NCBI GenBank assembly: GCA_035295545.1
Contig: DATGIT010000010.1
Span: forward strand, 76,513 to 140,512
Source of the DNA: Candidatus Binataceae bacterium
GTDB lineage: Bacteria; Desulfobacterota; Binatia; Binatales; Binataceae
DNA length: 64,000 nt
Direction of reading: 5' to 3'
Shown here: positions 1 to 64,000 of the stretch, piece by piece
Layout: the number at the start of each line of letters is the position of its first letter
Numbering within the stretch: position 1 is the first letter of the stretch
Position numbers and translations under genes: made by a program
Notes under the pieces: model-generated
What the model was told of the DNA's origin: nothing
What the model saw: the letters and a program-made list of their open reading frames with translations, nothing else
Database searches by the model: none

Positions 1-197
1 CGGCGGATCGAATTCGCCGCCGCCGCTGACCGCTATCAACGTCTGCTGGAACTCCTGCGCTCGCGCTTCGTCTGAGCGGGATCGGGTTTGCGGCGGCCCG
101 CGGCGGCTGTAAACCCGCCTGAAAGCCCTCTGGTCCGGGCCGGCTATTGCCGCCATAATAACGGTTTACGCCGCGATCTATCGGCGGCGGCGGCACA

Positions 198-1439
198 GTG
201 GCGCTAATCGTACAGAAGTATGGCGGAACCTCGGTCGGTTCAATCGAGCGGATCAAAACCGTGGCCAAACGCGTGGCGCGCGCGCGCGCCGGCGGCGACG
301 CGATCGTGGTCGTAGTTTCGGCGATGGCGGGTGAGACCAATCGGCTGTTCAAGCTCGCCGCGGAACTGTGCGATGCGCCCAACGCGCGCGAGACCGACGT
401 GCTGGTCGCGACCGGCGAGCAGGTTTCAGCGGCTCTGCTGGCAATTCGCCTGCAGGCGCTCGGCTATCCGACCGTCTCCTTCCTGGCGCATCAGCTCAAG
501 CTCGCGACCGACTCCAACCATGGCAACGCGAAGATCCGTTCGGTCGACGCCAAGCGGTTGACCGAGGCGCTGAGCGGCGGAAATATCGCGGTCGTGGCCG
601 GCTACCAGGGCGTCGATCCCATGGGCGACATCACCACGCTCGGGCGCGGGGCTTCGGACCTGACGGCGGTCGCGCTTGCGGCCGCGCTCAAGGCGGACGC
701 CTGCGAAATCTACACCGACGTCGAGGGCGTATTCACCGCCGACCCCAACGTTTGTCCGCGCGCGCGCAAGCTCGCGCGCATCTCGTACGACGAGATGATG
801 GAGATGGCGGGGCTGGGGGCGAAGGTGCTCCAGTTGCGCTCGGTCGAACTCGCGCGGCGCTACCGCGTGCCGCTGGTGGTGCGCTCCAGCTTCAGCGAGG
901 CCGAGGGCACCTGGGTCGGCGAGGAGGACAAGCAGATGGAAGAAGTGATGGTGTCGGGCGTCACGCTCGACCAGAATCAGAGCAAGATCACGCTCGCCGG
1001 AGTGGCCGACCGGCCTGGACTGGCGGCGCGCATTTTCGGCCCCATCGCCGAGGCCGGCATCGTGGTCGATATGATCATCCAGAACGCCAGCGCTGACGGC
1101 CGCACCGACGTCACGTTCACGGTCGGCCGCGACGATCTGCGCCGTGCGCTCGAGCTGTGCCGGATGATGACGGCCGAGGTCGGCGCGATGGGCGTGCGCC
1201 ACGAGGACCAGGTCGCGAAGGTGTCGATCGTCGGGCTCGGCATGCGCACGCACGCCGGCGTGGCCGCGCGCATGTTCCGCGTGCTCGCCGACGAAGGCGT
1301 CAACATCGAGATGATTGCGACTTCGGAGATCAAGATTTCCGTGGTGGTCAACGCCAAGTACGGCGAGCTGGCGATGCGGGCGCTGCACGACGCATTCTTG
1401 GGCAGGGATTCCAACGCGGCTTCGGCCGAGTCGGTTTAG
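198..1439 (+). CDS. lysC: Aspartate kinase (monofunctional, with C-terminal ACT domains)
   Basis: 413-aa ORF. N-terminal KYGGTSV nucleotide-binding motif, amino-acid kinase fold, and tandem ACT regulatory region at the C-terminus. GTG start at 198. Confidence 0.9.
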   Translation: MALIVQKYGGTSVGSIERIKTVAKRVARARAGGDAIVVVVSAMAGETNRLFKLAAELCDAPNARETDVLVATGEQVSAALLAIRLQALGYPTVSFLAHQLKLATDSNHGNAKIRSVDAKRLTEALSGGNIAVVAGYQGVDPMGDITTLGRGASDLTAVALAAALKADACEIYTDVEGVFTADPNVCPRARKLARISYDEMMEMAGLGAKVLQLRSVELARRYRVPLVVRSSFSEAEGTWVGEEDKQMEEVMVSGVTLDQNQSKITLAGVADRPGLAARIFGPIAEAGIVVDMIIQNASADGRTDVTFTVGRDDLRRALELCRMMTAEVGAMGVRHEDQVAKVSIVGLGMRTHAGVAARMFRVLADEGVNIEMIATSEIKISVVVNAKYGELAMRALHDAFLGRDSNAASAESV

Positions 1440-1444
1440 AACAG

Positions 1445-3115
1445 ATGGCGGCAAACAGGAAGATCCAGATCTACGACACCACGCTGCGCGACGGATGTCA
1501 GTCGGAGGACGTTTCGCTCACGGTCGAGGACAAGCTCGAAATCGCCGAGCGCCTCGACGATCTCGGCATCGACTACATCGAGGGCGGCTGGCCCGGCTCG
1601 AACGAGCGCGATGCCGCGTTCTTCCGCGAGGTCAAGAAGCTGCGCCTGCGGCATGCGAAGATCGCGGCCTTCGGCGCGACTCGGCGCGCGGGCGCGCGCG
1701 CCTCCGCGGATCGCAACCTGGCGCTGCTGCTGCGCGCGGAAACGCCGGTGGCGACGGTGGTCGGCAAGACCTGGGACATGCACGTGCGCGAAGCGCTGCG
1801 CATCTCGAACCAGGCCAATCTCGACATCCTGCACGACACCATCGCCTACCTGAAGCGCCACGTCGACGAGGTCATCTTCGACGCGGAGCATTTCTTCGAC
1901 GGCATCGCCGCCAACCGCGAATTCGCGCTGGCCTGCCTGCGCGCGGCCGATTCGGCCGGCGCCAACCTGATCGCGCTGTGCGACACCAACGGCGGCCGCC
2001 TGCCGCACGAGATCGAGGCCGGCGTGCGCGCGGCGATCGAAAGCGTGCGTTGCCCGATCGGCATCCATCCGCACAACGACTGCGAGGTCGCGGTGGCCAA
2101 CGCGATTGCCGGCGTGCGCAGCGGGGCGGTCCAGGTGCAGGGCACGATCAACGGCCTCGGCGAGCGCTGCGGCAACGCCAACCTGGTGTCGATCATTCCC
2201 GACCTGCAGCTCAAGCTCGGCTATCAGTGCGTGCCGCCGGCCAAGCTCAAGCTGCTGCGCGAAGTTTCGATGCTGGTGTACGAGCTGGCCAATATCACGC
2301 CCCACATTCGCCAGCCCTACGTCGGGCACAGCGCCTTCACGCACAAGGCGGGCCTGCACGTCTCGGGCATCCAGCGCAGCGTGCACACCTACGAGCACAT
2401 CGACCCGGCGGCGGTCGGCAACGATCGCCACGTGGTGCTGTCCGAGCTGTCGGGCCGCGCCAACATTCTCTACAAGAGTAAGGAGTTCGGCCTCGCGATC
2501 GAGCCGAACAACGAAAAGATCGGCCTGCTGCTGGACGAACTGAAGCGGCTCGAGGCGCTGGGTTACACCTTCGACGGCGCCGACGCCTCGTTCGAGCTGC
2601 TGATGCTGCGCACGCTCGGCTTCGCGCGCGATCACTTCCGCTTCGTCAGCTTCCGCGTTTTCGACGACAAGTGGCACGAGGATCACACCCCGTTCAGCGA
2701 GGCGGTGGTGGTGATCGAGGGGCCCGACGGCGTGCGCACGCGCAACGCGGCGACCGGCAACGGGCCGGTGAATGCGCTCGACTCGGCGCTGCGCGGCGCG
2801 CTGGTGCCCTATTATCCGGCGCTCGAGGCGATGCAGCTTGCGGACTACAAGGTGCGCGTGCTCGACAACGGCGCCGGCACTGCGGCCCGGGTGCGCGTGC
2901 TGATCGAGTCTACCGACGGCCATCGCCGCTGGGGCACGGTCGGGTTGTCCAGCAACGTGGTCGAGGCGAGCTGGCAGGCGCTGCTCGATTCGGTCGAATA
3001 CAAATTGCACAAAGACGCGGCCGGTCCGCGCGCGGTCAAGCACCCGCCGGCCGCCAACGGCGCGCGCCACGTCGGCCGCGCGACCATGCGCGACGGCGCG
3101 CCGACAAGGGGATAA
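1445..3115 (+). CDS. cimA: Citramalate synthase / 2-isopropylmalate synthase family (HMGL-like TIM barrel plus LeuA dimerisation domain)
   Basis: ATG at 1445 (MAANRKIQIYDTTLRDGCQS...) in frame with track ORF 1157..3115. DTTLRDG substrate-binding motif and HxH metal site. The upstream part of the track ORF overlaps the end of lysC and is non-coding read-through. Confidence 0.8.
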   Translation: MAANRKIQIYDTTLRDGCQSEDVSLTVEDKLEIAERLDDLGIDYIEGGWPGSNERDAAFFREVKKLRLRHAKIAAFGATRRAGARASADRNLALLLRAETPVATVVGKTWDMHVREALRISNQANLDILHDTIAYLKRHVDEVIFDAEHFFDGIAANREFALACLRAADSAGANLIALCDTNGGRLPHEIEAGVRAAIESVRCPIGIHPHNDCEVAVANAIAGVRSGAVQVQGTINGLGERCGNANLVSIIPDLQLKLGYQCVPPAKLKLLREVSMLVYELANITPHIRQPYVGHSAFTHKAGLHVSGIQRSVHTYEHIDPAAVGNDRHVVLSELSGRANILYKSKEFGLAIEPNNEKIGLLLDELKRLEALGYTFDGADASFELLMLRTLGFARDHFRFVSFRVFDDKWHEDHTPFSEAVVVIEGPDGVRTRNAATGNGPVNALDSALRGALVPYYPALEAMQLADYKVRVLDNGAGTAARVRVLIESTDGHRRWGTVGLSSNVVEASWQALLDSVEYKLHKDAAGPRAVKHPPAANGARHVGRATMRDGAPTRG

Positions 3116-3118
3116 GCC

Positions 3119-3919
3119 ATGGCTCTACCGAGTACCGCCAACGGCCGAGTCGAGCCGGAGCAGCCGATCGGCGTGTGGAGCCGCATGCGCGAGGACGTTC
3201 AGGCGGTCTTCGAACGCGACCCGGCCGCGCGCAGCGCGCTCGAAGTGGTGCTCGCGTATCCGGGGCTGCATGCGATCTGGATGCATCGCATGGCGCACTG
3301 GCTCTGGCTGCGCCGGCTTTACCTGCTCGGCCGGCTGCTCAGCGAGTTCGCGCGCTGGATAACCGGCATCGAGATCCATCCCGGCGCGACCATCGGACGG
3401 CGCCTGTTCATCGATCATGGCATGGGCGTGGTGATTGGTGAGACCGCCGAGATCGGCGATGACGTGCTCATCTACCAGGGCGTGACGCTCGGCGGCACCA
3501 GCCTGAAAAAAGAGAAACGCCACCCGACCATCGAGGATCACGTGATGATCAGCGCGGGTGCCGCGGTCATCGGTCCGGTGCGGATCGGTCGCGGCAGCCG
3601 GATCGGCGCCGGCGCGGTGGTCGTCTCTTCGGCGCCGCCGTATTCGACCATCGTCGGCATCCCGGGCAAGGTGATCGAGGGCGAGAGCACGCGCCAGGAC
3701 GTGGCTGGGCTGGACCACGTGCATCTGCCCGACCCGGTAGCGCGCGCGATGCAGCTTCTGATGGACAAGATGGAGCGCATTGGCGTGCGCGTCGAGGAAC
3801 TCGAAGAGCGCCAGGATTGCCTCGAGGACAAGCTCAACCCGGCGGCCGCGAGCGGTTCGAGCGAAGCGCCGCGGTCCGCGCCCGCCACCGAAGCGCTGAC
3901 TTCGATCAAGAACCGCTGA
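3119..3919 (+). CDS. cysE: Serine O-acetyltransferase
   Basis: N-terminal SATase helical domain ([30 protein letters not shown]) followed by left-handed beta-helix hexapeptide repeats ([31 protein letters not shown]). Confidence 0.85.
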
Positions 3920-3983
3920 CCGGTCCCGCGCGACGGCTCCAGGGCGCCGCATCCGGCGCCCGAGCATCGCGCTCTTGCACCAG

Positions 3984-5081
3984 CTACGGCTTGAGCGCGA
4001 GGCGGCTTTCGCTGATCTCACCCGCCGTGGTGATGCGGCCGAGATAGGTCGGCCCGCCGATCACCCATCGCTCGGTGAACGTAAGGGTTCCGTCGTGGCG
4101 CGCCAGCAGCCCGGTTACGTCCGCGCCCCGCGGCAGCGGAAAGACGGTCGCCACGCCGGAGGTGGTGACGCGGACAATCGCGCCGGCGCTCGAACCGGGG
4201 GCGGCGCCCGCGTGATTGACGGCGATCCATAGATTGCGGTCGGAGCCGACGGCGATTCCCTGGTACTGCCCGCTTAGCGGAAGCGTGAATTCCGTTACCT
4301 CGCCCGCGGGCGTGATGCGCGCGAGGCGGTTGCTGAAGTTCAGCGTGAACCAGACATTGCCGTCGGGACCGCCGGTAATCTGCGCGGGCAGGGCGTTCGC
4401 GCGCCGAAGCCGATACTCGAAGACCTTGCCATCGAGCGCAACCCGCCCGATCCTTGCCACCGGCGATTCGGTGAACCACAGGCTGCGTTCGGGCCCGCTC
4501 GCGATAGTCGCAGGCCCGGTTCCATGCTCGGGCAGCGGAAACATCGTGATCGCGCCGGCCATCGTCAGCCGGCCGACGGCGACGGCTCCGGCGGGATTGG
4601 CGCCCTCCCAGGCGGTGAACCACAGGTTGCCGTCCGGCCCCAGGGCCAGGCCCTCGGGCACCCACGTGTTGGGAAGGTCGTAGAGCGTGCTTGCGCCGGC
4701 GGGCGTGGTGCGAATGAAACTGCCCGCGATGCCTCCTGCGCCGCCCATGACGCCGACCATCCAGAGATTGCCGTCGGGCGCGCTGACGATGCTTGCGGCG
4801 AAGCTGACCGGCGGCAGCTTTATCTCCGTGACTTTGCCGGTGGCATCGATCGATCCGATCTTGCCGATACCCAGGATCGTAAACCACAGGTTGCCCCGGC
4901 TGTCCTCGGCCAGTGACGAGGGCTGGATCACCGCGCCCTGCGGGAGTGCGGGCGGCGGCGGCGGCGGGGGGGGTGGCGGCGGATTCTCGACCACGCATCC
5001 CGCGGCGATTGCGATGGCGGCGAGGCACGACGCGATCATCGCCGCGATTCGGATTGGCCGGGTTGTGGCCGCGGTCCTCAT
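3984..5081 (-). CDS. Secreted beta-propeller lipoprotein, streptogramin-lyase (Vgb)-like repeats, with 12-residue polyproline stalk
   Basis: Signal peptide with lipobox (IAAGC). A run of 12 Pro follows, encoded by the G-rich repeat on the plus strand around 4918-4990. About seven repeats carry GPDGNLWFT/E-like motifs typical of Vgb/COG4257 beta-propellers. Confidence 0.6.
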   Translation of the reverse strand: MRTAATTRPIRIAAMIASCLAAIAIAAGCVVENPPPPPPPPPPPALPQGAVIQPSSLAEDSRGNLWFTILGIGKIGSIDATGKVTEIKLPPVSFAASIVSAPDGNLWMVGVMGGAGGIAGSFIRTTPAGASTLYDLPNTWVPEGLALGPDGNLWFTAWEGANPAGAVAVGRLTMAGAITMFPLPEHGTGPATIASGPERSLWFTESPVARIGRVALDGKVFEYRLRRANALPAQITGGPDGNVWFTLNFSNRLARITPAGEVTEFTLPLSGQYQGIAVGSDRNLWIAVNHAGAAPGSSAGAIVRVTTSGVATVFPLPRGADVTGLLARHDGTLTFTERWVIGGPTYLGRITTAGEISESRLALKP

Positions 5082-5093
5082 TCGACGGCAGGC

Positions 5094-6296
5094 TCAGAGC
5101 TTGTGACCGAAGTTGGCGCCCATCAGATACTCGTGTGCGCCGCGGATCGGCCGGCCCTCGCGCAGCCGCGCGAAACCGAACGGCCGCAGGTCAACGGTCT
5201 TTGCACTGCCGTCCACGATCAGTTCGGCCATCGCGGCGCCCACCGCCGGAGCGGTTTTGAAGCCGGTGCCGCTGAAGCCCGCCGCCGCAAACAGGCCATC
5301 GACGCCGGGCACGGGTCCCATCACGGCGCGCGAATCGGGGCTGACGTCGTAGATTCCGGCGTGTCCGCGCGAGTATCCGGCGCCTTCCAGGGCGGGCACG
5401 CGATGAGCCAGGCGTTCGGCGACTTCGGTCACAAAGTCGGCATCGTTGTCCTCGCGGAAGCTGTCGGGATCGGGCTCGTACTCGGCCTTGACGTCGCCGA
5501 GCCCGATCAGCGTCTCGGCGCCGCCCTGCGGACGGAAATAGCTTCCCGAGATCGTGTCGATACATCCGCAGTGGCGCAGGTCGGCGGGGCGCTTGAAGAA
5601 CGCGATCTGCGCCCGTTCGGCGCGAATCCCGATCGCCGCTCCCAGCGGCCGCAGCAGCCGATCGGTCCACGGGCCGGCGACGACGCAGACCGCATCCGCC
5701 GAATGACAAGCGCCGGCCGCGTCAATCGCGCCGCGCGCGCGTCCGCCCGAGGCATCTATCGCGGCGATCGGCGTGCTCAGCCTGAAGACCGCTCCCGCGC
5801 GGGACCCTGCCTCGGCCAGCGAGCGCGTGGTCGCCACCGGGTCGGCATAGCCGCTTTGCGGCTCGTAGGCGGCGAGCGCGACGTCGTTCACGTTCAGCGC
5901 CGGTTCAAGGCGATGAAGCTCGGCGGGCGCGACCGCCTCGGTATCGACGCCGAGCGCGCGCAGCATCGCGATATTCGCGCGCAGCCGCTCGAGGTTGGGC
6001 GGTCCAACCACGATTGCGAAGCCGGTGCGCACGAAACCGCAGCCGCGTCCTTCGGCGTCGCGTCCGACCATCTCTTCCCAATGGGCGAAGTAGCCGAGGC
6101 TCTTCCACGCGAGCTCGGCCTCGGGCGCGAACGTATAGTGCATCCTGAGCAGCGCTCCAGAGCGCGCCGACATCCCGGCGCACACCTGATCGCCCTTGTC
6201 GAACACGGTCACTCGCGCGCCCAGTCGCGCAAGATGCAGGGCCAGGCTGCATCCCACCACTCCCGCGCCAATCACGATAACCTGAGGCTTGTCCAT
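5094..6296 (-). CDS. FAD-dependent oxidoreductase, DAO family (glycine/sarcosine/D-amino-acid oxidase-like)
   Basis: N-terminal GxGxxG dinucleotide-binding fold (VIVIGAGVVGCSLALHLARLGARVTVFDKG). Overall DAO-like length and composition. Substrate is unknown. Confidence 0.75.
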   Translation of the reverse strand: MDKPQVIVIGAGVVGCSLALHLARLGARVTVFDKGDQVCAGMSARSGALLRMHYTFAPEAELAWKSLGYFAHWEEMVGRDAEGRGCGFVRTGFAIVVGPPNLERLRANIAMLRALGVDTEAVAPAELHRLEPALNVNDVALAAYEPQSGYADPVATTRSLAEAGSRAGAVFRLSTPIAAIDASGGRARGAIDAAGACHSADAVCVVAGPWTDRLLRPLGAAIGIRAERAQIAFFKRPADLRHCGCIDTISGSYFRPQGGAETLIGLGDVKAEYEPDPDSFREDNDADFVTEVAERLAHRVPALEGAGYSRGHAGIYDVSPDSRAVMGPVPGVDGLFAAAGFSGTGFKTAPAVGAAMAELIVDGSAKTVDLRPFGFARLREGRPIRGAHEYLMGANFGHKL

Positions 6297-6378
6297 CGAT
6301 TGCCGGCTGCGCGACGGACTTTTGTCCGCCGACCCGGTAGGCTAAGTTATTCGTTCGCCTTGGGCCTATCAAACCCGT

Positions 6379-7584
6379 ATGCGCATTTATCTCGACTATA
6401 ACGCCGGCGCGCCGCTGCGGCCCGAGGTGCGCGCCGCAATCGCCCGCCTGTGCGATGCGGATGCGGCGAACCCCGCCGCGGTCCATCATAGCGGCCAGCG
6501 CGCACGCCGCGCGCTCGAACAGGCGCGCGCCCAGGTGGCGCAGCTCATCGGCGCCGACCCGCGCGAGATCGTCTTCACCAGCGGCGGCACCGAATCGAAC
6601 AACCTCGCCATCGCGGGCGCCGCGCAGGCGCATCCCGCGCGCCGCATCGTCACTTCCGGCATCGAACATTCGTCGATTCTCGCGCCGCTCGAGGCTCTCG
6701 CGCGGCTCGGCCGCGAGGTAGTCTACGTCGCGCCGGATCGCGAGGGACGCATCGCACCCGAGGCCGTAGCCGACGCGCTCGACGCTCCCGCGTCGCTGGT
6801 CTCGATCGGGCTTGCCAATGCCGAGGTCGGCGCGGTGCAGGAAGCGGCTGCGATGGCCGAGCCGGCCGCGCGCGCAGGGGCGCTCTTTCATCTCGACGCC
6901 GCGCAGGCGGTCGGCCGCATCGCCGTGCGCGTGCGCGATCTGCGGTGCGACCTGATGACGCTTAGCGGTCACAAGCTGGGCGCGCCGGCGGGAATCGGCG
7001 CGCTGTACGTGCGCGACGGAGTCGCGATCGCGCCCGCGCTGCTGGGCGGTCCGCAGGAATCCGGGTTGCGCGCCGGGACGCCGAATCTGCTTGGCGCGGT
7101 CGCGCTCGGCGCGGCGGTCGAGGCCGTGTCTGCCGCGCTCGAGGAGGAATCGGCGCGTGTGGGCGCGCTCTCGGAGCGCCTGCTGGCTCTTCTGCGCGCC
7201 GCGATCCCGGGCTTGCGCCTCAACGGTCCGCGCTCGAACCGGGTTTCCAATACGCTCAATCTGACTTTCCCCGGCGTGCTCGGGGAGAGCATGCTGATCG
7301 CGCTCGATCTCGAGGGCGTCGAAGTTTCAATGGGTTCGGCGTGCGCGGCCGGCGCCGTCGAGCCGTCGCACGTGCTGCTGGCGATGGGCCTTGGGCGCGA
7401 GGCCGCGCGCAGTTCGCTGCGTGTGAGTCTCGGATGGAACACCCGCGCCGCCGACATCGAGCGCGCGGCGGAGATTATCGCGCGCGTATGGCGAAGGGTC
7501 AGGGCGGCCGAGCCGGCCGATAGCGATGCCGCCAACGGCGGCGGCTCGCGCGGCGCGGATAGCTCGGCGGAGGCGGCGCGATGA
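6379..7584 (+). CDS. Cysteine desulfurase (class V aminotransferase, IscS/NifS-like)
   Basis: PLP-lysine region SGHKLGAPAGIGALYVRDG and conserved C-terminal active-site cysteine loop (GSACAAG). Its stop overlaps the mnmA start, the classic sulfur-relay pairing. Confidence 0.85.
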   Translation: MRIYLDYNAGAPLRPEVRAAIARLCDADAANPAAVHHSGQRARRALEQARAQVAQLIGADPREIVFTSGGTESNNLAIAGAAQAHPARRIVTSGIEHSSILAPLEALARLGREVVYVAPDREGRIAPEAVADALDAPASLVSIGLANAEVGAVQEAAAMAEPAARAGALFHLDAAQAVGRIAVRVRDLRCDLMTLSGHKLGAPAGIGALYVRDGVAIAPALLGGPQESGLRAGTPNLLGAVALGAAVEAVSAALEEESARVGALSERLLALLRAAIPGLRLNGPRSNRVSNTLNLTFPGVLGESMLIALDLEGVEVSMGSACAAGAVEPSHVLLAMGLGREAARSSLRVSLGWNTRAADIERAAEIIARVWRRVRAAEPADSDAANGGGSRGADSSAEAAR

Positions 7585-8669
7585 GCGCGCGGGTGCTGGT
7601 CGCGATGTCCGGCGGCGTGGACAGCGCGGTCGCCGCCGCGATCCTGCGCGAACGCGGCTACGACGTGGTCGGCGTGGCGATGCGACTTGCGCCGGAGCCG
7701 GCGGCGGGCGCGCGCCGGCGCGCGTCCTGCTGCTCGGCCGATGACTTTGAAGATGCGCGCCGCGTAGCCGAGCGCATGGATTTCCCATTCTACGTGATCG
7801 ACATGCGGGCCGAATTCGGCGCGCGCGTGATCGACAATTTCGTTGCCGAATATCTGGCGGCGCGCACGCCCAACCCGTGTGTCATGTGCAATCGCGAGAT
7901 CAAGTTCGCGCGCCTGTTCGAGCGCGCCGCGGCGCTGGAGGCCGACTACGTGGCGACCGGCCATTACGCGCGCATCGAGCGCGACGCGCTCGGCCGCTAC
8001 CATCTGCTGCGCGCCGCCGATCCGGCCAAGGACCAGTCCTATTTTCTGTTCACGCTCGGGCAGCAGGAGCTTAAGCGCGCGCTCTTCCCGCTCGGCGCGA
8101 TGACCAAGGGCGAGGTGCGCGCGCGCGCCCGCGCGCTCGGGCTCGCCAACGCGGACAAGCCCGAGAGCCAGGAAATCTGCTTCGTCCCCGACGGCGACTA
8201 CGCGCGCTTCGTCGAACGCGCGGCGCCGGCCGAGCGCCTGCGCCGGGGCCGCATTGTCGACAGCGCGGGGCATACGCTGGCAACGCACGCCGGCGTGCAT
8301 CGTTTCACCGTGGGTCAGCGCCGCGGGCTCGGCGTGAGCGCGCCGGCGCCGCTCTACGTGCGCGAGATTCGAGCGCAAAGCGGCGAGGTAGTAGTCGCTC
8401 CGCGCGCCGGGCTCGGCGCGGCCGGGCTGCTCGCGTGCGATATCAGACTGGTTGATCCGGCCGCCGCCGGCGCCGCGCCGATCGCTATCGATGCGCGCAT
8501 CCGTTATCGGCATCCGACGCTGCCGGCGACGCTGGCGCTGGAGGAGCCCGGGCGCGCCCGCGTCACCTTCGTCAACCGCGAGGGGCCCGCGGTCACGCCC
8601 GGACAGGCATGCGTCTTTTACCGCGGCGATGAGGTCGTGGGCGGCGGCTTTATCGAGCGCGCGCTGTGA
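7581..8669 (+). CDS. mnmA: tRNA-specific 2-thiouridylase
   Basis: PP-loop SGGVDS, catalytic Cys motifs (CCSADDFEDARRVA; NPCVMCNREIKF). Length 362 aa. Confidence 0.9.
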   Translation: MSARVLVAMSGGVDSAVAAAILRERGYDVVGVAMRLAPEPAAGARRRASCCSADDFEDARRVAERMDFPFYVIDMRAEFGARVIDNFVAEYLAARTPNPCVMCNREIKFARLFERAAALEADYVATGHYARIERDALGRYHLLRAADPAKDQSYFLFTLGQQELKRALFPLGAMTKGEVRARARALGLANADKPESQEICFVPDGDYARFVERAAPAERLRRGRIVDSAGHTLATHAGVHRFTVGQRRGLGVSAPAPLYVREIRAQSGEVVVAPRAGLGAAGLLACDIRLVDPAAAGAAPIAIDARIRYRHPTLPATLALEEPGRARVTFVNREGPAVTPGQACVFYRGDEVVGGGFIERAL

Positions 8670-8679
8670 GGCCGGACTG

Positions 8680-10008
8680 ATGCGGTTTGCGATCGCCACG
8701 CTCGGATGCAAGGTCAACCAGTACGACTCGGCCATGATCGAGGCGCGGCTTGGCGCGCGCGGCATCGCGCGCTGCGATTTCGACCAGCCCGCCGACGTGT
8801 ACATCGTCAACACCTGCACCGTGACCGACCGCGCCGACGCGGAAAGCTTGCGCCTGGCGCGCCGCGCGCGCCGTCTTAATCCGCGCGCGCGGGTGGTGAT
8901 GACCGGATGCCTGGCGCAGGCCAATCCCGCGGCGCTGGCCGCCGCGCGCGAGGTCGACGCGGTGGTCGGACTCGGCCGCCCCGGCGATCTCGAGCGTGCC
9001 GTGCTGGGCGAAACGGCAGAGCGCGTGATGGTCGCGAATCTGCGCAAGGAGCGCGCCGCGATCGAGCTGGGCGCGGTGGCACTCGAGGGCCGCACGCGCG
9101 CGTTTCTCAAGCTGCAGGAGGGATGCGATCAGTTCTGCAGCTTCTGCATCGTCCCGACCTCGCGCGGAACCTCACGCAGCGTCGCACCCCGGCGCATCTT
9201 CGAGGCGCTCGACGGCCTTGCCGCCGCGGGCTTTCGCGAGGCGATCCTCACCGGCGTGCATCTCGGCGGTTACGGGCGCGACCTCGACCCGCCGGTCGGT
9301 CTCGAGCGGCTGCTCGAAATGATCGCCGAGCGCTCGCCGATCGGACGCATCCGCCTGAGCTCGCTCGATCCCGAGGAGCTGAGCGACGAAATTGTGCGCA
9401 TCGTCAGCGCCAGCGACAAGTTCTGCCCGCACCTGCATCTGCCGCTGCAGGCGGGCGACGACGCGACGCTGCGGCGGATGCGGCGGCGCTATGATGTTGC
9501 GCACTTCGCGGACCGGGTCGAGCGAATCCTGGCGGCGATGCCGTCGGCGGCGATCGGCACCGACTTGATCGCCGGCTTTCCGGGCGAGACCGCCCGCGAC
9601 TTCGACCGCTACTTTAATTTTGTCCAATCGCTTCCGCTTGCCTACTTTCACGTCTTCCCATACTCGGTGAGGGCGGGGACGACCGCAGCCAAGCTCCCAC
9701 GCAAAGTCGCGGCGGGAGAGATCAAGCGCCGGGCCGCGCTGCTGCGCGAGCTGGGCGAGGGCAAGCGCCGGCAGTTCGTCGAACGGTTTTGCGGATCGAC
9801 TCTTAAAGTATTGCTTGAAGAACGCGGCACGGATGGCAGGCTGAAGGGATACAGCCGCAACTATATCCGCGTGCTGGTGGAGGGCGGCGAATCACTTGCC
9901 AACGACGAAGTTGACGTGGTGGCATCGCGCCTCGAGGGCGCTGCCCTCGTTGCGCAGCTTGCTGCGCCCCCGGGCGGCCGCACCGCCGGCGCCATCGCCA
10001 CGATCTGA
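8680..10008 (+). CDS. MiaB-family radical-SAM methylthiotransferase (MtaB-like)
   Basis: ATG at 8680 (MRFAIATLGCKVNQYDS..., MTTase N-domain). Radical SAM CxxxCxxC (CSFCIVPTSRG). C-terminal TRAM-like region. The upstream part of the track ORF lies inside mnmA in another frame. Confidence 0.8.
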   Translation: MRFAIATLGCKVNQYDSAMIEARLGARGIARCDFDQPADVYIVNTCTVTDRADAESLRLARRARRLNPRARVVMTGCLAQANPAALAAAREVDAVVGLGRPGDLERAVLGETAERVMVANLRKERAAIELGAVALEGRTRAFLKLQEGCDQFCSFCIVPTSRGTSRSVAPRRIFEALDGLAAAGFREAILTGVHLGGYGRDLDPPVGLERLLEMIAERSPIGRIRLSSLDPEELSDEIVRIVSASDKFCPHLHLPLQAGDDATLRRMRRRYDVAHFADRVERILAAMPSAAIGTDLIAGFPGETARDFDRYFNFVQSLPLAYFHVFPYSVRAGTTAAKLPRKVAAGEIKRRAALLRELGEGKRRQFVERFCGSTLKVLLEERGTDGRLKGYSRNYIRVLVEGGESLANDEVDVVASRLEGAALVAQLAAPPGGRTAGAIATI

Positions 10009-10693
10009 AGAGCAGCGCGCCGAGCTCGAGCGGCGTCTCAATTACACTTTTCAGCGACCCGAGTTGCTGCGCATCGCGCTCACGCATCCGAGCGCCGTGG
10101 TCGGCGCCGAACTGCACTACGAACGGCTCGAGTTCCTGGGTGATGCGGTGCTCGACCTGGCGATCGCCGACCTGCTGATGCGACAGTTGCCCGAGGCCAA
10201 GGAGGGTGTGCTGTCGAAGGAGCGTGCGTCGATCGTCAACGGACGCACGCTGGCGGCCAAGGCGCAGGAGATCGGGCTCGGGCGCGCGCTCAGGCTGGGC
10301 AAGGGCGAGGAGAAAAGCGGCGGACGCGAGAAGGTATCCATCCTCGCGGCCTCGTTCGAGGCGGTGATCGGCGCGATCTATACCGATGCCGGCCTCGGGC
10401 CGGCGCAGCAGGTGGTCGAGGAGCTGTTCGCGGGCGATATCGGCGGCCCGTCGGCCGAGCGCGATTACAAGACCGAGCTGCAGGAGATCGCCTATCGCCG
10501 TTTTCGCAGCCAACCGGTGTACGAGCTGGTGTCCTCGCGCGGCCCGGATCACGCCAAGATGTTCACCACCCGCATTCGGATCGCCGGTCGCGACCTCGGC
10601 GTGGGCGAGGGCGGGAGCAAGAAGCAGAGCGAGCAGGCCGCGGCGCGCGCCGCGCTCGATCGCATCGAGAGTGAAAAGCATGGCGCTCGCTGA
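9896..10693 (+). CDS. rnc: Ribonuclease III
   Basis: RNase III signature ERRLNYTFQRPELLRIALTHPS and LEFLGDAVLDL catalytic motif, with a C-terminal dsRBD. Exact start is uncertain: the TTG at 9896 or a nearby alternative, overlapping the 3' end of the methylthiotransferase. Confidence 0.8.
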   Translation: MPTTKLTWWHRASRALPSLRSLLRPRAAAPPAPSPRSEEQRAELERRLNYTFQRPELLRIALTHPSAVVGAELHYERLEFLGDAVLDLAIADLLMRQLPEAKEGVLSKERASIVNGRTLAAKAQEIGLGRALRLGKGEEKSGGREKVSILAASFEAVIGAIYTDAGLGPAQQVVEELFAGDIGGPSAERDYKTELQEIAYRRFRSQPVYELVSSRGPDHAKMFTTRIRIAGRDLGVGEGGSKKQSEQAAARAALDRIESEKHGAR

Positions 10694-11576
10694 GCCGCAT
10701 CGCGCGGGGTTCGTCGCACTCGGCGGACGCACCAACGTCGGCAAATCGACCCTGCTCAACCGGATGGTCGGGCAGAAGGTTGCGATCGTCAGCCCGCGTC
10801 CGCAGACCACGCGCCGGCGCATCATGGGTATCCGGTCGGATCCCGACGCGCAGATCATCTTTCTCGATACCCCGGGATTGCATCGGCCGCGCACCGCGCT
10901 CGACCGGCACATGGTCGAAATCGCGCGCCGCAGCCTCGGCGAAGGCGAGATCGTGCTCGGCGTGGTCGAGGCGCGCGCGCCCCTTGCCGAAGGCGATCGC
11001 GAGTTTCTCGCCGAAATGCGCGAACTCAGGGCGCCGCGCGCGCTCGCGCTGAACAAGATCGATCGCGTTTCGCGCGCCGACCTGTTCGCCGCGGTCGCGC
11101 AATGCGGACGCGAGCTGCCCGAGGCCGAAGTCGTGCCGGTGAGCGCGCTGAAGGCGCACAATATCGACGAGCTGGTTGCCGTACTCAAGCGGATGCTGCC
11201 CGTGAGCCCGCCTCTGATGCCCGAGGACGAGTACACCGATCAGAGCGAACGGAGCATCGCCGGCGAGATCGTGCGCGAGAAGGTCTTCCGCGCGATGCGC
11301 GAGGAGGTCCCGTTCTCGACCGCGGTCACGGTCGAGAATTTCGTTGTCGAGGGGGAGGGTCCGCTCCTGCGCATCGAGGCGACGATCGTGGTGGCGCGCG
11401 AAGCGCACAAGGCGATGCTGATCGGCGCCGGCGGCCGGCAACTCAAGCGCATCGGCACGGCGGCGCGACTGGAACTCGAGAAGATTTTCGCCGCGCGCGT
11501 CTTCCTGCACTTGCTGGTCAGGGTCGAGAAGGACTGGACCCGCAATCCGCGTAAGATCGCGGAGCTCGGCCTGTGA
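10680..11576 (+). CDS. era: GTPase Era
   Basis: ATG at 10680 (MALAEPHRAGFVALGGRTNVGKSTLLN). G1-G4 GTPase motifs and C-terminal KH domain. Overlaps the rnc stop. rnc-era is a conserved pair. Confidence 0.9.
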   Translation: MALAEPHRAGFVALGGRTNVGKSTLLNRMVGQKVAIVSPRPQTTRRRIMGIRSDPDAQIIFLDTPGLHRPRTALDRHMVEIARRSLGEGEIVLGVVEARAPLAEGDREFLAEMRELRAPRALALNKIDRVSRADLFAAVAQCGRELPEAEVVPVSALKAHNIDELVAVLKRMLPVSPPLMPEDEYTDQSERSIAGEIVREKVFRAMREEVPFSTAVTVENFVVEGEGPLLRIEATIVVAREAHKAMLIGAGGRQLKRIGTAARLELEKIFAARVFLHLLVRVEKDWTRNPRKIAELGL

Positions 11577-13033
11577 CCGCGTTGCGCCGCGATCGCGGGC
11601 GCGCGGGCGCGCTCGCCGGCCTGCCCATGGGCGCGCCGCGCGTGGTGCTGGTCGGGCGCGCCAACGCCGGCAAATCGACCATGTTCAACCGCATCGCGCG
11701 CGGCCGGCGCGCGATCGTCAGCGCGATTGCCGGCACCACGCGCGACATCAACGTCGCGCCCGCCGAGCATCGCGGACGCGACTTCTTCATCGTCGACAGC
11801 GGCGGGCTCGAACTCGGCGGACGCGAACGCCTGAGCGAACGGGTCGTCGAAGGCGCGCTCGGCGCGGTTGCGCTCGCCGACCTCGTCGTTTTTGTCATCG
11901 ACGGCAGCGCCGGGCTCGCCCCCGGCGATCGCGAAGCGGTCGCGCTGATCCGCGAGACCGGACGTCCGATGATCGCCGCGGTCAACAAGATGGACCGCGC
12001 GGGTATGGAGTCGGCCGCGGCCGAATATTATGCGCTCGGCATCTCGCCGACGCTGCTCGTCTCGGGCGCCCACGGACGCGGCGTCGAAGAGCTGCTCGAC
12101 GAGGTCGTCGCGCGCCTGCCGCCGGCCGAAGCGGCGCCCCTGCGGCCTCCCGACCTGCGGCTTGCGCTGATCGGCCGGCCCAACGTCGGCAAGTCGTCGC
12201 TGCTCAACCGGCTGGCCGGCTTCGAGCGCGCAATCGTGGACATGACTCCCGGCACCACGCGCGATCCGGTCGACTTCCGGCTCGCTGCCGCCGACCGCGA
12301 TGTGCTGGTGGTCGATACTGCCGGAATCCGGCGACCGGCCCGGGTCGAGGGCGAACTGGAACATTCTTCGGTCGGCCGCGCGATCGAGACCGTTCGACGC
12401 GCCGATGTGCTCGTGCTGGTGGTCGATGCGACCGAGGGCGTCACCGACCAGGACGCGCGTCTGGCGAGCCTGGTCGAGCGCGAGGGGCGAGCGCTGGTCG
12501 TAGTGTGCAACAAGTGGGACCTCGCGGCCAGGGCGGGGCGGCGTATTGCCGCCTTCAAGCGCGATGCCGAGGCGATGGTGCCGTTCCTCGGTTTCGCCGA
12601 GATGTTGTTTACCTCGGCGCTGACCGGCGACGGCGTGGACGGCATCGTTCCGGCCGCGACCCGGGCGGCGGATTCATGGCGCGCGACCTTTCAGACTGCG
12701 CATCTCAACCGCATCCTCGCCGAGGCGAGCGCGGCGATGGATCCGCCGATGATCGAGCGCCGGCGGCTTAAGCTGATGTACGTGACGCAGGTTGGCCATG
12801 CGCCTCCGCGGCTCGCGTTCTTCGCCAACGTCGAGCGCGGCATCCCGGCGCACTACCTGCGCTTCCTCTCCGCGCGTTTTCGCGCGGCGCTCAAGCTCGT
12901 CGGCACGCCGCTCGTGCTCGAGTTCCGCCGCACGGGACGCACGTGGTCTGCGGGCGATGCGCGTGGCAACGCGCGATCCGGCGGAACAGGCGCGAGGACT
13001 CGCCGCGCGGCGCCGAAGAAATCAGGCAACTGA
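11573..13033 (+). CDS. der: Ribosome-associated GTPase Der (EngA), two tandem GTPase domains
   Basis: Two P-loops (GRANAGKST and GRPNVGKSS) and a C-terminal KH-like domain. GTG start overlaps the era stop (GTGA). Confidence 0.9.
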   Translation: MTALRRDRGRAGALAGLPMGAPRVVLVGRANAGKSTMFNRIARGRRAIVSAIAGTTRDINVAPAEHRGRDFFIVDSGGLELGGRERLSERVVEGALGAVALADLVVFVIDGSAGLAPGDREAVALIRETGRPMIAAVNKMDRAGMESAAAEYYALGISPTLLVSGAHGRGVEELLDEVVARLPPAEAAPLRPPDLRLALIGRPNVGKSSLLNRLAGFERAIVDMTPGTTRDPVDFRLAAADRDVLVVDTAGIRRPARVEGELEHSSVGRAIETVRRADVLVLVVDATEGVTDQDARLASLVEREGRALVVVCNKWDLAARAGRRIAAFKRDAEAMVPFLGFAEMLFTSALTGDGVDGIVPAATRAADSWRATFQTAHLNRILAEASAAMDPPMIERRRLKLMYVTQVGHAPPRLAFFANVERGIPAHYLRFLSARFRAALKLVGTPLVLEFRRTGRTWSAGDARGNARSGGTGARTRRAAPKKSGN

Positions 13034-13118
13034 CCCGAGGTCCGTTGCGGCTTCGTGCCGTGCGAGGAGCGCATCTTGCAGCGGTGCTTTCGATGTGAGA
13101 AATTTTTCTGTCCGGCGC

Positions 13119-13195
13119 GCGCCGTTAGCTCAGCGGATTAGAGCATCAGACTACGGATCTGAGGGTCGGGGGTTCAAATCCCTCACGGCGCGCCA
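13119..13195 (+). tRNA. tRNA-Arg (anticodon ACG)
   Basis: 77-nt cloverleaf read directly: acceptor GCGCCGT/ACGGCGC, D-arm GCTC...GAGC, anticodon stem TCAGA/TCTGA with loop CTACGGA (anticodon ACG), T-arm GGGGG-TTCAAAT-CCCTC, discriminator G and encoded CCA. Confidence 0.85.
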
Positions 13196-13899
13196 GTGCG
13201 TCAGCCATTTTCCAGCCTCCTGACCGAGCGACGCGTCGCCCGGCGTCACATAGTGCGCTTTGTGCTTTGACCTTTCGGGTGCTCCCTGAAACAGGTCAAA
13301 GTTGACGCCCTGGATCAGTATCGATCGCTTACCTGGATGATCTGCGTGCGACGGCGGCTCATGGCGGCGTCGGCGACGCCCTCCGGTCTCAGCTCTGGCC
13401 GGGTCAATGGGAAGGCAGCCAATCGCGCCTCGTTGGCGCCTCATTGAGGGGGGGCCGCTTTCAGTTTCATCATGGAACTAAAATTGCGGAAGAGCTGAGG
13501 CCATCGTTCGCGGTGGTTGCCGGCCGGACTCTACCCGGGTCCCCACTCGTGCGCTTCGGCGACCGTAGAGCAGCTTCCGAGCGTGAGATCCGGGGTCAGA
13601 GTTTTCCTCGTGGCGCGGCAGAATTCAGAGCAAATCAGCAAAATCACTGACCCAGAGAACGACGGCTCCGCTCGGGCTTGGACTTTTCGGGTCAGCCTGG
13701 GTTTGGTGTCTCAGAGTCTATTCTGCAATTCGTAGGCGACGTTTTGAGCTTCACTGCATTCTTTCAACAAAATAGGCGATATTTCCGGATATTTATTTTC
13801 AGAAAATAATGAAAATTCTGTGTACAGATTGATAAACAATAGAGTTGTAAAATGAAGTGAACATGAGCTATGAAAAACTGGTAAAGCTAAACTGGTCAG

Positions 13900-14094
13900 A
13901 TGATCGGCATTTCATGGATGCACAAGACCATGACAAAGTGTAAACAGAAGTCATTACATCAAAAAGATAAGATTAAGAAGGTCTGGCATAAACCGACGAT
14001 CTCCGACTACGGTCATGTGTCGGAGCTAACAGCCGGAACCGTCGGTTCGCACACGGACAAAGGGCACTGCTCGAATCATCATGGCGGCGGCTGA
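13900..14094 (+). CDS. Candidate RiPP precursor peptide with lasso-peptide-like leader and core (64 aa; alternative starts at 13918 and 13930)
   Basis: Sits in a roughly 400-bp AT-rich islet. Lys-rich leader ends ...KVWHKPTISDYGHVSELTA, which matches the lasso leader pattern (Y/W)-x-x-P-x-(L/I)-x3-G-x5-T-x. The predicted core GTVGSHTDKGHCSNHHGGG is 19 aa with Gly1 and Asp8. A 10-bp hairpin follows immediately. No B/C maturation genes are nearby, so the call is tentative. Confidence 0.4.
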   Translation: MIGISWMHKTMTKCKQKSLHQKDKIKKVWHKPTISDYGHVSELTAGTVGSHTDKGHCSNHHGGG

Positions 14095-14108
14095 GCCGCC
14101 ACATCGCA

Positions 14109-14134
14109 TCTCTCGATCAGGCTCGATCGAGAGA
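14109..14134 (+). terminator. Strong stem-loop (10-bp perfect stem TCTCTCGATC / GATCGAGAGA, 6-nt loop) 15 nt after the precursor stop; no U-tract
   Basis: Inverted repeat read directly from sequence. Comparable in position to the A-B intergenic hairpins of RiPP clusters that stabilise precursor mRNA, or a weak terminator. Coordinates are within about 1 nt. Confidence 0.4.
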
Positions 14135-14418
14135 CCGTGTCAGGGGCGCAAAAGTTCGATCGATCCGCGTTCGGCGAATGCGTATGTCCCGATGCGTATG
14201 TCTCGGGCGCGCGCGCTCGCGGTTGCAGGCTTGCGCGCGCGTGGCAACGGGTGCGTCGACCTGCCTCCAGGATGAGGCCCGTCGGAATGCATCGGCCGAG
14301 ACGCGCAAACGAGCGAAGCGGAAGACTCGATCCTTGATTGAAAATCGAGCTTGCGGATGTGGGCCGAGAAGCGAGCGGATGCGCGCTCCGGTCGTTTCGC
14401 GCTTCCTCCTCGCGGGCT

Positions 14419-15075
14419 TCAGAACATGCCCGGGGCCAACCGCCAGCGCACCCGTTGTCGGTAGGCCAGGTATTGCGGATCGCGAGCGAGCAATTCTTCC
14501 TCGAGCGCGATACGCCAGACCATGAACGGGATCGTGAGCGCCACCAACGCGACATTGCGGATGCTGGGGGCGGCTAGCGACGTACCCAATGCGCTCAGCA
14601 GCCAGGCCGCGTACACCGGATGGCGAATCATTCGAAAGGGACCGCGCACCACGAGGCCGCGGTTGGCCGGGAGCAATCCGAAACGACGGCCCAGGTAAAG
14701 CCATCCGATCAGCATCAGCGAGAGACCAGTCGCCTGAAGGATCACGCCGGTTGCCTCCAGCGTCGGCCAGTTCGTAGCGGTGAAGCGCGTCGCCGGGCGC
14801 ATCAGGAGCGGCAGCACCATCATCGCCGTCACCGAGACCAGCGCCTGGTAATCGGTTCGGGCTTCGCGCGGCGCCAGCCGCGTCAACGACAGCACGGCCA
14901 TCGTCAGCGCGGCGGCGGTCCAGATCCAGGCGGAGAGATTCGCGCGCCAGTCTTCCGACGTTGTCGACAGCAACTGCGGCCACCAGGGCACCAGAGTCGC
15001 CACGAACGTTGCCGCTACGCCAAGATTGGCCGCGGCGTGAAGCAGATGGGATTGGCGCGACCGGCCCGGCCTCAC
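14419..15075 (-). CDS. Isoprenylcysteine carboxyl methyltransferase (ICMT/PEMT) family membrane methyltransferase
   Basis: C-terminal ICMT-like motif region (GLVVRGPFRMIRHPVYAAWLLSALG...EEELLARDPQYLAYRQRV) preceded by hydrophobic TM segments. The track ORF extends to 15483, but that N-terminal extension is low-complexity and unlikely to be coding. Proposed GTG start near 15075. Start is uncertain. Confidence 0.55.
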   Translation of the reverse strand: MRPGRSRQSHLLHAAANLGVAATFVATLVPWWPQLLSTTSEDWRANLSAWIWTAAALTMAVLSLTRLAPREARTDYQALVSVTAMMVLPLLMRPATRFTATNWPTLEATGVILQATGLSLMLIGWLYLGRRFGLLPANRGLVVRGPFRMIRHPVYAAWLLSALGTSLAAPSIRNVALVALTIPFMVWRIALEEELLARDPQYLAYRQRVRWRLAPGMF

Positions 15076-15367
15076 TGGCGCACGGCGCGGGTCGCCCGAA
15101 GCTGCGACCGTGGCTGGTAAGCGCTCCACGGGAAAATCACGCTGCGATTGAGGATCATCTGCCAAGGCTAATAGCAGCAAACCGTTGACCGGGAAACGAC
15201 ACAGCCCGGGTACGGACCACGGACTTTCGGTCACGCAAGCGGATCGGGAGCCGGGTTCGGCTGTAGGTATTCGAGCCAGTTGAGCGTAGGATGATGGGTT
15301 CACGCGGCAGCTTCCGCGTCGCCGATGCGCTCCGCACCAATCGCAGAGCCATCGGAAAATCCAAAGC

Positions 15368-16720
15368 ATGTCGCCCGAGCAGAAAAACCTGGCCGAGCAG
15401 GGAGCCGCCGCGCTCGCAGGCGCGCCTTTCGACCGCAGCGACGCGCAGGACGGCGGCGGCGCCAGCGTGCTGCGCGGCATCACGCGGCGTTATTACGCGA
15501 TGTGGTGGGGGTATGCTTTCGCCGGCGGCTTTCTCTACGGAATCTATCCGCTGTTCCTGCGCTCGCGCGGGCTCGATCAGTTCGAAATCAACAGCGTGCT
15601 CGCGTGTTATTTCGTGGTGATGTTCTTGACCGACGTGCCGACCGGCGCGTTTGCGGACGCGATGGGCCGGCGGCGCTCGTTCGTGCTGGGCTGCGCGACA
15701 CGCACCGCGGCATTCGCCGTGTACTTCTTCGCCCATCGCTTTGCCGTGTTCGTGGTCGCGGAGTGCATCGATGGGATCGGCACCACGCTGTGCAACGGAG
15801 CGATCGACGCGTGGGGCGTGGACGCGCTCGATGCGGCCGGGTTCGCCGGGATCAAGGACCGTCTCTTCTCGCGCATTTCGCAATTGATGAATTTCGGCTT
15901 CATGGCCGCCGCGATCATCGGCGCCTACGTCGCCGACATCGATATCGCGGCGCCATGGCTGCTGGGCGCGGCGGGATTTATTCTAGCGGGCGCGGCCGCG
16001 TTTCCGCTGATGCGCGAGGATCATCGCGCGGGCCATGGGGCCGCGGCCCTGATCGGCGGATCGGCGCAAATCACGCCCGGCCGGCTCTTCGCGGTGGTGC
16101 TCGCACGCGTTGCCGCGGGCCTGCGCCAGGGGCTGCGCGATCGCACGGTGTTGATGCTCAGCAGCGCGAGCGCGCTGACCTTCGCCGCGTGGGCGCCGTA
16201 CTGGCTCGAATGGCCGCAGATCTTCAACGATCGCTACGGCGTCGGCATCTGGATCGTCGGTTGGCTCTATTGCCTGTTCACGGTCGCGCGGATGCTCGGC
16301 GCCGAGGCGGTCGCGCGCATCGGAGTCTCGTCGCGCGATCGCGGCGCGCGCCTGTCGGCGATCGTCGCGGTCGCAAGCCCGCTGCTCTTCGTCGGCGGCG
16401 CGATGGCTGAGCGCCCGACCATCGCGCTCGTCAGCCTGTTCGTGATGAACCTGGCGGCGGGCGCGATGCAGCCGCTTACCCAGAGCTGGTTCAACGAGCG
16501 CATCGACGCCGCGGATCGCGCGACACTGCTCAGCTTCAACAGTACCTTCGCAACCATGGGCGGCTCGCTGGGCCTGCTCGCCGCCGGACGCGTGGCCGAC
16601 GTGTTCGGCATTCCGATGGCATGGAAAATGGGCGCGCTGATCCTGATGATGGCAGCGCCGTGCTATTGGACCGTCCGGCACGCGGGCGCGATGCTCGAGC
16701 CCGCACCGGCGATTTCCTGA
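15368..16720 (+). CDS. MFS transporter
   Basis: 450 aa, about 12 predicted TM helices, MFS-like loop motif (DAMGRRRSFVLG) between TM2 and TM3. Confidence 0.8.
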   Translation: MSPEQKNLAEQGAAALAGAPFDRSDAQDGGGASVLRGITRRYYAMWWGYAFAGGFLYGIYPLFLRSRGLDQFEINSVLACYFVVMFLTDVPTGAFADAMGRRRSFVLGCATRTAAFAVYFFAHRFAVFVVAECIDGIGTTLCNGAIDAWGVDALDAAGFAGIKDRLFSRISQLMNFGFMAAAIIGAYVADIDIAAPWLLGAAGFILAGAAAFPLMREDHRAGHGAAALIGGSAQITPGRLFAVVLARVAAGLRQGLRDRTVLMLSSASALTFAAWAPYWLEWPQIFNDRYGVGIWIVGWLYCLFTVARMLGAEAVARIGVSSRDRGARLSAIVAVASPLLFVGGAMAERPTIALVSLFVMNLAAGAMQPLTQSWFNERIDAADRATLLSFNSTFATMGGSLGLLAAGRVADVFGIPMAWKMGALILMMAAPCYWTVRHAGAMLEPAPAIS

Positions 16721-16814
16721 ACTGTCTCGAACCGCGCCGGCAAGCGCGATTCGCTTGCGCGCCGGCGCGTGTGAGGTTCAAATGTAGCCGCGTTCAATCT
16801 CGGAGCCGCAGGAA

Positions 16815-17792
16815 ATGACTACGCCCAGGGTCGTGATGGCCGGAACCGGATTTGCCGCGGTGCGCCAGTTTCTGCTCGAGGCGCTGCCGGACGCGCGGCT
16901 CGATCAGGTCGAGGCGGCGACGCTCAGAACACACGGCCATGTGGCGGACGTGCTGCTGCCGGCGATGTCGCGCATCGACGGCGCCCTGATGGATCGCATC
17001 ACGGGCCTGCGCCTCATCCAGCAGTGGGGCGCCGGCCTCGAGGGCGTCGATATCGCCGCCGCGACCGAGCGCCGGGTCGCGGTCGCCAACGTGCCGACGG
17101 CGGGCACCGGCAACGCGGAGTCGGTCGCGGAGTGGTGCGTGATGGCGGCGATTGCGGTCAGCCGCCGGCTGCCGCTCGCGCAGGAGACGATTCGCAGGGG
17201 CGGAACATGGGGTACGCCGCTCGGGCGCACGCTGATGGGCCGCACGGCGGGAATCGTCGGGCTGGGCGGAATCGGTCAGGCACTCGCCGCGCGGCTGCGC
17301 CCGTTCGGAATGCGCCTTATCGGTCTGCAGCGCAATCCCGATCCTGCCATTGGAGAGCGCCTCGGCCTGGAATGGGTGGGCGGTCCGGAGCGGCTGCCCG
17401 AATTGTTGCGGCAGAGCGACTATTTGTTTCTCTGCGTGCCGCTCAGCGAGCGCACGCGGCAGCTCATCGACAAGTCCGCGCTCGACATGCTGCCGCCCCA
17501 GGCTTGTATCGTCAACGCCGCGCGCGGCGGCCTGCTCGATCATCCGGCGCTGTTGCGCGCGCTCGCCGAGGGGCGCCTGATCGGCGCGGGGCTCGACGTC
17601 TTCGATCGGGAACCGCTCGAGCCCGGCGCGTCGCTGCTCGCCCGCAACGATGTCATCGCGACCTCGCACATCGCCGGCGTCACCGACGTTTCCTATCGCG
17701 GAATCGCGCGCGGCGTGGCGGCGAATATCGTACGCATCATGGCTGGCGAGGCGCCGCACAACTGCGTCAACTGGGACGCGATCGCGCGCTGA
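16815..17792 (+). CDS. D-isomer-specific 2-hydroxyacid dehydrogenase (PGDH/GyaR-like)
   Basis: NAD-binding GxGxxG (GIVGLGGIGQALAARL) and catalytic R/E/H arrangement of the D-2-hydroxyacid dehydrogenase family. Confidence 0.8.
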   Translation: MTTPRVVMAGTGFAAVRQFLLEALPDARLDQVEAATLRTHGHVADVLLPAMSRIDGALMDRITGLRLIQQWGAGLEGVDIAAATERRVAVANVPTAGTGNAESVAEWCVMAAIAVSRRLPLAQETIRRGGTWGTPLGRTLMGRTAGIVGLGGIGQALAARLRPFGMRLIGLQRNPDPAIGERLGLEWVGGPERLPELLRQSDYLFLCVPLSERTRQLIDKSALDMLPPQACIVNAARGGLLDHPALLRALAEGRLIGAGLDVFDREPLEPGASLLARNDVIATSHIAGVTDVSYRGIARGVAANIVRIMAGEAPHNCVNWDAIAR

Positions 17793-17797
17793 ACGCT

Positions 17798-18493
17798 TCA
17801 CACGCCGGCGAACCAGTCGTAGCCCTGATCCTCCCAGTAGCCGCCGGTGCGATGGGGCAGGAAGTTCACTTCCGTCAGGTACTTGACACTCTTGTAGCCG
17901 AGCTTGATCGCCGAATACAGGCGTAGCGGCGCGCCGTGGTCCGGATGCAGCTCGTGGCCGTTCATGCCGTACGCGAGCAGCGTTTGCGGATGCATTGCGC
18001 TCGCGAGATCCCACGACGACCAGTAGTTCGCGTCGAACGAACGGAACTCGACGTAACGCACGCGCGGGTCGATCCCGACCCGCCGCGCCAGCTCGCTCAC
18101 GCGCACGCCCTGCCACGAGGCCACCGCCGACCATCCCTCGACGCAGTGATGCCGCACACGCATCTCGCTGCGCGGCATTGCCTGCAACTGCGCGAGCGTG
18201 AAAACTCCCGGCCGCGCGACCATGCCGCCGACCTTGAGCGTCCACACCGCCGGCGCAAGCGGCATCGCATCCGAGATGAAGTAGCGGGGAAACGCATCTT
18301 CGGGGGTGAGCGCGCTTGCCGGCTCCTCCGGCGCCAGCCGGGTCGGTGAGAAGAGCAGGCTTTCGAAGTGCTCGTTGACGCGCTGCATGCCCTTGAGAAA
18401 CGCCGCGACCGGATGGCCGCCCTCGCATCCGCCGAGCAGCGACGCCGCCGCGAACCCGGCGAGTAGCCCGCGCCGCGTAATCGGCTTAGTCAC
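17798..18493 (-). CDS. Sulfite-oxidase-family molybdopterin oxidoreductase (YedY/MsrP-like catalytic subunit), Tat-exported
   Basis: Twin-arginine signal (TRRGLLAGFAAASLLGG). Mo-cofactor domain with conserved Cys (RVRHHCVEGWS). Overlaps the upstream cytochrome b gene by 8 nt. Confidence 0.75.
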   Translation of the reverse strand: MTKPITRRGLLAGFAAASLLGGCEGGHPVAAFLKGMQRVNEHFESLLFSPTRLAPEEPASALTPEDAFPRYFISDAMPLAPAVWTLKVGGMVARPGVFTLAQLQAMPRSEMRVRHHCVEGWSAVASWQGVRVSELARRVGIDPRVRYVEFRSFDANYWSSWDLASAMHPQTLLAYGMNGHELHPDHGAPLRLYSAIKLGYKSVKYLTEVNFLPHRTGGYWEDQGYDWFAGV

Positions 18494-19202
18494 GACCGCC
18501 TCCCGTGATCATCGCGAGCAGGTCGCGCGGATGCAGCAGCACCAGCGTGAGATGCGTGAGCACGAAAAGCGCGATCAGCACCAGCCCCAGCAAATGCACA
18601 ACGCGCGCCGCATCATAGCCGCCGAACAGCGCCAACAGCCAGTGCAGCTGGACCGGCTTGTAAATAACCAGTCCCGAGAGCACCTGCAGCGCGATGATAA
18701 TCACGATCGAGCTGTACGCGAAGCGCTGCAGCCCGTTGTAAAACTCGGGCGGCGGAGCGGTCCGGCGTACGCGCAGATAGTAGCCCAACATCCTGGCGGC
18801 GTTGACGGCGTCGCGCGCCGGCAGGAACATCCGTCGCCGCCACTCGCCGCGTGTGAAAAAATAGGCGAGATAAATCGCGCCGTTCATCACCAGCAGCCAC
18901 GCGATCGCGAAATGCCATTGCCGTCCGCCGGCGAGCCATCCCCCGAGCCTTGACCATTGCGGCGGAGCGACATCCTGCCACGGGTACCATGCGTATTGCG
19001 CGCCTTGCGGCCCGAGCGACGGGTAGGCGGCGAAAATCTGCAACCCGCTGCCCGCCATCAGGACGATAAATACCGCATTCAGCCAATGGTTGAGCCGGAT
19101 GATCAGAGGCTGAGCGCGGCGTCCGCGAAATCGCGAAACGGCGGACGGCTTTGCGCCTTCGCTGCATTTCACCGCCGCGCCGGTTTGCGCCGCGCCACTC
19201 AT
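18486..19202 (-). CDS. Cytochrome b561-family membrane haem protein (PF01292-like)
   Basis: RLNHWLNAVFIVLMAGSGLQIF His-containing first TM helix and four TM helices. Start reassigned to the ATG at 19202, which forms an ATGA overlap with the stop of the upstream small gene. The 95-aa N-terminal extension in the track ORF is rejected. Confidence 0.65.
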   Translation of the reverse strand: MSGAAQTGAAVKCSEGAKPSAVSRFRGRRAQPLIIRLNHWLNAVFIVLMAGSGLQIFAAYPSLGPQGAQYAWYPWQDVAPPQWSRLGGWLAGGRQWHFAIAWLLVMNGAIYLAYFFTRGEWRRRMFLPARDAVNAARMLGYYLRVRRTAPPPEFYNGLQRFAYSSIVIIIALQVLSGLVIYKPVQLHWLLALFGGYDAARVVHLLGLVLIALFVLTHLTLVLLHPRDLLAMITGGGRD

Positions 19203-19525
19203 TTGCCGTTCATGCCTTCGGGCCGCATCATTGCCCTGGGCTTGCCGCCTTCCATGATCTCGCCATCCGTCATTACCACTTGGCCGTCCTTGAGCTGCCG
19301 GCGTCGGCCGTCCGGCAGACGCACCTCGCCGTTGGGCGCGACCACCGCGCCATTGGACATCGTAACCGCCGCGGCGATCGGTTCGGTGGCTTTGCCGCTT
19401 TTCACGATCATCACTTTGCCTGCGCGCATAATCAGACCGTCGATGCCATCCGATTGCGCGCGGCCGGGAGCGCTCAAGATCGCGCACATCGCCGCAACAA
19501 TGATAGTTACTGTTTGCCCCCGCAT
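19199..19525 (-). CDS. Small secreted protein of unknown function (108 aa, signal peptide)
   Basis: N-terminal signal peptide (MRGQTVTIIVAAMCAILSAPGRAQS). Gly/Val-rich repetitive mature region. Translationally coupled (ATGA) to the cytochrome b561 gene. Confidence 0.5.
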   Translation of the reverse strand: MRGQTVTIIVAAMCAILSAPGRAQSDGIDGLIMRAGKVMIVKSGKATEPIAAAVTMSNGAVVAPNGEVRLPDGRRRQLKDGQVVMTDGEIMEGGKPRAMMRPEGMNGK

Positions 19526-19565
19526 AAGTTACACCCTGGTGTGCCGGTTGGAACTGCCTCGATTT

Positions 19566-20045
19566 CTAAATCGAGCGCTCCATCCGGCGATGCATGATCC
19601 CGGCTTCCTCGAACATCTCGCCGACCGGGACAAAGCCCTGCTTGCAGTAAAATTCCTCGGCGTGAAGCTGCGCGTCGAGCACCGCGCGACGAAATCCGGC
19701 GTTTCTCGCGCGCTCCATAAGGAACAGCAGCAACCGGCGCCCGATACCTCTGCCGCGCTGCTCCCGCATGACGGCCATCCGGCCGATCTTCACGTAGTCA
19801 TCGTGCGCGACCATGCGTCCGCATCCGACCGGCCGCCCGTCTTGCAGCGCCAGCGCATGAATCGCGCGCGCGTCGTCCTCGTCGAGTTCTATTTCTTCAG
19901 GTACGCCTTGTTCTTCGATAAACACCCGCCGGCGGATCGCCCACGCCTCGGCCATGCGCGTTCGATCGCCGGCGACCTCGAGCACGACGATTTGCGCGCG
20001 GCCGCCCATCGCTTCTGCACTACCGCGCACAGAAGGATATCGCAA
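19566..20045 (-). CDS. GNAT family N-acetyltransferase
   Basis: Acetyl-CoA binding motif region (REQRGRGIGRRLLLFLMERARNAGFRRAVLDAQ). Confidence 0.7.
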   Translation of the reverse strand: MRYPSVRGSAEAMGGRAQIVVLEVAGDRTRMAEAWAIRRRVFIEEQGVPEEIELDEDDARAIHALALQDGRPVGCGRMVAHDDYVKIGRMAVMREQRGRGIGRRLLLFLMERARNAGFRRAVLDAQLHAEEFYCKQGFVPVGEMFEEAGIMHRRMERSI

Positions 20046-20154
20046 ACCGCGCGCATCGCGGAGTTCGGTTCGCGTTTGAACGCGTGCGAGGGCATTATGC
20101 TAGGCTTTCGAGCACCGGCCGCACACGAATGCAGCAGGGGAGGCGCGAAGCGCG

Positions 20155-20952
20155 ATGGCGAAGGACGCCCAAAGGGCGAGCGACGAGCAGATACTCGAAG
20201 CGGCGGAAATGCTGCTCGCGGCGCGCTATCCGATCGCGCTGACCGGCGCCGGAATGTCGGTCGAAAGCGGGATTCCGCCGTTTCGCGGGCCGGGCGGGCT
20301 GTGGACCAAGTACGGCGAGCCGCCGATGAACGGCTACCAGATTTTCCTCGCCGATCCCAGGAAGGGATGGGAGGACCGGATCAGGCGCCAGGACGACGAG
20401 CTGTTTGCGCCGCTCAAGGTGGCCGAGCCCAATCCCGGACATCATGCCTTCGTCGAGCTCGAGCGGTTGGGCGTGCTGCGCTTTCTCATCACGCAGAACG
20501 TTGACGATCTTCATCGCCGCGCCGGCCATCGGGCGCTGGCCGAGATTCACGGCAACTGGAAGCTCATCCGATGCCTCGAGTGCGGAAGGCGGTTTCCGGC
20601 CGAGGAAATCAGCCTCGAGATTCTGCCGCCACCGTGTCCGAAATGCGGCGGACTGCTCAAGGCGGACACGGTCTCGTTTGGCGAGCCCATCCCGCCCGAC
20701 GTTCTGCGCGAGTGCGCCGACCATTCGGCGCGCGCCGACCTGGTGATCCTGGGCGGCACCTCGGCGACGGTCTATCCGGCAGCCGGCTTCGCGATCGAGG
20801 TCAAGGAGCGCGGAGGCAAGCTGATCGAGGTGAACCTCTACAACTCCGAGATCACCGCGCTTTGCGATCTGAGCCTGCGCGGCGGAGCGGCCGACGTGAT
20901 GCCGCGATTGAGCCGCGCGATCGCCGAGCGCCGCCGCGCCCGCATGTCGTAA
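20155..20952 (+). CDS. NAD-dependent protein deacylase (sirtuin, Sir2 family)
   Basis: GAGMSVESGIPPFRG NAD-binding motif. Zn ribbon CxxC...CxxC (CLECG...CPKCGG). Catalytic His. Confidence 0.85.
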   Translation: MAKDAQRASDEQILEAAEMLLAARYPIALTGAGMSVESGIPPFRGPGGLWTKYGEPPMNGYQIFLADPRKGWEDRIRRQDDELFAPLKVAEPNPGHHAFVELERLGVLRFLITQNVDDLHRRAGHRALAEIHGNWKLIRCLECGRRFPAEEISLEILPPPCPKCGGLLKADTVSFGEPIPPDVLRECADHSARADLVILGGTSATVYPAAGFAIEVKERGGKLIEVNLYNSEITALCDLSLRGGAADVMPRLSRAIAERRRARMS

Positions 20953-21089
20953 GCTCGATTTTCATTTTTCAATTTCGTTCTCCGCCCGGACCGGCCGTCC
21001 CGCATCGGCAGGGCACGCCGTTTGCTGTTGAGCCCTGCGCTTTCAAGCGCCTCGCTCGAAAGCATGGGAGCTTGTGCGAGGTGGATGCG

Positions 21090-22574
21090 ATGGATGCACA
21101 GCGGGCGGGCAGTGCGGTGCCCGGTTTGCAGGCAACGACAGCCGAGCCGCAGCCGCTCAACGAGATGTTCGACGCGCAGGGCCGCTCGCGGCCCGAGTGC
21201 GCGCGCGTCATCGCTTACCTGCTGGCGCTCGGACCGGGCAGGCTGGCGGAACTCGGCGAGCGCGCGCATCGCATGTTCCGCACGATGGGCGTGACGTTCA
21301 AGGTCTATGGCGATCATGAAGGCGGCGAACGCATCTTTCCCTTCGACCCGATCCCGCGCATTATTGCGGCTCCGGTCTGGGCCGAACTCGAAGCCGGCCT
21401 GATCCAACGCGCGCGGGCGCTGAACGCCTTCGTGGCCGACATCTATGCCGAGGCGCAAATCGTCAGGGACGGTGTCGTTCCGCGCGATCTCATAGTCGGT
21501 TCGCCGCAATTCCGCCATGCGGCGACCGGTATTCTGCCGCCGGGCGGCGTCTACATTACGGTTGCGGGAATCGACCTCGTGCGCGGCGCCGACAGCCGCT
21601 TCCATGTGCTCGAGGACAACGTGCGCACGCCCTCGGGCGTGTCGTACGTGATCGAGAACCGGCGCATCATGACGCGGCTGATGCCGGAGCTGATTCGCGG
21701 CCTGCGCGTCAGCAGCGTCGAGAACTATCCCGCCTACCTGCTCGCCGCGCTGCGCGAGATCGCGCCGTCCGGCATCGGCGACCCGACGGTGGCGCTGCTC
21801 ACGCCGGGCCCCTTCAATTCGGCGTTCTTCGAGCATGTGTTCCTGTCGCAGCAGATGGGCATCGAGCTGGTCGAGGGCCGCGACCTGGTCTGCGTCGATC
21901 ACAAGCTCTTCATGAAGACCGTGTACGGCCTTAAGCGGGTCGACGTGCTCTACCGCAGGATCGACGACGACTTTCTCGACCCGGTCGTGTTCCGTCCCGA
22001 TTCGATGCTGGGTGTTGCCGGTCTGACGGCCGTGCTGCGCGCGGGCAACGCGACGCTGGCCAACGCGATCGGCACCGGCGTCGCCGATGACAAGGCGGTT
22101 TACGCGTATACGCCGGCGATGATCCGTTACTACCTGGGCGAGTCCGCGCTGCTGCCGATTGTCGAGACCCATCTGTTGCGCGATCCCGACGTGCGGCAGA
22201 CGGTGCTGCGCGATCTCGATCGTTACGTGGTCAAACCCACCGGCGCCTCGGGCGGCTACGGCGTCGTCATCGGGCCCCGTGCGACGGACGAGGAGCTGGC
22301 GCAGGCGCGCAAACGGATCGAGGCCGCGCCGGCCGGTTTCATCGCCCAGCCGCTCTTTCCGCTCTCGGTGCATCCGACGCTCACCGGCGAGACGGTTGAC
22401 GGAAAGCCGGCGATGGCTTCGCGCCACGTCGATCTGCGGCCGTTCGTGCTGCTCGGGGCAAAGCCGCGCGTGCTCGCCGGCGGACTGACGCGGGTCGCGC
22501 TGCGCGAAGGATCGCTGATTGTGAACTCGTCGCAGGGCGGGGGCAGCAAAGATACCTGGGTGCTGGAGGAATAG
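21090..22574 (+). CDS. Circularly permuted ATP-grasp protein (COG2308/DUF404-type amidoligase)
   Basis: ATG at 21090 in frame with track ORF 20571..22574, about 494 aa. Characteristic length and gene neighbourhood. The upstream part of the track ORF overlaps the sirtuin. Confidence 0.75.
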   Translation: MDAQRAGSAVPGLQATTAEPQPLNEMFDAQGRSRPECARVIAYLLALGPGRLAELGERAHRMFRTMGVTFKVYGDHEGGERIFPFDPIPRIIAAPVWAELEAGLIQRARALNAFVADIYAEAQIVRDGVVPRDLIVGSPQFRHAATGILPPGGVYITVAGIDLVRGADSRFHVLEDNVRTPSGVSYVIENRRIMTRLMPELIRGLRVSSVENYPAYLLAALREIAPSGIGDPTVALLTPGPFNSAFFEHVFLSQQMGIELVEGRDLVCVDHKLFMKTVYGLKRVDVLYRRIDDDFLDPVVFRPDSMLGVAGLTAVLRAGNATLANAIGTGVADDKAVYAYTPAMIRYYLGESALLPIVETHLLRDPDVRQTVLRDLDRYVVKPTGASGGYGVVIGPRATDEELAQARKRIEAAPAGFIAQPLFPLSVHPTLTGETVDGKPAMASRHVDLRPFVLLGAKPRVLAGGLTRVALREGSLIVNSSQGGGSKDTWVLEE

Positions 22575-23518
22575 TGCTGCGGCGGATTGCGGGGTCGTTG
22601 TTCTGGGCGGCGCGTTATCTCGAACGCGCGCAATGGCGCGCGCGCCTGGTCGACGTCAACTACCATCTGCTGCTCGAGGTGCCGCCGCGCGACGCCGACC
22701 CCTGGGAGCCGCTGGTGCGGATCACCGCCGAGCACGACCTGTTCGCGGCCAAGCACAGCCACGCCGGCGAGACCGCGGTGATCGACTTCTTCGTCTTCGA
22801 TCGGGAGCACCGTTCTTCGATCCGCAGTTGCATCGAGGCGGTGCGGGCCAATCTGAGCCCGCTGCGCCATCTCATTTCCTCCGAGCTGTGGCTTGCGGTG
22901 AATCGGCTCTATCTCGAGGTCCAGGGATGGTCGGCGCAGACGCTGGCGGCCGGCGGCGTGTCGAATTTTTTTACCGAGCTCAAGCGGCACTTCTTTATGC
23001 TCGAGGGCATCGTTGCCCACACGATGCCGCGCGACCTGACGTACGACGTGATCGAGCTGGGCACGATGCTCGAGCGGCTCGACAACGTCTCGCGCCTCCT
23101 CGACGTGAAGTACCATTACCTGCTGCCGCGCCTCGAGGACATCGGCGGCCCGGCGGACCTGCGCCAGTGGGCCGCGGTGCTGCGCAGCGCGTCGGCCTTC
23201 GAGGCTTTTCGCCGATGCTACGGCAACGCCATCCGCGTGAACCGAGTGGTGGCGATCCTGGTCTTCGATCCGGAGTTTCCGCGCTCGATGCGCTTTTGCA
23301 TCGAACGCGCCGCGCAGGCGCTCGAGCGGATTTCAGTGCGGCAAGAGAGCTCGGCACCGTCCGCCGCCGCGCCCTGCGCGGAGCTGCTGGCGATACTGGG
23401 TCGGGGCGACGCCGATACGACCATCGAATCCGGATTGCACGAATTTCTGATCGACGCCGAGCGGCGATGCGCACAACTGGCCGACCGCGTGTTCGATCGC
23501 TACATGGCGCTGGAATAG
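22574..23518 (+). CDS. Alpha-E domain protein (COG2307/DUF403)
   Basis: Start overlaps the ATP-grasp stop (TAGTG). 314-aa all-alpha protein. Obligate partner of the circularly permuted ATP-grasp. Confidence 0.75.
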   Translation: MLRRIAGSLFWAARYLERAQWRARLVDVNYHLLLEVPPRDADPWEPLVRITAEHDLFAAKHSHAGETAVIDFFVFDREHRSSIRSCIEAVRANLSPLRHLISSELWLAVNRLYLEVQGWSAQTLAAGGVSNFFTELKRHFFMLEGIVAHTMPRDLTYDVIELGTMLERLDNVSRLLDVKYHYLLPRLEDIGGPADLRQWAAVLRSASAFEAFRRCYGNAIRVNRVVAILVFDPEFPRSMRFCIERAAQALERISVRQESSAPSAAAPCAELLAILGRGDADTTIESGLHEFLIDAERRCAQLADRVFDRYMALE

Positions 23519-23528
23519 GCTTTGGCCG

Positions 23529-24431
23529 ATGCTGGTGCGGATAAGCCATACCACCCGCTTCGTGTACGACGAGCCGGCCGCCGATTCGCACAACGACCTG
23601 CGGCTGCGTCCGCTCGACGACGCCGGCCAGCGCTGTCTCGAGTTCGAGCTGAGCGTCAGCCGGCCCGCCGCGGTGCTCGCGTACCGTGACTTCTTCGGCA
23701 ATGCGGCGCATTCGGTATCCGTCAGCGCTCCGCACCGCGAACTGACCATCGTGGCACGCTCGCTGGTCGACCGCGTGGACCCGCCGATGAAGCGTCATCC
23801 GGCGACGGCCTTCGATGACTTTCTTGCCGCCGACGACCGACATCTCAGGGATTTCTGCGAATTCCTCGGCGCCAGCCTTTACGTTCCGTTCAGCGAACGT
23901 CTGCAGCGGCTGTTCTGGATGGCGCGGCCGCGCGAGAGCGAGGACGTCGCCGGCTACGTGGCGCGAATCGTCGCCTGGGTCCGCGACCAGTTCGATTACC
24001 AGAAAGCGCGCACCCACGTTCACTCCAACCTGGACGACATCCTGAAAACCGGCAGCGGCGTATGCCAGGATTTTGCCCATCTCACCATTGGCATCCTGCG
24101 CCTGGCCGGAGTTCCCGCAAGGTACGTCTCCGGCTACCTGGCGCCGGCTACATCATCCGGCGGCGGCCCGTTGGGCGAACAGGCGAGCCATGCATGGCTC
24201 GAGGCATGGCTGCCGCATGCGGGATGGACCGGCTTCGATCCGACGCATCGCTACCGCACCGACGAGCGCCATATCCGGATGGCGGTCGGGCGCGATTACG
24301 GCGACGTGCCGCCGCTGCGCGGGATGTACCGGAGCAATGGAGCGAGCCAGGCAATGACGATCGATCTCAAGATCGAGCCCGCCGCCGCGGCCTGCGGCGT
24401 CGGCGCTGCGCCGGGCTGCCAGGCGCAATGA
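23529..24431 (+). CDS. Transglutaminase-like cysteine peptidase domain protein (COG1305)
   Basis: Catalytic Cys motif GVCQDFAHLTIGILRLAGVPARYVSGY and downstream His/Asp. Third member of the conserved triad. Confidence 0.8.
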   Translation: MLVRISHTTRFVYDEPAADSHNDLRLRPLDDAGQRCLEFELSVSRPAAVLAYRDFFGNAAHSVSVSAPHRELTIVARSLVDRVDPPMKRHPATAFDDFLAADDRHLRDFCEFLGASLYVPFSERLQRLFWMARPRESEDVAGYVARIVAWVRDQFDYQKARTHVHSNLDDILKTGSGVCQDFAHLTIGILRLAGVPARYVSGYLAPATSSGGGPLGEQASHAWLEAWLPHAGWTGFDPTHRYRTDERHIRMAVGRDYGDVPPLRGMYRSNGASQAMTIDLKIEPAAAACGVGAAPGCQAQ

Positions 24432-24534
24432 GCGCATCGAGAGCCGCCGCCGCGCGAAGCGTCGCGCGGGCGGCGTCCGCATCCGGCAGCGCGGCTTCCG
24501 CGCCGATTGGCCGACAGGCGGCGCGCGCGCCGGC

Positions 24535-25614
24535 CTAAGGCCGGCGCAAGTCCTGGATGATTTCGCGCGCCGCGCCGCGATCGTGCTCGGTGCGGATCGG
24601 AATTTCGAATTCGAAGCGATTGACGTCGGCGAGGCGCTTCTTCATGACGTCCGCGATTTCACGGTAGGTGCCCACGACGGCGAACGCGCGCACCATCTCC
24701 TCGCTGACCAGGCCCGCCATCTCGCGCCATTTCTGCTGCACCGACAGCCGATGAAGCTGCTCGGCGCGATCGCCCCATCCCTCGAGCTCGAAACTTGCGC
24801 GGTACGAGCGCGTCGAGCCGTAGAACGCGACCGTCTGCTTCATCTTCTCGACCGCGCGTGCGAGCGAGCCGCTGTCGGGCGCGGTGCAGAGAAAGGCGCC
24901 GCCGGAAACCTGGAAGTTTTTCCATTCGCCATCCGAGCGACCCGCGCGCGCGAATCCCTTGCGCAAATTGGGAAAGGCGATTTCGTCGAGATAGCGGCGC
25001 GTGCAGATGCCGTGCAGGCGGACGCCATCGCACACCTCGCCCGCGACCTGCAGCATGCGCTCCTGCACCGCTGCGATCAGCACCGGAATGCGCGGATTGG
25101 CCAGTGGCGGCGGAGCGAAGTTGGGCGTCATCAGCGAGAGCTTGTAGTGCTCGCTCTGAAAATCCAGCGGCGCTCCGGTCTGCCATGCGTTCCAGCACGC
25201 GCGCATCGCCCCGACGTAATCCTTCATCCTCTGCGCCGGCCTGGTGAAGGGCATGCCGAAACGGCGCGTGATGTGGCCCTTCACCTGCGAACCCAGCCCG
25301 AGCACGAGCCTGCCCCCGCTCATGCGCTGCAGGTCCCACGCGGTGTATGCGGTCGCGACCGGGCTGCGCGTGAACGCGAGCGCGATGCCGGTAGCCAGTT
25401 CGATGCGCGAAGGCTCCTGCGCCGCGATCGCCAGCATCAGGTAGGGATCGTGCTGGGTCTCGACCGCAACGACCGTGTCGTAGCCCAGCGCATCGGATTC
25501 GCGCACCTGTTCGCGCAGCGCGGCCCAGCTTGGCTCGGGTCTGCCGCCCGCGCCCATTTCGGGCGTGTAAGCGGCGCCGAGATTGAGCATGCGCTCGATT
25601 TTCTTCCCTGCCAT
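24535..25614 (-). CDS. LLM-class (luciferase-like) flavin/F420-dependent oxidoreductase
   Basis: TIM-barrel LLM family features across the full 359 aa. Confidence 0.8.
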   Translation of the reverse strand: MAGKKIERMLNLGAAYTPEMGAGGRPEPSWAALREQVRESDALGYDTVVAVETQHDPYLMLAIAAQEPSRIELATGIALAFTRSPVATAYTAWDLQRMSGGRLVLGLGSQVKGHITRRFGMPFTRPAQRMKDYVGAMRACWNAWQTGAPLDFQSEHYKLSLMTPNFAPPPLANPRIPVLIAAVQERMLQVAGEVCDGVRLHGICTRRYLDEIAFPNLRKGFARAGRSDGEWKNFQVSGGAFLCTAPDSGSLARAVEKMKQTVAFYGSTRSYRASFELEGWGDRAEQLHRLSVQQKWREMAGLVSEEMVRAFAVVGTYREIADVMKKRLADVNRFEFEIPIRTEHDRGAAREIIQDLRRP

Positions 25615-25636
25615 AGCGCGGGCGCGCGAGGTCGCG

Positions 25637-26881
25637 CTAGAGGATGATCCCGGGCGCAGGGAAGCGCCGGCACATCTCGGTCACTTCGCCGTTGATGCGT
25701 GCGAGCGCCGCCTCGTCATCGACGTGCGTGACCGCTTCGTCCATCCAGCGCGCAATCTGGCGCATCTCGCCTTCGCCCATCCCGCGCGAGGTCACCGCCG
25801 GCGTGCCCAGGCGCAGGCCGCTTGGGCTGAACGGCTTGCGCGGATCGTAGGGCACCGTGTTGTAGTTGCACACGATTCCCGCGCGGTCGAGCGCCTGCGC
25901 CGCCTTCTTGCCGATCACCTTCTTGTTGGTGAGATCGATGAGGATGAGATGGTTGTCGGTGCCGCCGGAGACGAGGTTGAAGCCGTGCGCGAGCAGTTCG
26001 TCGGCCATCGCTTTCGCGTTGCTCACGATCTGCCGGCCGTATTCCTTGAACTCCGGCGTCGCGGCTTCCTTGAGCGCCACGCCGATCGCGGCGGTGGTAT
26101 GATTGTGCGGGCCGCCCTGCAGGCCGGGGAAAACCGCCTTGTCGATTTTTTCCGCGAATTCCTTGCGGCACAGGATCATCGCGCCGCGCGGGCCGCGCAG
26201 GGTCTTGTGCGTCGTCGTCATCACCACGTCGGCGTAGGGCATCGGATCGGGATGTGCGCCGGCCACGATCAGACCGGCGATATGCGAGATGTCGGCGAGC
26301 ATCAGCGCGCCGACCTCCTTGGCGATCTCGCCGAAGATTTTGAAATCGAACTGGCGCGGGTAGGCGGTGGCCCCGGTGACGATGATTTTCGGCCGTTCCT
26401 TTTTCGCCAGCTCACGCACTGCGTCGTAATCGATACGTTGCGTCTCGCGATCCACCTGGTAATGCGCCGCACGCCAGAAGATGCCGGTCGCGCTCACCGC
26501 CCATCCGTGCGTCAGATGTCCGCCGTGCGGCAGCGCAAGGCCCATCAACGTGTCGCCGGGCTTGAGCAGCGCCAGGTAAATCGCGAGATTGGCGGGCGAA
26601 CCGGAGTAAGGCTGAACGTTGGCGTGCTCGGCCCCGAACAACGCCCGCGCCCGATCGGCGACCAGCGTCTCGATCCGATCGATATAGCGCTGGCCTTCGT
26701 AATAGCGCCGCCCCGAGTAGCCCTCGGAGTATTTGTTAGTCAGAATCGAGCCGGTCGCCTCGAGCACCGCGCGCGAGACGTAGTTCTCCGACGGGATTAA
26801 CCGCACGGAGTCGACCTCGTAGCGCTCCTCGGCGCGGATCAGATCGTAAATCTGAGGATCGGTCGTTTTAAGCGCGTCCAT
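25637..26881 (-). CDS. glyA: Serine hydroxymethyltransferase
   Basis: PLP-lysine motif TTTHKTLRGPRG and N-terminal LIPSENYVS. 414 aa. Confidence 0.9.
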   Translation of the reverse strand: MDALKTTDPQIYDLIRAEERYEVDSVRLIPSENYVSRAVLEATGSILTNKYSEGYSGRRYYEGQRYIDRIETLVADRARALFGAEHANVQPYSGSPANLAIYLALLKPGDTLMGLALPHGGHLTHGWAVSATGIFWRAAHYQVDRETQRIDYDAVRELAKKERPKIIVTGATAYPRQFDFKIFGEIAKEVGALMLADISHIAGLIVAGAHPDPMPYADVVMTTTHKTLRGPRGAMILCRKEFAEKIDKAVFPGLQGGPHNHTTAAIGVALKEAATPEFKEYGRQIVSNAKAMADELLAHGFNLVSGGTDNHLILIDLTNKKVIGKKAAQALDRAGIVCNYNTVPYDPRKPFSPSGLRLGTPAVTSRGMGEGEMRQIARWMDEAVTHVDDEAALARINGEVTEMCRRFPAPGIIL

Positions 26882-26921
26882 TGTCGATGCCGCCGTTGCG
26901 CACCTCGCTGCGAAATTGAAA

Positions 26922-28286
26922 TCAGTGCAGATCGGGCGGCGTCATGCGCGCCAGCCATGCGCGATAATCGCCCGTGTAGCCGACCGCGCTCTGGCGCTCG
27001 CGCACGCGGCGCATCAGCGCCGCGAGCTGCTCGACGCCAAGCCGCGGCCGCGACTGCATCGAGTCGGCAATCCGCTCGCCCTGCCGCTCGGCCGTCTTGC
27101 GTGCGCCCGTCGCGAGCGGCACATCATCGTCGGACAGGCCCAGGTAGCTCTCGGCCACGTGGGTGCCGACGAAGGTCCCGCTCTCGAGCGAATCCTTGAT
27201 ATTGCCCTTGCCCGTCAGCACGTTGCCCGCCGCGTACACCGCTGTCGGACCGTTGTCGATGAGCCCGACCGAGGCGTCGATATAGGCATAGACCTCGCCC
27301 TTGGTGGGGATACCCGGAATCTGCTCCGGGATGCTGCCGATGGAGCTGATGAAAAGCGGCGCGCGTACCGGCGCCGCCGAGTTCGGAACGGTTCGCACCT
27401 GGCCGTCGGCGACCTCGGTGCGGCTCACCTGCAGGCCGGCGAGGCGGCCGTCCTCGACGATCAGTCCGGTCGGCACCCGCAGCGGTTCGAATTCGAACAG
27501 GTACTTGCGCTGCGCCTTTTCGAGGATTTTGGCGCGCGCCGCGCGCATCGCCTCGGCCCGCTTGGGCGGCGCATCCGGCGGAATATCCGATAGCGGCATG
27601 TCGAGGACGCGCCGGCGATAGAACAGCCTGCACGGCGCGACGCCGAGGTCCGCGTACTTGAGCCCGCGCGCCTGCAGCACGGGTTCGATGCCTTCGCGCT
27701 CCAGGCGCAGCATCTCCTCTTCGATTCCGCGCCGGCGCAGCGCCGTCAACGCGGTTTCGATCTGCAGCACCTTGACCACGTCGATCGAGGCGAGGCCGCC
27801 GCCGATCACGGCCGCGCCCGGCGGCAGATCGTAGCGCGGCCCGTCGTAGGTTTTTTCCGGATAATGATTGAACCAGTAGATGAGCCGGTTCTGATAGACC
27901 AGCCCGCGATCGATAAAGTCGTCGGCGCCTTCGACCGCCAGCGGCCGATCGCGCCACGCTCCGTGCGCGAGCACCAGGGCGCTCAGTCCCCAACGCTGGC
28001 GCAGGTCATCATAGCTGACGTCGGCGCCCATGCGGGTGAGCGGCACGAACTCGATATTGGGATGATCGAGGCGGCGGTTTATCTCCTCGTATTCGTCGCG
28101 CCGCTGCTTGACGTGCCAGCGTGGCAATCCGTCTTCGATCTTGCCGTAGGGACGCGGGTTCTGTTCGATTACGATCACCAGTGCGCCGCGCGCGGCGAGG
28201 ATGCGCGCGATTTCCGCGCCCGCGGTTGCGGCGCCCACGATCGCGACAGCGTGTCGCGGCGATTCTTTGCTCGTCGGTTCAGCCAT
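26922..28286 (-). CDS. NADPH-dependent FAD oxidoreductase, FprA/adrenodoxin-reductase-like
   Basis: Two dinucleotide-binding motifs (AIVGAATAGAEIARILAARGALVIVIEQ and AAVIGGGLASIDV). Size about 454 aa. Confidence 0.7.
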   Translation of the reverse strand: MAEPTSKESPRHAVAIVGAATAGAEIARILAARGALVIVIEQNPRPYGKIEDGLPRWHVKQRRDEYEEINRRLDHPNIEFVPLTRMGADVSYDDLRQRWGLSALVLAHGAWRDRPLAVEGADDFIDRGLVYQNRLIYWFNHYPEKTYDGPRYDLPPGAAVIGGGLASIDVVKVLQIETALTALRRRGIEEEMLRLEREGIEPVLQARGLKYADLGVAPCRLFYRRRVLDMPLSDIPPDAPPKRAEAMRAARAKILEKAQRKYLFEFEPLRVPTGLIVEDGRLAGLQVSRTEVADGQVRTVPNSAAPVRAPLFISSIGSIPEQIPGIPTKGEVYAYIDASVGLIDNGPTAVYAAGNVLTGKGNIKDSLESGTFVGTHVAESYLGLSDDDVPLATGARKTAERQGERIADSMQSRPRLGVEQLAALMRRVRERQSAVGYTGDYRAWLARMTPPDLH

Positions 28287-28488
28287 GGGGCGTGCATCTT
28301 ACCGTTAGGATGCAGTGTGGTAAAAGAGTTTCGAGCGTCGGCGAGGAATCCGCTATATTTTTGTAACACAACCTCGTCGCGGAGATGAACCCTCGCGATT
28401 CGATCGGCCGGCTGTCTTGCCTGCCGCCGAGGCTCATGGTTTTTTGTCTGCTGTAGGCATTGCGCCCACGCATCGGGAAAAATCTGCA

Positions 28489-29184
28489 ATGAAGGTGAAT
28501 CGTACGGCTGCCGGCAGGTGGGCGATTTGGATCGCCGTGTGCGTGCTCTCTTTGTTTGCCGGCTGTTACGCCGGAGTATGGGGAGAAAAGGAGCATTGGA
28601 GCACCGCCGACACCGCCTTGGGTGAAGAGCATGAGGTCAATTATTCGGCTCACGACGCTTATCTGCTGACTCAGGACGCGCTGCGCGGCGATGGCATTCT
28701 GTACGAGGTCGGACCGGACAACACCTTGCAGACGCTGTGGCGCAATGCCGATTACCAGGTCGGGCTCATGCAGAACCTGATGGGTGTGCAGCCGCGCTAC
28801 CGTTACGAAATTCAGGTCGTCCCCGAGGGCCCAAAAAAAAGCAAAATCGTGGTCAACGTCCACACCGAAGCCATCCCCGACAATCAGATCGCCGACTACA
28901 AGGCGAGCAAGCGCTTCGCGCTCTTCGGCGAAATCGACGAACTGGCCGCCAAATACCCGCCCGCTTCGACGACGCCGGCATCGGGTGGCGTCAATTTCAC
29001 ATTGCTGCCGAATGAAGACCTGAAAGGATTGGCGAAGCGGGTGACCGGCAACGAGGACAACTGGCGTCAGATCGCCAAGGACAACAGCCTGAATTCACCC
29101 ACCGATGTCACGCCCTTCCAGAGCATCTGGGTGGCCAACACCCTGCTCAAAAAGGCGCCCGACAAGGCCGCCTCGACCGACTGA
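28489..29184 (+). CDS. Putative lipoprotein with C-terminal LysM-like domain
   Basis: ATG at 28489 gives the signal MKVNRTAAGRWAIWIAVCVLSLFAGC (lipobox). The C-terminal DLKGLAKRVTGNEDNWRQIAKDNSL...IWVANTLL resembles LysM. Lower GC than surrounding genes. Confidence 0.5.
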   Translation: MKVNRTAAGRWAIWIAVCVLSLFAGCYAGVWGEKEHWSTADTALGEEHEVNYSAHDAYLLTQDALRGDGILYEVGPDNTLQTLWRNADYQVGLMQNLMGVQPRYRYEIQVVPEGPKKSKIVVNVHTEAIPDNQIADYKASKRFALFGEIDELAAKYPPASTTPASGGVNFTLLPNEDLKGLAKRVTGNEDNWRQIAKDNSLNSPTDVTPFQSIWVANTLLKKAPDKAASTD

Positions 29185-29267
29185 GAGCGGCGCTCGAAAG
29201 GTCCGCCTCGATTATGCTCCAGTCGCCGCTTCGGCAGGGGGAAATCGCGTGAAAGTGGAGAAGTGAT

Positions 29268-29621
29268 TCAGTCGCTGGTCTGGATGCCGTCGCCGGCGTC
29301 GTATTCCGGACAGAGGCCGTTTGGGCTGACGGCGGCAACCACCGTCAGGAACTGTTCGAACGTCATCTGCAGGTTGAGAAAGCCGCCCTGGCAGAAAACC
29401 CAGCCGTAATAGTCCAGGATTTCATCTGGGATCATCAGTGGCAGTCGCGGCAGACTCGATACGATCGGGAATCGACGGGGAGCATCCAAACGGGACAGGT
29501 TATCGTCTGCGTGGGAGCTCCCATCGATAATGACGTTGGTCTCGCGCAGAGCCACGAGGTTCGGCTTCCCAACATGGACAGCCGCTGCCCACGTCCCTGA
29601 CTTGCTCGCTGAAGCCACCAT
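29268..29621 (-). CDS. Hypothetical protein (117 aa)
   Basis: Good Shine-Dalgarno (AGGA) 5 nt upstream of the ATG. No recognisable domain. Lower-GC region. Confidence 0.4.
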   Translation of the reverse strand: MVASASKSGTWAAAVHVGKPNLVALRETNVIIDGSSHADDNLSRLDAPRRFPIVSSLPRLPLMIPDEILDYYGWVFCQGGFLNLQMTFEQFLTVVAAVSPNGLCPEYDAGDGIQTSD

Positions 29622-29738
29622 GTCATCCTATGCAGGTTTTGGCCGCTTGCCAAGGGTATCGGCCGAGTGCCGCCGTCTTATAACCAATCAGGACGTCAAT
29701 TGAAAATCGCGCGTCGGAGGCTAAATAGCTGAAAAATA

Positions 29739-30524
29739 ATGATTTCACATCTTCATGCAATCATCCTGGGAGCTGTGCAGGGACTTGCAGAGTTCCTCCC
29801 GATCTCAAGTTCTGCCCATCTCGTGTTCGTACCCTGGCTATTCGGATGGGAAGACCCCGGGCTGGCCTTCGATGTGGCGTTACATCTGGGCACGCTGCTC
29901 GCGCTGCTCATCTACTACCGCAGAGAATGGCTTGCGATGGCGCAGTCGCTGGTGGCGGGCGAGCCCAATCAGCGCCGGCTGCTTCTGCTACTGATAACGG
30001 CCTCGATCCCCGGCGCGATAATCGGTCTTGCCTTCGAGAAGCAGGCCGAAACCACCTTCCGTTCGCCGCTGCTGATTGCGGTCGCATTAGCGGCGCTTGC
30101 AGTTCTGCTGTGGCTTTTCGATAAAATTTCGCCACAGAAGCGATCTATGAGCGAAATGACGTTCTGGGACGCTCTGGCGATCGGACTCAGCCAGGCGTTG
30201 GCAATCGTCCCCGGAGTTTCCCGCTCCGGCGCCACGATCACGATGGCGCGCGCGATGCGGGTCGAGCGCGGCGACGCGGCGAATTTCTCCTTCCTGATGG
30301 CGACGCCGATCATAGCGGGAGCGGGCCTGGTCGAGGCGCGCAAGCTCGTGCACGAGGGGATAGATTGGTCGGTCGGGCTGGGCTTCATTTCCGCAGCAGT
30401 TTTCGGCCTGCTCGCGATCGCGGTGCTCATCAGATATGTGCGGACGCGCGACTATGTCGTGTTCGCGGTCTATCGGCTTGTGGTCGCTGCGCTGGTGATC
30501 GCCGTCTTTTTCATCCGTGGATGA
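29739..30524 (+). CDS. uppP: Undecaprenyl-diphosphate phosphatase
   Basis: BacA family motifs (GAVQGLAEFLPISSSAHL; GVSRSGATI). 8 TM helices. Confidence 0.85.
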   Translation: MISHLHAIILGAVQGLAEFLPISSSAHLVFVPWLFGWEDPGLAFDVALHLGTLLALLIYYRREWLAMAQSLVAGEPNQRRLLLLLITASIPGAIIGLAFEKQAETTFRSPLLIAVALAALAVLLWLFDKISPQKRSMSEMTFWDALAIGLSQALAIVPGVSRSGATITMARAMRVERGDAANFSFLMATPIIAGAGLVEARKLVHEGIDWSVGLGFISAAVFGLLAIAVLIRYVRTRDYVVFAVYRLVVAALVIAVFFIRG

Positions 30525-31488
30525 TTCCGCCGCCCGGGATGGGCGCGTGAGTTCGCGCGCGACGGGGATCGCGATGGCTGCGCTGTGCATGGTGACGGCC
30601 GCGACGCAGCCCGCCCTGATGCGCTTCGGCGCGACCCGGCTCGATCCGATGCTGTTCGCGGCCGGATGCGCGACCGTCGCGGCGCTGTGCGTTCTGCCGG
30701 TGGTCTGCGCGCGCGGCGAGCTCGGGCTGCTGGTGAGCTCGCGTTACCTGCCACGCCTGCTGCTGGTTTCCACACTGGGCACGATTTTGACGACGCTGAT
30801 GCTCGTATTCGGTCTTCGGCGGATCGACGCCGTCGCCGGCACGCTGCTGCTGCAGAGCGAGCCGGTATATTCGTTGATGCTGGCGACGCTGTTCCTGGGC
30901 GAGCGCCCCAGGCCGCGCCAGCTCGCCGCCACCGCGATCGTCGTGACCGGAATCGTTTCGGCCGTCGGCGCGTCGCACGGCGCCTACTCTCCGGCATGGG
31001 CGGCGATGCTGGTGCTGGCGACGCCGCTGCTCTGGCAAACCTCCCACGTACTGTCGCTGCCGGTGATGCCGCCGCTGTCGGCGGTTTGCATGACCGGCGC
31101 CCGCTACGGCTATGCCGCGATTGTGCTCGTCGCGGTGCTTGTCGCCGCGCGCCCGGCTGCGCTGCTGCAGCTTCGCGATCCGACGGCGCTTGCGACCATC
31201 ATCGCCACCGGCGTTGTGTGTTATTTCCTCGCGACCCTGACCTGGTATGCGGCCATCAGCCGGCTGTCGCTGGCCTGGACTACCGCGCTGGTGATTCCCG
31301 GCATTCCGCTGCTCTCGCTGGTGTGCGCGATCGTGTTTCTGGGCGAGCATGCCACGATCCGCGACCTGATTGGAATTCTGCTCGCCATCTCGGGCGTGCT
31401 GCTGCTGGTGCTCGGCGGCGAGGGCGTGCGCAAGACCCCGACTGCCGTAGACGGAATGGCCGAGGCAATTCATCAGCCGATGAATTAG
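30517..31488 (+). CDS. EamA/DMT-family transporter
   Basis: Ten hydrophobic helices in two EamA-like halves. Start is uncertain; an internal Met is possible. Confidence 0.7.
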   Translation: MDDSAARDGRVSSRATGIAMAALCMVTAATQPALMRFGATRLDPMLFAAGCATVAALCVLPVVCARGELGLLVSSRYLPRLLLVSTLGTILTTLMLVFGLRRIDAVAGTLLLQSEPVYSLMLATLFLGERPRPRQLAATAIVVTGIVSAVGASHGAYSPAWAAMLVLATPLLWQTSHVLSLPVMPPLSAVCMTGARYGYAAIVLVAVLVAARPAALLQLRDPTALATIIATGVVCYFLATLTWYAAISRLSLAWTTALVIPGIPLLSLVCAIVFLGEHATIRDLIGILLAISGVLLLVLGGEGVRKTPTAVDGMAEAIHQPMN

Positions 31489-31620
31489 CCCTTCTCGCGG
31501 CCGAATAGGCATTGGCCGGCGGTCCGGTTTGACTAAGCCTCGAGGCTGGATTTAAGTGGCTCTGAATTCGCGACAGGCGCCCTCACTGCGCGCCCCGCGT
31601 TACAGTAAGGAGCATCGACG

Positions 31621-31824
31621 ATGGCTCGATTGGTCGAACACGAGCGCAACACGCCGTACGAAATTCCCGAGGGAACCGAGCTGCCCGTGTACATCTGCGC
31701 GTGCGGTCTTTCGAAAAACAAGCCCTTCTGCGATGGCTCGCACAAGCGAACCCGCGACGAAGAAAGCGGCGCGCTCTACTGCTATGATGACAAGGCTCGG
31801 ATAAAGATGGAAAAGAACTACTGA
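31621..31824 (+). CDS. CDGSH iron-sulfur domain protein (mitoNEET-like)
   Basis: [16 protein letters not shown] matches the C-x-C-x2-S-x3-P-x-CDGSH 2Fe-2S signature. 67 aa. Confidence 0.75.
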
Positions 31825-31998
31825 GCCGAAGATTGGCTGGCCGAGTCTACGCAACCGGTTCACGCTCACGCCGCGCCGGGACGAATGCTCGGAACGCTCT
31901 CGGCTGACGGCGCAAGGCGCGCTCGCGCCGCAGCAGCAATCGGACAGCTTTAGCAGTCATCGGCTCGTCCGATGCTTCCGGTCCGTTGAATCTGTATC

Positions 31999-33864
31999 TT
32001 GTTTGAGATGAATGACGGTGCGCCGGGTGCTGCGCGAGCCCCGCTGGATTCCGAGGCTTTAGCCGCACCCGCTGCGGCACCTGACCCAGAGCTCAACGGA
32101 GCACCCTCGGGTCTGGCGTGGTTCAGCGATCTGGCCGAGCCGCCGCTCTCTTTCCTGGTCCTGACCCTGGTCGGCTCCGCGCTTTTTCTGGTCAATTTAG
32201 GCGGTTATCCGCTCTACACGAAGGGTGAGCCGCGTGAAGCCGTAACAATCTTCAATATGCTTCACGGCGGCGGCTTTATCCTGCCGTTGCGCGCCGGCAT
32301 TGAGGTCCCGTCCAAGCCGCTGCTGATGCATTGGTTGGCCGCGATCATCTCGGTCGTGGCGGGCAGGGTGAGCGAATGGACTGTCAGGATGCCGTCGGCG
32401 CTGTTCGCAATCGGCGGGATGTTGGTTGCCTATCAGTACCTGCGTCGCCTGTATGACAATCGGATCGGGTTCCTCGCTGCGCTTATTCTCGGCACCTCGG
32501 TTCAGTATCTGCAGGCTGGCACGGGTGCACGCGTCGATATGACGCTCACCTTCTTTCTCGAGGTGGCGTTTTGCGAGTTCATCCTGATTGCCGAAGGGCT
32601 GACCGCACGCCGGCTGACGCTTTACTTCGCGGTGGCGATGGCGGTGCTCAGCAAAGGGCCGGTGGGGATATTGCTGCCGGGCCTGGTCGCGTTTGCGTGG
32701 ATCGCGTTCCAGGGACGATGGAGCATGCTGCGCGAACTGCACCTGGTGCGCGGCGCGGCGATCGTGCTGCTGCTGGCCGGCGGATGGTACCTGGCGGCGG
32801 CGCTCAAGGGCGGGATGCCCTTCGTGCACAAGCAGCTCCTGGCCGAGAATCTGTTTCGTTTCGTGCACGACGGGGCGTTTCGCGAGGGCCACGTGCATCC
32901 TTTCTATTACATGGAGGCGGCGTTGCTGATGGGCTTCATGCCGTGGACGCCGCTGCTGCTGATCGTTTTCGTTCAGGCGGCGCGCCGGCCGCGACCGATC
33001 GATTCGCGGCTGGCCTATCTGATGGTGTGGTTCATGGTCGTGCTGATCTTCTACAACCTGCCGCAGAGCAAGCGTGGCGTCTATCTCCTCGCGCTCTATC
33101 CGGCGCTGGCGGCATTGCTGGCGATCTATGTTGAGGCTGCGGCGCGCGTGCTCGACGTTTCGGGCCGCGCGATTCGATGGCTGGCGCATGGCGCGGCCGT
33201 GATCTTCGTGGTTGCCGGCGTGGACGGCCTGCTGGGCCTGGGGATGCTCGCCTTTGCCGAGCACGCGCTCGAGCTGCTACTGCGCAGCCTGCTGGTCGCA
33301 AACTATGACTTTGTTCCGCAACTGGTGCTGGCCGTCGCCGCGCATCCGTTTGTCGCAATGGAGCTGGGAGTCGCGTTGATTGCGGTGGGAGTCCTGAGCA
33401 CGCACGGACGGCAGACCGCCGAGCGGCTGTGCATGACGATTATCGGCGCAACGATCTGTCTTGCGCTGATCGCGAACCTTTTCGTGGTGCCGGCGCTGGC
33501 CAATGCGCTCACGCTCGCGCCGTTCACGCGCGAGGCGATGAACATCGTCGGCACGCACAGCGTCGGCTACATGGGGGCGCTTAACTACGACGTCGCATTC
33601 TATGCCGAGCGCAATCTGCCGGTCGTTTCGATCTGGGGCGGCCCGCGCCCTGATTACCTCATTGCCTGGCGCGAGGAATTCATGCGGCTTCCGGCGGCGG
33701 TCCGCGAGCAGTTTCGGGCAGTTCTGGTAAGTCATCCGACCGAAGTTGACGGCTCCGGAGGGATGTTGCTGCTGCGCTGCGAGCCGGGCCACGGGGCGCA
33801 GGCGCCCGAAGCGCCCGATGCCGCGCCACGCCGTGGAAAGGAGCCTCCGCGGTTCGACGTTTAG
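31999..33864 (+). CDS. Glycosyltransferase family 39/83 (ArnT/PMT-like) membrane protein
   Basis: N-terminal GT-C fold with extracytoplasmic loop motif (YTKGEPREAVTIFNMLHGG...PSKPLLMHW) and more than 12 TM helices. Confidence 0.75.
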   Translation: MFEMNDGAPGAARAPLDSEALAAPAAAPDPELNGAPSGLAWFSDLAEPPLSFLVLTLVGSALFLVNLGGYPLYTKGEPREAVTIFNMLHGGGFILPLRAGIEVPSKPLLMHWLAAIISVVAGRVSEWTVRMPSALFAIGGMLVAYQYLRRLYDNRIGFLAALILGTSVQYLQAGTGARVDMTLTFFLEVAFCEFILIAEGLTARRLTLYFAVAMAVLSKGPVGILLPGLVAFAWIAFQGRWSMLRELHLVRGAAIVLLLAGGWYLAAALKGGMPFVHKQLLAENLFRFVHDGAFREGHVHPFYYMEAALLMGFMPWTPLLLIVFVQAARRPRPIDSRLAYLMVWFMVVLIFYNLPQSKRGVYLLALYPALAALLAIYVEAAARVLDVSGRAIRWLAHGAAVIFVVAGVDGLLGLGMLAFAEHALELLLRSLLVANYDFVPQLVLAVAAHPFVAMELGVALIAVGVLSTHGRQTAERLCMTIIGATICLALIANLFVVPALANALTLAPFTREAMNIVGTHSVGYMGALNYDVAFYAERNLPVVSIWGGPRPDYLIAWREEFMRLPAAVREQFRAVLVSHPTEVDGSGGMLLLRCEPGHGAQAPEAPDAAPRRGKEPPRFDV

Positions 33865-34113
33865 CGGCCAAAGAGAAAGGCACGTGAGAGCCTGAGAAAA
33901 CCTGCGCTGTAGTTTCGCGCCCGCAGTCGCGATCAGCGTGACACGCGGCTGTGCACCGGTTTTAGGTTCAGCTCCGGTTCAGCCGCAGGATGTACATTCG
34001 TCCCGCCCGAGAATAGAATAAATCCTGCTCGTCTTCGGATACGGTCCATCCCAGACCACCACGGGGTTGCCTGCTGGGACAATCCGAACTGCTGTGAGTC
34101 GCAAGGAGGTCGG

Positions 34114-34395
34114 GTGATGCCCAAGGTGTATGTCGGTAATCTTGCCAGTTCGGTTACCAGCGGTGACCTCCTGGAGCATTTTTCGCGCGCCGGAGAAGTC
34201 CTGGGAGCGCTGGCGGTCACGGATAAGGCATCCGGCATGTGCCGCGGGTTCGGCTTTGTCGAGATGGCCGAACCCTCTGATGTTGCACTCGCGTTCAGCC
34301 TGCTGAACAACACGCCCCTCAACGGACAACTGATAAAGATTGAACCTCATCCCGCGCTGCGCAACGGCAAAGCGCGCAAGGGTGCGGTCGCCTGA
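34114..34395 (+). CDS. RRM-domain RNA-binding protein
   Basis: RNP-2 (VYVGNL) and RNP-1 (RGFGFVEM) motifs. 93 aa. Strong SD (AGGAGG). Confidence 0.8.
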   Translation: MMPKVYVGNLASSVTSGDLLEHFSRAGEVLGALAVTDKASGMCRGFGFVEMAEPSDVALAFSLLNNTPLNGQLIKIEPHPALRNGKARKGAVA

Positions 34396-34440
34396 CAGCG
34401 GATCCACACAAGGCCGTGAAAAGCGCGGCGGGAGAACTCA

Positions 34441-34719
34441 ATGCCGGAGACCAAATGGGCGACGCACGACTTCGCGGTCAAGATGCTCGACTGGTCCGCG
34501 GCGCGCGGCTCGCGACTGGCGTATAGCTGCCGCAGGTGCGGGCGCATGTTCTGTCTCTTCTCGCTGGTGAGTCGCGATGCGTGGGCAATCGACGGGAAGG
34601 GGCGGCCGCTCGACAGCTTGATCAGCAACCGCTGGCTGGCTGAAGCGTGCCCCCGTTCTTTCAGCGCCAACGATGACGAGGATCGAAAGCGATTGTCTGC
34701 GTCCGGGCCGCGCTCCTAG
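34441..34719 (+). CDS. Small hypothetical protein with CxxC motif
   Basis: 92-aa ORF (YSCRRCGRMFCLF) downstream of the RRM gene. No other support. Confidence 0.3.
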   Translation: MPETKWATHDFAVKMLDWSAARGSRLAYSCRRCGRMFCLFSLVSRDAWAIDGKGRPLDSLISNRWLAEACPRSFSANDDEDRKRLSASGPRS

Positions 34720-34989
34720 CTTTTATAATCCTCAGCGAAGGATGGCGCCCCTCATTGGTCTCGGCGGGACATTAGAGCAATCGCTTCCTAACGACATCGA
34801 TCACCGGGCAGTTGGTTGCCGTTTGTAGCATGGCGCTTGATTGTCGGGACACTTATATATAGCGTTCTTGCAAGCCAATCGTTGGCTTAAGCGCGTGGGT
34901 TCACGCGCCATCACCTTTCAAATCCCTCAGAACCTTTCGTTCGGCTCATCGCCCGACCTGAATCCACTGGCTCTGAAAATGGAGTCCCC

Positions 34990-36246
34990 TTGTCCTTTTC
35001 TGAATTGTCCCTGTCTCCCGCAATCCTGGAGTCGGTGCGCCGCCGCGGCCATCAGCGGCCCGCGCCAATCCAGTCCGCCGCCATACCGGTGGTGCTCTCA
35101 GGCCGCGATTTGATAGCCACCGCAGCCACCGGCAGCGGAAAAACCGCAGCCTTTCTGTTGCCGATCCTCGACCGCCTCCATCGCAATCCTGCTCGCGCAA
35201 TAAGCGCCTTGCTGCTCGCGCCGACCCGCGAACTCGCTTCTCAGATCGCGCGCGAATTCGAGCTTCTTTCCGTCAGTGCTCGCGTGCGCGCGGTCGTGAT
35301 CGTCGGCGGCGAATCGATGGATCGGCAAATTCGCGAGATAAGGAGCGGCGTGCAGGTCGTGGTCGCGTGTCCGGGCCGCCTCGTCGATCATCTCGAACGC
35401 GGCACCATCAAGCTCGACCAGGTCGAAGTGCTGGTCATCGATGAAGCGGACCGGATGCTCGACATGGGCTTCCTTCCGCAACTGCGCCGGGTGCTGCGCG
35501 CGGTCAGGAAGCCGCGGCAGAGCCTGATGTTCTCGGCGACGATGGACCGCGAAGTCGAGCGCGTCGCGCGCGAGTTTCTGAGCGATCCGGTGCGCGTGCG
35601 CATGAACGACACGGCGACGCCTCCCAAGGCCATCCGCCAGGCGGTCTATCCGGTGACCCCGGAGAACAAGGCGCAGACCCTGTTGGGTTTGCTTCGCCGC
35701 GGCGACGTCGCCTCGGCGATCGTCTTCGCGCGAACGCGCAGCCGGGCGGACAGGGTGACAAAGCTGCTGGCACGAAACCGCGTCAGTGTGGTGGCGATTC
35801 ATGGGGGCCGGTCCCAGAATCAGCGCAATGCCGCGCTGGCCGGTTTTCGCAGCGGCCACTATGCAGTGCTGGTTGCGACCGATATCGCCGCGCGCGGCCT
35901 CGATATCCCCGGCGTTTCGCACGTGGTCAATTTCGACCTGCCTGAGACGCCCGATGCCTATGTCCATCGAATCGGCAGAACGGCCAGGATGGGCAAGTCG
36001 GGCGAGGCTGTGAGCCTGGCGGCACCGGAGGATGCGGGCGCGCTGCGCGGGATCGAGCGCAGCCTGGGAGTCAGGCTCGAGCGCGCGAGCATGAGCGGAA
36101 TTGCGATGCCGGTTCTCGCCGGCGCGTCCGAGCCGGCGGCCCGCCAATCGATAGCATCCCATCCCTGCGGGGGCGCCCACCGGAAGAACTCCGGCTCCAT
36201 CACTCCAAAGGAAAGGAGTTCATCCGGATGGAGACGCCGCGCCTGA
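34990..36246 (+). CDS. DEAD-box ATP-dependent RNA helicase
   Basis: Q-motif (GHQRPAPIQ), motif I (ATGSGKTAAF), DEAD (VIDEADRMLDMGF), SAT, and motif VI (HRIGRTAR). TTG start. Long AT-richer 5' leader. Confidence 0.9.
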   Translation: MSFSELSLSPAILESVRRRGHQRPAPIQSAAIPVVLSGRDLIATAATGSGKTAAFLLPILDRLHRNPARAISALLLAPTRELASQIAREFELLSVSARVRAVVIVGGESMDRQIREIRSGVQVVVACPGRLVDHLERGTIKLDQVEVLVIDEADRMLDMGFLPQLRRVLRAVRKPRQSLMFSATMDREVERVAREFLSDPVRVRMNDTATPPKAIRQAVYPVTPENKAQTLLGLLRRGDVASAIVFARTRSRADRVTKLLARNRVSVVAIHGGRSQNQRNAALAGFRSGHYAVLVATDIAARGLDIPGVSHVVNFDLPETPDAYVHRIGRTARMGKSGEAVSLAAPEDAGALRGIERSLGVRLERASMSGIAMPVLAGASEPAARQSIASHPCGGAHRKNSGSITPKERSSSGWRRRA

Positions 36247-37115
36247 TGTTCCGCGAGATCGAATCGCCGGCGAACAGTCGCCGCATCTCGGCTCCCGCAT
36301 CCGAGTGGCCGTGGTGGCGGACCACCCGGCAGGACTGGATGATTCTGCCCTGGGTGATTCTGATTCACGCCACCGCGCTTGCCGGTCTGATTATGTTCCC
36401 GCTGCCGGGTTGGCATATCGTACTGGGCGCGGCGGCAATCGCATGGCTGGGCGGAATCGGCACCACCGTCGGCTATCATCGCGCGATCGCTCATCGCGCC
36501 CTGCGGCCGCATCCTGCAGTTCGTTCGATATTGATCTTTTTCGCGATGTTCAACGGGTCAGGCGCGCCCAGCACGTGGGCGGCAAGCCATCGCGTGCATC
36601 ATGCGAATGCGGACACGCTCGACGACGTGTCGAGTCCCGCGCTGCACGGATTCTGGTGGGCTCATCTGCGATGGTTGTGGCAGGTGGAACCGCCTTCAGT
36701 GGAGCGCTACTGCCCCGATCTGGATCGTGTTTCATATCGAATCTGGCGTCATCTCCAGCCCGCGATCCTGACGCTGTCCTACTTCGGCGGACTGTATTTC
36801 GGTCTCGCGGCATTCTTCTGGGTGGGCGCCATCCGTCTGGTGTTTTCGCTTCACGCCCAATGCTTCGTGAACAGCGTCTGTCATAGCCGCCCCGATACTC
36901 CGTTTGGAGAGGATTCGAGCCGCAACGTGAGATGGCTCGCCGTTATGCATTTCTTCCAGGGCGAGAACTGGCATCGCAATCATCACGCTCGTCCGGGCAT
37001 CGCGCGGCTGGGATGGGCCTGGCATCAGCCGGACGTCGGCTACGCGGTGATTTGTGTGCTCGAGATGCTCGGTATGGTCAGCGAGGTTCGACGGATCCGG
37101 CCGGTCCGGCCCTGA
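36228..37115 (+). CDS. Membrane acyl-CoA/acyl-lipid delta-9 desaturase (stearoyl-CoA desaturase family)
   Basis: Three His boxes (HRAIAHRA, HRVHHANAD, HNHHARP) and four TM helices. Confidence 0.8.
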   Translation: METPRLMFREIESPANSRRISAPASEWPWWRTTRQDWMILPWVILIHATALAGLIMFPLPGWHIVLGAAAIAWLGGIGTTVGYHRAIAHRALRPHPAVRSILIFFAMFNGSGAPSTWAASHRVHHANADTLDDVSSPALHGFWWAHLRWLWQVEPPSVERYCPDLDRVSYRIWRHLQPAILTLSYFGGLYFGLAAFFWVGAIRLVFSLHAQCFVNSVCHSRPDTPFGEDSSRNVRWLAVMHFFQGENWHRNHHARPGIARLGWAWHQPDVGYAVICVLEMLGMVSEVRRIRPVRP

Positions 37116-37155
37116 GGAGCAGTTTGCGGCCGAAGACCGGGAAGCAGGCCTGCAA

Positions 37156-37971
37156 ATGACAGAATCGATAAATCGAGGCGCTTACCGGGTCTACCTCGAC
37201 TTCCTCGAGACCGCGGAAAGAAAGCGACGCTGGAACATCTTCGACGATGTCCCATGGGACCGGCTGGACGCGGCGACAACGACCGAAGGCAGCGCCCAGT
37301 GCGTCGAGATTTTCTGTGCCGAGGAGCTCTACCTTCCGGACTACAGCGCAAAGGGTCTCGAACTCGTTCGTTCGAGATTCGGCATGGCCTGGTTCCAGAC
37401 TTGTTGGGCGTTCGAGGAGTCCAGGCATGGCCTGGTCTTTCGCGAGTACCTGACCCGTTCGGGCCTGCGATCGGAAGCCGAGGTCGAGGCCCTCGAGGCG
37501 AGCGTATTCGCCAAAACCTGGACACTACCGTTCGAAACCTGGCGCCAGATGGCATGCTACGGAGCTCTCCAGGAAGCCGTCACCTACGTTGCCTACAGGC
37601 TGCAGAGGGACAAGGCGCGCAGCGCGGGCGACACCGTGCTCGAGACGATCTTTCACTTGGTCGGGCGCGATGAAGCCGCGCACGCGGGATTCTACCGGGC
37701 CATCATCGGACTGGAACTCGCGCAGGACCGAGCAGCAACGATTGCCGACCTGGCGCACGTTCTTTCGTGCTTCAAAATGCCCGGCGACGGGCTCATCGCA
37801 GACTATCAACAACGGCTGCGAACGTCCGGAAGCGGGATAAGTCCCCGCGCGTTCATCGAACGCGTGGTCTCGCCGCTGTTGATCGCATTGCAGATAAGCC
37901 GCAGGGAATTCAAGCAAGCGCTGGGCACGCGCAGGGCGGATACCCGGATTGATTCGGCCGCCGCTCCCTGA
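37156..37971 (+). CDS. Soluble diiron acyl-ACP desaturase-like protein (ferritin-like)
   Basis: ATG at 37156 (MTESINRGAYRVYLDF...). Diiron ExxH motifs (EESRHG, DEAAHAG). The upstream part of the track ORF overlaps the membrane desaturase. Confidence 0.7.
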   Translation: MTESINRGAYRVYLDFLETAERKRRWNIFDDVPWDRLDAATTTEGSAQCVEIFCAEELYLPDYSAKGLELVRSRFGMAWFQTCWAFEESRHGLVFREYLTRSGLRSEAEVEALEASVFAKTWTLPFETWRQMACYGALQEAVTYVAYRLQRDKARSAGDTVLETIFHLVGRDEAAHAGFYRAIIGLELAQDRAATIADLAHVLSCFKMPGDGLIADYQQRLRTSGSGISPRAFIERVVSPLLIALQISRREFKQALGTRRADTRIDSAAAP

Positions 37972-38061
37972 TCGGCTTATCCAACGGGTTTGCCGCACCT
38001 GAAGCGTTCGGGGTTCCAACCGGCGCTTCGCGCCCGTCGCGGCTTCTGAAATAATTGTCGC

Positions 38062-39117
38062 GTGGCAAGATCGGCAAGCGTGGAGGCGGCGCTGGATGCG
38101 CTGCGGCGCGTGAACTATCCCGGCTACGCGACCGACGTCGTGTCGCTCGGCATCATCGAGGCGCTCGAACCGCTCGAAGCGCAAAGCGGCTTCGCCGTGA
38201 TCGTGCGGCAGGCATCCGCCAACGAGCGCGTGACGCACGAGCTGGCGAGCGCGATCGGCGCCGCGCTCAAGCGCGAACTCGGCGTGGCGCGCGTCGAGAT
38301 CAAGCTGCGCAAGCTCGAGGCCGAGCTGGGGGAAAAGACCGGACGCGTGCGTCTGCAGGGCACGCGCTACGTGGTCGCGGTGCTGAGCGGCAAGGGCGGC
38401 GTCGGCAAATCGACCGTCGCGGTCAACCTGGCCATGGCCCTGCATCGGCTCGGTATGTCCGTAGGGCTGATGGATGCCGATATTTATGGGCCGTCGGTGC
38501 CGCTGATGTTCGGTGCGGGCGGGGAGCGGCCGAAGAGCGCCGGCGGGCAGAATTTTTATCCGGTCGAGCGCTATGGCGTGAAGCTCATCTCGATGGGCTT
38601 TTTCCTCACCGACAAGTCACCGGTCATCTGGCGCGGCCCGATGGTGATGGGCGCGGTGCGCCAGTTCCTTACGGATACACTCTGGGGCACCCAGGATTTT
38701 CTCGTCGTGGACCTGCCTCCGGGCACCGGCGATGCACAGCTCACGCTCGCTCAGCAGGTGGCGCTGGACGGGGCCGTGATCGTGACCACGCCGCAGGATG
38801 TCGCCCTGCTGGACGCGGCGCGGGCGGTCAAAATGCTCAATCAGTTGCACTGCCCGTTGATCGGGGTGGTCGAGAACATGAGCGGCTTCGTCTGCCCCGA
38901 GTGCGGCGAACGCGACGAACTGTTCGGTTCCGGGGGCGGAGCGAAGCTCGCAATGGAGGAGAGCACGCGGCTGCTCGCGCGGATACCGATCGAGCTCGCG
39001 GTGCGCGAGGCGGGCGATGCGGGCAGGCCCATTGTGCTCACGAATCCCGAGCATCCGGCGAGCCACGCCTTCATGCAAGTGGCGCAAGCTGTCCTGGCCG
39101 CGATGCCCAAGGATTAG
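38062..39117 (+). CDS. apbC: Mrp/NBP35-family Fe-S cluster carrier ATPase
   Basis: Deviant Walker A (SGKGGVGKST), CxxC (CPECG), and N-terminal DUF59-like domain. Confidence 0.85.
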   Translation: MARSASVEAALDALRRVNYPGYATDVVSLGIIEALEPLEAQSGFAVIVRQASANERVTHELASAIGAALKRELGVARVEIKLRKLEAELGEKTGRVRLQGTRYVVAVLSGKGGVGKSTVAVNLAMALHRLGMSVGLMDADIYGPSVPLMFGAGGERPKSAGGQNFYPVERYGVKLISMGFFLTDKSPVIWRGPMVMGAVRQFLTDTLWGTQDFLVVDLPPGTGDAQLTLAQQVALDGAVIVTTPQDVALLDAARAVKMLNQLHCPLIGVVENMSGFVCPECGERDELFGSGGGAKLAMEESTRLLARIPIELAVREAGDAGRPIVLTNPEHPASHAFMQVAQAVLAAMPKD

Positions 39118-39536
39118 CGCGCGAAGCCGTCCGGCGGCAGGCGACGGTATGTCGCGCGCCGCCCGCAAATCGCGGTCTGTCGCGTGCGAAGAGCCCGCGT
39201 CGTCACTCATCGAGCAATTGCTGGAAGCGTGGCGCGCAGCGCGGGAGGCTGCGGCGGCCCGCTCGCAGTGAAAACCGGAAGCCATCATTGAGGGTCAGGT
39301 GATTACTGGCATGGGTTCGCGGCGCGGAGCTAAGATCGTTGAGTCCGAGACCCGCCAAGGGGCGCAAAGCGGCCCGTGGCGGCTGTGAGCAACCGGTTCC
39401 AGGCCAATTTACTTTGCTGCCGCGCTCCTATAAAAACTCAGGCACTATCAGTTCCGCTTATCTTTCGGGGCTGCACCGCGCGGGTCATCCCCGGACGATA
39501 CCTGCGCGCAACCGGGGGTGAATTGAGAAGAGGGAC

Positions 39537-40640
39537 ATGGCGAAGATTCGCGTAGCGATCGTTGGAGTGGGCAACTGCGCATCCTCTCTCCTCCAGGGAC
39601 TCGAGTTCTATAAGCATGCCCCGGCCAAGGCGCAGTCGAGCCCGGTCGGCCTGATGCATTACGACCTCGCCGGGTATAAGCCAGGCGATATCGAGGTCGC
39701 ATGCGCTTTTGACGTGGATTCGCGCAAGGTTGGTCGGCCGCTCGAGGACGCCTGCTTCGCGCCACCCAACAACACCATCACCATATGGCGCGATCTGCCG
39801 CGCTACGGCGTCACCGTCGAAATGGGCGAGATCCACGACGGCGTGGCCGAGCATATGTCTCAGTATCCGCCGGAATGGAGCTTCGTCCCGGCGCGCGAAC
39901 AGCCGGTCGATATCGAGCGGCGCCTGCGCGAGAGCGGGGCCGAGGTGATGCTGTGTTACCTTCCGGTCGGCAGTCAGAGGGCGGTCGAGCGCTATGCCCG
40001 CGCCTGTCTCACCACCGGGGTGAGCCTGCTCAACTGCATGCCGGTATTCATCGTCTCGAATGAAAAGTGGGCGGCCGAATTCACCGAACGCAAAATTCCG
40101 GTGATCGGCGACGACGTCAAGTCGCAGCTCGGCTCGACCATACTGCATCGCACGATCATGAAGCTGTTCGCCGATCGCGGAATCAAGGTGCGGCACACTT
40201 ACCAGCTCAACACCGGCGGCAATACCGACTTTCTCAACATGCTCGACCGCTCGCGCCTGGGTTCCAAGCGCAAGTCCAAGACTGAGGCGGTGCAGAGCGT
40301 GATGCCCGAGCGATTGCCCGACGCGGACGTGCATATCGGACCGTCGGATTTCGTGGCCTGGCAGCGCGACAACAAGGTCTGCTTTCTGCGCATCGAGGGC
40401 GAAGGCTTCGCCGGCATCCCGATCGAGCTGGAGCTTCGGATGTCGGTGCAGGACTCGCCCAATTCGGGCGGGGTCGTGATCGACGGGATTCGCTGCCTCA
40501 AGCTCGCGCGCGATCGTAAGATCGGCGGGCCGCTGTATTCGATCGCCGCCTACACGATGAAGCATCCGCCGCGTCAGATTCCCGACGATATCGCGCGCGA
40601 GCGTGTCGAGAAATTCATCAGCGGCGAGATCGAACGCTAG
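39537..40640 (+). CDS. myo-Inositol-3-phosphate synthase
   Basis: N-terminal Rossmann (IRVAIVGVGNCASSLLQG) and conserved MIPS catalytic region. 367 aa, prokaryotic type. Confidence 0.85.
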   Translation: MAKIRVAIVGVGNCASSLLQGLEFYKHAPAKAQSSPVGLMHYDLAGYKPGDIEVACAFDVDSRKVGRPLEDACFAPPNNTITIWRDLPRYGVTVEMGEIHDGVAEHMSQYPPEWSFVPAREQPVDIERRLRESGAEVMLCYLPVGSQRAVERYARACLTTGVSLLNCMPVFIVSNEKWAAEFTERKIPVIGDDVKSQLGSTILHRTIMKLFADRGIKVRHTYQLNTGGNTDFLNMLDRSRLGSKRKSKTEAVQSVMPERLPDADVHIGPSDFVAWQRDNKVCFLRIEGEGFAGIPIELELRMSVQDSPNSGGVVIDGIRCLKLARDRKIGGPLYSIAAYTMKHPPRQIPDDIARERVEKFISGEIER

Positions 40641-40727
40641 CCGCCGTCCGCAGCCGGGCGCCGGTGTCGGCGCTTGCGCGCCACCCCCTTTCTCCGCGGT
40701 GCAGCGGCGCCGTAGAATCGGTCCACG

Positions 40728-41960
40728 ATGGGCGCGCTCAAGGACAAGACGATCGTAGTGGGCGTATGCGGCGGTATCGCCGCCTACAAAGCCGCCGAAC
40801 TCGTGCGTTTGCTGGTCAGCGAGCAGGCACGGGTGCGCGTGATGATGTCGCGCAATGCCGCGCAGTTCATCACGCCACTCACGCTGCAGACGCTGAGCGC
40901 CAATCCGGTTGCGACCGACACCTTCAGCCTCACCGAGGAATCCGAAATCGGCCATATCCGCCTCGCCGACAGCGCCGACGCGATCGTGATCGCGCCGGCG
41001 TCCGCCGACGTGATTGCCAAGGCCGCAACCGGCATCGCCGACGACCTTCTCACCACTGTGTTGCTGGCGGCGCAATGTCCGATCGCCTTTGCGCCGGCGA
41101 TGAACGTGCACATGTACGCCCATCCGACCGTGGTCGAAAACCTGGCCCGGCTGCGCTCGCGCGGGGTGACGGTTGTCGAGCCCGCCTCGGGCGATCTCGC
41201 GTGCGGCTATCAGGGCAAGGGGCGCTTGCCCGAACCGGCGGCGATCGTCGAGGAACTGCAGCGGATGCTCTCGGCGCGCGACCTTGGCGCCGAGCGCATC
41301 CTGGTGACGGCGGGCCCGACACAGGAGATGATCGACCCGGTGCGCTTCGTCTCGAATCGATCGACCGGCAAGATGGGCTTCGCGATCGCGCGCGCGGCGT
41401 GGCGGCGCGGCGCGAGTGTCAGGCTCATCGCCGGCCCGTCGCCGCTCGCAACGCCGCACGGCGTCGAGCGCATCGATACGGTGAGCGCGGCCGAGATGCT
41501 GAACGCGACCGCGCGCAATTTTCCCTGGAGTACGGCGCTGGTGATGGCGGCGGCGGTGGCGGACTTCCGCCCGCGCACGCCAGCGGCGCACAAGATCAAG
41601 AAAAACGCGCGCGGGATGACGCTCGAGCTCGAGGGTATCGCGGATGAAATGCCGCGGCTGAGCGCGCGCAAGGGCTCGCGCATCGTGATCGGCTTTGCCG
41701 CCGAGACCCAGGGCCTCGAGGAAAACGCCGCCGAAAAGCTACGCCGCAAGCGGCTGGATTTCATAGTGGCCAACGACGTCTCACGTGCCGACGCCGGCTT
41801 CGCCGTGGACACCAACGTGGTCACGATCGTCGGCGAAGACGGCCGCGCGGTCGAGCATCCCAAGCTCAGCAAGGACGAGGTCGCCGACGTCATCCTCGAT
41901 CGGCTGCTGGCCGTGCGCGCAGCCAAGGCCGGCCGCCGCGCGCTGCGCGCCGTGCGCTAG
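40728..41960 (+). CDS. coaBC: Bifunctional phosphopantothenoylcysteine decarboxylase / phosphopantothenate-cysteine ligase
   Basis: Flavoprotein domain (VGVCGGIAAYKAAELVRLL) plus DFP CTP-dependent ligase domain. 410 aa. Confidence 0.9.
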   Translation: MGALKDKTIVVGVCGGIAAYKAAELVRLLVSEQARVRVMMSRNAAQFITPLTLQTLSANPVATDTFSLTEESEIGHIRLADSADAIVIAPASADVIAKAATGIADDLLTTVLLAAQCPIAFAPAMNVHMYAHPTVVENLARLRSRGVTVVEPASGDLACGYQGKGRLPEPAAIVEELQRMLSARDLGAERILVTAGPTQEMIDPVRFVSNRSTGKMGFAIARAAWRRGASVRLIAGPSPLATPHGVERIDTVSAAEMLNATARNFPWSTALVMAAAVADFRPRTPAAHKIKKNARGMTLELEGIADEMPRLSARKGSRIVIGFAAETQGLEENAAEKLRRKRLDFIVANDVSRADAGFAVDTNVVTIVGEDGRAVEHPKLSKDEVADVILDRLLAVRAAKAGRRALRAVR

Positions 41961-42023
41961 AAAAAGCGCGCGGGACGGGGCTGCATTGGCCGCCGTCCCG
42001 CGCTGGTCCCCCACAGACGCTGT

Positions 42024-43034
42024 TTAGAGCTTCGGTCCGATCTCTTTGCCGAAGGTGTGAATCGCCTGCTTGGTGCGCTCGTGCGAGGGGCCGCCCGGAT
42101 GGCGCATGCGCAGCACCAGGTAGTCCGGTTGCACTTCGCGCTGCCACATCTGCAGTTGTTCAAGGCAATCGCTGGGCGAGCCGACGATGAGCCGGTTGGG
42201 CGCGGCCACGTCGATCGTCCACTGGTCTTCGGACTTGACCTTGGCCAGCACCTCGTCGGGCGCGTAGCCGTTGTTGCGGTAGTAGAACTTGTGCGTGTAC
42301 ATCAGCGGACCGCTCTCGCGCCGCGCCGCGTCCATCGTTTCCGCCACCATCATGTCGCGCATCAGGACCAGGTACGGCTTCTTGCCGTGCTTTTTGCACT
42401 CGGCACGGTAGAGATCGGCGAAGCGCTTGATCACCTTCACATGTTCAAGCGGTGAAGTGATCCAGGCGTCGGCGATTCTCGCCACGCGCTTGATTCCCAC
42501 GTCGCTCCACGCGGCCATCCAGATCGGCGGCCGTGGCTTCTGCAGCGGCTTGGGCGTGATCATGACGTTGTCGAGCTGGTAGAACTTGCCGCTGTAGGAG
42601 AAGCGCTCCTGCTCCCAGCAGCGCTTGAGCACCTCGACGCCTTCCTCGCTGCGGCCAGCGCGCTCCTTGATCGAGAGCCCGAAGGCGCTGAAGTCGCGCT
42701 CCTGGTAACCGACGCCGACGCTCAGGATCATGCGGCCGCCGGTTATCTGATCGACGATCGCGGCATCTTCGGCCGCATGCACCGGATGCCACAGCGGGAT
42801 CAGCGTGACGCAGGTGCCGACCTTGATCTTTTTGGTGCACACCCCGACCATCCCGGCCATCAGGATGACGTTGGGGATGTAGCAGTCTTCCTGCTGATGG
42901 TGTTCGCTGAACAGGCAGCTGTCGAAGCCGCTTTCCTCGGCGACCTGCGCCTCGACGATAGCCTCGCGCAGCACGCCGCCGATGTTCGCGCCGTTGGGCG
43001 GGTCCTGGGTACACGGAAAATAGCCGACCTTCAT
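42024..43034 (-). CDS. LLM-class flavin-dependent oxidoreductase
   Basis: Luciferase-like TIM barrel throughout. 336 aa. Confidence 0.75.
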   Translation of the reverse strand: MKVGYFPCTQDPPNGANIGGVLREAIVEAQVAEESGFDSCLFSEHHQQEDCYIPNVILMAGMVGVCTKKIKVGTCVTLIPLWHPVHAAEDAAIVDQITGGRMILSVGVGYQERDFSAFGLSIKERAGRSEEGVEVLKRCWEQERFSYSGKFYQLDNVMITPKPLQKPRPPIWMAAWSDVGIKRVARIADAWITSPLEHVKVIKRFADLYRAECKKHGKKPYLVLMRDMMVAETMDAARRESGPLMYTHKFYYRNNGYAPDEVLAKVKSEDQWTIDVAAPNRLIVGSPSDCLEQLQMWQREVQPDYLVLRMRHPGGPSHERTKQAIHTFGKEIGPKL

Positions 43035-43135
43035 TGATGTTCCTCCCCAAGCTTGCTTACGAGTTTAGGTGCTCCAGTGCGGCTCGAATGTCAAATTCCG
43101 ACGTGAGCCGGCCGTGTCAGCCGCGCCTTCGGCCC

Positions 43136-44362
43136 CTACTTGTTTTCCGCATAGAGAATCCCCGCGCTCCTGAGCTTTGCGACCTCCGACTCGCTCATGC
43201 CGAGCTGCTCGCGCAGAATCTCGCCGCCGTGTTCGCCGAGCAAGGGCGCCTGCAGGTTGAGTTCTTCGGGAAAGGCCGAGAACTTGAGCGGGAAGCCGGG
43301 AATCATCACCTCGCCCAGGATGCGGTCGGGGACCTTGCGGATCATGTTGCGCGCCTTGTAGTGCGGATGGCTCACGGTATCCACCACGGTCATCACCGGC
43401 GCGGCGGCGACGCGATGCTCTTCGAGAATCTTCAAGACCGCTTCGTCCGAGGGCTGCGCCTGCATCCATTTTTCGACCAGCGCGGCGAGCTCGAAGCGAT
43501 TCTTCGCGCGATCGCGCATCGTTGCGAACCGCGGATCCTCTATCAGTTCGGGCTGGCCCATAGCTCGCGCCATCGCCGGCCACTGCCGATCCAGCACGAG
43601 GACGACGATGTAGCCCTGTGGGCCCTTGAATGACCCGCATGGACTGACCAGTTCGTGCTGCGAGCCCATCCGCTTGGGCACGAACTCGCCGTTGGTTGTT
43701 GACCATACCTGAATGTTGGCTTCGTGCATGTGATAGAGCGTGTCGACCATGGCGATGTCGATGTACTGGCCGACGCCGCTGCGCTCGCGATAAAAGAGCG
43801 CGTAGCCGATGGCCGAGAAGGCATGCACGCCGGCCGACTGATCGCCGATGCCCAGACCGACGAACATCGGCGGCCCGTTCGGGTCGCCCGTCATGTGCAT
43901 CAGTCCTGAGAATGCCTGTGCGATGAAATCGTAGCCGACCTTGTGCGAAAGCGGCCCCTTGCGGCCGAAGGCCGAGATCGACGCCATGATGAGGCGCGGG
44001 TTGAGCCGGCTTAGCGAGGCGTAATCGAGCCCGCGCTTTTCCATCACGCCTGGACCGTAGTTCTCGACTACGATGTCGGCTTTTTTAGCGAGTTCGCGGA
44101 TAAGGTCGAGCGACTCGCGCTTCGAGAAGTCCACGCAGAGGCTGCGCTTGCCGCGGTTCTGCTGGACGAAATAGGCGCTGCGGCCGTCGCGCACCGCCGG
44201 CAGCAGCCGCGCCGGGTCGCCCATCGGCGCCTGCTCGACCTTGACGATGTTCGCGCCCATCTCGGCCATGAAGCGCGTTACCGTTGGACCGGCCAGGTAT
44301 TGCGTGAAATCCAGCACGCGTATGCCGGACAGCATGTGAGGCGAAGTATTTTCGCTTGTCAT
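43136..44362 (-). CDS. CoA-transferase family III (CaiB/BaiF) protein
   Basis: ATG at 44362 (MTSENTSPHMLSGIRVLDFTQYLAGP...), 408 aa. The track ORF N-terminal extension is rejected. Confidence 0.8.
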   Translation of the reverse strand: MTSENTSPHMLSGIRVLDFTQYLAGPTVTRFMAEMGANIVKVEQAPMGDPARLLPAVRDGRSAYFVQQNRGKRSLCVDFSKRESLDLIRELAKKADIVVENYGPGVMEKRGLDYASLSRLNPRLIMASISAFGRKGPLSHKVGYDFIAQAFSGLMHMTGDPNGPPMFVGLGIGDQSAGVHAFSAIGYALFYRERSGVGQYIDIAMVDTLYHMHEANIQVWSTTNGEFVPKRMGSQHELVSPCGSFKGPQGYIVVLVLDRQWPAMARAMGQPELIEDPRFATMRDRAKNRFELAALVEKWMQAQPSDEAVLKILEEHRVAAAPVMTVVDTVSHPHYKARNMIRKVPDRILGEVMIPGFPLKFSAFPEELNLQAPLLGEHGGEILREQLGMSESEVAKLRSAGILYAENK

Positions 44363-44453
44363 CGTGGATCCCCTGCCGGAACTGATGCCGCGTCGCCGTG
44401 ATAACACCGAACGCGCGCATCTCACAAGCGCTCGGATCCGCGGCGAACGAGAA

Positions 44454-45359
44454 CTACGAAGGCTCGGTGGGACCGCCGAAAGGCACCTGGCGCAGATGCG
44501 TCTGAAGTTCTTCGACCGTGGAGTTTGCGAGCTGGCGGGCGGCGCGCCCGGTCTCGGGACCCATCCGCGCCAGGCGTTGCAAGGTGCGCCGCGCGCGCTG
44601 AGCATTGCGCAGCGCCCGCTGACCCATGGGGTCAAAGCGGCAGGCCGGCGCCTCGTCGCCGTCGCGCAACAGGCCGTCGATGGCCGAGCAGGACGCGGTA
44701 CAGAAGACCTCGACGTCCTGGCGATCGCTCGCCTTGACGCGGCCGATCGCGGCGACCACGCGGTGCCATTCGCGGATCCGACGCATCCCGCCCTCGAAGA
44801 TCCGTTTCTGGGCGCGGAACGGCAGCAGGGGTGAGTCGATCTGACCGCGCAGCTTGCGGTCGAGGCCGCGGAAGTCGAGCCCCATCAGTCTGAGCAGGGT
44901 TTCGCGATGCATCGCGTCCTGCATCGAATCGAAGCGCGCCTCGCTCAGGATATGGCTGGCGATGGCCGAGTTGAAGCGGCCGATCCAGCGCGTCGGCAGG
45001 TAGAAGTTATGCGCGACGACGTCGGCGCCCAGATGCGCCAGGTAGCCGAGCGCGAACGCCTGCTCTTCGCTGCCGCGCGCCGCGCTCAGCAGGCCGAAGC
45101 CGGTTGACCAGTTGTGCGAATGCCGCCGCAAGCGGCTTTGCAGGCGCCTTCCCTGTACAATATCCGGCGCGAGCGAGCCGTACAGGAACGCATCGGGCAT
45201 CGCCAGCAGGATGGCTTGAAGCGGCTCTTCCAGGGTGCTAACGCTCGCAAGCACCTGCGCGCCGAGGGCGATATGCGTGACCGGGCCCCAGGCGAATGCC
45301 GGCGGCGCGCTAAGCGCGATGAAAGCGATTACGAAGCCGATCACACCTGCCAACAGCAT
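44454..45359 (-). CDS. Secreted zinc-dependent phospholipase C / P1-nuclease-like protein
   Basis: Signal peptide cleaved before a Trp (AFA|WGPVTHIALG). This matches the N-terminal Trp/His zinc ligands of Zn-PLC family enzymes. His-rich metal site (HLGADVVAHNFY). Confidence 0.55.
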   Translation of the reverse strand: MLLAGVIGFVIAFIALSAPPAFAWGPVTHIALGAQVLASVSTLEEPLQAILLAMPDAFLYGSLAPDIVQGRRLQSRLRRHSHNWSTGFGLLSAARGSEEQAFALGYLAHLGADVVAHNFYLPTRWIGRFNSAIASHILSEARFDSMQDAMHRETLLRLMGLDFRGLDRKLRGQIDSPLLPFRAQKRIFEGGMRRIREWHRVVAAIGRVKASDRQDVEVFCTASCSAIDGLLRDGDEAPACRFDPMGQRALRNAQRARRTLQRLARMGPETGRAARQLANSTVEELQTHLRQVPFGGPTEPS

Positions 45360-45361
45360 AA

Positions 45362-46222
45362 ATGCGCCCGGCGGCGCGCTCGGGCGTTCCGCTTGATGTT
45401 ATGAGCCGCGACCTGAGCGCGCCAGAGCACCGCCGCCTGATGCTCGATTCAGTGCGTGACTACCTGGACCAGCTTGCCGAAGAGGGGCTGGAGGGGCTGC
45501 CCGCGGAGAGGAGCAGGGGCGCGAGCCAGGTGGCCGCCGCCACAGTCGTCCCTTGCGCCTCCGATGTTCTGCCCGCGAGGCTTGCGCCCCGGCCTGCGCC
45601 GGCGCCGGTCGAACCGTTTTCGGCCTATCCGGGGCTCGAGAAGACCGCGACGCTGCCGGAGCTGGGCAGCTTCATCGGCGACTGCAAGCGATGCAAGCTT
45701 GCGCCGCTGCGGACTAATCTTGTGTTCGGCGTCGGCAATCCCGAGGCCGACCTGATGTTCGTCGGCGAGGCGCCCGGCGCCGACGAGGACGCGCGCGGCG
45801 AACCGTTCGTCGGCCGGGCGGGCCAGTTGCTGACGGATATCATCGAGCGCGGGATGGGACTGCGGCGCGCCGACGTTTATATCTGCAACGTGATCAAGTG
45901 CCGCCCGCCGGACAATCGAAATCCCGAGCCGGACGAGGTCGCAAGCTGCGAGCCGTTCCTGATGCGGCAGATCGATCTCGTACGTCCGCGCGCGATCGTC
46001 GCGCTCGGCACCTTCGCGGTACAGGCGTTGCTCAAGGTGAAGACGCCGATCAGCCGGCTGCGCGGCAACTGGCAGGAGTACCGCGGGATCAAGCTGATGC
46101 CGACGTTTCATCCGGCGTACCTGCTGCGCAGCCCCGGCGAGAAGCGGCTCGTGTGGCTGGATATTCAGGAAGTGATGAAGCTGCTCGGGATTCCGCTGCC
46201 CGCGCGCGGCAGCTCGCGATGA
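45362..46222 (+). CDS. Uracil-DNA glycosylase, family 4
   Basis: GDCKRCKL...LVFGVGNPEADLMFVGEAPGADED, and HPAYLLR at the C-terminus. About 100-aa N-terminal extension; start may be the internal Met at 45401. Confidence 0.8.
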   Translation: MRPAARSGVPLDVMSRDLSAPEHRRLMLDSVRDYLDQLAEEGLEGLPAERSRGASQVAAATVVPCASDVLPARLAPRPAPAPVEPFSAYPGLEKTATLPELGSFIGDCKRCKLAPLRTNLVFGVGNPEADLMFVGEAPGADEDARGEPFVGRAGQLLTDIIERGMGLRRADVYICNVIKCRPPDNRNPEPDEVASCEPFLMRQIDLVRPRAIVALGTFAVQALLKVKTPISRLRGNWQEYRGIKLMPTFHPAYLLRSPGEKRLVWLDIQEVMKLLGIPLPARGSSR

Positions 46223-47676
46223 GATCGCCTCGCGCGACCGGCGCATTCGCGGCGCGGCCGCCGATGCGGCGCGCCGCGCTGATCTTCTGTTCGCTGCTGC
46301 TCGGTCTGCTGACACTTGCCCGTGCTGACGATCGCGAACGGCCGGGCGCGAGGCTGAGGTCGCGCGCGTCCGCAAGCGCCGCCGCAGCGGCGCTCTCGAC
46401 GCCTGCGCCGGGGACGGCCGAAAATGCACCCGCGGGGACCTGGGTATGCCTGCTCAGGATCAACGGCTCGATAAATCCGGCGGTTGCCGGCTTCATCGAG
46501 CACGGAATCGAGTACGCCGAGGCGCGCGGCGCGGGCGCGGTCGTGATCGAGCTGGACACGCCCGGCGGCCTGCTCGGCACGGCACAGCGCATCGTCAAGG
46601 ATCTGCTCAACGCTCCGGTCGCGACGATCGTTTACGTTTTTCCCTCGGGCGCGAGCGCGGCGTCGGCGGGCACGTTCGTCACCGAGGCGGCGGCGATCGC
46701 CGCGATGGCGCCGGGAACGACGATTGGCGCAGCGCATCCGGTGGGCGAGGCCGGCACCGAGATCAAGGGCGCGGTCGGTCAGAAGATCGAAAACTTCACC
46801 GCCTCGTTTGCCGGGAGCGTCGCGCGCCAGCGCGGCCGCAATCAGCAGTGGGTCGAGCAGGCAGTGCGTCAGAGCGCGGCGATCGGCGAAGCCGAGGCGC
46901 TCAGGCGCGGCGTGATCGATATCGTCGCGCCCGACCTGCCGAACCTGCTCGTGCAGGCCTCGGGGCGCGAGGTCAGGCTGGGCGGCGGGCGCGGGACGGT
47001 CAAGCTCAATCTCGCCGGCGCTGCGGTCCGCCGCCTGCGGATGACGCCGGGTCAGGCGCTGCTCAACGTGCTCGCCGACCCCAACGTGGTGTACCTGCTG
47101 ATGCTCGCGGGCATCGTCGGCATCTACTTCGAGTTCGGCCATCCCGGGTTCTATCTGCCGGGCGTGGCGGGGGCGATATGTCTGCTGCTCGCGCTGGCCT
47201 CGTTCGAGCTTCTGCCGATCAATCTCGCCGGGTTCCTGCTGCTGGTGCTCGGAATCGCGATGCTGATCGCGGAGGTGTTCATAACCAGCTTCGGCGTGCT
47301 CGGCATCGGCGGCGTGATCGCGTTTGTGATCGGATCGCTGTTTCTATTCGACAGCGCCGAGACCAATCTCGAGGTGAATCGCGGTATGATTGCCGGGGCG
47401 GCGGTGGCGATGAGCGCGGTCATCCTCGGCCTGGGCTGGGTCATCTTGCGTGAACGGCGGCGGCGACCCACCACCGGCCGCGAGGGCCTGGTCGGAGAAA
47501 TCGGCGAGGTGCGCGAGGCAATCGCGCCGGGCGCGCCCGGCCGCGTCTTCGTCCATGGCGAGCACTGGCGCGCAGTGAGCCGCGAGCGGCTCGAGGTCGG
47601 AGCGCGGGCGCGCATAGTGGCGGTGCGCGGGCTGGAAATCGAAGTATGCGCCGACAAACAGCGCGCGGCACAATGA
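46219..47676 (+). CDS. NfeD-like membrane-bound serine protease (ClpP-class) with C-terminal OB domain
   Basis: ATGA overlap with the UDG stop. Signal/TM segment, ClpP-like domain (GPINPAVAGFIEHGIEYA...), membrane helices, and C-terminal NfeD beta-domain. Alternative start at 46264. Confidence 0.75.
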   Translation: MRSPRATGAFAARPPMRRAALIFCSLLLGLLTLARADDRERPGARLRSRASASAAAAALSTPAPGTAENAPAGTWVCLLRINGSINPAVAGFIEHGIEYAEARGAGAVVIELDTPGGLLGTAQRIVKDLLNAPVATIVYVFPSGASAASAGTFVTEAAAIAAMAPGTTIGAAHPVGEAGTEIKGAVGQKIENFTASFAGSVARQRGRNQQWVEQAVRQSAAIGEAEALRRGVIDIVAPDLPNLLVQASGREVRLGGGRGTVKLNLAGAAVRRLRMTPGQALLNVLADPNVVYLLMLAGIVGIYFEFGHPGFYLPGVAGAICLLLALASFELLPINLAGFLLLVLGIAMLIAEVFITSFGVLGIGGVIAFVIGSLFLFDSAETNLEVNRGMIAGAAVAMSAVILGLGWVILRERRRRPTTGREGLVGEIGEVREAIAPGAPGRVFVHGEHWRAVSRERLEVGARARIVAVRGLEIEVCADKQRAAQ

Positions 47677-47697
47677 CGCGCGGGGGGGGGAGAACGC

Positions 47698-48483
47698 ATG
47701 GGACCGGCATTGGGAATAATCATCGTGATCGGCGTCGCCATCCTGCTCAGCGGGCTCAAAATTCTGAACGAGTACGAGCGCGCGGTGGTCTTCCGGCTCG
47801 GCCGGCTGACGCCGTTTCGCGGGCCGGGCGTGATCTTCGTCATTCCGGTCCTCGAGCGCTCGGTGCGGATCGACCTGCGCACGGTCACGCTCGACGTTCC
47901 GCCGCAGGACGTGATCACGCGCGACAACGTGACCATCAAGGTAAGCGCGGTCCTGTACTTCCGCGTGCTCGACCCGTCGCGCGCGGTGACCGAGGTCGCC
48001 AACTACCTGTTCGCCACCAGCCAGCTCGCTCAGACCACGCTGCGCTCGGTCGGCGGGCAGACCGAACTCGACGAGTTGCTGGGCCAGCGCGACAAGCTCA
48101 ACGCGCGCATCCAGGAGATCGTTGACGCCCAGACCGAGCCGTGGGGCGTCAAGGTCACGCTGGTCGAACTCAAGAACATCGACCTGCCGCAGGATATGCA
48201 GCGCGCGATCGCGATCCAGGCCGAGGCCGAACGCGAGCGGCGGGCCAAGATAATCGCGGCCGAGGGCGAGTTCCAGGCCGCGCAGCGCCTGGCCGAGGCG
48301 GCGGAAATAATGAACAAGAGCCCGGTGACGCTTCAGCTGCGCTACCTGCAGACGCTCAAGGAAATTGCGGCCGAAAACAATTCGACCACCATCTTTCCCG
48401 TGCCGATCGATCTGTTCGAGCCGTTCTACAATATGCGCCGCGCCAGCGGCGGCTCCGAGGGCGGCGGCACGAGCAAGAGCTGA
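47698..48483 (+). CDS. SPFH/band-7 (stomatin-like) protein
   Basis: N-terminal TM anchor and SPFH domain ([13 protein letters not shown]...). Canonical NfeD-stomatin operon partner. Confidence 0.85.
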
Positions 48484-48518
48484 GCGCGGACCGGGGAAAA
48501 GCCCCGAAGACCGCCTGA

Positions 48519-49109
48519 TTGCAAGATTCCACGATGGGCAAGCTGATCCTGGTTCGCCACGGCGAGAGCGAGGGCAATCGCGATCGCCGCTTCACCACCA
48601 CGCCCGACGCGCCGCTGACCGACCTGGGACGCGAACAGGCGGCGCAGGCCGCGCGGCGCATCGCGCGCCGGTTCCATCCGCGCCTGGTCATCACCAGCCC
48701 CTACGCCCGCGCGCGCGAGACGGGCGAGATAATCGCCGCGGCGCTGCGCTTGCCGGTCGAGGTCGAGCCGGGGCTGTACGAACGGCACTTCGGCTATTTG
48801 CGCGGGCAGCCGTACGACGCGGTGCGTGACGATCCGACGTTCGAGACCGAGAAGGCGTGGCTGTGGCGCCCCCAGGGCGGCGAAAGTTACGAGGACGTGC
48901 GGGTGCGCGTCGCACCGATCCTCGAGCGCCTCGCCGACCGCGCGGGCGAGGACGAGCTTGTCGTGGTCAGCCATGGCGGCGTGATGCTCACGATGTGGGC
49001 GCATCTGGCGGGCCATTGGGAGGACGCGCATGTGCCGCTCAATTGCGGCATCGTGCTGGTCGAACATCAGGGCGGCAGCTTCAGGCCGCCGCGGATAATC
49101 GAAGACTGA
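48519..49109 (+). CDS. Histidine phosphatase family protein (phosphoglycerate mutase-like)
   Basis: RHGESEGN catalytic motif at the N-terminus. 196 aa. Confidence 0.75.
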   Translation: MQDSTMGKLILVRHGESEGNRDRRFTTTPDAPLTDLGREQAAQAARRIARRFHPRLVITSPYARARETGEIIAAALRLPVEVEPGLYERHFGYLRGQPYDAVRDDPTFETEKAWLWRPQGGESYEDVRVRVAPILERLADRAGEDELVVVSHGGVMLTMWAHLAGHWEDAHVPLNCGIVLVEHQGGSFRPPRIIED

Positions 49110-49196
49110 ACGCCTGCGCGCGGCCAATTCGTCTCGTTTCGATGCCGTGGCGCGCGCGATACGCCGCGAGCAAGTACCAGGCGCATCCCGGCCGCA

Positions 49197-49898
49197 TCAT
49201 GGCGCGAGCAGGGCCGCGAGTGTCGGCGTCGCGGGCGCGTCCTCGAGCTCGGCCCAGGGGCCCTCCTGCACGATGCGGCCGTCCTCGATCGCCGCCGCGC
49301 GGGGGCACAGACGCTCGAGAATCTGATTGCGGTGATCGACGGCGATCAAGGTAAAGCCGAGTTCAGCCTGCCATTTCAAAATCGCATCCACGAGATCGTG
49401 GATGGCGGGATGGTCGAGCGCGGTGAACGGCTCATCGAGCAACACCAGCGGCGGCCGGCGCGCGAGCATCCGGGCGAGCGCGACTTTCCGCGCCTGGCCG
49501 CCTGAAACCTCTCGCGCGCGCTCGTTCCACAGCGGTCCGAGCGCGAGGCGCTCCTTGAGTTCCTCGAGCCATGGTCCCGCGCCATTGGTCTCGTGTCCAC
49601 GCAGACCGAAAGTGACGTTCGCGCCCACGCTCAGATGCGGGAACAACCAGTCGTTCTGAGTCAGATAGGCGATCGGCCGCCGATGGAGCGGCAGGTTCGG
49701 CGGGTACAGGATCGTGTCGCCGAGCCGAATCCGCCCGGCGTCGGGACCCTCGATTCCGGCCAGGCACGACAGCACAGTGCTTTTGCCGGCTCCCGACGCG
49801 CCGAACAGCGCCAGGCGCTGACCCTGTTCCAGCCGAAGCTCCACGTCGAGGCGGAACCTTCGGCGCGCCTTGACGATGTGCGCCTCAAGCGTGGGCAT
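49197..49898 (-). CDS. ABC transporter ATP-binding protein (molybdate/tungstate/sulfate type)
   Basis: Walker A (GASGAGKST), signature LSGGQ, Walker B (LLDEPF). Confidence 0.8.
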   Translation of the reverse strand: MPTLEAHIVKARRRFRLDVELRLEQGQRLALFGASGAGKSTVLSCLAGIEGPDAGRIRLGDTILYPPNLPLHRRPIAYLTQNDWLFPHLSVGANVTFGLRGHETNGAGPWLEELKERLALGPLWNERAREVSGGQARKVALARMLARRPPLVLLDEPFTALDHPAIHDLVDAILKWQAELGFTLIAVDHRNQILERLCPRAAAIEDGRIVQEGPWAELEDAPATPTLAALLAP

Positions 49899-50673
49899 CG
49901 GAGCCTCGCCTTTGCGCCAGCAGGTGGATAGCCCATGGCAGCGGCAGCGCGATCAGCAGGAAGATCAGCAGCAGCGGCATTACCGCGGACATCCCGGCGT
50001 CCTGGAGATTGATCCAGATCTGCACCGGCATCCCGCTCGGATAGTAAGAAGTGACCACGATCGCCCCGAACTCGCCCAGCGCGCGCACCCAGGCGAGACT
50101 CACCGCCGCCGCGAAGCCGAGGCGCGCGAGCGGAAATGTGATGCGCCGGAAAACCTGCCATGGCCGCAGCCCGAGCAGCGCTGCCGTCCGCTCCAGGTCG
50201 ATGGGGACGCCGGCGATGGCGGCGCGCGCGGCCACGATGTAATAGCCGACGCTCACGTAGAACTGGGTCGCGACGAAAGCGATCGGGCTGTTGCTGGTCG
50301 GCAGTCCCAGGCGCAGCAGCCACGCTCCGGGCTCCATCGAGGGGCCGAACGCCAGCGACAGCAGAATCCCGAGCGCAAGCGGCGGCATCAGCACCGAAAT
50401 CAGCACCGCCGCCTCCCACAGGATCGTGTCCCGGCCCGAAGCGCGCGACAGGTACCACGCGACCGGCGTACCCACGATGACGTCGAGCACCAGCGCGATA
50501 CCCGTCAGCACCAGCGAAACATCGACCGCCGACATCGTCGAGCCAGGGATGCTCCCGTCCCAACGCCAATGGCCCACCGGCGCGCCAAGGCCGACGAGCG
50601 GATAGAGCAATGCCAGCGTGAACGCCAGCATGCCGATTCGGGGCCAGTAACGCGAACCACTAAATGAATGCAC
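49885..50673 (-). CDS. ABC transporter permease (ModB/CysTW-like)
   Basis: Six TM helices with an EAA-like loop. Overlaps the ATPase gene by 14 nt. Confidence 0.75.
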   Translation of the reverse strand: MHSFSGSRYWPRIGMLAFTLALLYPLVGLGAPVGHWRWDGSIPGSTMSAVDVSLVLTGIALVLDVIVGTPVAWYLSRASGRDTILWEAAVLISVLMPPLALGILLSLAFGPSMEPGAWLLRLGLPTSNSPIAFVATQFYVSVGYYIVAARAAIAGVPIDLERTAALLGLRPWQVFRRITFPLARLGFAAAVSLAWVRALGEFGAIVVTSYYPSGMPVQIWINLQDAGMSAVMPLLLIFLLIALPLPWAIHLLAQRRGSDAHA

Positions 50674-50684
50674 GAAAGCGTACC

Positions 50685-51611
50685 TTACGGCATTAGCGGC
50701 ACAGCGTCGCCGGGGGTATCGTAGCGGTATTGCGTGAGAATCCGCTTCGCCGGCACGCTGTTGAGCCAGCCGAGAAATCGTTTTGCCAGCGCCGGATGGG
50801 GCGCGTCGTTCAGCACCGCGGCATAAAACACCAGCGGAGAAGGGCGGCGCGCCTTGCCGTTGAGCGTTACGCTCGCCCGCCGGTACTGCTGCGCCATGGT
50901 TGCGTGTCCGAGGTTAATCTCGGCCGGCAACTCGATAAAAGGCAAACCGAGCGCCGATGGCTGGGTCTTGTATGCGGCGGCGGCGTCGAGTTGGCCTGCC
51001 TGCAGCCGCGCCATTAGCTGAGGCTCCTGGAAAATCTGGCTTGGGTTGATGTGTTGCCCGAGGATTTTTTCCGCCAAGTCCGGCTGATGATAGTAAGCCG
51101 ACGCCAGCTGCATCGTGAAGATCACATTCAGCCCCAGTGGATCGGCATTCGGATCGGTTCGGCCGAAGCGGAACCCGGAACTCTGCAGAATCCGCCACCA
51201 CGGCGCCGCGCCCGCGCTGCCGGCCTTGCCGAGCGCTGCCGCGTATTTGCTCTGCCCACTGTACGCGATCACCATCTCCGTGCGTGCGATCGGATCGGCG
51301 CGCATCGCCTTGCGCGCCGCAAGCACGATGCGCATCGGCTCGGGCGTGACCGCGATGAACACGTCGGGCCGGATGCTGCCGGCGACGATCAGGTTGGCCA
51401 GGCCGGTCGAGCCCTGGGCGCGGCCGCGCAGTTCGGCACCGAGCGCTTTCGCGATCTCGGGACGGATCCCGCCGTCCATCATCGAGCCCATCGAACCCGC
51501 GTACGCGACCTCGAGCGGCGTGAGCGAATCCGCGCCGCCGATCCGCGCGATAAGCAGCAGCAGGGCCGCGGCCGCAACGGCGACGGACCCGCGCCGAAAC
51601 CTGGTCGTCAT
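50685..51611 (-). CDS. Periplasmic substrate-binding protein (molybdate/tungstate-type, ModA/WtpA-like)
   Basis: Signal peptide. Type II PBP fold. Operon position upstream of the permease and ATPase. Confidence 0.7.
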   Translation of the reverse strand: MTTRFRRGSVAVAAAALLLLIARIGGADSLTPLEVAYAGSMGSMMDGGIRPEIAKALGAELRGRAQGSTGLANLIVAGSIRPDVFIAVTPEPMRIVLAARKAMRADPIARTEMVIAYSGQSKYAAALGKAGSAGAAPWWRILQSSGFRFGRTDPNADPLGLNVIFTMQLASAYYHQPDLAEKILGQHINPSQIFQEPQLMARLQAGQLDAAAAYKTQPSALGLPFIELPAEINLGHATMAQQYRRASVTLNGKARRPSPLVFYAAVLNDAPHPALAKRFLGWLNSVPAKRILTQYRYDTPGDAVPLMP

Positions 51612-51623
51612 CAGCGTCCGCTC

Positions 51624-52589
51624 CTAGAACGGGATGCGTCCGCTGGCGACCACCGCGTGGTTATAGGCGGGATGGTGTGTCGCAGCGATCTGATAACCGG
51701 CACCGCAGGTCAGTCCCACGCGGCCGTGAATCGGGATGCGTCCGACGATCAATCCGGGGGTTATGAAGAGCTGATTCTTGCCGGTATTCTCGCCCAGCGT
51801 GAACCAGGTGTAATTGAATTCGAGCTCCGGCCAGAAATATCTCATTACACGGTATTGGAATGCGGTGTTCCAGCTGAGCGGCATCGAGAGTCGATCCATC
51901 CCGCCGTTTGGAATCGCAACGCCGACGGTGCTCTGAAAGTCGAAATTGCCGAAGCCCTTACCAAACGCGACGGTCGGCGTGTAGATCGTATGGCCGGCGC
52001 TGTTGCCATCGTCGCCGGTCGGCACCGTGAAGCCCATGAAGGCGGTCAGGATGTAGTCGCCGTTGTCCTGGTTGGCGGAAAGGATGCGGTACTTGATGAG
52101 AAACGTTTCATCGGCCCATCCGTCGGTTGCGGGTTTCGGTCCGGGCTTTTTGCCGGGCCTGGGCTTGTGCGGCAGCGCGCCGTTGTGCGCGATCCATCCC
52201 GGGACTCCGAGAATGATCTCGGTGTTCTGAAACGGGATCAACTCGAGGCCTTTGTTCGCGCCGAAGTTATCGAGCGCCTTGCCGTGCGGTTGCGCCTGCC
52301 ACAGCTGGTCGTAACGGAACTCTTCTTCCAGGCGTGGCGTCACGGTTAGCAGCGGCGTCACCCAGTGGGGCTGTTCGCTCTGGATGCGGGTGACGCGTGG
52401 AAACCAGTCAGCGAAATATTGAACCAGCGGATCCATAACCGAAGAGCGAGGGCTGGAGGCCACGGCCGAGGCGCTCGCGGTCGTCTGTGGGTCGGCGAGC
52501 GTGGCAATCGAGCAGCAAAGGAGGAGCGTAAGTGCGGCACCCGCCGCGCGCAGTCGGGATGTTCGGGAGCACACAACGGACATTTTCAT
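51624..52589 (-). CDS. Putative outer-membrane beta-barrel protein
   Basis: Signal peptide. Alternating amphipathic beta-strands with aromatic girdle residues and a C-terminal Phe. First gene of the ABC uptake operon. Confidence 0.45.
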   Translation of the reverse strand: MKMSVVCSRTSRLRAAGAALTLLLCCSIATLADPQTTASASAVASSPRSSVMDPLVQYFADWFPRVTRIQSEQPHWVTPLLTVTPRLEEEFRYDQLWQAQPHGKALDNFGANKGLELIPFQNTEIILGVPGWIAHNGALPHKPRPGKKPGPKPATDGWADETFLIKYRILSANQDNGDYILTAFMGFTVPTGDDGNSAGHTIYTPTVAFGKGFGNFDFQSTVGVAIPNGGMDRLSMPLSWNTAFQYRVMRYFWPELEFNYTWFTLGENTGKNQLFITPGLIVGRIPIHGRVGLTCGAGYQIAATHHPAYNHAVVASGRIPF

Positions 52590-52620
52590 AATCCGGACCT
52601 TATGCCATTATGCGGGCGTC

Positions 52621-53808
52621 ATGACAAGCAATATAGCGAACTCCGCGCTCGCGTCCGAAGTGCGGCGTGCGCGTCTCGCGCGCGGCCTTACCCAGGACGA
52701 GCTTGCCCGGCGTGCCGGCCTCTCGCGCCAGGCCTTGGGCGCGATCGAGGCCGGCCTCTATCAGCCCGGCGTCGGCGCCGCGCTCGCGCTCGCGCGCGAG
52801 CTGGGCGCGAGCGTCGAGGCGCTGTTCGGGCGCGCCGAGCGCGCGCCCGAACTGCTGGAGGTCGACTGGGCCGCCGCCGATGCGCCGGTCGGCGCCGCGG
52901 CGGCGGCCCGGCGGCCCGCGCCGGCTGCCGCGTTGCAGGCGCGCCCCGGCGCAGTTGCGCTCGGGCGCGTCGGCGGACGGCTGGTGGCCCTCGCGCAGCC
53001 GCCCCCGGCGATGCGTCTGGCGGCGGCCGGCGGCGTGCTGCGGCACGCCGCCGGCCGCCGCGCCCGCGTGGCGCCGCTGCGCTCGGCGCAGGAGATTGAC
53101 GCCACGCTGCTGCTTGCCGGATGCGACCCGGCGGTGACGATCCTGGGCGAGTGGATGGTCCGTCATCGCGCGCCCGCGATCCTTGCTCCGATCGCGCAGG
53201 GCAGTGGCCGCGCGTTGGCCGCGCTGGTCGCGGCGCACGTGCATGCGGCGGGTGTGCATTTGTGCGACGGTCGCGGAGGTGAGGACAATCTGGACGCGGT
53301 GCGCCACGCGATCGGCCGGCGGCGCGCGCTGGTGGTCAATTTCGCGCGCTGGGAGTTGGGGCTCGCGGTGAAGCCGCGCAATCCGCTCGGCCTGCGCGGC
53401 ATGGCCGACCTGGCGCGGCACGGATTGCGCATCGTCAATCGCGAGCCCGGTTCGGGGGCGCGCGTCGTGCTCGATCGCGCCTTGGCCGGTCTTGGCGTCG
53501 CGCCTCGTCGGATTGCCGGTTACGATCGCGAATTGAGGGGGCACCTAGAAGTTGCGGCGGCGATCGCCGCAGATGAGGCCGACGCGGGATTGAGCTTGCG
53601 GGTTGCGGCCGAGGCCTGGGGTCTGGGTTTTGTCCGAGTGCGCGAAGAGCGCTATGATCTGGTTATCCTGGAACGCGAGATGGACTCGTCCCCGGTGCGT
53701 GCGATGTTGGACGCGCTGAGTTCTCGCAGCTTTGCCGGCGAAGTGAGTCAGCTCTGCGCCTACGACACCTCGCGCATGGGGCAGATCGTGGCCCGTATCA
53801 ACTCGTAG
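52621..53808 (+). CDS. Transcriptional regulator: XRE-type HTH plus C-terminal PBP-like (PF12727-type) ligand-binding domain
   Basis: ATG at 52621. HTH motif LTQDELARRAGLSRQALGAIEAG. The C-terminal domain resembles ModE-associated PBP-like sensors. Divergent from the ABC operon. Confidence 0.6.
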   Translation: MTSNIANSALASEVRRARLARGLTQDELARRAGLSRQALGAIEAGLYQPGVGAALALARELGASVEALFGRAERAPELLEVDWAAADAPVGAAAAARRPAPAAALQARPGAVALGRVGGRLVALAQPPPAMRLAAAGGVLRHAAGRRARVAPLRSAQEIDATLLLAGCDPAVTILGEWMVRHRAPAILAPIAQGSGRALAALVAAHVHAAGVHLCDGRGGEDNLDAVRHAIGRRRALVVNFARWELGLAVKPRNPLGLRGMADLARHGLRIVNREPGSGARVVLDRALAGLGVAPRRIAGYDRELRGHLEVAAAIAADEADAGLSLRVAAEAWGLGFVRVREERYDLVILEREMDSSPVRAMLDALSSRSFAGEVSQLCAYDTSRMGQIVARINS

Positions 53809-53907
53809 ACCGCCCGTCGCCGAAAGACGAGCGTTCAAGCGGCGGCCCGTCGGACTGACGCGGGCGCAAGTCAGAAAACAGCAATCTAGCGCAAAGGAGT
53901 TTGGACA

Positions 53908-55416
53908 ATGGCAGCATCGACACCGTCAATGGAGAGCGCGAGCCGGGGCATGGTCTCGAGCGCGGCGTTGGACTTCCTCAAGGCCTCGCCCAAAAAATTG
54001 CTGATCGGCGGCAAATGGCTGGCGGCGAAATCGGGCAAGACCTTCGAGACGCTGAATCCGGCGACCGAGGAGGTCCTCGCCCTGGTCGCCGAGGGCGACA
54101 AGGCCGACGTTGACGAGGCGGTCAAGGCCGCGCGCAAGGCGCTGGAAGAGGGCAAATGGTCGACGATGGGGCCTCATCAGCGCGCCCGCTACCTGTTCAA
54201 GGTCGCCGACCTGATCGAGCAGCACGCCGACGAGCTGGCCGAACTCGAGACGCTGGACAACGGCAAGGCCAAAACCCAGGCGCGCGCGATCGACGTGGCC
54301 GGCGCAGCGGAGACCTTCCGCTACTACGCCGGATGGTGCAGCAAGATTTACGGCGAAACCAACCCGTCCGACCCGTCGATGTTCAACTATACGCTCCGCG
54401 AGCCGGTGGGTGTATGCGGACAGATCATCCCGTGGAATTTCCCGCTGTTGATGGCCTCGTGGAAACTCGGTCCCGCGCTCGCCTGCGGCAACACGGTGAT
54501 TCTCAAGCCCGCCGAGCAGACGCCTCTGAGCGCGCTGCGCCTGGGCGAATTAATCCTCGAGGCGGGCCTGCCGGAGGGAGTGGTCAACATCATCACCGGG
54601 TTCGGGCCGGGCGCGGGCAGCTCGATCTCCGAGCATCCGGACATCGACAAGGTCGCGTTCACCGGCTCGGCCGAAGTCGGCAAGATCATCCTTAAGGCGT
54701 CCGCCGGCAATCTCAAGCGCGTGTCGCTCGAGCTCGGAGGCAAATCGCCCAACATCATTTTCCCCGACGCCGACATGGAGCAGGCCGTGCCGGGCTCGAT
54801 GATGGGCGTGTTCTTCAACTCGGGGCAGGTGTGCTGCGCGGGAACGCGGATCTTCGTGCAGAAAGACGTCTATGACAAGTTCAACGACTCGCTGTCGAAG
54901 TTCAGCGCGGGCATGACCATGGGCCCCGGCCTGGATCCCAAGACGATGATGGGTCCGCTCGTGTCCAGAGAGCAGTTTGACAAGGTCAAGAGCTACCTCG
55001 AGCTGGGAAAGAAAGAAGGCGCGCGGATCACCACCGGCGGCGAGACGCTGCCGGGCAAGGGCTATTTCGTCAAGCCGACGGTGTTTGCCGACGTGAACAA
55101 CAGGATGCGCATCGCGCGCGAGGAAATCTTCGGTCCGGTCGCGGCCACTATCCCGTTCAAGGACGAGAACGATGCGGTCCTGCAGGGCAACGACACCGAC
55201 TACGGTTTGGCCGCGGCGGTATGGACCAGCGATGTCGGCCGCGCGCACAAGGTCGCGCGCGCGCTCAAGGCGGGAACGGTCTGGGTCAACTGCTACGGGT
55301 CGATCGATCCGATTTCACCCTTCGGCGGTTACAAGCAATCGGGCTTTGGCCGGGAGCTGGGCAAGTACGCGCTCGAGCTCTATACGCAAATAAAGACGGT
55401 ATACATCAAGCTCTGA
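53908..55416 (+). CDS. NAD(P)-dependent aldehyde dehydrogenase
   Basis: Catalytic Cys motif ([13 protein letters not shown]) and Glu motif (LELGGKSP). 502 aa. Confidence 0.9.
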
Positions 55417-55449
55417 TACCGACCGACTGAAAACGGTCGATGTTTGGTC

Positions 55450-55485
55450 GGGGACGCCCTCCAAAGCGGGCGTCCCCGTTTTCTT
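55450..55485 (+). terminator. Rho-independent terminator after the aldehyde dehydrogenase
   Basis: GGGGACGCCC-8nt-GGGCGTCCCC perfect stem followed by GTTTTCTT. Read directly from sequence. Confidence 0.6.
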
Positions 55486-55570
55486 CCGGACTTTACAGAC
55501 CGATCGCGACGATCTATCTAAAAAATCCGGGGGGCGAAGTCGATCGCAGAGCCTGACTAAGAGCAAGCGA

Positions 55571-56077
55571 ATGCCCAGGAAGAAGCTCGCCACTTTTGCC
55601 GCCGGATGTTTTTGGGGTGTCGAGGCCGCGTTTCGCGAATTGGACGGCGTGATCGCGGTTACCTCGGGATACATGGGCGGATGGCTCAGGAACCCGACCT
55701 ACGCGCAGGTCTGCACCGACAGGACAGGGCATGCCGAAGTCGTCCAGGTCGAATACGATCCGGCGATCGTGTCGTACGACCGGCTCCTGGAGCTGTTCTG
55801 GGAGATCCACGACCCGACCACGCTCAATCGCCAGGGGATGGATGTCGGGACGCAGTATCGGTCGGCAATTTTCTACCACGACGCGCGCCAGAAAGTGGTG
55901 GCCGAGGCTTCGCTCAGGCGGCTGGATGAGTCGAGCGAACTCGACGGGCCAATCGTGACCCGGATTGTTCCGGCGTCGGTCTTTTACCGCGCCGAAGAAT
56001 ACCATCAGCGCTACTACGAGCGGATGGGCGTGGCGCCGCATTGCGGAGTGCGCCGCCCGCGCATGGCCGCTGACTGA
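55571..56077 (+). CDS. msrA: Peptide methionine sulfoxide reductase A
   Basis: Active-site GCFWG motif near the N-terminus. 168 aa. Confidence 0.9.
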
Positions 56078-56114
56078 GACGCGCGCGCCGCCGCGTTGCC
56101 GGACATCGCGGCGG

Positions 56115-57083
56115 CTACGGAATCAGCAGCAGTTTTCCCACTGACCGGCGCGACTGCAGATGGCGGATCGCTTCGGCCGCGTCCGCCAGCGCGAATTTGC
56201 GGCCGATCGGCACGGCGAGTCTGCCCTCGCGCGCGAGGCGGAAAACGTCGTCGAGGCCGTGGCGATGGATTTCGTGCATCGCGTACACCATCGGCACCGC
56301 GAAGCCGCTTATCTTGAGCGCCTTGCCGAACAGGACCATCGGACTTATCGCGTCGGGAACGCCTCCGGCGCGGCCGTAGAGCACGAGATGGCCGAACGGC
56401 GCGAGGCACTGGAGGCCCTTGTTGAAGGTGGGTTTGCCGACCGCGTCGAGTATGAGATCGACGCCGCGCCCCGCGGTCAGCCGCAGGGCCTCGACCGCGA
56501 AATCGTGCTTTTCGTAATTGATGACCTCGTCGGCGCCGAATTTCCGCACCAGCTCGATCTTGTCGTCGTTCGAGACGGTGCCGAAAACCCGCGCGCCGGC
56601 GGCCCTGGCGATCTGCACGGCCGCGATGCCGACGCCGCCGGCGGCCGAATGCACGATCACCGATTGTCCCAGCGTGGTCCGATGGCAACTGTGCAGCAGG
56701 TGCCACGCGGTGAGCACAGCGATCGGAAATGCGGCGCCCTGCTCGAAGCTCATCTCGTCGGGCAGCACGATCGCGCGCGAGCGGCGCAGCCGGATATACT
56801 CGGCGTACGCGCCCATCCCGATATAGGCTACGCGCGCGCCGACCGCGATATCCGTGACATCGGGCGCGACCGCTTCGACCACGCCGGCACCCTCCATGCC
56901 CGGCGTGTCGGGAAATACGGGCTTGACGATGTATTCGCCGCGCAGGAACAGGACGTCGCCGAAGTTGAGCGCGATTACGCGGTTGCGAACGACGATCGTG
57001 CCCGGTTGGAGCTCCGGCTTCGGCACCTCGCGCAGTTGCATCACCTCGGCGCCGCCCAGCCGCTCGAATTGGATTGCTTTCAT
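56115..57083 (-). CDS. Zinc-binding dehydrogenase / NADPH:quinone oxidoreductase family
   Basis: ATG at 57083 (MKAIQFERLGG...). MDR fold with nucleotide-binding AAGGVGIAAVQIARAAGARV. The track ORF N-terminal extension is rejected. Confidence 0.8.
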   Translation of the reverse strand: MKAIQFERLGGAEVMQLREVPKPELQPGTIVVRNRVIALNFGDVLFLRGEYIVKPVFPDTPGMEGAGVVEAVAPDVTDIAVGARVAYIGMGAYAEYIRLRRSRAIVLPDEMSFEQGAAFPIAVLTAWHLLHSCHRTTLGQSVIVHSAAGGVGIAAVQIARAAGARVFGTVSNDDKIELVRKFGADEVINYEKHDFAVEALRLTAGRGVDLILDAVGKPTFNKGLQCLAPFGHLVLYGRAGGVPDAISPMVLFGKALKISGFAVPMVYAMHEIHRHGLDDVFRLAREGRLAVPIGRKFALADAAEAIRHLQSRRSVGKLLLIP

Positions 57084-57126
57084 CTGCCGCTCCGGGTTGC
57101 TCGCTTTTGGCCCGCGCGCGATCGAC

Positions 57127-57897
57127 CTATGCGCGGGGCGCGGGCGCGACGATCGAGTCGAGGAACTCGACCGAACGGAGCTTGCGATCGACCACCGACG
57201 CGATGAAGCGCGCAATCGCGAGCGCTCCGTCGCCGCCCGCCGCCGGCATCGCGGATGCGTTGGCCAGCGGTTCGCGCCCCAGTATGGCCAGCGCGGCGGC
57301 GCTCGCCCGACTGAGCCGGATTGCGCCCTCGGGCGTGCGTTCGCGGCATCGCGCACAGACGATTCCGCCGCGTCCGATCGTGAAATACACGGCCGCCGCC
57401 TCGGTCTGGCTTTCACCGCACATGCGGCACCGATCGAATTCCATCCCGAACCCGGCCCATCGCAACAGCTTCAGCTCGTAGGCCTGCCGCAGGGCAGGGC
57501 CAGCGGCGCTTATGGCAAGCGCGGCCAGGGCTTCGGCCAGCAGATGGTATGCGTCGGCGGCTTCAGCGTCTTCGGAGGTCAGCGCGTCCGTCAACTCCAG
57601 CATGTAGCTGCCGAGCGCGAGGCGGCCGAGGTCGTCTTCGAGACGAAAGGGATGAAGGTCCGCGGCCTCGGCACGGGTGATGAAGACCAGCTGGCCATGC
57701 AGGCGGCGGCGAAAGTACAGCATCACGTGCGAAAACGGTTCGAGCCGATGTTCGAAGCGCCGGCGCGATGCCTTGGCGCCCTTGGCGATGCCGCCGAGCT
57801 TGCCCGCACGCTCGGTGAGCAGCGTGACGATCCGATCGGACTCCATGTAGTCGCGCGTGCGCAGCACGATGGCGGGGGTGGCTTCCTCGACGGGCAT
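57127..57897 (-). CDS. recO: DNA repair protein RecO
   Basis: ATG at 57897. N-terminal OB fold (AIVLRTRDYMESDRIVTLLT) and C-terminal zinc finger CxxC...CxxC (CRMCG...CARC). 256 aa. Confidence 0.8.
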   Translation of the reverse strand: MPVEEATPAIVLRTRDYMESDRIVTLLTERAGKLGGIAKGAKASRRRFEHRLEPFSHVMLYFRRRLHGQLVFITRAEAADLHPFRLEDDLGRLALGSYMLELTDALTSEDAEAADAYHLLAEALAALAISAAGPALRQAYELKLLRWAGFGMEFDRCRMCGESQTEAAAVYFTIGRGGIVCARCRERTPEGAIRLSRASAAALAILGREPLANASAMPAAGGDGALAIARFIASVVDRKLRSVEFLDSIVAPAPRA

Positions 57898-57917
57898 CGG
57901 TCCGCTCGCGCGCCGCG

Positions 57918-59039
<1,122 letters not shown>

Positions 59040-59168
59040 CGATCGATTCTTAGCAAAGCGCGCCCGCGCACGCATCACGCCCGGGCGAAATCCCTCGCTT
59101 GCCGGGCATGCTCGCAAGGCGTTACAAGGGATGAGACAACCCCGCGCAGGGCTGGCAGGAGGACGCGT

Positions 59169-60368
59169 ATGGACAAGGCGCTCTCAGGTTTAAAGGTGCT
59201 CGATCTGACGCAGTTCGAGGCCGGCACCTCGTGCACCGAGATGCTGGCGTGGCTGGGTGCGGACGTGATCAAGCTGGAAGCGCCCGGCCGTGGCGAGCAG
59301 GGACGCTGGCAACTGACGGAAAAGCCCGGCGTCGATTCGCATTACTTCATGCTGCTCAACGCCAACAAGCGCTCCATCACGCTCAATCTGAAGGACGAGC
59401 GCGGCAAGAAAATTTTCGTCGAGCTGGTCAGGAAGGTCGACGTGCTGGCGGAGAATTACTCGCTCGGCACCCTCGAGAGCTGGGGCTTTGGATGGGAGCG
59501 GCTGCGCGAGATCAATCCGCGCCTGATCTACCTCACCATCAAGGGCTTCGGCACCTACGGCCCGTACAGCAGGTACAAGAGCTTCGACATGATCGCCCAG
59601 GCCGCGGGCGGCGCGATGGCGCTCACCGGAACGCCGGAAACCATTCCGCTCAAGCCCGGACCGACGATCGGCGACACCGGCACGGGCATGCACGCGGCGG
59701 TCGGCGTGCTTGCCGCTTTTATCCAGCGCGAGCGCACCGGCAAGGGGCAGAAGGTCGAGCTTTCGATGCAGGACGCGGTGCTCAACTTCTGCCGCGTGCC
59801 GATGATGGGCACCTACATCACGCACAAGCCGGTGCCGCGGATGGGCAACCGCATTGCCGCCGGCGCGCCCGCCGACACCTACAAGTGCGCGCCCGGCGGC
59901 GAAAACGATTACGTCTATATCCTGTGCACCACACCCGAGATGTGGACGAATCTGTGCCTGGCGATGGGCCGGCCGGAGATGGCGGGCGATGAGCGCTTCA
60001 AGGATCGCCGCTCGCGGCTGCATCACGTCGAGGAAGTGACGGCCGCGATTAATGCCTGGACCGGCCGCCACACCAAGCACGACGTGATGCGCATCCTCGG
60101 CGAAGCCGGCGTTCCGTGCGGCAAAGTGCTCGACAGCGTCGAGCTGCTCAACGATCCGCACCTGCGTGAGCGCGGGATGATCACCACCATCAACCATCCG
60201 GTGCGCGGCGAATTCACGATGCCCGGATGTCCGGTGAAGCTCGAGGACTCGCCGGTCGAGGTGCGCAGCGCGCCGCTGCTGGGCGAGCACAACCACGAGG
60301 TCTTCGCCCAGTATCTCGGCTTCGACGCGGCCGAGATCGAGCGGCTCAAGCAGGAAGGCGTGCTCTGA
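59169..60368 (+). CDS. CoA-transferase family III (CaiB/BaiF, formyl-CoA transferase-like)
   Basis: ATG at 59169 (MDKALSGLKVLDLTQFEAGTSCTEMLAWLGADVIKLE), 399 aa. Confidence 0.8.
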   Translation: MDKALSGLKVLDLTQFEAGTSCTEMLAWLGADVIKLEAPGRGEQGRWQLTEKPGVDSHYFMLLNANKRSITLNLKDERGKKIFVELVRKVDVLAENYSLGTLESWGFGWERLREINPRLIYLTIKGFGTYGPYSRYKSFDMIAQAAGGAMALTGTPETIPLKPGPTIGDTGTGMHAAVGVLAAFIQRERTGKGQKVELSMQDAVLNFCRVPMMGTYITHKPVPRMGNRIAAGAPADTYKCAPGGENDYVYILCTTPEMWTNLCLAMGRPEMAGDERFKDRRSRLHHVEEVTAAINAWTGRHTKHDVMRILGEAGVPCGKVLDSVELLNDPHLRERGMITTINHPVRGEFTMPGCPVKLEDSPVEVRSAPLLGEHNHEVFAQYLGFDAAEIERLKQEGVL

Positions 60369-60430
60369 CGCCCTGCCGCGCCGCAATCCTTCCTGCGCCT
60401 CGTGACCGGCGATGACTGCGAGCGATCCCG

Positions 60431-62008
60431 ATGACGGCGAGCGACCTGTTCGGCGCGGCTGAACGGCTCAGGCGCGACGGCCCGGGCCTGCTGCGCGCCT
60501 TCGTGCGTTCCCATCGCGGGGCGCTCTCCGCCGATCTGCGGTTCGAAGTCATGTTCAGCCGCTCGAGTTCAGCTGCGGACGGCGAGCCGCGCTCGGCGCT
60601 GGAGGGCGAGAGCGCGGGTTTCTGCGTGAGCGTTTGCGCCGGCGAAGGCTCGGGCGCCTCCGGCGCGGCTCAGACGGGGGTCGAGCTGGGGCGCCTTGCG
60701 CTTCGTTCGCAGCCTACGGTCGCGGCGATTCGAGCAGCGCTCGAGGAGGCGTATGAGCGCGCGCGACTCGGAGCGCGCGAGAAGGCCGCGCTCCTGCGGA
60801 CGCTCGGCGCGCGCGGGCGAAGCCTGGCGGACGCGGCGGCCGCGCCGCGCGAGCCGGTGCGGGACGCGGTGCCCGCCGTCTATCGATGCGACCCGCGGGC
60901 GCTCGCGCCGGACGCGCTCGGACGTCTCTGCCATGACGCCTCGGCGCGCGTCGCGGAGCTCGGCCCGGAAATCGCCTACAACGCGATCGCGGCGACCAGC
61001 GAATTGCGCGAAGAATTGTTCATCGGCAGCGACGACACGCTGATCAGCCAATGCTTCTCCTTCTCGCAGGGCGACTGCTACGTGGTCGCGCAGTCCGGCG
61101 ACGGTCATCAGGAGATCTACGACTCGATCGGGCAGCAGCGCGGGTTCGAATGCCTCGCCGAAGGCTGGCGCGATGAGCTGATGCCCAATCCGGACCTGAC
61201 CACCTTCGCCCTGGCGCTGGCTGGCGAAGCGCGCGATCTGGCGGCGGCGCCGGTGCTCAAGCCGCCCGCCGGTGAGGTCACGGTGGTCACGGACCCGCAT
61301 TTCAATGCGCTGCTCGCGCACGAAATTGTCGGCCATCCGAGCGAAGCCGATCGCGCGCTCAAGATGGAAGCGGCGTACGCTGGACGAAGCTGGTTTCTGC
61401 GCTCGCTCAAAGACAGCGAGGTCGGCCGCCGCGTCGGCTCGCCGCTGTTGAGCGCCTGTTCCGATCCCACGCTGCACGGCTTCGGCCATTATCGCTACGA
61501 TCACGAAGGCACGCGCGGCCGGCGCGCGATGCATATCGAGAACGGAATATTTCGCGGGTTTCTCAACTCGCGCGAGACCGCCGCGGTGCTCGGTGTCGAG
61601 CCCAACGGATCGGCGCGCGCGAGCGAGGTCTTTTATGTTCCGCTGATTCGCATGTCGAACACGTTCCTGCTGCCGGGCGAGACCGATCCGCGCGCCATCA
61701 TTGGCGAAGTCGAACGCGGCTACTACGTTTGTGGCAGCGCCGTGCCCTCGATCGCCGAGTCGCGCGAGAACTTCCGCATCTCGGCGCGCCGCGTCTACGA
61801 GATCGAGCAGGGCCGGATCGGGCGCCTGTATCGATCCGGGAGCGTGATCGCCGACTCGAAAGAGTTCTTCTCGCGTATCGACGCCGTGGGCAATGACCTG
61901 CGCCTGATCGCGATTCCCAACTGCGGCAAGGGCCAGCCGATGCAGGTGAAGCGTATGTCCAACGGCGGGCCGACGCTGCGCTCGCGCGCGCGGCTGGGCG
62001 GCGGATGA
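60431..62008 (+). CDS. tldD: TldD-family metalloprotease
   Basis: HExxxH zinc motif (HEIVGHPSE) and conserved C-terminal GxC motif. 525 aa. Confidence 0.8.
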   Translation: MTASDLFGAAERLRRDGPGLLRAFVRSHRGALSADLRFEVMFSRSSSAADGEPRSALEGESAGFCVSVCAGEGSGASGAAQTGVELGRLALRSQPTVAAIRAALEEAYERARLGAREKAALLRTLGARGRSLADAAAAPREPVRDAVPAVYRCDPRALAPDALGRLCHDASARVAELGPEIAYNAIAATSELREELFIGSDDTLISQCFSFSQGDCYVVAQSGDGHQEIYDSIGQQRGFECLAEGWRDELMPNPDLTTFALALAGEARDLAAAPVLKPPAGEVTVVTDPHFNALLAHEIVGHPSEADRALKMEAAYAGRSWFLRSLKDSEVGRRVGSPLLSACSDPTLHGFGHYRYDHEGTRGRRAMHIENGIFRGFLNSRETAAVLGVEPNGSARASEVFYVPLIRMSNTFLLPGETDPRAIIGEVERGYYVCGSAVPSIAESRENFRISARRVYEIEQGRIGRLYRSGSVIADSKEFFSRIDAVGNDLRLIAIPNCGKGQPMQVKRMSNGGPTLRSRARLGGG

Positions 62009-62015
62009 AACCGCG

Positions 62016-63560
62016 GTGAGATCGGCGGCGGAACTGAAAGGCTTCGCGCGCGAGGCGCGCGCAATGCTCGCGTGCGAGCGCGACCTGGCCGCATTCGAGA
62101 TCTATTGCGTATCGGCGGAAAACCGCGTCGCCCGCATTGCCTACACCTCAGACATCGCCTGCCGTGGCGTCGAAGAGCTGAAGTCGCACGGCGCCGACGG
62201 TTTCGCCCTGCGCATCGTCGTGCGCCGCAACCCGCACGAGATCGGTATCGCCACCGAGGCCGCGGACCTGAGCGTCGCGGCGCTGCGTGCGGCGCTCGCG
62301 CGGGCGCGCGGCGCCGCTTTGGTCGATCCTCATTTTCCGGGGCTTCCCGATGCGCCGCGCCCGCGCGGGCGAGAGGAGGTCCGCGCGTCCGCGGCCGCGA
62401 GCCTGATGCGCGGCGGCGACCGCGCGCTGGTCGAATCGGCATGGGGCGCTGTCCGCGGCGCGCTGGCGGCGTTTGCGGCGAAGCCCGCGCGCCATCCGGA
62501 GCGGCCGGGCCTCGTGCTGGGCGGCGACGTCACGGTAGTGCGCGACCGCATGGCGATCGCAAGTTCGTGCTTCAATGACGTGCGCGCCGAGGCGGGCGCC
62601 CATTTCAGCTGCAGCGTGACCGCCCTCGTCGAATCGCTGGGCGCCAAGGGCACGGCCTCCGCGTTCGGCACGATGGCAGCCGAGATGCAGCGCGTGGCGG
62701 CGCGAGCCGGAGGTGAGGCGGTGGCCCGCGCGCTCGCGCTGGGCGGCGGCGAGCGGCCGGTCGGAGGAAATTACCGGATGGTGTTCGGGCCGCAGCCGGT
62801 CGCCGAGATACTCAACTACATGGTAATCCCGTCGCTGACCACCGGCGCGTTCCAGGCCGCGAGCACTGCTTTTCATGGCCGCTTCGGCGCGCAGGTGATG
62901 GATGCGCGGCTGACGCTGATCGACGATCCGGGCGCGGCGCGCGGCGCGATCCGGCGGCGGCTGACCTGCGAAGGACTGCCCGCGCGGCGGACGACCTTGA
63001 TCGAAGACGGACGGTTGGTGGGGCTGCTTTCGAATTTTTACGACAGCCATCGGCTGGCCACCGACGAGCATCGCGCCGACAAGCTCGGCCCGCTCGGCCC
63101 GGCGGAAGTCGCGTTTCCGGCGGCGAGCGGCTACCGCCTGGGCGAGACCGCCGCGCGGCGCTTCGATGCCGGCCCGGGCACGGCCGCGACCAATGTCATC
63201 ATGCGCGCGCGCGGCGGCGTCAGCGAGCGCGAGCTGATACGCGCGGTGGGCGAGGGGATTTACGTCGGCCGCGTTTGGTACACGTATCCGATCAACGGGC
63301 AGCGAGCCGGAGATTTCACCTGCACGGTGAGCGGCGACTCCTGGCTGATTCGCGGCGGCAGATTGGCGGTTCCGCTTGCGCCCAACGCGCTGCGGATCAA
63401 CGCGAATATCGGGCAGGTCTTCGCTCATCCGCTCGGCGTGGGTAATCGCGCCGCGCCGGTGCTGGTGTGGGGCGCGCCCGAAGCGTACTACACGATCGCG
63501 CTCGCCGCACGGGATATTCCGCTGAGCGCGATCCAAGCCTCGCAGTCATCAATGGAATGA
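62016..63560 (+). CDS. pmbA: PmbA/TldE-family protein (TldD partner)
   Basis: TldD/PmbA fold without HExxxH. Immediately downstream of tldD. Confidence 0.75.
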   Translation: MRSAAELKGFAREARAMLACERDLAAFEIYCVSAENRVARIAYTSDIACRGVEELKSHGADGFALRIVVRRNPHEIGIATEAADLSVAALRAALARARGAALVDPHFPGLPDAPRPRGREEVRASAAASLMRGGDRALVESAWGAVRGALAAFAAKPARHPERPGLVLGGDVTVVRDRMAIASSCFNDVRAEAGAHFSCSVTALVESLGAKGTASAFGTMAAEMQRVAARAGGEAVARALALGGGERPVGGNYRMVFGPQPVAEILNYMVIPSLTTGAFQAASTAFHGRFGAQVMDARLTLIDDPGAARGAIRRRLTCEGLPARRTTLIEDGRLVGLLSNFYDSHRLATDEHRADKLGPLGPAEVAFPAASGYRLGETAARRFDAGPGTAATNVIMRARGGVSERELIRAVGEGIYVGRVWYTYPINGQRAGDFTCTVSGDSWLIRGGRLAVPLAPNALRINANIGQVFAHPLGVGNRAAPVLVWGAPEAYYTIALAARDIPLSAIQASQSSME

Positions 63561-63665
63561 GCGCGTAACGCGCAGGGCACGAGGCGTGACCGGCCGGGGA
63601 ATGAGCGTGCGCAAGGCGCCGGTCTGCCAGGTGCGGGCTGCTCAGGCGCCGAGCGGCGCCGGCGC

Positions 63666-64000
63666 TCAAGGCCGTTTCATGTTGGGGCCGTTGCCGACGT
63701 CTCCCGAGACCTTCTCATCGTCCTTGTAAACGTCGGTCCATTCTTTGAACCCGTTGGGGTCCCATCGATGCCATACGCCCTCGCGCTTACCGTCGCGATA
63801 TTCACCTTCGATCGCCTTGGCGCCGTTGGCATACCAGCTTATGTGCAGGCCGTTCTGGACTCCGTCTTTGTAATGGTCGAGTGAGGCGCGCTGTCCGTTG
63901 GCGTGCCACATCGTCCATTCGCCGGCCTGTTTGCCGTCGTGGTAGTAGCCGTCGATCATGCGGCTGCCGCTCAGGTTGTAGACGACGAACGGCCCGTCCT
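63666..64000 (-). CDS. MORN-repeat (YwqK-like) protein, 5'-truncated by the window edge
   Basis: Repeats of G-x-W-x-x-W/Y-x-x-G (GEWTMWHANGQ, GLHISWYANGA, GVWHRWDPNG). The frame stays open to position 64000. Confidence 0.5.
   Translation of the reverse strand, partial: DGPFVVYNLSGSRMIDGYYHDGKQAGEWTMWHANGQRASLDHYKDGVQNGLHISWYANGAKAIEGEYRDGKREGVWHRWDPNGFKEWTDVYKDDEKVSGDVGNGPNMKRP

Follow-up and report, generated by a model that had tools for sequence, protein, structure and literature searches.

When a short AT-rich segment lies close to a tRNA gene in an otherwise GC-rich genome, is it the trace of horizontally acquired DNA, or does it belong to a gene of the host? The question is raised by a locus in the window analysed here (the whole 64,000-nucleotide stretch of Candidatus Binataceae DNA). 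An initial annotation had read the segment as probably a decayed island or a small acquired cassette carrying a precursor-like ORF, and had named a strong AT-rich promoter region as an equally possible alternative. The features of the locus are listed below with the evidence for each in brackets; numbers beginning with L denote contigs or loci carrying homologs, which were compared with the window copy.

13119-13195, + strand: tRNA-Arg, anticodon ACG (ARAGORN; Rfam tRNA, 66 bits)
13196-13719, no strand: non-coding spacer, GC about 0.62 (no coding-type third-position GC; no Pfam, PHROG or Rfam match)
13720-13929, + strand: AT-rich core, GC 0.26-0.42, putative promoter and 5' UTR (composition; like blocks at homologs)
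13830-13835, + strand: TTGATA, putative -35-like hexamer (MAFFT alignment with L091, L095 and L103)
13930-14094, + strand: lasso-peptide precursor-like ORF, 54 aa (ORF list; database protein; purifying selection; NCBIfam)
13975-14034, + strand: conserved leader part KKVWHKPTISDYGHVSELTA (family alignment; NF033521 matches in 8 of 12 members)
14035-14091, + strand: predicted core peptide GTVGSHTDKGHCSNHHGGG (Gly1 and Asp8 invariant in a 12-sequence alignment)
14082-14134, + strand: two stem-loops over and just past the stop codon (RNA fold; repeat finder)

Composition and surroundings of the AT-rich islet

Sliding-window GC analysis located the 300-bp minimum of the whole 64 kb at 13701-14000, where GC falls to 0.357. 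Across the rest of the 64 kb the 300-bp windows had a mean GC of 0.664 (sd 0.041) and the next-lowest stood at 0.523; at about 7.5 sd under the mean, the islet is the strongest GC drop in the window. The plunge to about 35% GC originally described was thus confirmed, and the AT-rich run quoted with it is present at 13797-13841. With 200-bp windows, GC was 0.35 at 13700-13899 and 0.345 at 13800-13999, compared to 0.62-0.63 over 13400-13699 and 0.60-0.65 past 14000. The lowest 50-bp windows (GC 0.26-0.30) fell between 13750 and 13875. The AT-rich core occupies about 13720-13990, and GC is at least 0.60 again by 14000-14050. The extent of 13690-14060 given for the islet therefore describes a real feature, but its core is shorter and the end at 14060 is slightly generous. 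The islet is made up of about 210 bp of non-coding DNA (13720-13929) and the Lys-rich 5' part of a small ORF (13930-14094, + strand). The AT-rich core stops inside this ORF: GC is 0.42 in the part encoding the leader and 0.63 in the part encoding the core peptide.

The left neighbour of the islet is tRNA-Arg(ACG), the single tRNA placed by ARAGORN and Rfam, which opens the non-syntenic region past der. Its position at 13119-13195 (+) agrees with the reported start of the islet about 500 bp past the tRNA gene. The claim that about 1.2 kb (13196-14418) carries no housekeeping CDS held up against third-position GC, Pfam and PHROG. Third-position GC was about 0.85 in the neighbouring genes versus 0.54-0.68 for all ORFs in the spacer (13196-14418), and neither the individual spacer ORFs nor the stop-masked frame-1 translation gave a Pfam or PHROG match. 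The small peptide ORF is the exception among these spacer ORFs, which lack the coding signature of the genome. A faint codon-position GC periodicity was seen at 13196-13650 and could be tied to no family. A local repeat search around the islet yielded chance-level pairs only, except for the hairpins that follow the ORF.

The genes between 14.4 and 39 kb are ordinary. They comprise an ICMT/PEMT-like methyltransferase, MFS, 2-hydroxyacid dehydrogenase, MsrP-like, cytochrome b, GNAT and Sir2 genes, an ATP-grasp/Alpha-E/transglutaminase operon, and luciferase-like, SHMT, BacA, EamA, DEAD helicase and desaturase genes. A functional tie between the ICMT-like methyltransferase and the peptide was considered and rejected, as no other locus of the peptide family has such a methyltransferase. 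A 74-aa ORF beside the ICMT-like ortholog in L087 is unrelated to the lasso precursor.

Conservation of the small ORF

Read from 13930, the ORF encodes MTKCKQKSLHQKDKIKKVWHKPTISDYGHVSELTA followed by GTVGSHTDKGHCSNHHGGG, with the stop at 14094. In-frame ATG codons are found at 13900, 13918 and 13930, none of them with a clear Shine-Dalgarno sequence. The first corresponds to a 64-aa database form, an exact match annotated as hypothetical in a Candidatus Binataceae MAG. A metagenome scan identified a homolog from a different organism (L090/L091) that is 78% identical over 41 residues. Among 42 aligned codons of the window copy and L091, 15 were identical, 18 differed by synonymous changes only and 9 were non-synonymous, and the nucleotide differences were distributed 6/6/22 over the three codon positions. 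This mostly synonymous pattern indicates purifying selection on the peptide. Judged by its codons and its relatives, the small ORF is a real conserved gene under purifying selection.

Two stem-loops lie at the end of the gene, one at 14082-14101 and the other, a 10-bp perfect stem, at 14109-14134; neither is followed by a U-tract. The RNA fold of the region past the stop has a free energy of -32.3 kcal/mol (z = -3.65), and strong hairpins are also present past the stop codons of the homologs in L091, L106 and L103. A terminator consensus scan of 13000-14600 gave four sites, all before the islet or on its left border, and none past the ORF. The stem-loops are probably an mRNA 3' end or a stabiliser, and as such they would end or stabilise a short monocistronic mRNA.

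Relationship to lasso-peptide precursors

The translated ORF carries the leader pattern (Y/W)xxPx(L/I)xxxGxxxxxT, with Thr at position -2 before the cleavage site, in the form W19-H-K-P22-T-I24-S-D-Y-G28-H-V-S-E-L-T34-A35, followed by G36. The predicted core begins GTVGSHTD, with Gly1 and Asp8 both invariant in the 12 aligned members. From what is generally known of lasso peptides, Gly1 and Asp8 would close a macrolactam ring of 8 residues, with a His-rich tail of 11 residues behind it. The window copy scored 17.9 bits with the NCBIfam model lasso_leader_L3 (NF033521), narrowly below the cut-off of 19, which accounts for its annotation as a hypothetical protein only. With the rhodolasso model it scored 15.5 bits (cut-off 30). 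At E<=0.01, NF033521 was matched by 8 of the 12 family members; lasso_cyano was matched by 4 of the 12.

An exhaustive HMMER search over 1.84 billion protein representatives gave 11 matches at E<1e-3, and a profile search extended the family to at least 149 protein clusters. The family consensus is KKP(W/Y)xxPx(L/I/V)x(D/E)YGH(V/I)SKLTA before the cleavage site and GTTGSHTDKGHxANQHGxG after it. Invariant in the 12-member alignment are the Pro (P22), the Gly (G28), LTAG (L33-T34-A35-G36), and with it Gly1, and Asp8. Several members bear the NCBI name 'lasso RiPP family leader peptide-containing protein [Candidatus Binataceae bacterium]', and all named members that we looked up are labelled Candidatus Binataceae. 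In the literature collection searched, nothing dealt with lasso peptides of Binatia or Binatota.

Five contigs (L106 and L109-L112) place the precursor directly after a Transglut_core3 gene and a gene for a 639-643-aa Asn_synthase/GATase protein. These contigs also carry one or two PqqD genes on the upstream side, and the genes on the downstream side encode an unknown protein of 286-293 aa, an NTP_transf_5 protein and an ABC transporter (the L106 proteins were rescanned against Pfam). L110 has two precursors in tandem. In a Binataceae MAG, consecutive NCBI accessions likewise pair a precursor with an 'asparagine synthase-related protein'. This gene-cluster context marks the precursor family as truly lasso, as far as sequence can tell. 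By leader motif, core architecture and family context, the window gene is a predicted lasso-peptide precursor.

The window copy itself is an orphan, outside any lasso cluster within the 64 kb. In a PP-loop motif scan of the 64 kb the sole PP-loop ORF was MnmA-like (at 7608), and no cyclase was found. A tblastn search of the 64 kb with all proteins of the L109 cluster recovered the precursor itself and otherwise unrelated luciferase and ABC paralogs only. Orphan placement is common in the precursor family. At the orphan loci L097/98, L099/100, L101/102 and L103-105, the 10 kb flanking the gene on each side, or the shorter stretch that the contig offered, contains no lasso enzymes, and L090 has no long ORF in the 5.3 kb downstream.

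The AT-rich block upstream of the precursor gene

To quantify the AT dip, the 100-bp window of lowest GC was taken from the 260 nt that precede each start codon, and its GC was expressed as z relative to the locus in question:

Window copy, orphan: z = -6.6
L103, orphan: z = -4.3
L109, in cluster: z = -3.9
L106, in cluster: z = -3.8
L091, orphan: z = -3.4
L095, orphan: z = -3.0
L094, 612-bp contig: z = -2.3
L099, orphan: z = -2.0
L097, orphan: z = -1.3
L101, orphan: z = -0.8

A marked AT-rich block thus precedes the precursor in most loci, whatever the flanking genes and with the in-cluster copies included, where it forms an AT-rich run in the cyclase-precursor intergenic region that ends in TTGACT. 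The dip is not universal: it is absent at the orphans L097 and L101 and weak at L099. Since the block recurs at homologs in unrelated contexts, it is best explained as part of the 5' region of the gene and not as island debris.

A TTGAC(T/C) or TTGAT(A/T) hexamer lies upstream of the gene in most loci compared. The TTGATA of the window copy (13830-13835) was aligned by MAFFT with TTGATT in L091 and TTGACT in L095 and L103 only; TTGAC(T/C) was also found upstream in L094, L106 and L109, by eye and outside the MAFFT column. No good -10 element stands at standard spacing from the window TTGATA. Sigma-70 consensus scans returned no promoter-like site in 13000-14600 and none for the in-cluster copies, and L103 alone scored as sigma-70-like (TTGACT-17-CATAGT). 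Because neither the window nor the in-cluster copies have a sigma-70 site, a promoter function is deduced from position, composition and recurrence. A promoter dedicated to the precursor may lie in the AT-rich block, perhaps together with an UP-like element; the 5' UTR would then be about 60-100 nt long. The promoter alternative of the initial annotation fits the data best, in that the AT-rich DNA runs into a real gene and recurs at its homologs, but a sigma-70 site to go with it was not found in the window. We consider it probable that the islet consists of the control region and the poorly conserved Lys-rich N-terminal coding part of an orphan lasso-precursor gene.

Possible horizontal acquisition and proximity to tRNA genes

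An alternative explanation is that the islet is the remnant of a foreign element integrated at or near tRNA-Arg, with its AT-richness derived from the donor and the peptide gene as cargo. The islet is indeed adjacent to a tRNA gene and placed at a synteny break. Upstream, synteny (5565-12976, ending in era-der) is common to 34 related Binataceae species and ends at the der stop codon in all of them. None of the 34 has a tRNA-Arg, ICMT or MFS gene within 6 kb past der, and in the comparison of the der-tRNA-Arg-MFS locus that the initial annotation had proposed, the arrangement was kept in 0 of 34 species. The tRNA-Arg was found in none of the related loci compared. However, the relatives also differ among themselves past der, which shows that the break is not specific to the window genome. 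The ICMT-like neighbour has orthologs at 72-84% identity in three other contexts in relatives; with contexts this varied, the gene cannot be used as a synteny anchor and no empty site can be defined.

The distribution of the family gives this explanation some further support. Conservation between family loci is limited to the peptide ORF itself, as might be expected of a small cassette, and at three of the seven independent loci a tRNA gene is no more than 2.5 kb away. The window copy is 705-735 bp from tRNA-Arg, depending on the start codon chosen; L095/L103 has a tRNA-Met 156-175 bp downstream in convergent orientation, and L099 has a tRNA-Leu at 2.2 kb. If a random site is given a rough 5% probability of lying this close to a tRNA, finding at least three such loci among seven has p ~0.004, a post hoc figure from a small sample. 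In addition, the L097 gene is situated between tRNA-Glu and genes for HTH_17, terminase and 5'-3' exonuclease proteins, and third-position GC in the window ORF is 0.59, compared to about 0.85 in the neighbouring genes.

Against these points, the genes between 14.4 and 39 kb include no integrase or recombinase, and the terminal 23 or 32 nt of the tRNA at its 3' end recur nowhere else in the 64 kb at up to 3 mismatches. The initial annotation had seen neither an integrase nor such a repeat, and both absences were borne out, the former by scanning the spacer together with the 14.4-39 kb genes and the latter by the att-like search of the 64 kb. Pfam and PHROG detected no pseudogene remnants in the spacer. 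Precursor copies that belong to the conserved lasso cluster are preceded by the AT block as well, GC in the conserved ORF part (0.63) is close to that of the host, and no family member was found among IMG/VR viral contigs. The exclusively Binataceae labels of the named members suggest reshuffling within the lineage and not a low-GC donor; together with the near-host GC of the conserved part, they make a foreign donor of low GC unnecessary to account for the composition.

A foreign element at tRNA-Arg is unlikely as the origin of the islet. Of the proposed decayed island or small cassette there remains the fact that only the peptide ORF is shared between loci, three of seven of which are near a tRNA, but no integrase or repeat accompanies it and the flanking genes are ordinary. 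The reading of AT-richness as a footprint of foreign DNA is not supported, as the AT block accompanies the gene from locus to locus and forms its 5' region. Between island debris and the 5' region of a small accessory gene, the latter is the likelier identity of the islet.

Integrity of the window copy

The AT-richness could also reflect drift in unexpressed DNA, with the window copy a decaying, non-functional duplicate. Several features of the copy are compatible with this. It lacks a Shine-Dalgarno sequence, unlike L091, L094, L097 and L106, which have ribosome-binding sites of the GGAG/GGAGG type. It has no start codon at the position typical of the family, and its leader is 10 residues longer than in its closest relatives, the extra part being unconserved. 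Its third-position GC is the lowest in the family (0.66-0.78 in the other members), and no lasso cluster enzymes are nearby. On the other hand, all invariant residues are retained in the 39-residue leader-core part, which is intact, and change relative to L091 is strongly synonymous. Three short metagenome contigs from independent assemblies carry the window sequence at 99.9-100% identity. Moreover, drift alone in a genome of 66% GC would not be expected to produce a sharply bounded 270-bp block at 30% GC. We find a decaying duplicate distinctly improbable as the source of the islet. The window copy could nevertheless be poorly expressed or decaying, although all its invariant residues are intact.

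A small regulatory RNA or a cis-regulatory leader of the riboswitch or attenuator type, in place of a plain promoter, is a very improbable reading of the AT stretch: the predicted untranslated leader of 60-100 nt and a two-codon mini-ORF (ATG AAG TGA, 13853-13861), with a five-codon one at the aligned place in L091, are compatible with such an element, but Rfam, with gathering thresholds for the whole window and permissive ones for 13150-14500, reported the tRNA only (the best other candidate, RAGATH-22, reached 15.9 bits against a gathering score of 120), and the upstream regions of the homologs align over few bases only, which lends no support to a conserved structure.

Discussion

The preferred interpretation, an AT-rich 5' region belonging to an orphan lasso-precursor gene, can be compared with three known systems. 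Caulosegnin and astexin precursors, which we take to be examples of the proteobacterial-type leader (NF033521, lasso_leader_L3), resemble the window gene in having a leader motif followed by a core with a Gly start and Asp8, and its homologs lie beside genes for an Asn_synthase-type cyclase, Transglut_core3, PqqD and an ABC exporter, as in that type. The window copy differs in standing alone, with no maturation genes in the 64 kb and an HMM score just under the cut-off. The Binataceae family further differs in its unusually conserved and His-rich core and in its host, the uncultured Binataceae.

Prochlorosin ProcA genes are scattered around Prochlorococcus genomes and their products are matured in trans by one enzyme set. 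The Binataceae precursors are likewise found in many unrelated contexts, away from modifying enzymes. In contrast, ProcA is a lanthipeptide precursor and the Binataceae family is of the lasso type, the Binataceae cores are conserved and not hypervariable, and in-trans processing is for Binataceae only inferred. Finally, the locus shares with tRNA-linked islands a compositional anomaly by a tRNA at a synteny break, and some family members lie beside HTH_17 and phage-like genes. It departs from them in having no integrase, no att repeat and one gene only, and in that the 270-bp anomaly coincides with the 5' region of that gene.

Maturation of the window precursor, if it takes place, would rely on in-trans processing by the enzymes of a lasso cluster at another site in the genome, with leader recognition by a PqqD-type protein, cleavage behind Thr-Ala by the Transglut_core3 protease and ring closure between Gly1 and Asp8 by the cyclase. 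For Binataceae as a whole we tentatively put forward, as a possibility and with more doubt than belief, that stand-alone lasso precursors are scattered through the genomes with their own AT-rich promoters, several beside tRNAs, and that they are matured in trans by one cluster or else have a maturation-independent role, for example in His-rich metal binding or signalling.

The feature is of an ordinary kind in a slightly unusual arrangement. As regards novelty, it is best filed as an unannotated lasso-precursor gene in an uncommon stand-alone arrangement, the class of lasso precursors being already known. For annotation, what appeared as a striking tRNA-adjacent anomaly is the 5' region of a real 54-aa gene. 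For natural-product mining, the locus points to a lasso family whose core is conserved and rich in His and which has to date been met in Binataceae alone. Mining tools centred on clusters would miss genes such as its many precursors that lie far from maturation enzymes. An organisation with one cluster and many scattered precursors, if true, would be a layout not usually described for lasso peptides, and if these precursors are processed in trans, the product repertoire of this uncultured soil lineage would exceed what its clusters suggest.

Synteny and gene content around the islet

In all 34 Binataceae species whose der loci were fetched (L004-L036 and L081), synteny with the window breaks at the 3' end of der (12976-13033). 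Genes common to the window and these species extend from about 5565 to 12976, none lies beyond, and downstream of der the relatives vary from one another too. The AT-rich islet is adjoined by the following gene:

14419-15060, minus strand: ICMT/PEMT-like membrane methyltransferase

Coding-type third-position GC was confined to about 14419-15000 of this open reading frame, and the longer call (354 aa, to 15483) is therefore probably over-extended. Orthologs of the methyltransferase (72-84%; loci L084, L085, L087, and L089) occupy at least three unrelated gene contexts, one of them 33 bp downstream of a tRNA-Val.

Three independent short metagenome contigs from the same strain (L001-L003) all begin at 13467 or 13485, with their right-hand ends at 14561-14645. 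These shared start and end points show that metagenome assemblies are repeatedly interrupted on either side of the peptide cassette. At about 13449-13455 there is a G7 run.

A second patch of reduced GC (0.56-0.60, the second lowest in the window) spans 28000-30000, immediately upstream of bacA, and contains two ORFs:

28417-29184, plus strand: ORF without Pfam match
29268-29621, minus strand: ORF without Pfam match

Upstream region of the peptide gene

The homologous peptide gene in contigs L090 and L091 is preceded by a GTA trinucleotide repeat (L090 61-81, L091 1246-1254), whose copy number differs (about 7 units vs. 3) between the otherwise near-identical contigs. Upstream regions of the window and L091 share a single short alignable block, TAnAATGAAG, which holds a tiny ORF in each, at aligned positions:

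Window 13853-13861: ATG AAG TGA, within the AT-rich leader
L091, about 1357-1374: ATG AAG AAA GAA AAA TAA

The tiny ORF could be a chance occurrence or a regulatory mini-ORF.

Lasso genes and orphan precursors

A lasso gene cluster is conserved in Binataceae:

L106 1063-15105; L109-L112 about 4700-14900: lasso gene cluster

These clusters encode PqqD (in one or two copies), Transglut_core3, and Asn_synthase, along with a single precursor or a pair of them; they also contain NTP_transf_5, an ABC transporter, and a protein of 286-293 aa that has no Pfam match. L106 and L112 have type IV secretion genes (VirB8/CagX, with TrbI also in L112) on the right flank, where L109-L111 instead have an NRPS-like gene.

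The window contains the following operon:

21099-24431, plus strand: three genes, CP_ATPgrasp_2 (circularly permuted ATP-grasp), Alpha-E domain protein, and transglutaminase-like protein

Since neither Transglut_core3 nor Asn_synthase is present in this operon, it is unrelated to lasso maturation. It is a conserved, known system with a putative role of the peptide-modification type.

Excisionase-like HTH_17 genes adjoin the orphan precursors at L097 (4734-20171) and L099 (10467-12394), yet no members of the lasso-precursor family were found in IMG/VR viral contigs. The L097 precursor is flanked by tRNA-Gln/tRNA-Glu on one side and by terminase and 5'-3' exonuclease genes on the other, an arrangement which suggests that its surroundings are a prophage-like or integrative element.

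What the first reader, a model, noticed from the sequence alone, without database searches (positions are those of the whole stretch)
21090..24431. Circularly-permuted ATP-grasp / alpha-E / transglutaminase-like triad: predicted peptide-ligase modification system of unknown target
Three co-directional, overlapping or tightly spaced genes (COG2308-COG2307-COG1305 architecture). Comparative genomics (Iyer, Aravind and co-workers) predicts this triad acts as an amidoligase/peptide-tagging system with an associated protease-like transglutaminase. No substrate or physiological role has been shown experimentally. Here it sits between a sirtuin and an LLM oxidoreductase, with no obvious cargo peptide gene.
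Basis: partly seen in the sequence, partly recalled or inferred. Interest (0 to 1): 0.6.

Follow-up and report, generated by a model that had tools for sequence, protein, structure and literature searches.

The report
Conserved ligase, helper, peptidase gene trio
Three tightly linked genes of an uncultured soil bacterium (Binatota) encode an ATP-using bond-forming enzyme, its helical partner and a cysteine peptidase; the trio is real and intact, but it is one more copy of a widespread, already described system whose substrate nobody has found, and here it appears to be switched on from a sigma-54 promoter.

Summary
Genes at 21090-22574, 22574-23518 and 23529-24431 (+) match the circularly permuted ATP-grasp, Alpha-E and transglutaminase-like (TGL) families with E-values of 1e-151, 2e-81 and 2e-25/4e-24. 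The TGL Cys-His-Asp triad and both Alpha-E 'ER' motifs are conserved. The gene order holds in about 80 genomes from at least seven phyla, so it is a genuine operon. It is also a known kind: the core of the 'Anbu operon', which Iyer/Aravind predicted to be an amidoligase/peptide-tagging system. This copy lacks both Anbu and the DUF2126 ligase. The sirtuin and LLM neighbours are conserved only in the closest relatives, so they are incidental. No conserved small 'cargo' ORF flanks the trio. New here is a sigma-54-type -24/-12 element (21011-21026), 64 nt upstream of the start codon. It is kept at that distance in related Binatia despite diverged flanks, and it occurs upstream of the trio in 26/80 loci against about 1 expected. 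This fits the published NtrC/sigma-54 (nitrogen limitation) control in Burkholderia and Pseudomonas. Substrate and role remain unknown. Verdict: a real but ordinary member of a known, uncharacterised system, of moderate-to-low interest.

The parts
21011..21026 (+). sigma-54-type promoter element (-24 GG / -12 GC): GGGCACGccgtTTGCT. It lies 64 nt upstream of the ATP-grasp start codon.
   Evidence: This is the only match in the 64-kb window to TGGCACG-N4-TTGCW with at most 1 mismatch. That count alone is not significant, since 0.54 matches are expected. The same element sits at the same distance in Binatia loci L004-L007, and a close variant in L008-L010, with diverged flanks. Such an element lies upstream on the sense strand in 26/80 loci, against 1/80 antisense, a mean of 1.0 in shuffles and 0 in coding controls.
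21078..21084 (+). Shine-Dalgarno-like GAGGTGG, 5 nt before the ATG at 21090
   Evidence: Read directly from the sequence. It is conserved in the closest Binatia loci in alignment A1.
21090..22574 (+). circularly permuted ATP-grasp enzyme (494 aa), a predicted carboxylate-amine ligase
   Evidence: PF14403 E=1.5e-151 and PF04174 E=1.8e-138. PDB 3n6x E=1e-157 over residues 17-493. About 140 positions are at least 95% conserved over 81 sequences, including the C-terminal SSQGGGSKDTW. The same 494-aa gene call appears on public contigs.
22574..23518 (+). Alpha-E protein (314 aa), an all-helical internal duplication with two ER motifs; the presumed partner subunit of the ligase
23529..24431 (+). transglutaminase-like (papain-fold) cysteine enzyme (300 aa) with an N-terminal Bact_transglu_N domain
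   Evidence: PF08379 2e-25 and PF01841 3.8e-24. Cys179, His221 and Asp237 are at least 95% conserved in 67 sequences. There are weak PDB relatives, 3isr and 6g49.
24527..24547 (.). 9-bp G+C hairpin (GCGCCGGCC-taa-GGCCGGCGC) between the convergent TGL and LLM genes; a possible bidirectional terminator, weakly supported
   Evidence: The region as a whole does not fold better than shuffles (z=-0.97), there is no T-run, and the terminator scan found nothing here.

Best explanation
This is an intact chromosomal copy, in a Candidatus Binataceae (Binatota) bacterium, of the widespread CP-ATP-grasp / Alpha-E / transglutaminase-like operon. It is the minimal three-gene form, without Anbu and without the DUF2126 ligase. 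The proposed working is as follows. (1) The three genes are transcribed as one translationally coupled unit from their own sigma-54 promoter, so they stay silent until an enhancer-binding activator fires. By analogy with Burkholderia and Pseudomonas, the signal is most likely nitrogen limitation. (2) The ATP-grasp enzyme, working with Alpha-E as an obligatory partner, uses ATP to convert a carboxylate into an acyl-phosphate. It then joins that carboxylate to an amine, making a non-ribosomal amide (isopeptide) bond on a cytoplasmic peptide or protein encoded elsewhere in the genome. (3) The Cys179-His221-Asp237 enzyme hydrolyses or transfers that same kind of bond, which makes the modification reversible or processes its product. 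What is shown: gene content, order, coupling, conserved catalytic residues, and a conserved promoter motif. What is inferred: the chemistry (from ATP-grasp and papain-fold enzymology), the partnership with Alpha-E (from natural fusions and invariant adjacency), the inducing signal (from other phyla) and the nature of the target (not known).
For: Family identity. Catalytic and motif residues are conserved. Operon structure: the 1-nt stop/start overlap and 10-nt gap, and order kept in 79/80 and 61/73 loci from Binatota, Planctomycetota, Acidobacteriota, Acidimicrobiia, Proteobacteria, Bacteroidota and Chloroflexota. Rosetta-stone fusion of ATP-grasp and Alpha-E, 845 aa, in L031. Sigma-54 element: (26/80 sense against 1/80 antisense, about 1 expected). 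Literature: the B. cenocepacia cluster I35_5080-83 falls 6- to 9-fold in an ntrC mutant and is sigma-54 dependent (PMC5491218). A Bradyrhizobium CP_ATPgrasp_1 gene has a predicted RpoN site (PMC13207237). Anbu is up in N-limited P. putida (cited in PMC5666114). In marine metagenomes the abundance of these domains tracks urea-metabolism domains (PMC3597751). A Yersinia ATP-grasp orthologue releases Pi from ATP (PMC6376114). The TGL is predicted to reverse tags added by the ligase (PMC3495828). No signal peptide or membrane segment is visible in the three translations, so a cytoplasmic site of action is likely.
Against: No substrate, product or phenotype is known for any member. Co-expression and pull-downs in Yersinia found no stable complexes among the operon proteins (PMC6376114). 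The only enzymology on a TGL paralogue (Mtb Rv2569c) reports a general, cell-wall-associated protease insensitive to cysteine-protease inhibitors (PMC11081392), which does not fit a dedicated isopeptidase. The sigma-54 motif in the window is a single match that would not be significant on its own. I could not confirm that this organism encodes RpoN or identify the activator, and no upstream activator site was found. Read-through from the sirtuin gene cannot be excluded, because no terminator was detected. Protein and small-molecule targets cannot be told apart from sequence.
Confidence: 0.6

Rival explanations
1. Small-molecule nitrogen metabolism rather than protein tagging. The ATP-grasp/Alpha-E pair would ligate a free amino acid or peptide carboxylate to a free amine (polyamine, amino acid, ammonia-like acceptor), as glutathionylspermidine synthetase or gamma-glutamyl-polyamine synthetases do. 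The TGL enzyme would be the matching amidase, as in the synthetase/amidase pair of E. coli GspSA. The pathway would store, scavenge or detoxify nitrogen compounds under nitrogen limitation.
For: No tag or cargo gene is linked (PMC2588565 makes the same point for the Rv2566 family). The depositors named the closest solved homologue a putative glutathionylspermidine synthase. Sigma-54/NtrC control puts it alongside urea, nitrate and polyamine-uptake genes (PMC5491218). Its abundance co-varies with urea metabolism domains in marine metagenomes (PMC3597751). A papain-fold amidase paired with an ATP-grasp-type ligase is the GspSA logic (my own knowledge, not tested here).
Against: No Pfam hit to the GSP_synth family appeared at E<=0.001. 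Frequent linkage to a proteasome-like Anbu (PMC3235984) and, in two loci, to an N-end-rule transferase points to protein substrates. Mtb Rv2411c and Rv2567 did not make GABA-trehalose (bioRxiv 10.64898/2026.04.15.718621), which excludes only that one product.
Confidence: 0.3
2. The TGL protein is a stand-alone general or exported protease, like the reported Mtb Rv2569c activity, and its linkage to the ligase reflects co-regulation only, for example bulk protein breakdown for amino-acid recycling.
For: [quoted passage not shown] PMC6376114 raises non-specific degradation under nitrogen starvation as a possibility.
Against: The window protein has no signal peptide. The TGL gene keeps its position next to ATP-grasp/Alpha-E across phyla and is fused to an amidoligase domain in the long form, which argues for a shared substrate. 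The Rv2569c activity was insensitive to E-64 and NEM, although the family's invariant residues are Cys-His-Asp. I take this to mean that the reported activity may not come from the TGL active site; that is inference.
Confidence: 0.06
3. The triad works with its neighbours (GNAT acetyltransferase, sirtuin deacylase, LLM oxidoreductase) as one acyl-lysine modification module.
For: They are physically adjacent in the window: GNAT 19566-20045 (-), SIR2 20155-20952 (+), LLM 24535-25614 (-).
Against: SIR2 is adjacent only in the two closest MAGs (L004, L007). It is absent from the flanks of the next Binatia loci and of all other phyla. The orthologous LLM is adjacent only on contigs with 100% identical proteins. 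The triad has its own promoter.
Confidence: 0.02
4. A RiPP (graspetide-type) or Pup-like system with a genetically linked precursor or tag peptide, or an anti-phage defence system.
For: ATP-grasp enzymes do make graspetides, and ligase-plus-peptidase pairs occur in tagging systems.
Against: Among nine Binatia loci, no ORF of 25 aa or more is conserved outside the three genes. The upstream alignment conserves only the promoter and ribosome-binding site. There are no PADLOC hits. The setting is a housekeeping chromosomal region.
Confidence: 0.02

Closest known systems
'Anbu operon' of Proteobacteria and Cyanobacteria (ATP-grasp, alphaE, transglutaminase, Anbu; Valas & Bourne 2008 PMC3235984; Fuchs 2017 PMC5666114; Piasecka 2018 PMC6376114)
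   Same: It has the same three families in the same order, tightly linked. Nitrogen-limitation/sigma-54 control is reported for proteobacterial copies, and a sigma-54 motif is found here.
   Different: There is no Anbu (proteasome-like Ntn hydrolase) gene anywhere in the 64-kb window, whereas 10 of the 80 related loci have one within about 2 kb.
Iyer/Aravind predicted amidoligase-peptidase ('peptide-tagging') system (Mol BioSyst 2009, cited through PMC3495828, PMC5666114 and PMC6376114; the paper itself could not be fetched)
   Same: The defining domain set matches: CP ATP-grasp, Alpha-E and TGL peptidase. Its function is predicted, not demonstrated.
   Different: The fuller versions add a circularly permuted glutamine-synthetase-like ligase (DUF2126, fused to a TGL) and Anbu. 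Both are absent here.
Double system with DUF2126: B. cenocepacia I35_5080-83 (PMC5491218), Gimesia locus L031, Mtb Rv2566-Rv2569c region (PMC2588565 for Rv2566)
   Same: The first ATP-grasp/Alpha-E pair of these clusters is the closest paralogue of the window genes: 51-57% identity, against 28-37% for the second pair.
   Different: Those clusters continue with an 1124-aa TGL+DUF2126 protein, an ATP-grasp-Alpha-E fusion and a second TGL. The window stops after one short TGL.
M. tuberculosis Rv2411c-Rv2410c-Rv2409c
   Same: A minimal three-gene form without Anbu. Rv2411c is an uncharacterised ATP-binding protein that tested negative for GABA-trehalose synthesis (bioRxiv 10.64898/2026.04.15.718621).
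   Different: The host is an actinobacterium, a group that to my knowledge lacks sigma-54, so regulation must differ.
E. coli glutathionylspermidine synthetase/amidase (GspSA): a functional analogy only
   Same: An ATP-dependent carboxylate-amine ligase paired with a papain-fold Cys-His amidase acting on the same amide bond. The solved homologue 3n6x carries this name.
   Different: There is no hit to the GSP_synth Pfam family. The components are separate polypeptides, and an extra Alpha-E subunit is present. The substrate is unknown.
Pupylation (PafA/Dop/Pup) and tubulin TTL/deglutamylase systems: a functional analogy
   Same: Both use a ligase plus a reversing hydrolase acting on protein carboxylate-amine bonds.
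   Different: There is no Pup-like small gene, and the ligase fold differs from PafA. No proteasome or ATPase partner lies in the locus.

Membership tests
CP ATP-grasp / Alpha-E / TGL amidoligase operon (Iyer-Aravind system; Anbu-operon core) | Circularly permuted ATP-grasp gene (PF14403/PF04174) | tested here: met
   E=1.5e-151, full-length profile match; 3n6x, E=1e-157.
CP ATP-grasp / Alpha-E / TGL amidoligase operon (Iyer-Aravind system; Anbu-operon core) | Alpha-E gene (PF04168) with a conserved ER motif, immediately downstream on the same strand | tested here: met
   (E=1.7e-81). E17-R18 and E167-R168 are conserved. There is a 1-nt overlap with gene 1. The adjacency holds in 79/80 loci.
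CP ATP-grasp / Alpha-E / TGL amidoligase operon (Iyer-Aravind system; Anbu-operon core) | Transglutaminase-like papain-fold protein with an intact Cys-His-Asp triad in the same operon | tested here: met
   (PF08379 + PF01841). C179/H221/D237 are conserved. A TGL gene lies directly downstream of Alpha-E in 61/73 loci.
CP ATP-grasp / Alpha-E / TGL amidoligase operon (Iyer-Aravind system; Anbu-operon core) | ATP-dependent amide-bond formation, and its reversal by the TGL | not testable with these tools
   Published data cover only Pi release from ATP by a Yersinia orthologue (PMC6376114).
Full Anbu operon | Anbu (proteasome beta-like Ntn hydrolase) encoded in or next to the operon | tested here: not met
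   tblastn with the Anbu-like protein of L048 (PF00227) finds 10 related loci but nothing in the 64-kb window. Pfam scans of window genes found no proteasome domain.
Double amidoligase system (with DUF2126) | Long TGL+DUF2126 (GS-like amidoligase) protein and a second ATP-grasp/Alpha-E/TGL set | tested here: not met
   Both are present in L031 and others. In the window, a convergent LLM gene follows the TGL gene directly.
Glutathionylspermidine synthetase family | Match to the GSP_synth family model; CHAP amidase domain | tested here: not met
   Only the CP_ATPgrasp families were reported at E<=0.001, and NCBIfam gave no hit. The name of 3n6x is a depositor's guess.
Sigma-54-dependent promoter | -24 GG and -12 GC elements with the exact canonical spacing (TGGCACG-N4-TTGCW) upstream of the first gene, on the sense strand | tested here: met
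   GGGCACGccgtTTGCT at 21011-21026 matches 11 of 12 specified positions. It is conserved in Binatia and found in 26/80 loci against about 1 expected.
Sigma-54-dependent promoter | The host encodes RpoN and a cognate enhancer-binding protein with upstream activator sites | tested here: inconclusive
   No EBP or rpoN gene was seen among the window genes scanned, and no convincing upstream inverted repeat was found. The rest of the genome is not available.
Pup-like / RiPP tagging systems | Small tag or precursor peptide gene linked to the ligase | tested here: not met
   No conserved ORF of 25 aa or more lies outside the three genes in nine Binatia loci. The upstream alignment conserves only the promoter and ribosome-binding site.
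Known anti-phage defence systems | Match to a PADLOC model | tested here: not met
   no hits for any of the three proteins.

The most novel reading that the evidence does not exclude
The trio is a tag-gene-free protein-modification switch that is induced through sigma-54 when nitrogen runs short. ATP-grasp/Alpha-E would add a free amino acid or polyamine to carboxylates of selected proteins, and the TGL enzyme would remove or transfer it. This would mark proteins for recycling, by Anbu where present and by other proteases where not. That would make it a widespread bacterial counterpart of pupylation/ubiquitin-type turnover control. The occasional replacement of the TGL gene by an N-end-rule aminoacyl-transferase (L054, L076) would be a second pointer to regulated proteolysis.
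Probability: 0.2. Interest if true: 0.75.

Novelty: new member of a known kind. Interest (0 to 1): 0.35.

Why it matters
The trio belongs to one of the most widespread bacterial operons whose function is predicted but unproven. The Alpha-E query alone matches 4679 clusters at 50% identity. By my recollection the operon is also present in pathogens such as M. tuberculosis and Pseudomonas. Solving its chemistry would fill a real gap, and possibly reveal a new protein modification or a nitrogen-salvage pathway. This particular copy adds little to that goal. It comes from an uncultured Binatota bacterium, it is the simplest form of the operon, and its neighbours are uninformative. The useful lead from this work is regulatory. 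A sigma-54 promoter recurs in front of the operon across distant phyla, which says where to look: nitrogen-limited, RpoN/EBP-dependent conditions. It also offers a cheap experimental handle in tractable hosts.

Tried and rejected
The following checks led nowhere or ruled something out.

- **Other libraries.** NCBIfam and PADLOC gave no models for any of the three proteins.
- **Sigma-70 promoters and intrinsic terminators.** No promoter was found, and the three terminator-like sites lie inside coding sequence at chance frequency. The intergenic hairpin downstream is not better than shuffles.
- **Upstream activator sites.** Only two weak palindromes were found.
- **Cargo or tag peptide.** Nothing is conserved outside the three genes.
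- **Functional link to sirtuin, GNAT or LLM.** Rejected on synteny.
- **Anbu in the window.** None found.
- **Literature false leads.** The 'DUF403' hits were mostly prefix matches to DUF4033/DUF4037 and similar, for example in the HEPN paper. The Klebsiella CfmP ATP-grasp belongs to the unrelated TupA-like family. The GABA-trehalose paper used Rv2411c only as a negative candidate.
- **Iyer et al. 2009.** It could not be retrieved and is cited only through papers that summarise it.
Full report
**1. What is there**

The window is G+C-rich (about 66%, GC3 about 0.83). Its closest genomic relatives are metagenome-assembled genomes labelled Candidatus Binataceae or 'uncultured delta proteobacterium', with up to 86% amino-acid identity for the ATP-grasp protein. 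Contigs on which the three products are 100% identical occur in public metagenome assemblies. The organism is therefore an uncultured Binatota bacterium.

Three + strand genes sit at the reported coordinates: 21090-22574 (494 aa), 22574-23518 (314 aa, GTG start) and 23529-24431 (300 aa).

- Gene 1 matches CP_ATPgrasp_2 (E=1.5e-151) and CP_ATPgrasp_1.
- Gene 2 matches Alpha-E (E=1.7e-81).
- Gene 3 matches Bact_transglu_N plus Transglut_core (2e-25, 3.8e-24).
- Gene 1 aligns over its whole length with the structural-genomics entry 3n6x (E=1e-157), so the ATP-grasp fold rests on a solved close homologue.

The gene 1 stop (TAG) and the gene 2 start (GTG) share one base, with GGAGGA just upstream. 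Gene 3 starts 10 nt after the gene 2 stop. This indicates translational coupling.

**2. Is it functional and conserved?**

I extracted homologues from 80 genome loci and aligned them.

- The transglutaminase-like (TGL) protein keeps Cys179, His221 and Asp237, the papain-fold catalytic triad.
- Alpha-E keeps R14, E17, R18 and R24 in its first long helix, and E167 and R168 in the equivalent helix of its second half. The two halves are an internal duplication (E=9e-8).
- The ATP-grasp protein has about 140 near-invariant positions.

**3. Synteny**

The loci come from Binatota, Planctomycetota, Acidobacteriota, Acidimicrobiia, Alpha-, Gamma- and 'Delta'-proteobacteria, Bacteroidota and Chloroflexota. 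Alpha-E follows the ATP-grasp gene in 79/80 of them, and a TGL gene follows Alpha-E in 61/73 evaluable loci.

Variants of the architecture exist:

- Many loci carry a double system. In Gimesia L031 the order is ATP-grasp, Alpha-E, an 1124-aa TGL+DUF2126 'putative amidoligase', an 845-aa ATP-grasp-Alpha-E fusion, and a second TGL. That fusion is Rosetta-stone evidence that the ligase and Alpha-E act together.
- An Anbu-like proteasome homologue lies beside the genes in 10 loci.
- The window has neither addition. No Anbu relative exists anywhere in its 64 kb.

The window's neighbours are not part of the system. SIR2 is adjacent only in the two closest MAGs. The orthologous LLM and SHMT genes are adjacent only on contigs with 100% identical proteins. 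The wider setting is housekeeping: aspartokinase, mnmA, a miaB-like gene, rnc, era, der, glyA, coaBC and others.

Among nine Binatia loci nothing outside the three genes is conserved down to 25-aa ORFs. The upstream alignment conserves only a promoter and the ribosome-binding site. There is no linked cargo or tag gene.

**4. A sigma-54 promoter**

The 137-nt spacer between the sirtuin stop and the ATP-grasp start contains GGGCACGccgtTTGCT at 21011-21026. This matches the sigma-54 consensus TGGCACG-N4-TTGCW at 11 of 12 specified positions. It is the only such site in the window, but one site in 64 kb is not significant by itself (0.54 expected). The weight comes from comparison:

- The same element lies 64 nt upstream of the start codon in L004-L007, and a close variant (TGGCCCGtcgaTTGCT) lies upstream in L008-L010, while the surrounding sequence has diverged.
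- Across all 80 loci, an element with invariant GG/GC and at least 10/12 matches lies within 350 nt upstream on the sense strand in 26 loci.
- The controls are 1 locus on the antisense strand, a mean of 1.0 (maximum 4) in shuffled windows, and 0 in coding control windows.
- None of the five Acidimicrobiia loci has it. This fits my recollection, not checked here, that Actinobacteria lack sigma-54.

No sigma-70-like promoter was found.

This agrees with published data. The B. cenocepacia cluster I35_5080-83 (DUF404/407, DUF403, TGL, large TGL) is sigma-54- and NtrC-dependent under nitrogen limitation (PMC5491218). A Bradyrhizobium CP_ATPgrasp_1 gene has a predicted RpoN site (PMC13207237). Anbu rises in nitrogen-limited P. 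putida (cited in PMC5666114). These domains co-vary with urea-metabolism domains in marine metagenomes (PMC3597751).

I could not verify that this organism has rpoN or identify an activator site.

**5. How it most likely works**

Established enzymology says that ATP-grasp enzymes activate a carboxylate as an acyl-phosphate and pass it to an amine, and that papain-fold Cys-His-Asp enzymes hydrolyse or transfer amide bonds.

My best explanation is a sigma-54-gated operon with two activities. A heteromeric ATP-grasp/Alpha-E ligase makes a non-ribosomal amide bond on a cytoplasmic substrate encoded elsewhere. The TGL enzyme reverses or processes that bond. This is essentially the Iyer/Aravind prediction, as summarised in PMC3495828, PMC5666114 and PMC6376114, with a regulatory layer added.

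Whether the substrate is a protein or peptide (my preference, about 0.5-0.6) or a small nitrogen compound (about 0.3) cannot be settled from sequence.

- Linkage to Anbu, and in two Rhodospirillales loci to a Bpt/ATE aminoacyl-transferase, leans towards proteins.
- The missing tag gene, the GspS-like relatives and the nitrogen regulon lean towards metabolites.

Wet-lab data are thin. A Yersinia orthologue releases Pi from ATP but forms no detectable complexes (PMC6376114). Mtb Rv2411c and Rv2567 do not make GABA-trehalose (bioRxiv 10.64898/2026.04.15.718621). Mtb Rv2569c was reported as a broad protease that is insensitive to cysteine-protease inhibitors (PMC11081392), which sits awkwardly with the invariant Cys.

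**6. Comparison and membership**

The locus meets every testable defining feature of the CP-ATP-grasp/Alpha-E/TGL system. It fails the extra features of the full Anbu operon (no Anbu) and of the double DUF2126 system. It is not a glutathionylspermidine synthetase by family model, and it is not a Pup-like, RiPP or known defence system.

**7. Novelty and verdict**

This is a new member, in a little-studied phylum, of a known and widely distributed but biochemically unsolved system. It is not a new kind. A specialist would not be surprised by it, and this copy does not make the open question easier to test, because it comes from an uncultured organism.

The cross-phylum sigma-54 association is the one result that goes beyond the literature I could read, and it suggests concrete experiments. 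Interest is 0.35. The most novel reading still open is a nitrogen-starvation protein-tagging and recycling switch that uses no dedicated tag gene; I give it a probability of about 0.2.

Noticed in passing
window 19566-20045 (-) and 20155-20952 (+): A GNAT acetyltransferase and a CobB-type sirtuin are divergently arranged, which looks like an acetylation/deacylation pair. The pair is conserved with the triad only in the two closest MAGs (L004, L007).
   Followed up: partly
window 20958-20979: An AT-rich tract (attttcatttttcaatttcgtt) lies between the sirtuin stop and the sigma-54 element. It is absent from the aligned L004/L007 spacers. It could be a bending/IHF-type site or just an insertion.
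   Followed up: no
L054 10538-11266 and L076 10419-11189: In two Rhodospirillales loci the gene right after Alpha-E is a Bpt/arginyl-tRNA-protein-transferase-family enzyme (ATE_N+ATE_C, an N-end-rule aminoacyl-transferase) instead of a TGL. This may be a hint of a protein-turnover link, or it may be lineage-specific coincidence.
   Followed up: partly
L017 and seven other Acidobacteriaceae loci (e.g. L017 6196-6906 -, 7445-7924 +, 11763-12164 +): These loci carry a divergently transcribed Anbu-like gene upstream, a short 159-aa TGL-core-only ORF directly before the ATP-grasp gene, and a conserved 133-aa ORF with no Pfam match after the TGL gene.
   Followed up: partly
L048 10457-11230: In this Planctomycetaceae locus an Anbu-like proteasome homologue (PF00227, E=4e-5) directly follows Alpha-E, with no TGL gene in between.
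   Followed up: partly
L045 9389-13042: This is the only locus of 80 where the ATP-grasp and Alpha-E genes are separated, by about 3.6 kb. The insert was not examined.
   Followed up: no
window 22574-23518 (Alpha-E): Alpha-E is a tandem duplication of a helical module of about 150 aa. Each half begins with LER..R.L.DV.YH.LL (BLASTP of the two halves, E=9e-8). I did not find this stated in the papers I could read.
   Followed up: yes
window 24535-25614 (-) and 42024-43064 (-): There are two luciferase-like oxidoreductases. The first scores above the cut-off for the F420-dependent TIGR03617 family, which suggests cofactor F420 use in this Binatota genome.
   Followed up: no
window 17798-18508 (-) and 18486-19487 (-): A molybdopterin-oxidoreductase domain protein overlaps a cytochrome b561-type membrane protein, an MsrPQ-like pair. 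The cytochrome b gene also flanks the triad in L004 and L007.
   Followed up: no
window 57918-59183 (-): An AAA+ ATPase matches 'bpMoxR', the MoxR of MoxR-vWA-beta-propeller ternary systems (E=6e-56). Its partner genes and an overlapping + strand ORF (58788-60368) were not examined.
   Followed up: no
window 13119-13195 (+) and 13200-15290; 28300-30500: A tRNA-Arg(ACG) is followed by a stretch of lower G+C and weak coding signal. A second low-G+C stretch (0.59) lies at 28.3-30.5 kb before a BacA gene. Neither was explored for mobile elements.
   Followed up: no

Follow-up and report, generated by a model that had tools for sequence, protein, structure and literature searches.

Recognition of bacterial RRM proteins as RNA chaperones of the cold-shock type is recent. 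In Bacteroides, RRM-1 proteins are cold-shock proteins; those of B. thetaiotaomicron are induced by cold and required for growth under it, and are subject to feedback regulation, partly via 5'UTRs of 122-155 nt (PMC13370968). The BT1884-BT1887 operon of B. thetaiotaomicron comprises a csp gene, a DEAD/DEAH helicase, a nitronate monooxygenase and rbpB (PMC13370968). Cold operons of S. coelicolor are composed of a cspA homologue, a small unknown or CBS gene and a DEAD-box helicase, with stem-loops that mask the ribosome-binding site, and the des gene of this species is also cold-induced (bioRxiv 10.1101/2025.04.11.648403). In Synechocystis, the type II Rbp named Rbp3 maintains the transcript levels of desA/B/D (PMC7292030), and the DEAD-box helicase CrhR binds its own mRNA and is regulated via its own 5' region (bioRxiv 10.1101/2021.03.26.437152).

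The window, i.e. the whole stretch of 64,000 nt that was analysed, derives from a MAG of Candidatus Binataceae, an uncultured soil bacterium. It carries on the + strand five co-directional ORFs in the order RRM gene, small92, helicase, membrane desaturase and soluble desaturase, four of which have clear domain matches in a Pfam profile search. All five genes of the original prediction are present, with the start codons of the RRM and soluble desaturase genes corrected. No account of this cluster or of Binatia desaturases came up in literature searches, and no cold-shock-domain gene lies within the 64-kb window. As read from its sequence, the locus is organised in two adjacent units, each headed by a putative sigma-70-like promoter and a structured 5' leader, both conserved. 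Neither leader matches any Rfam family, and a search of positions 31000-41000 at a permissive threshold (E <= 1) returned no match, cspA thermoregulator, ROSE and fourU included. A likeness between the two leaders (AATCC...CTG) was considered too weak. A promoter scan of 33500-38500 called a single site, upstream of the RRM gene, and left the 34837..34865 site of the second unit uncalled. The first unit comprises four features:

33991..34019, + strand: putative sigma-70-like promoter of the RRM unit (TGTACA, 17 nt, TAGAAT)
34019..34116, + strand: structured 5'UTR of the RRM gene, ~95 nt (covariance model R2)
34117..34395, + strand: RRM-type RNA-binding protein, 92 aa, single RRM (PF00076, E 1e-14)
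34441..34719, + strand: small92, conserved Cys/His protein, 92 aa (frame conservation, 201 database clusters)

About 45 related loci carry the pattern T(G/A)TACTT ... TAnnnT ahead of the RRM 5'UTR, each with the same spacing. Within the 5'UTR, a long-range stem joins TTCGGAT (34034-34040) with ATCCGAA (34082-34088), and the Shine-Dalgarno of the RRM gene is AAGGAGG (34103-34109). Covariance model R2 matches the window at 34019-34122 and 72 other sites, all of them directly upstream of an RRM gene that precedes small92. Of the cells in this model, 91% are paired, compared to 12-49% in slid controls, and 40 cells are changed on both sides, compared to 16.6 in shuffles; as closing pair, 27 sequences carry U-A and 11 carry C-G. 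The proposed identity of the first protein as an RRM-type Rbp is borne out by its match to PF00076 (RRM_1; 54.5 bits, gathering score 20.7) and by the motifs RNP2 (VYVGNL) and RNP1 (RGFGFVEM), which place it among single-domain bacterial Rbp proteins. The start codon is ATG 34117, shared by all orthologues, and not GTG 34114. Against NCBIfam NF058537 (Rbp_regulator) the protein scores 53.7 bits, under the curated cut-off of 100, and its C-terminus, ...EPHPALRNGKARKGAVA, has no glycine-rich tract, which leaves it outside the class I cold-induced cyanobacterial Rbp proteins.

The second ORF, small92, is considered a real gene because its sense frame is kept in homologues, being open in 77/78 distinct sequences (antisense frames 35/78 and 31/78), and because it occurs in 201 database clusters. 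An antisense ORF at 34347-34670, evaluated in its place, was ruled out by frame conservation. The protein has no match in Pfam or NCBIfam, and a fold search returned none either; neither profile nor fold places it among zinc fingers of the C2H2-like or zinc-ribbon kind. Its sole link to zinc fingers is the segment Y-x-C-x-x-C-G-x-x-F, with weak repeated matches in C2H2 proteins. The RRM gene and small92 form a tight pair, kept in 69 of 73 related loci, and a profile search recovered five remote small92 relatives on short contigs, one of which (L171) adjoins an RRM gene. The small protein is probably a zinc-binding partner of the RRM protein. The second unit follows directly:

34837..34865, + strand: candidate promoter of the helicase/desaturase unit, sigma-70-like (TTGATT, 17 nt, TAGCGT)
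34861..34989, + strand: conserved structured helicase leader, about 118-135 nt (six-locus alignment, model R1)
34990..36246, + strand: DEAD-box RNA helicase, 418 aa (PF00270, DEAD, 1e-50; PF00271, Helicase_C, 1e-32)
36228..37115, + strand: integral-membrane His-box desaturase, SCD fold, 295 aa (PF00487, FA_desaturase, 2e-14)
37156..37971, + strand: short soluble di-iron desaturase, acyl-ACP desaturase family, 271 aa (PF03405, FA_desaturase_2, 9e-18)

In nearly all of the 26 loci inspected, the pattern TTGAyy-17-TAnnnT precedes the leader with constant spacing. An AT-richer leader of ~270 bp had been described ahead of the helicase; the gap is real (34720-34989, GC 0.53), but conservation is restricted to its final ~130 nt and, since the conserved promoter lies upstream of this portion, the transcribed leader would be about 118 nt long and not 270. 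The lower GC ascribed to 34100-34990 applies to the leader region (0.53) and weakly to the RRM gene (0.60), but not to small92 (0.65, GC3 0.83), the reference being 0.66 for the whole window. A foreign origin of this stretch was rejected, as low GC is confined to intergenic DNA and the codon-position GC of the genes is normal.

The helicase leader features hairpins at 34872-34888 and 34891-34908 and an invariant core, CAGAACC (34928-34934) ... AATCCACTGGCTCTG (to 34975). A GCTCT in the leader is predicted to pair with the Shine-Dalgarno GGAG (34981-34984), which in silico folding likewise predicts to be mostly paired in 16 orthologues. Model R1 matches 28 loci, all in these clusters, and 90.6% of its cells are paired, compared to 22-51% in slid controls. 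Limited covariation is seen in the first hairpin and the inner hairpin, and its support for the structure is modest since the leader is mostly invariant and the structure itself comes from these very sequences. A simple RNA thermometer is unsupported, as Shine-Dalgarno accessibility in the window and 15 orthologues followed no consistent trend, whether taken over 10-37 C or over 4-42 C. The leader travels with the operon, and stands directly before the membrane desaturase in L032 and before the soluble desaturase in L011, both of which are devoid of the helicase. None was found among 55 unlinked soluble-desaturase paralogue loci.

The helicase starts at a TTG (34990) conserved in orthologues, carries the Q motif, motifs I, Ia, Ib, II (DEAD), III (SAT), V and VI and the two RecA-like domains of an SF2 DEAD-box enzyme (PTRELA, ARGLD and HRIGRTAR among its motif sequences) and ends in a short, basic C-terminal tail; its nearest solved structure is Geobacillus CshA (5ivl, E 2e-89). 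It falls under the cut-off of all the NCBIfam equivalogs considered (CsdA/DeaD, CshA, RhlE, SrmB, DbpA), with scores and cut-offs of 398.9/646 for CshA, 368.8/743 for RhlE, 342.9/890 for CsdA and 301/989 for DeaD PRK11634. The description as a CsdA/CrhC-like helicase therefore has to be narrowed, since with the CsdA, CshA and RhlE cut-offs missed it designates only a generic DEAD-box protein.

The membrane desaturase overlaps the helicase stop by 19 nt, and an AAGGAG stands 9 nt ahead of its ATG. Residues 37-288 of the protein can be aligned with SCD1 (4ymk/4zyo, E 1e-11), and it features the His motifs HRAIAH (84-89), HRVHH (121-125), NSVCH (215-219) and HRNHH (249-253) along with two long hydrophobic regions, 36-82 and 179-214. 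By its motifs and hydrophobic hairpins it is assigned to the stearoyl-CoA (delta-9) type, with delta-9 regiospecificity predicted. For the soluble desaturase, gene calls and homologue lengths set the start at ATG 37156 and not at GTG 37054. It scores 64.7 bits against PF03405 (cut-off 22.7), with aligned profile positions only from 100 to 236 of 325, and the motifs EELYLPDY, EESRH, QEAVT and DEAAH contain the six expected iron ligands. No variation occurs among 23 homologues at E57, E88/H91, E140 and E173/H176, and a database entry with 100% identity is named acyl-ACP desaturase of Candidatus Binataceae. The PF00487 and PF03405 matches and the intact catalytic motifs corroborate the pairing of a membrane His-box with a soluble diiron desaturase.

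That one or both of these enzymes act off the bulk membrane acyl chains, on a specialised lipid or a secondary metabolite, and have no role in membrane fluidity, appears highly improbable. Such a role would fit the distance of the soluble enzyme from characterised acyl-ACP desaturases (the plant enzymes match weakly, with E 1e-4 and only 25 bits, and no mycobacterial structure was returned by the phmmer search), its length of 271 aa vs about 340-360 for characterised enzymes, i.e. about 70-90 aa shorter, its many paralogues per genome and the known tendency of di-iron and His-box enzymes to diversify in reaction type; yet all iron ligands are conserved, and no biosynthetic genes, whether for PKS, NRPS, tailoring enzymes or the like, are consistently adjacent. 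A CDGSH iron-sulfur gene upstream, evaluated as electron donor, is unsupported, as it adjoins the cluster in no other locus. The unlinked soluble-desaturase paralogues are found in three other conserved contexts; ORF calling and neighbour clustering, used only for these contexts, were crude and confounded by antisense ORFs at high GC.

The physical clustering, called unusual in the original prediction, exceeds chance and is seen again, variously arranged, in many related genomes. Among the 57 small92 loci with enough downstream sequence, 28 lead on to helicase genes, desaturase genes or both, in at least six combinations, and the full gene order is present in five loci (the window, L003, L026, L049 and L091). 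Moreover, an RRM gene is located co-directionally upstream in 16 of 80 Binataceae soluble-desaturase loci, and these 16 are distributed over two or more clades of the desaturase tree. The adjacency could still represent lineage-specific synteny without shared control, with unit 1 serving general RNA metabolism and unit 2 pairing a housekeeping helicase with the ordinary aerobic synthesis of unsaturated fatty acids. The separate promoters of the two units agree with this explanation, and so does the partial dispersal in close relatives that had been named as a potential refutation: 29 of the 57 RRM-small92 loci, about half, are without helicase and desaturases and have unrelated downstream genes, most desaturase paralogues lie elsewhere (at least 55 soluble ones in other contexts), and L030 has unit 2 without unit 1. 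Synteny alone is nevertheless an unlikely explanation. At least six architectures show the linkage, and the association survives both single-gene gain or loss and rearrangement, as in L121, where the genes are still clustered but in the order helicase, membrane desaturase, RRM-like gene and small92. A distance of 30-96 nt, with no leader or promoter between, separates the RRM gene or small92 from a desaturase in several genomes; it is about 30 nt between the RRM gene and the soluble desaturase of L007 and L008, and co-transcription there is therefore very likely. Because of this proximity, the recurrent linkage and a leader found only in these clusters, functional coupling of the RRM protein, helicase and desaturases is well supported from comparative genomics, and the proposal of a co-regulated module of RNA remodelling and desaturation gains from both the synteny and the shared leader.

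The interpretation favoured here, with about an even chance of being correct, is that of a modular acclimation locus specific to Binataceae, made of two adjacent transcription units with a temperature drop as the most likely trigger. A stress that stiffens RNA structure and membranes would raise the expression of both units. Unit 1 (promoter, ~95-nt 5'UTR, RRM gene, small92) would provide a small RNA chaperone or regulator with its dedicated Cys/His partner, and unit 2 (promoter, ~118-nt leader, helicase, both desaturases) would provide RNA unwinding and oxygen-dependent cis double bonds in acyl chains, by which the desaturases would restore membrane fluidity. The helicase-leader hairpin may hold the ribosome-binding site, and its opening by the helicase and/or the RRM protein would result in feedback control. 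A more speculative and doubtful extension is that the ~135-nt leader is a new class of cis-regulatory RNA, gating the helicase/desaturase operon and read by the RRM-small92 pair. If true, RNA-chaperone status would directly set membrane desaturation, and the RRM protein with its small Cys/His partner would form a kind of RRM co-factor pair so far unreported from bacteria.

Cold is proposed as the trigger purely by analogy with Bacteroides, Streptomyces and Synechocystis. It is possible, if rather unlikely, that the same co-regulated module responds to oxygen/redox, osmotic or desiccation stress, all variable in soil and peat. Both desaturases require O2, as established for both families, and leader folding in silico is without temperature trend. 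Furthermore, Synechocystis crhR follows the redox state of the electron transport chain independently of temperature (bioRxiv 10.1101/2021.03.26.437152), the loss of Rbp3 alters salt tolerance via desaturase mRNAs (PMC7292030), and Bacteroides Rbp mutants are worst impaired under cold and oxygen stress combined (PMC13370968). However, operons of a small RNA chaperone and a DEAD-box helicase are cold-induced in every well-studied case, and desaturase induction is a classic low-temperature response.

Comparative genomics physically ties an RRM protein to a helicase and to membrane-fluidity enzymes, and in some relatives the tie is almost certainly transcriptional as well, in a widespread, uncultured soil and peat phylum. 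The new objects are a lineage-restricted probable partner of the RRM protein, two structured leaders absent from Rfam and the desaturase pair. If the cold link holds, the cluster could serve, in metatranscriptomes from soil warming and permafrost, as a marker of how Binataceae acclimate to temperature.

In comparison with known systems, the co-occurrence of a short PF03405 di-iron and an SCD-like membrane desaturase in one bacterium is shared with mycobacterial DesA1/DesA2 (soluble) and DesA3 (membrane), and the iron-ligand motifs with plant stearoyl-ACP desaturases; to our knowledge, none of these is described as linked to RNA-binding genes. Synechocystis Rbp3 is likewise an RRM protein without glycine-rich tail and is tied to desaturase mRNA levels, but the genes there are dispersed, with crhR paired with rimO, the desaturases are of the acyl-lipid delta-12, omega-3 and delta-6 types, and no sequence similarity was found between the leaders.

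Like BT1884-BT1887, the Binataceae locus encodes a single-RRM protein, a DEAD-box helicase and an oxygen-using enzyme in one cluster, and 5'UTRs longer than 100 nt, there with feedback control, are a further point in common with Bacteroides rbp mRNAs. In contrast, csp is present only in Bacteroides and small92 only here, the enzymes here are fatty-acid desaturases, and the RRM protein belongs to another phylum, falls under the Rbp_regulator cut-off and would be cold-induced by analogy. With S. coelicolor the locus shares a high G+C genome and the succession of a chaperone, a small uncharacterised gene, a structured intergenic region masking the ribosome-binding site (masking here predicted) and a DEAD-box helicase, and the S. 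coelicolor desaturase (des) takes part in the same response. The chaperone is of the RRM type here, whereas it has a cold-shock domain there; the desaturases here are joined to the helicase operon and there occupy a separate locus, and the helicase unit of Binataceae appears to own its promoter.

The cluster described in the original prediction as cold-adaptation-type occupies the span claimed for it (34114-37971), except that the RRM gene starts at the ATG at 34117, in agreement with all orthologues, and not at 34114. All five co-directional genes were recovered by ORF listing and profile searches. Contigs that match exactly, together with database names, assign the window to a Candidatus Binataceae MAG (phylum Binatota). 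The RRM_1 protein gene and small92, a small Cys/His ORF on its 3' side, make up a first unit, and the helicase and two desaturases a second:

34441-34719, + strand: small92, a 92-aa ORF with no family match
34990-36246, + strand: DEAD-box helicase, with a TTG start kept in orthologues
36228-37115, + strand: membrane desaturase (His-box FA_desaturase), with a 19-nt overlap with the helicase stop
from ATG 37156, + strand: soluble desaturase (FA_desaturase_2, 271 aa)

The catalytic motifs of the encoded proteins are intact. Both RNP2 and RNP1 are carried by the RRM protein, and the helicase has a complete set of helicase motifs with CshA as its nearest relative; it fell below the cut-off of every NCBIfam equivalog, so that of the label "CsdA/CrhC-like DEAD-box helicase" the DEAD-box part stands and the specific assignment does not. 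The two desaturase types, His-box membrane and di-iron soluble, are borne out by their motifs. The membrane enzyme has three His boxes plus NxxxH and aligns with mouse and human SCD1 (E 1e-11), while the soluble one, shorter than plant acyl-ACP desaturases and only distantly related to them (25 bits), has six di-iron ligands that are invariant among 23 homologues. Nearby, a gene for a 67-aa CDGSH iron-sulfur protein (31621-31824, two genes 5' of the cluster) is probably unrelated, since it is not kept beside the cluster in other loci. A 419-nt intergenic region at 39118-39536 (GC 0.65), 5' of a myo-inositol-1-phosphate synthase gene, had no Rfam match.

Conservation marks small92 as a real gene. 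Of 78 distinct homologues, 77 have an uninterrupted sense frame, whereas the two competing antisense frames are open in 35 and 31; H9, C30, C33, C70 and many more residues are invariant in a 33-member alignment. The family comprises 201 clusters at 90% identity, every one unnamed, with the few taxon labels being Binataceae, and searching 1.8 billion representative sequences with a profile added about 100 small, unannotated relatives. Weak, repeated matches of the profile to C2H2 zinc-finger proteins are due to a Y-x-C-x-x-C-G-x-x-F knuckle, and we infer zinc binding by the protein. A remote relative of 134 aa (L171:1116-1937, one of the L-numbered loci from database scans, which carry their own coordinates; profile E 4e-11) lies directly 3' of an RRM gene; this adjacency was not seen for four other remote relatives, all on short contigs.

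Gene order was compared from two anchors. A small92-anchored metagenome scan, together with earlier loci, gave 81 distinct loci, and an RRM gene lies at most 200 nt 5' of small92 in 69 of the 73 with enough upstream sequence, so the two genes form a tight dyad. Among the 57 loci with at least 900 nt of 3' sequence, helicase and/or desaturase genes occur within 1 kb 3' of small92 in 28 (in full order in 5 of these) and unrelated genes in the other 29; the second unit is thus a frequent, not obligatory, neighbour. In L121 the order is changed, with helicase and membrane desaturase ahead of an RRM-like gene and small92, and the association outlasts rearrangement. Dispersal of the genes in relatives had been named as evidence against the cluster, and the outcome is divided: linkage in 28/57 loci and the rearranged L121 speak for it, whereas it is incomplete or absent in half. 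The leader, the helicase and both desaturase genes occur at L030:6698-9879, and the 6.7 kb 5' of them contain neither an RRM gene nor small92; therefore, the second unit can stand alone.

The soluble-desaturase-anchored genome scan yielded 80 loci, all in Binataceae-type MAGs, whose gene orders were read by tblastn. The full five-gene order was found in L003, L026 and L049, alongside shorter versions lacking the helicase (RRM, small92, membrane desaturase, soluble desaturase) or the membrane desaturase as well; in L007 and L008 the soluble desaturase follows the RRM gene directly after about 30 nt. Linkage of RRM and desaturase genes occurs in at least two clades of a neighbour-joining tree, and about 55 of the 80 loci are paralogues in unrelated contexts. 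In Binataceae this short desaturase family is split into several paralogue clades, and a genome often has two copies; paralogues were noted at L014-L037, L041-L056 and L057-L082, and three clades have other conserved neighbourhoods without RRM gene or leader.

Both units have conserved, putatively structured 5' regions, neither with an Rfam match. A promoter-like TGTACA-17-TAGAAT 5' of the RRM gene, kept across about 45 loci, is followed by a 5'UTR of about 95 nt containing a long-range stem with clear covariation; its covariance model found 73 sites, each before this RRM gene, and its pair statistics are far above shuffled and slid controls. Transcription of this unit is predicted to start near 34026. 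A second RRM paralogue (about 50% identity) is divergently transcribed just 5' of the pair in many Binataceae loci, among them L004-L005, L017, L021, L026, L032, L049, L086 (5042-5359, minus strand) and L091. The 5'UTR model gave no match at this divergent copy, and in the window the copy is lacking and its place is taken by a PMT_2 glycosyltransferase gene.

The lower GC claimed for 34100-34990 holds for the gap 5' of the helicase (0.53 vs 0.66 for the window) but not for small92 (GC3 0.83), and base composition gives no sign of foreign DNA at the cluster. The gap has the predicted 270 bp, although only its last ~135 nt are conserved, much more so than coding sequence. A conserved TTGAyy-17-TAnnnT lies 5' of this leader, and its position makes a transcription start near 34872 likely. 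The covariance model located the leader in 28 loci, with degenerate short forms in L097 and L105, and in none of the 55 unlinked soluble-desaturase paralogue loci. In helicase-less loci it lies directly 5' of a desaturase gene, that of the membrane enzyme in L032 and that of the soluble enzyme in L011, and it therefore belongs to the operon and not to the helicase alone. In L021, also without a helicase, about 345 nt (8468-8813) separate leader and membrane desaturase ORF and may be the remnant of a deleted helicase gene. Leader cells pair at 90.6%, vs 22-51% in slid controls, but structural support is only moderate because most positions are invariant. An invariant GCTCT (34970-34974) can pair with the Shine-Dalgarno sequence, whose predicted accessibility is low (0.00-0.35) and without temperature trend in 16 orthologues.

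Taken from sequence, this organisation supports a functionally coupled module, in which an RNA chaperone or regulator and its dedicated partner would be joined to an operon of RNA unwinding and aerobic acyl-chain desaturation, controlled through a structured leader predicted to mask its ribosome-binding site. Cold is proposed as the trigger by analogy with other bacteria. The RRM-1 proteins of B. thetaiotaomicron are induced by and required in the cold, long 5'UTRs mediate part of their feedback regulation, and rbpB shares a transcript with csp, a DEAD-box helicase gene and a monooxygenase gene (PMC13370968). Massively cold-induced operons of S. coelicolor combine csp with a small unknown gene and a DEAD-box helicase gene and carry stem-loops that mask the RBS, and a des gene is co-induced (bioRxiv 10.1101/2025.04.11.648403). 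In Synechocystis, the tail-less Rbp3 keeps up desaturase mRNAs (PMC7292030) and CrhR regulates its own mRNA (bioRxiv 10.1101/2021.03.26.437152). Against cold, or neutral to it, are the separate promoters of the two units, the incomplete or absent cluster in half of the relatives, the window RRM protein's lack of a glycine-rich tail and a leader without in-silico thermosensing; the trigger may instead be redox state, oxygen or osmotic stress.

No earlier description of this cluster was found in the literature. In some relatives (L086/L087/L104: 6546-7727) an FAD-binding monooxygenase-like gene lies 3' of RRM/small92 in place of desaturases, recalling the nitronate monooxygenase of the Bacteroides csp/DEAD/rbpB operon. 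The enzymatic parts all come from known families, and cold operons in which a small RNA chaperone is paired with a helicase are already known; new are the physical joining of such a pair to two desaturase genes, the small Cys/His protein, which is restricted to this lineage and partnered with the RRM gene, and the two leaders without Rfam counterpart.
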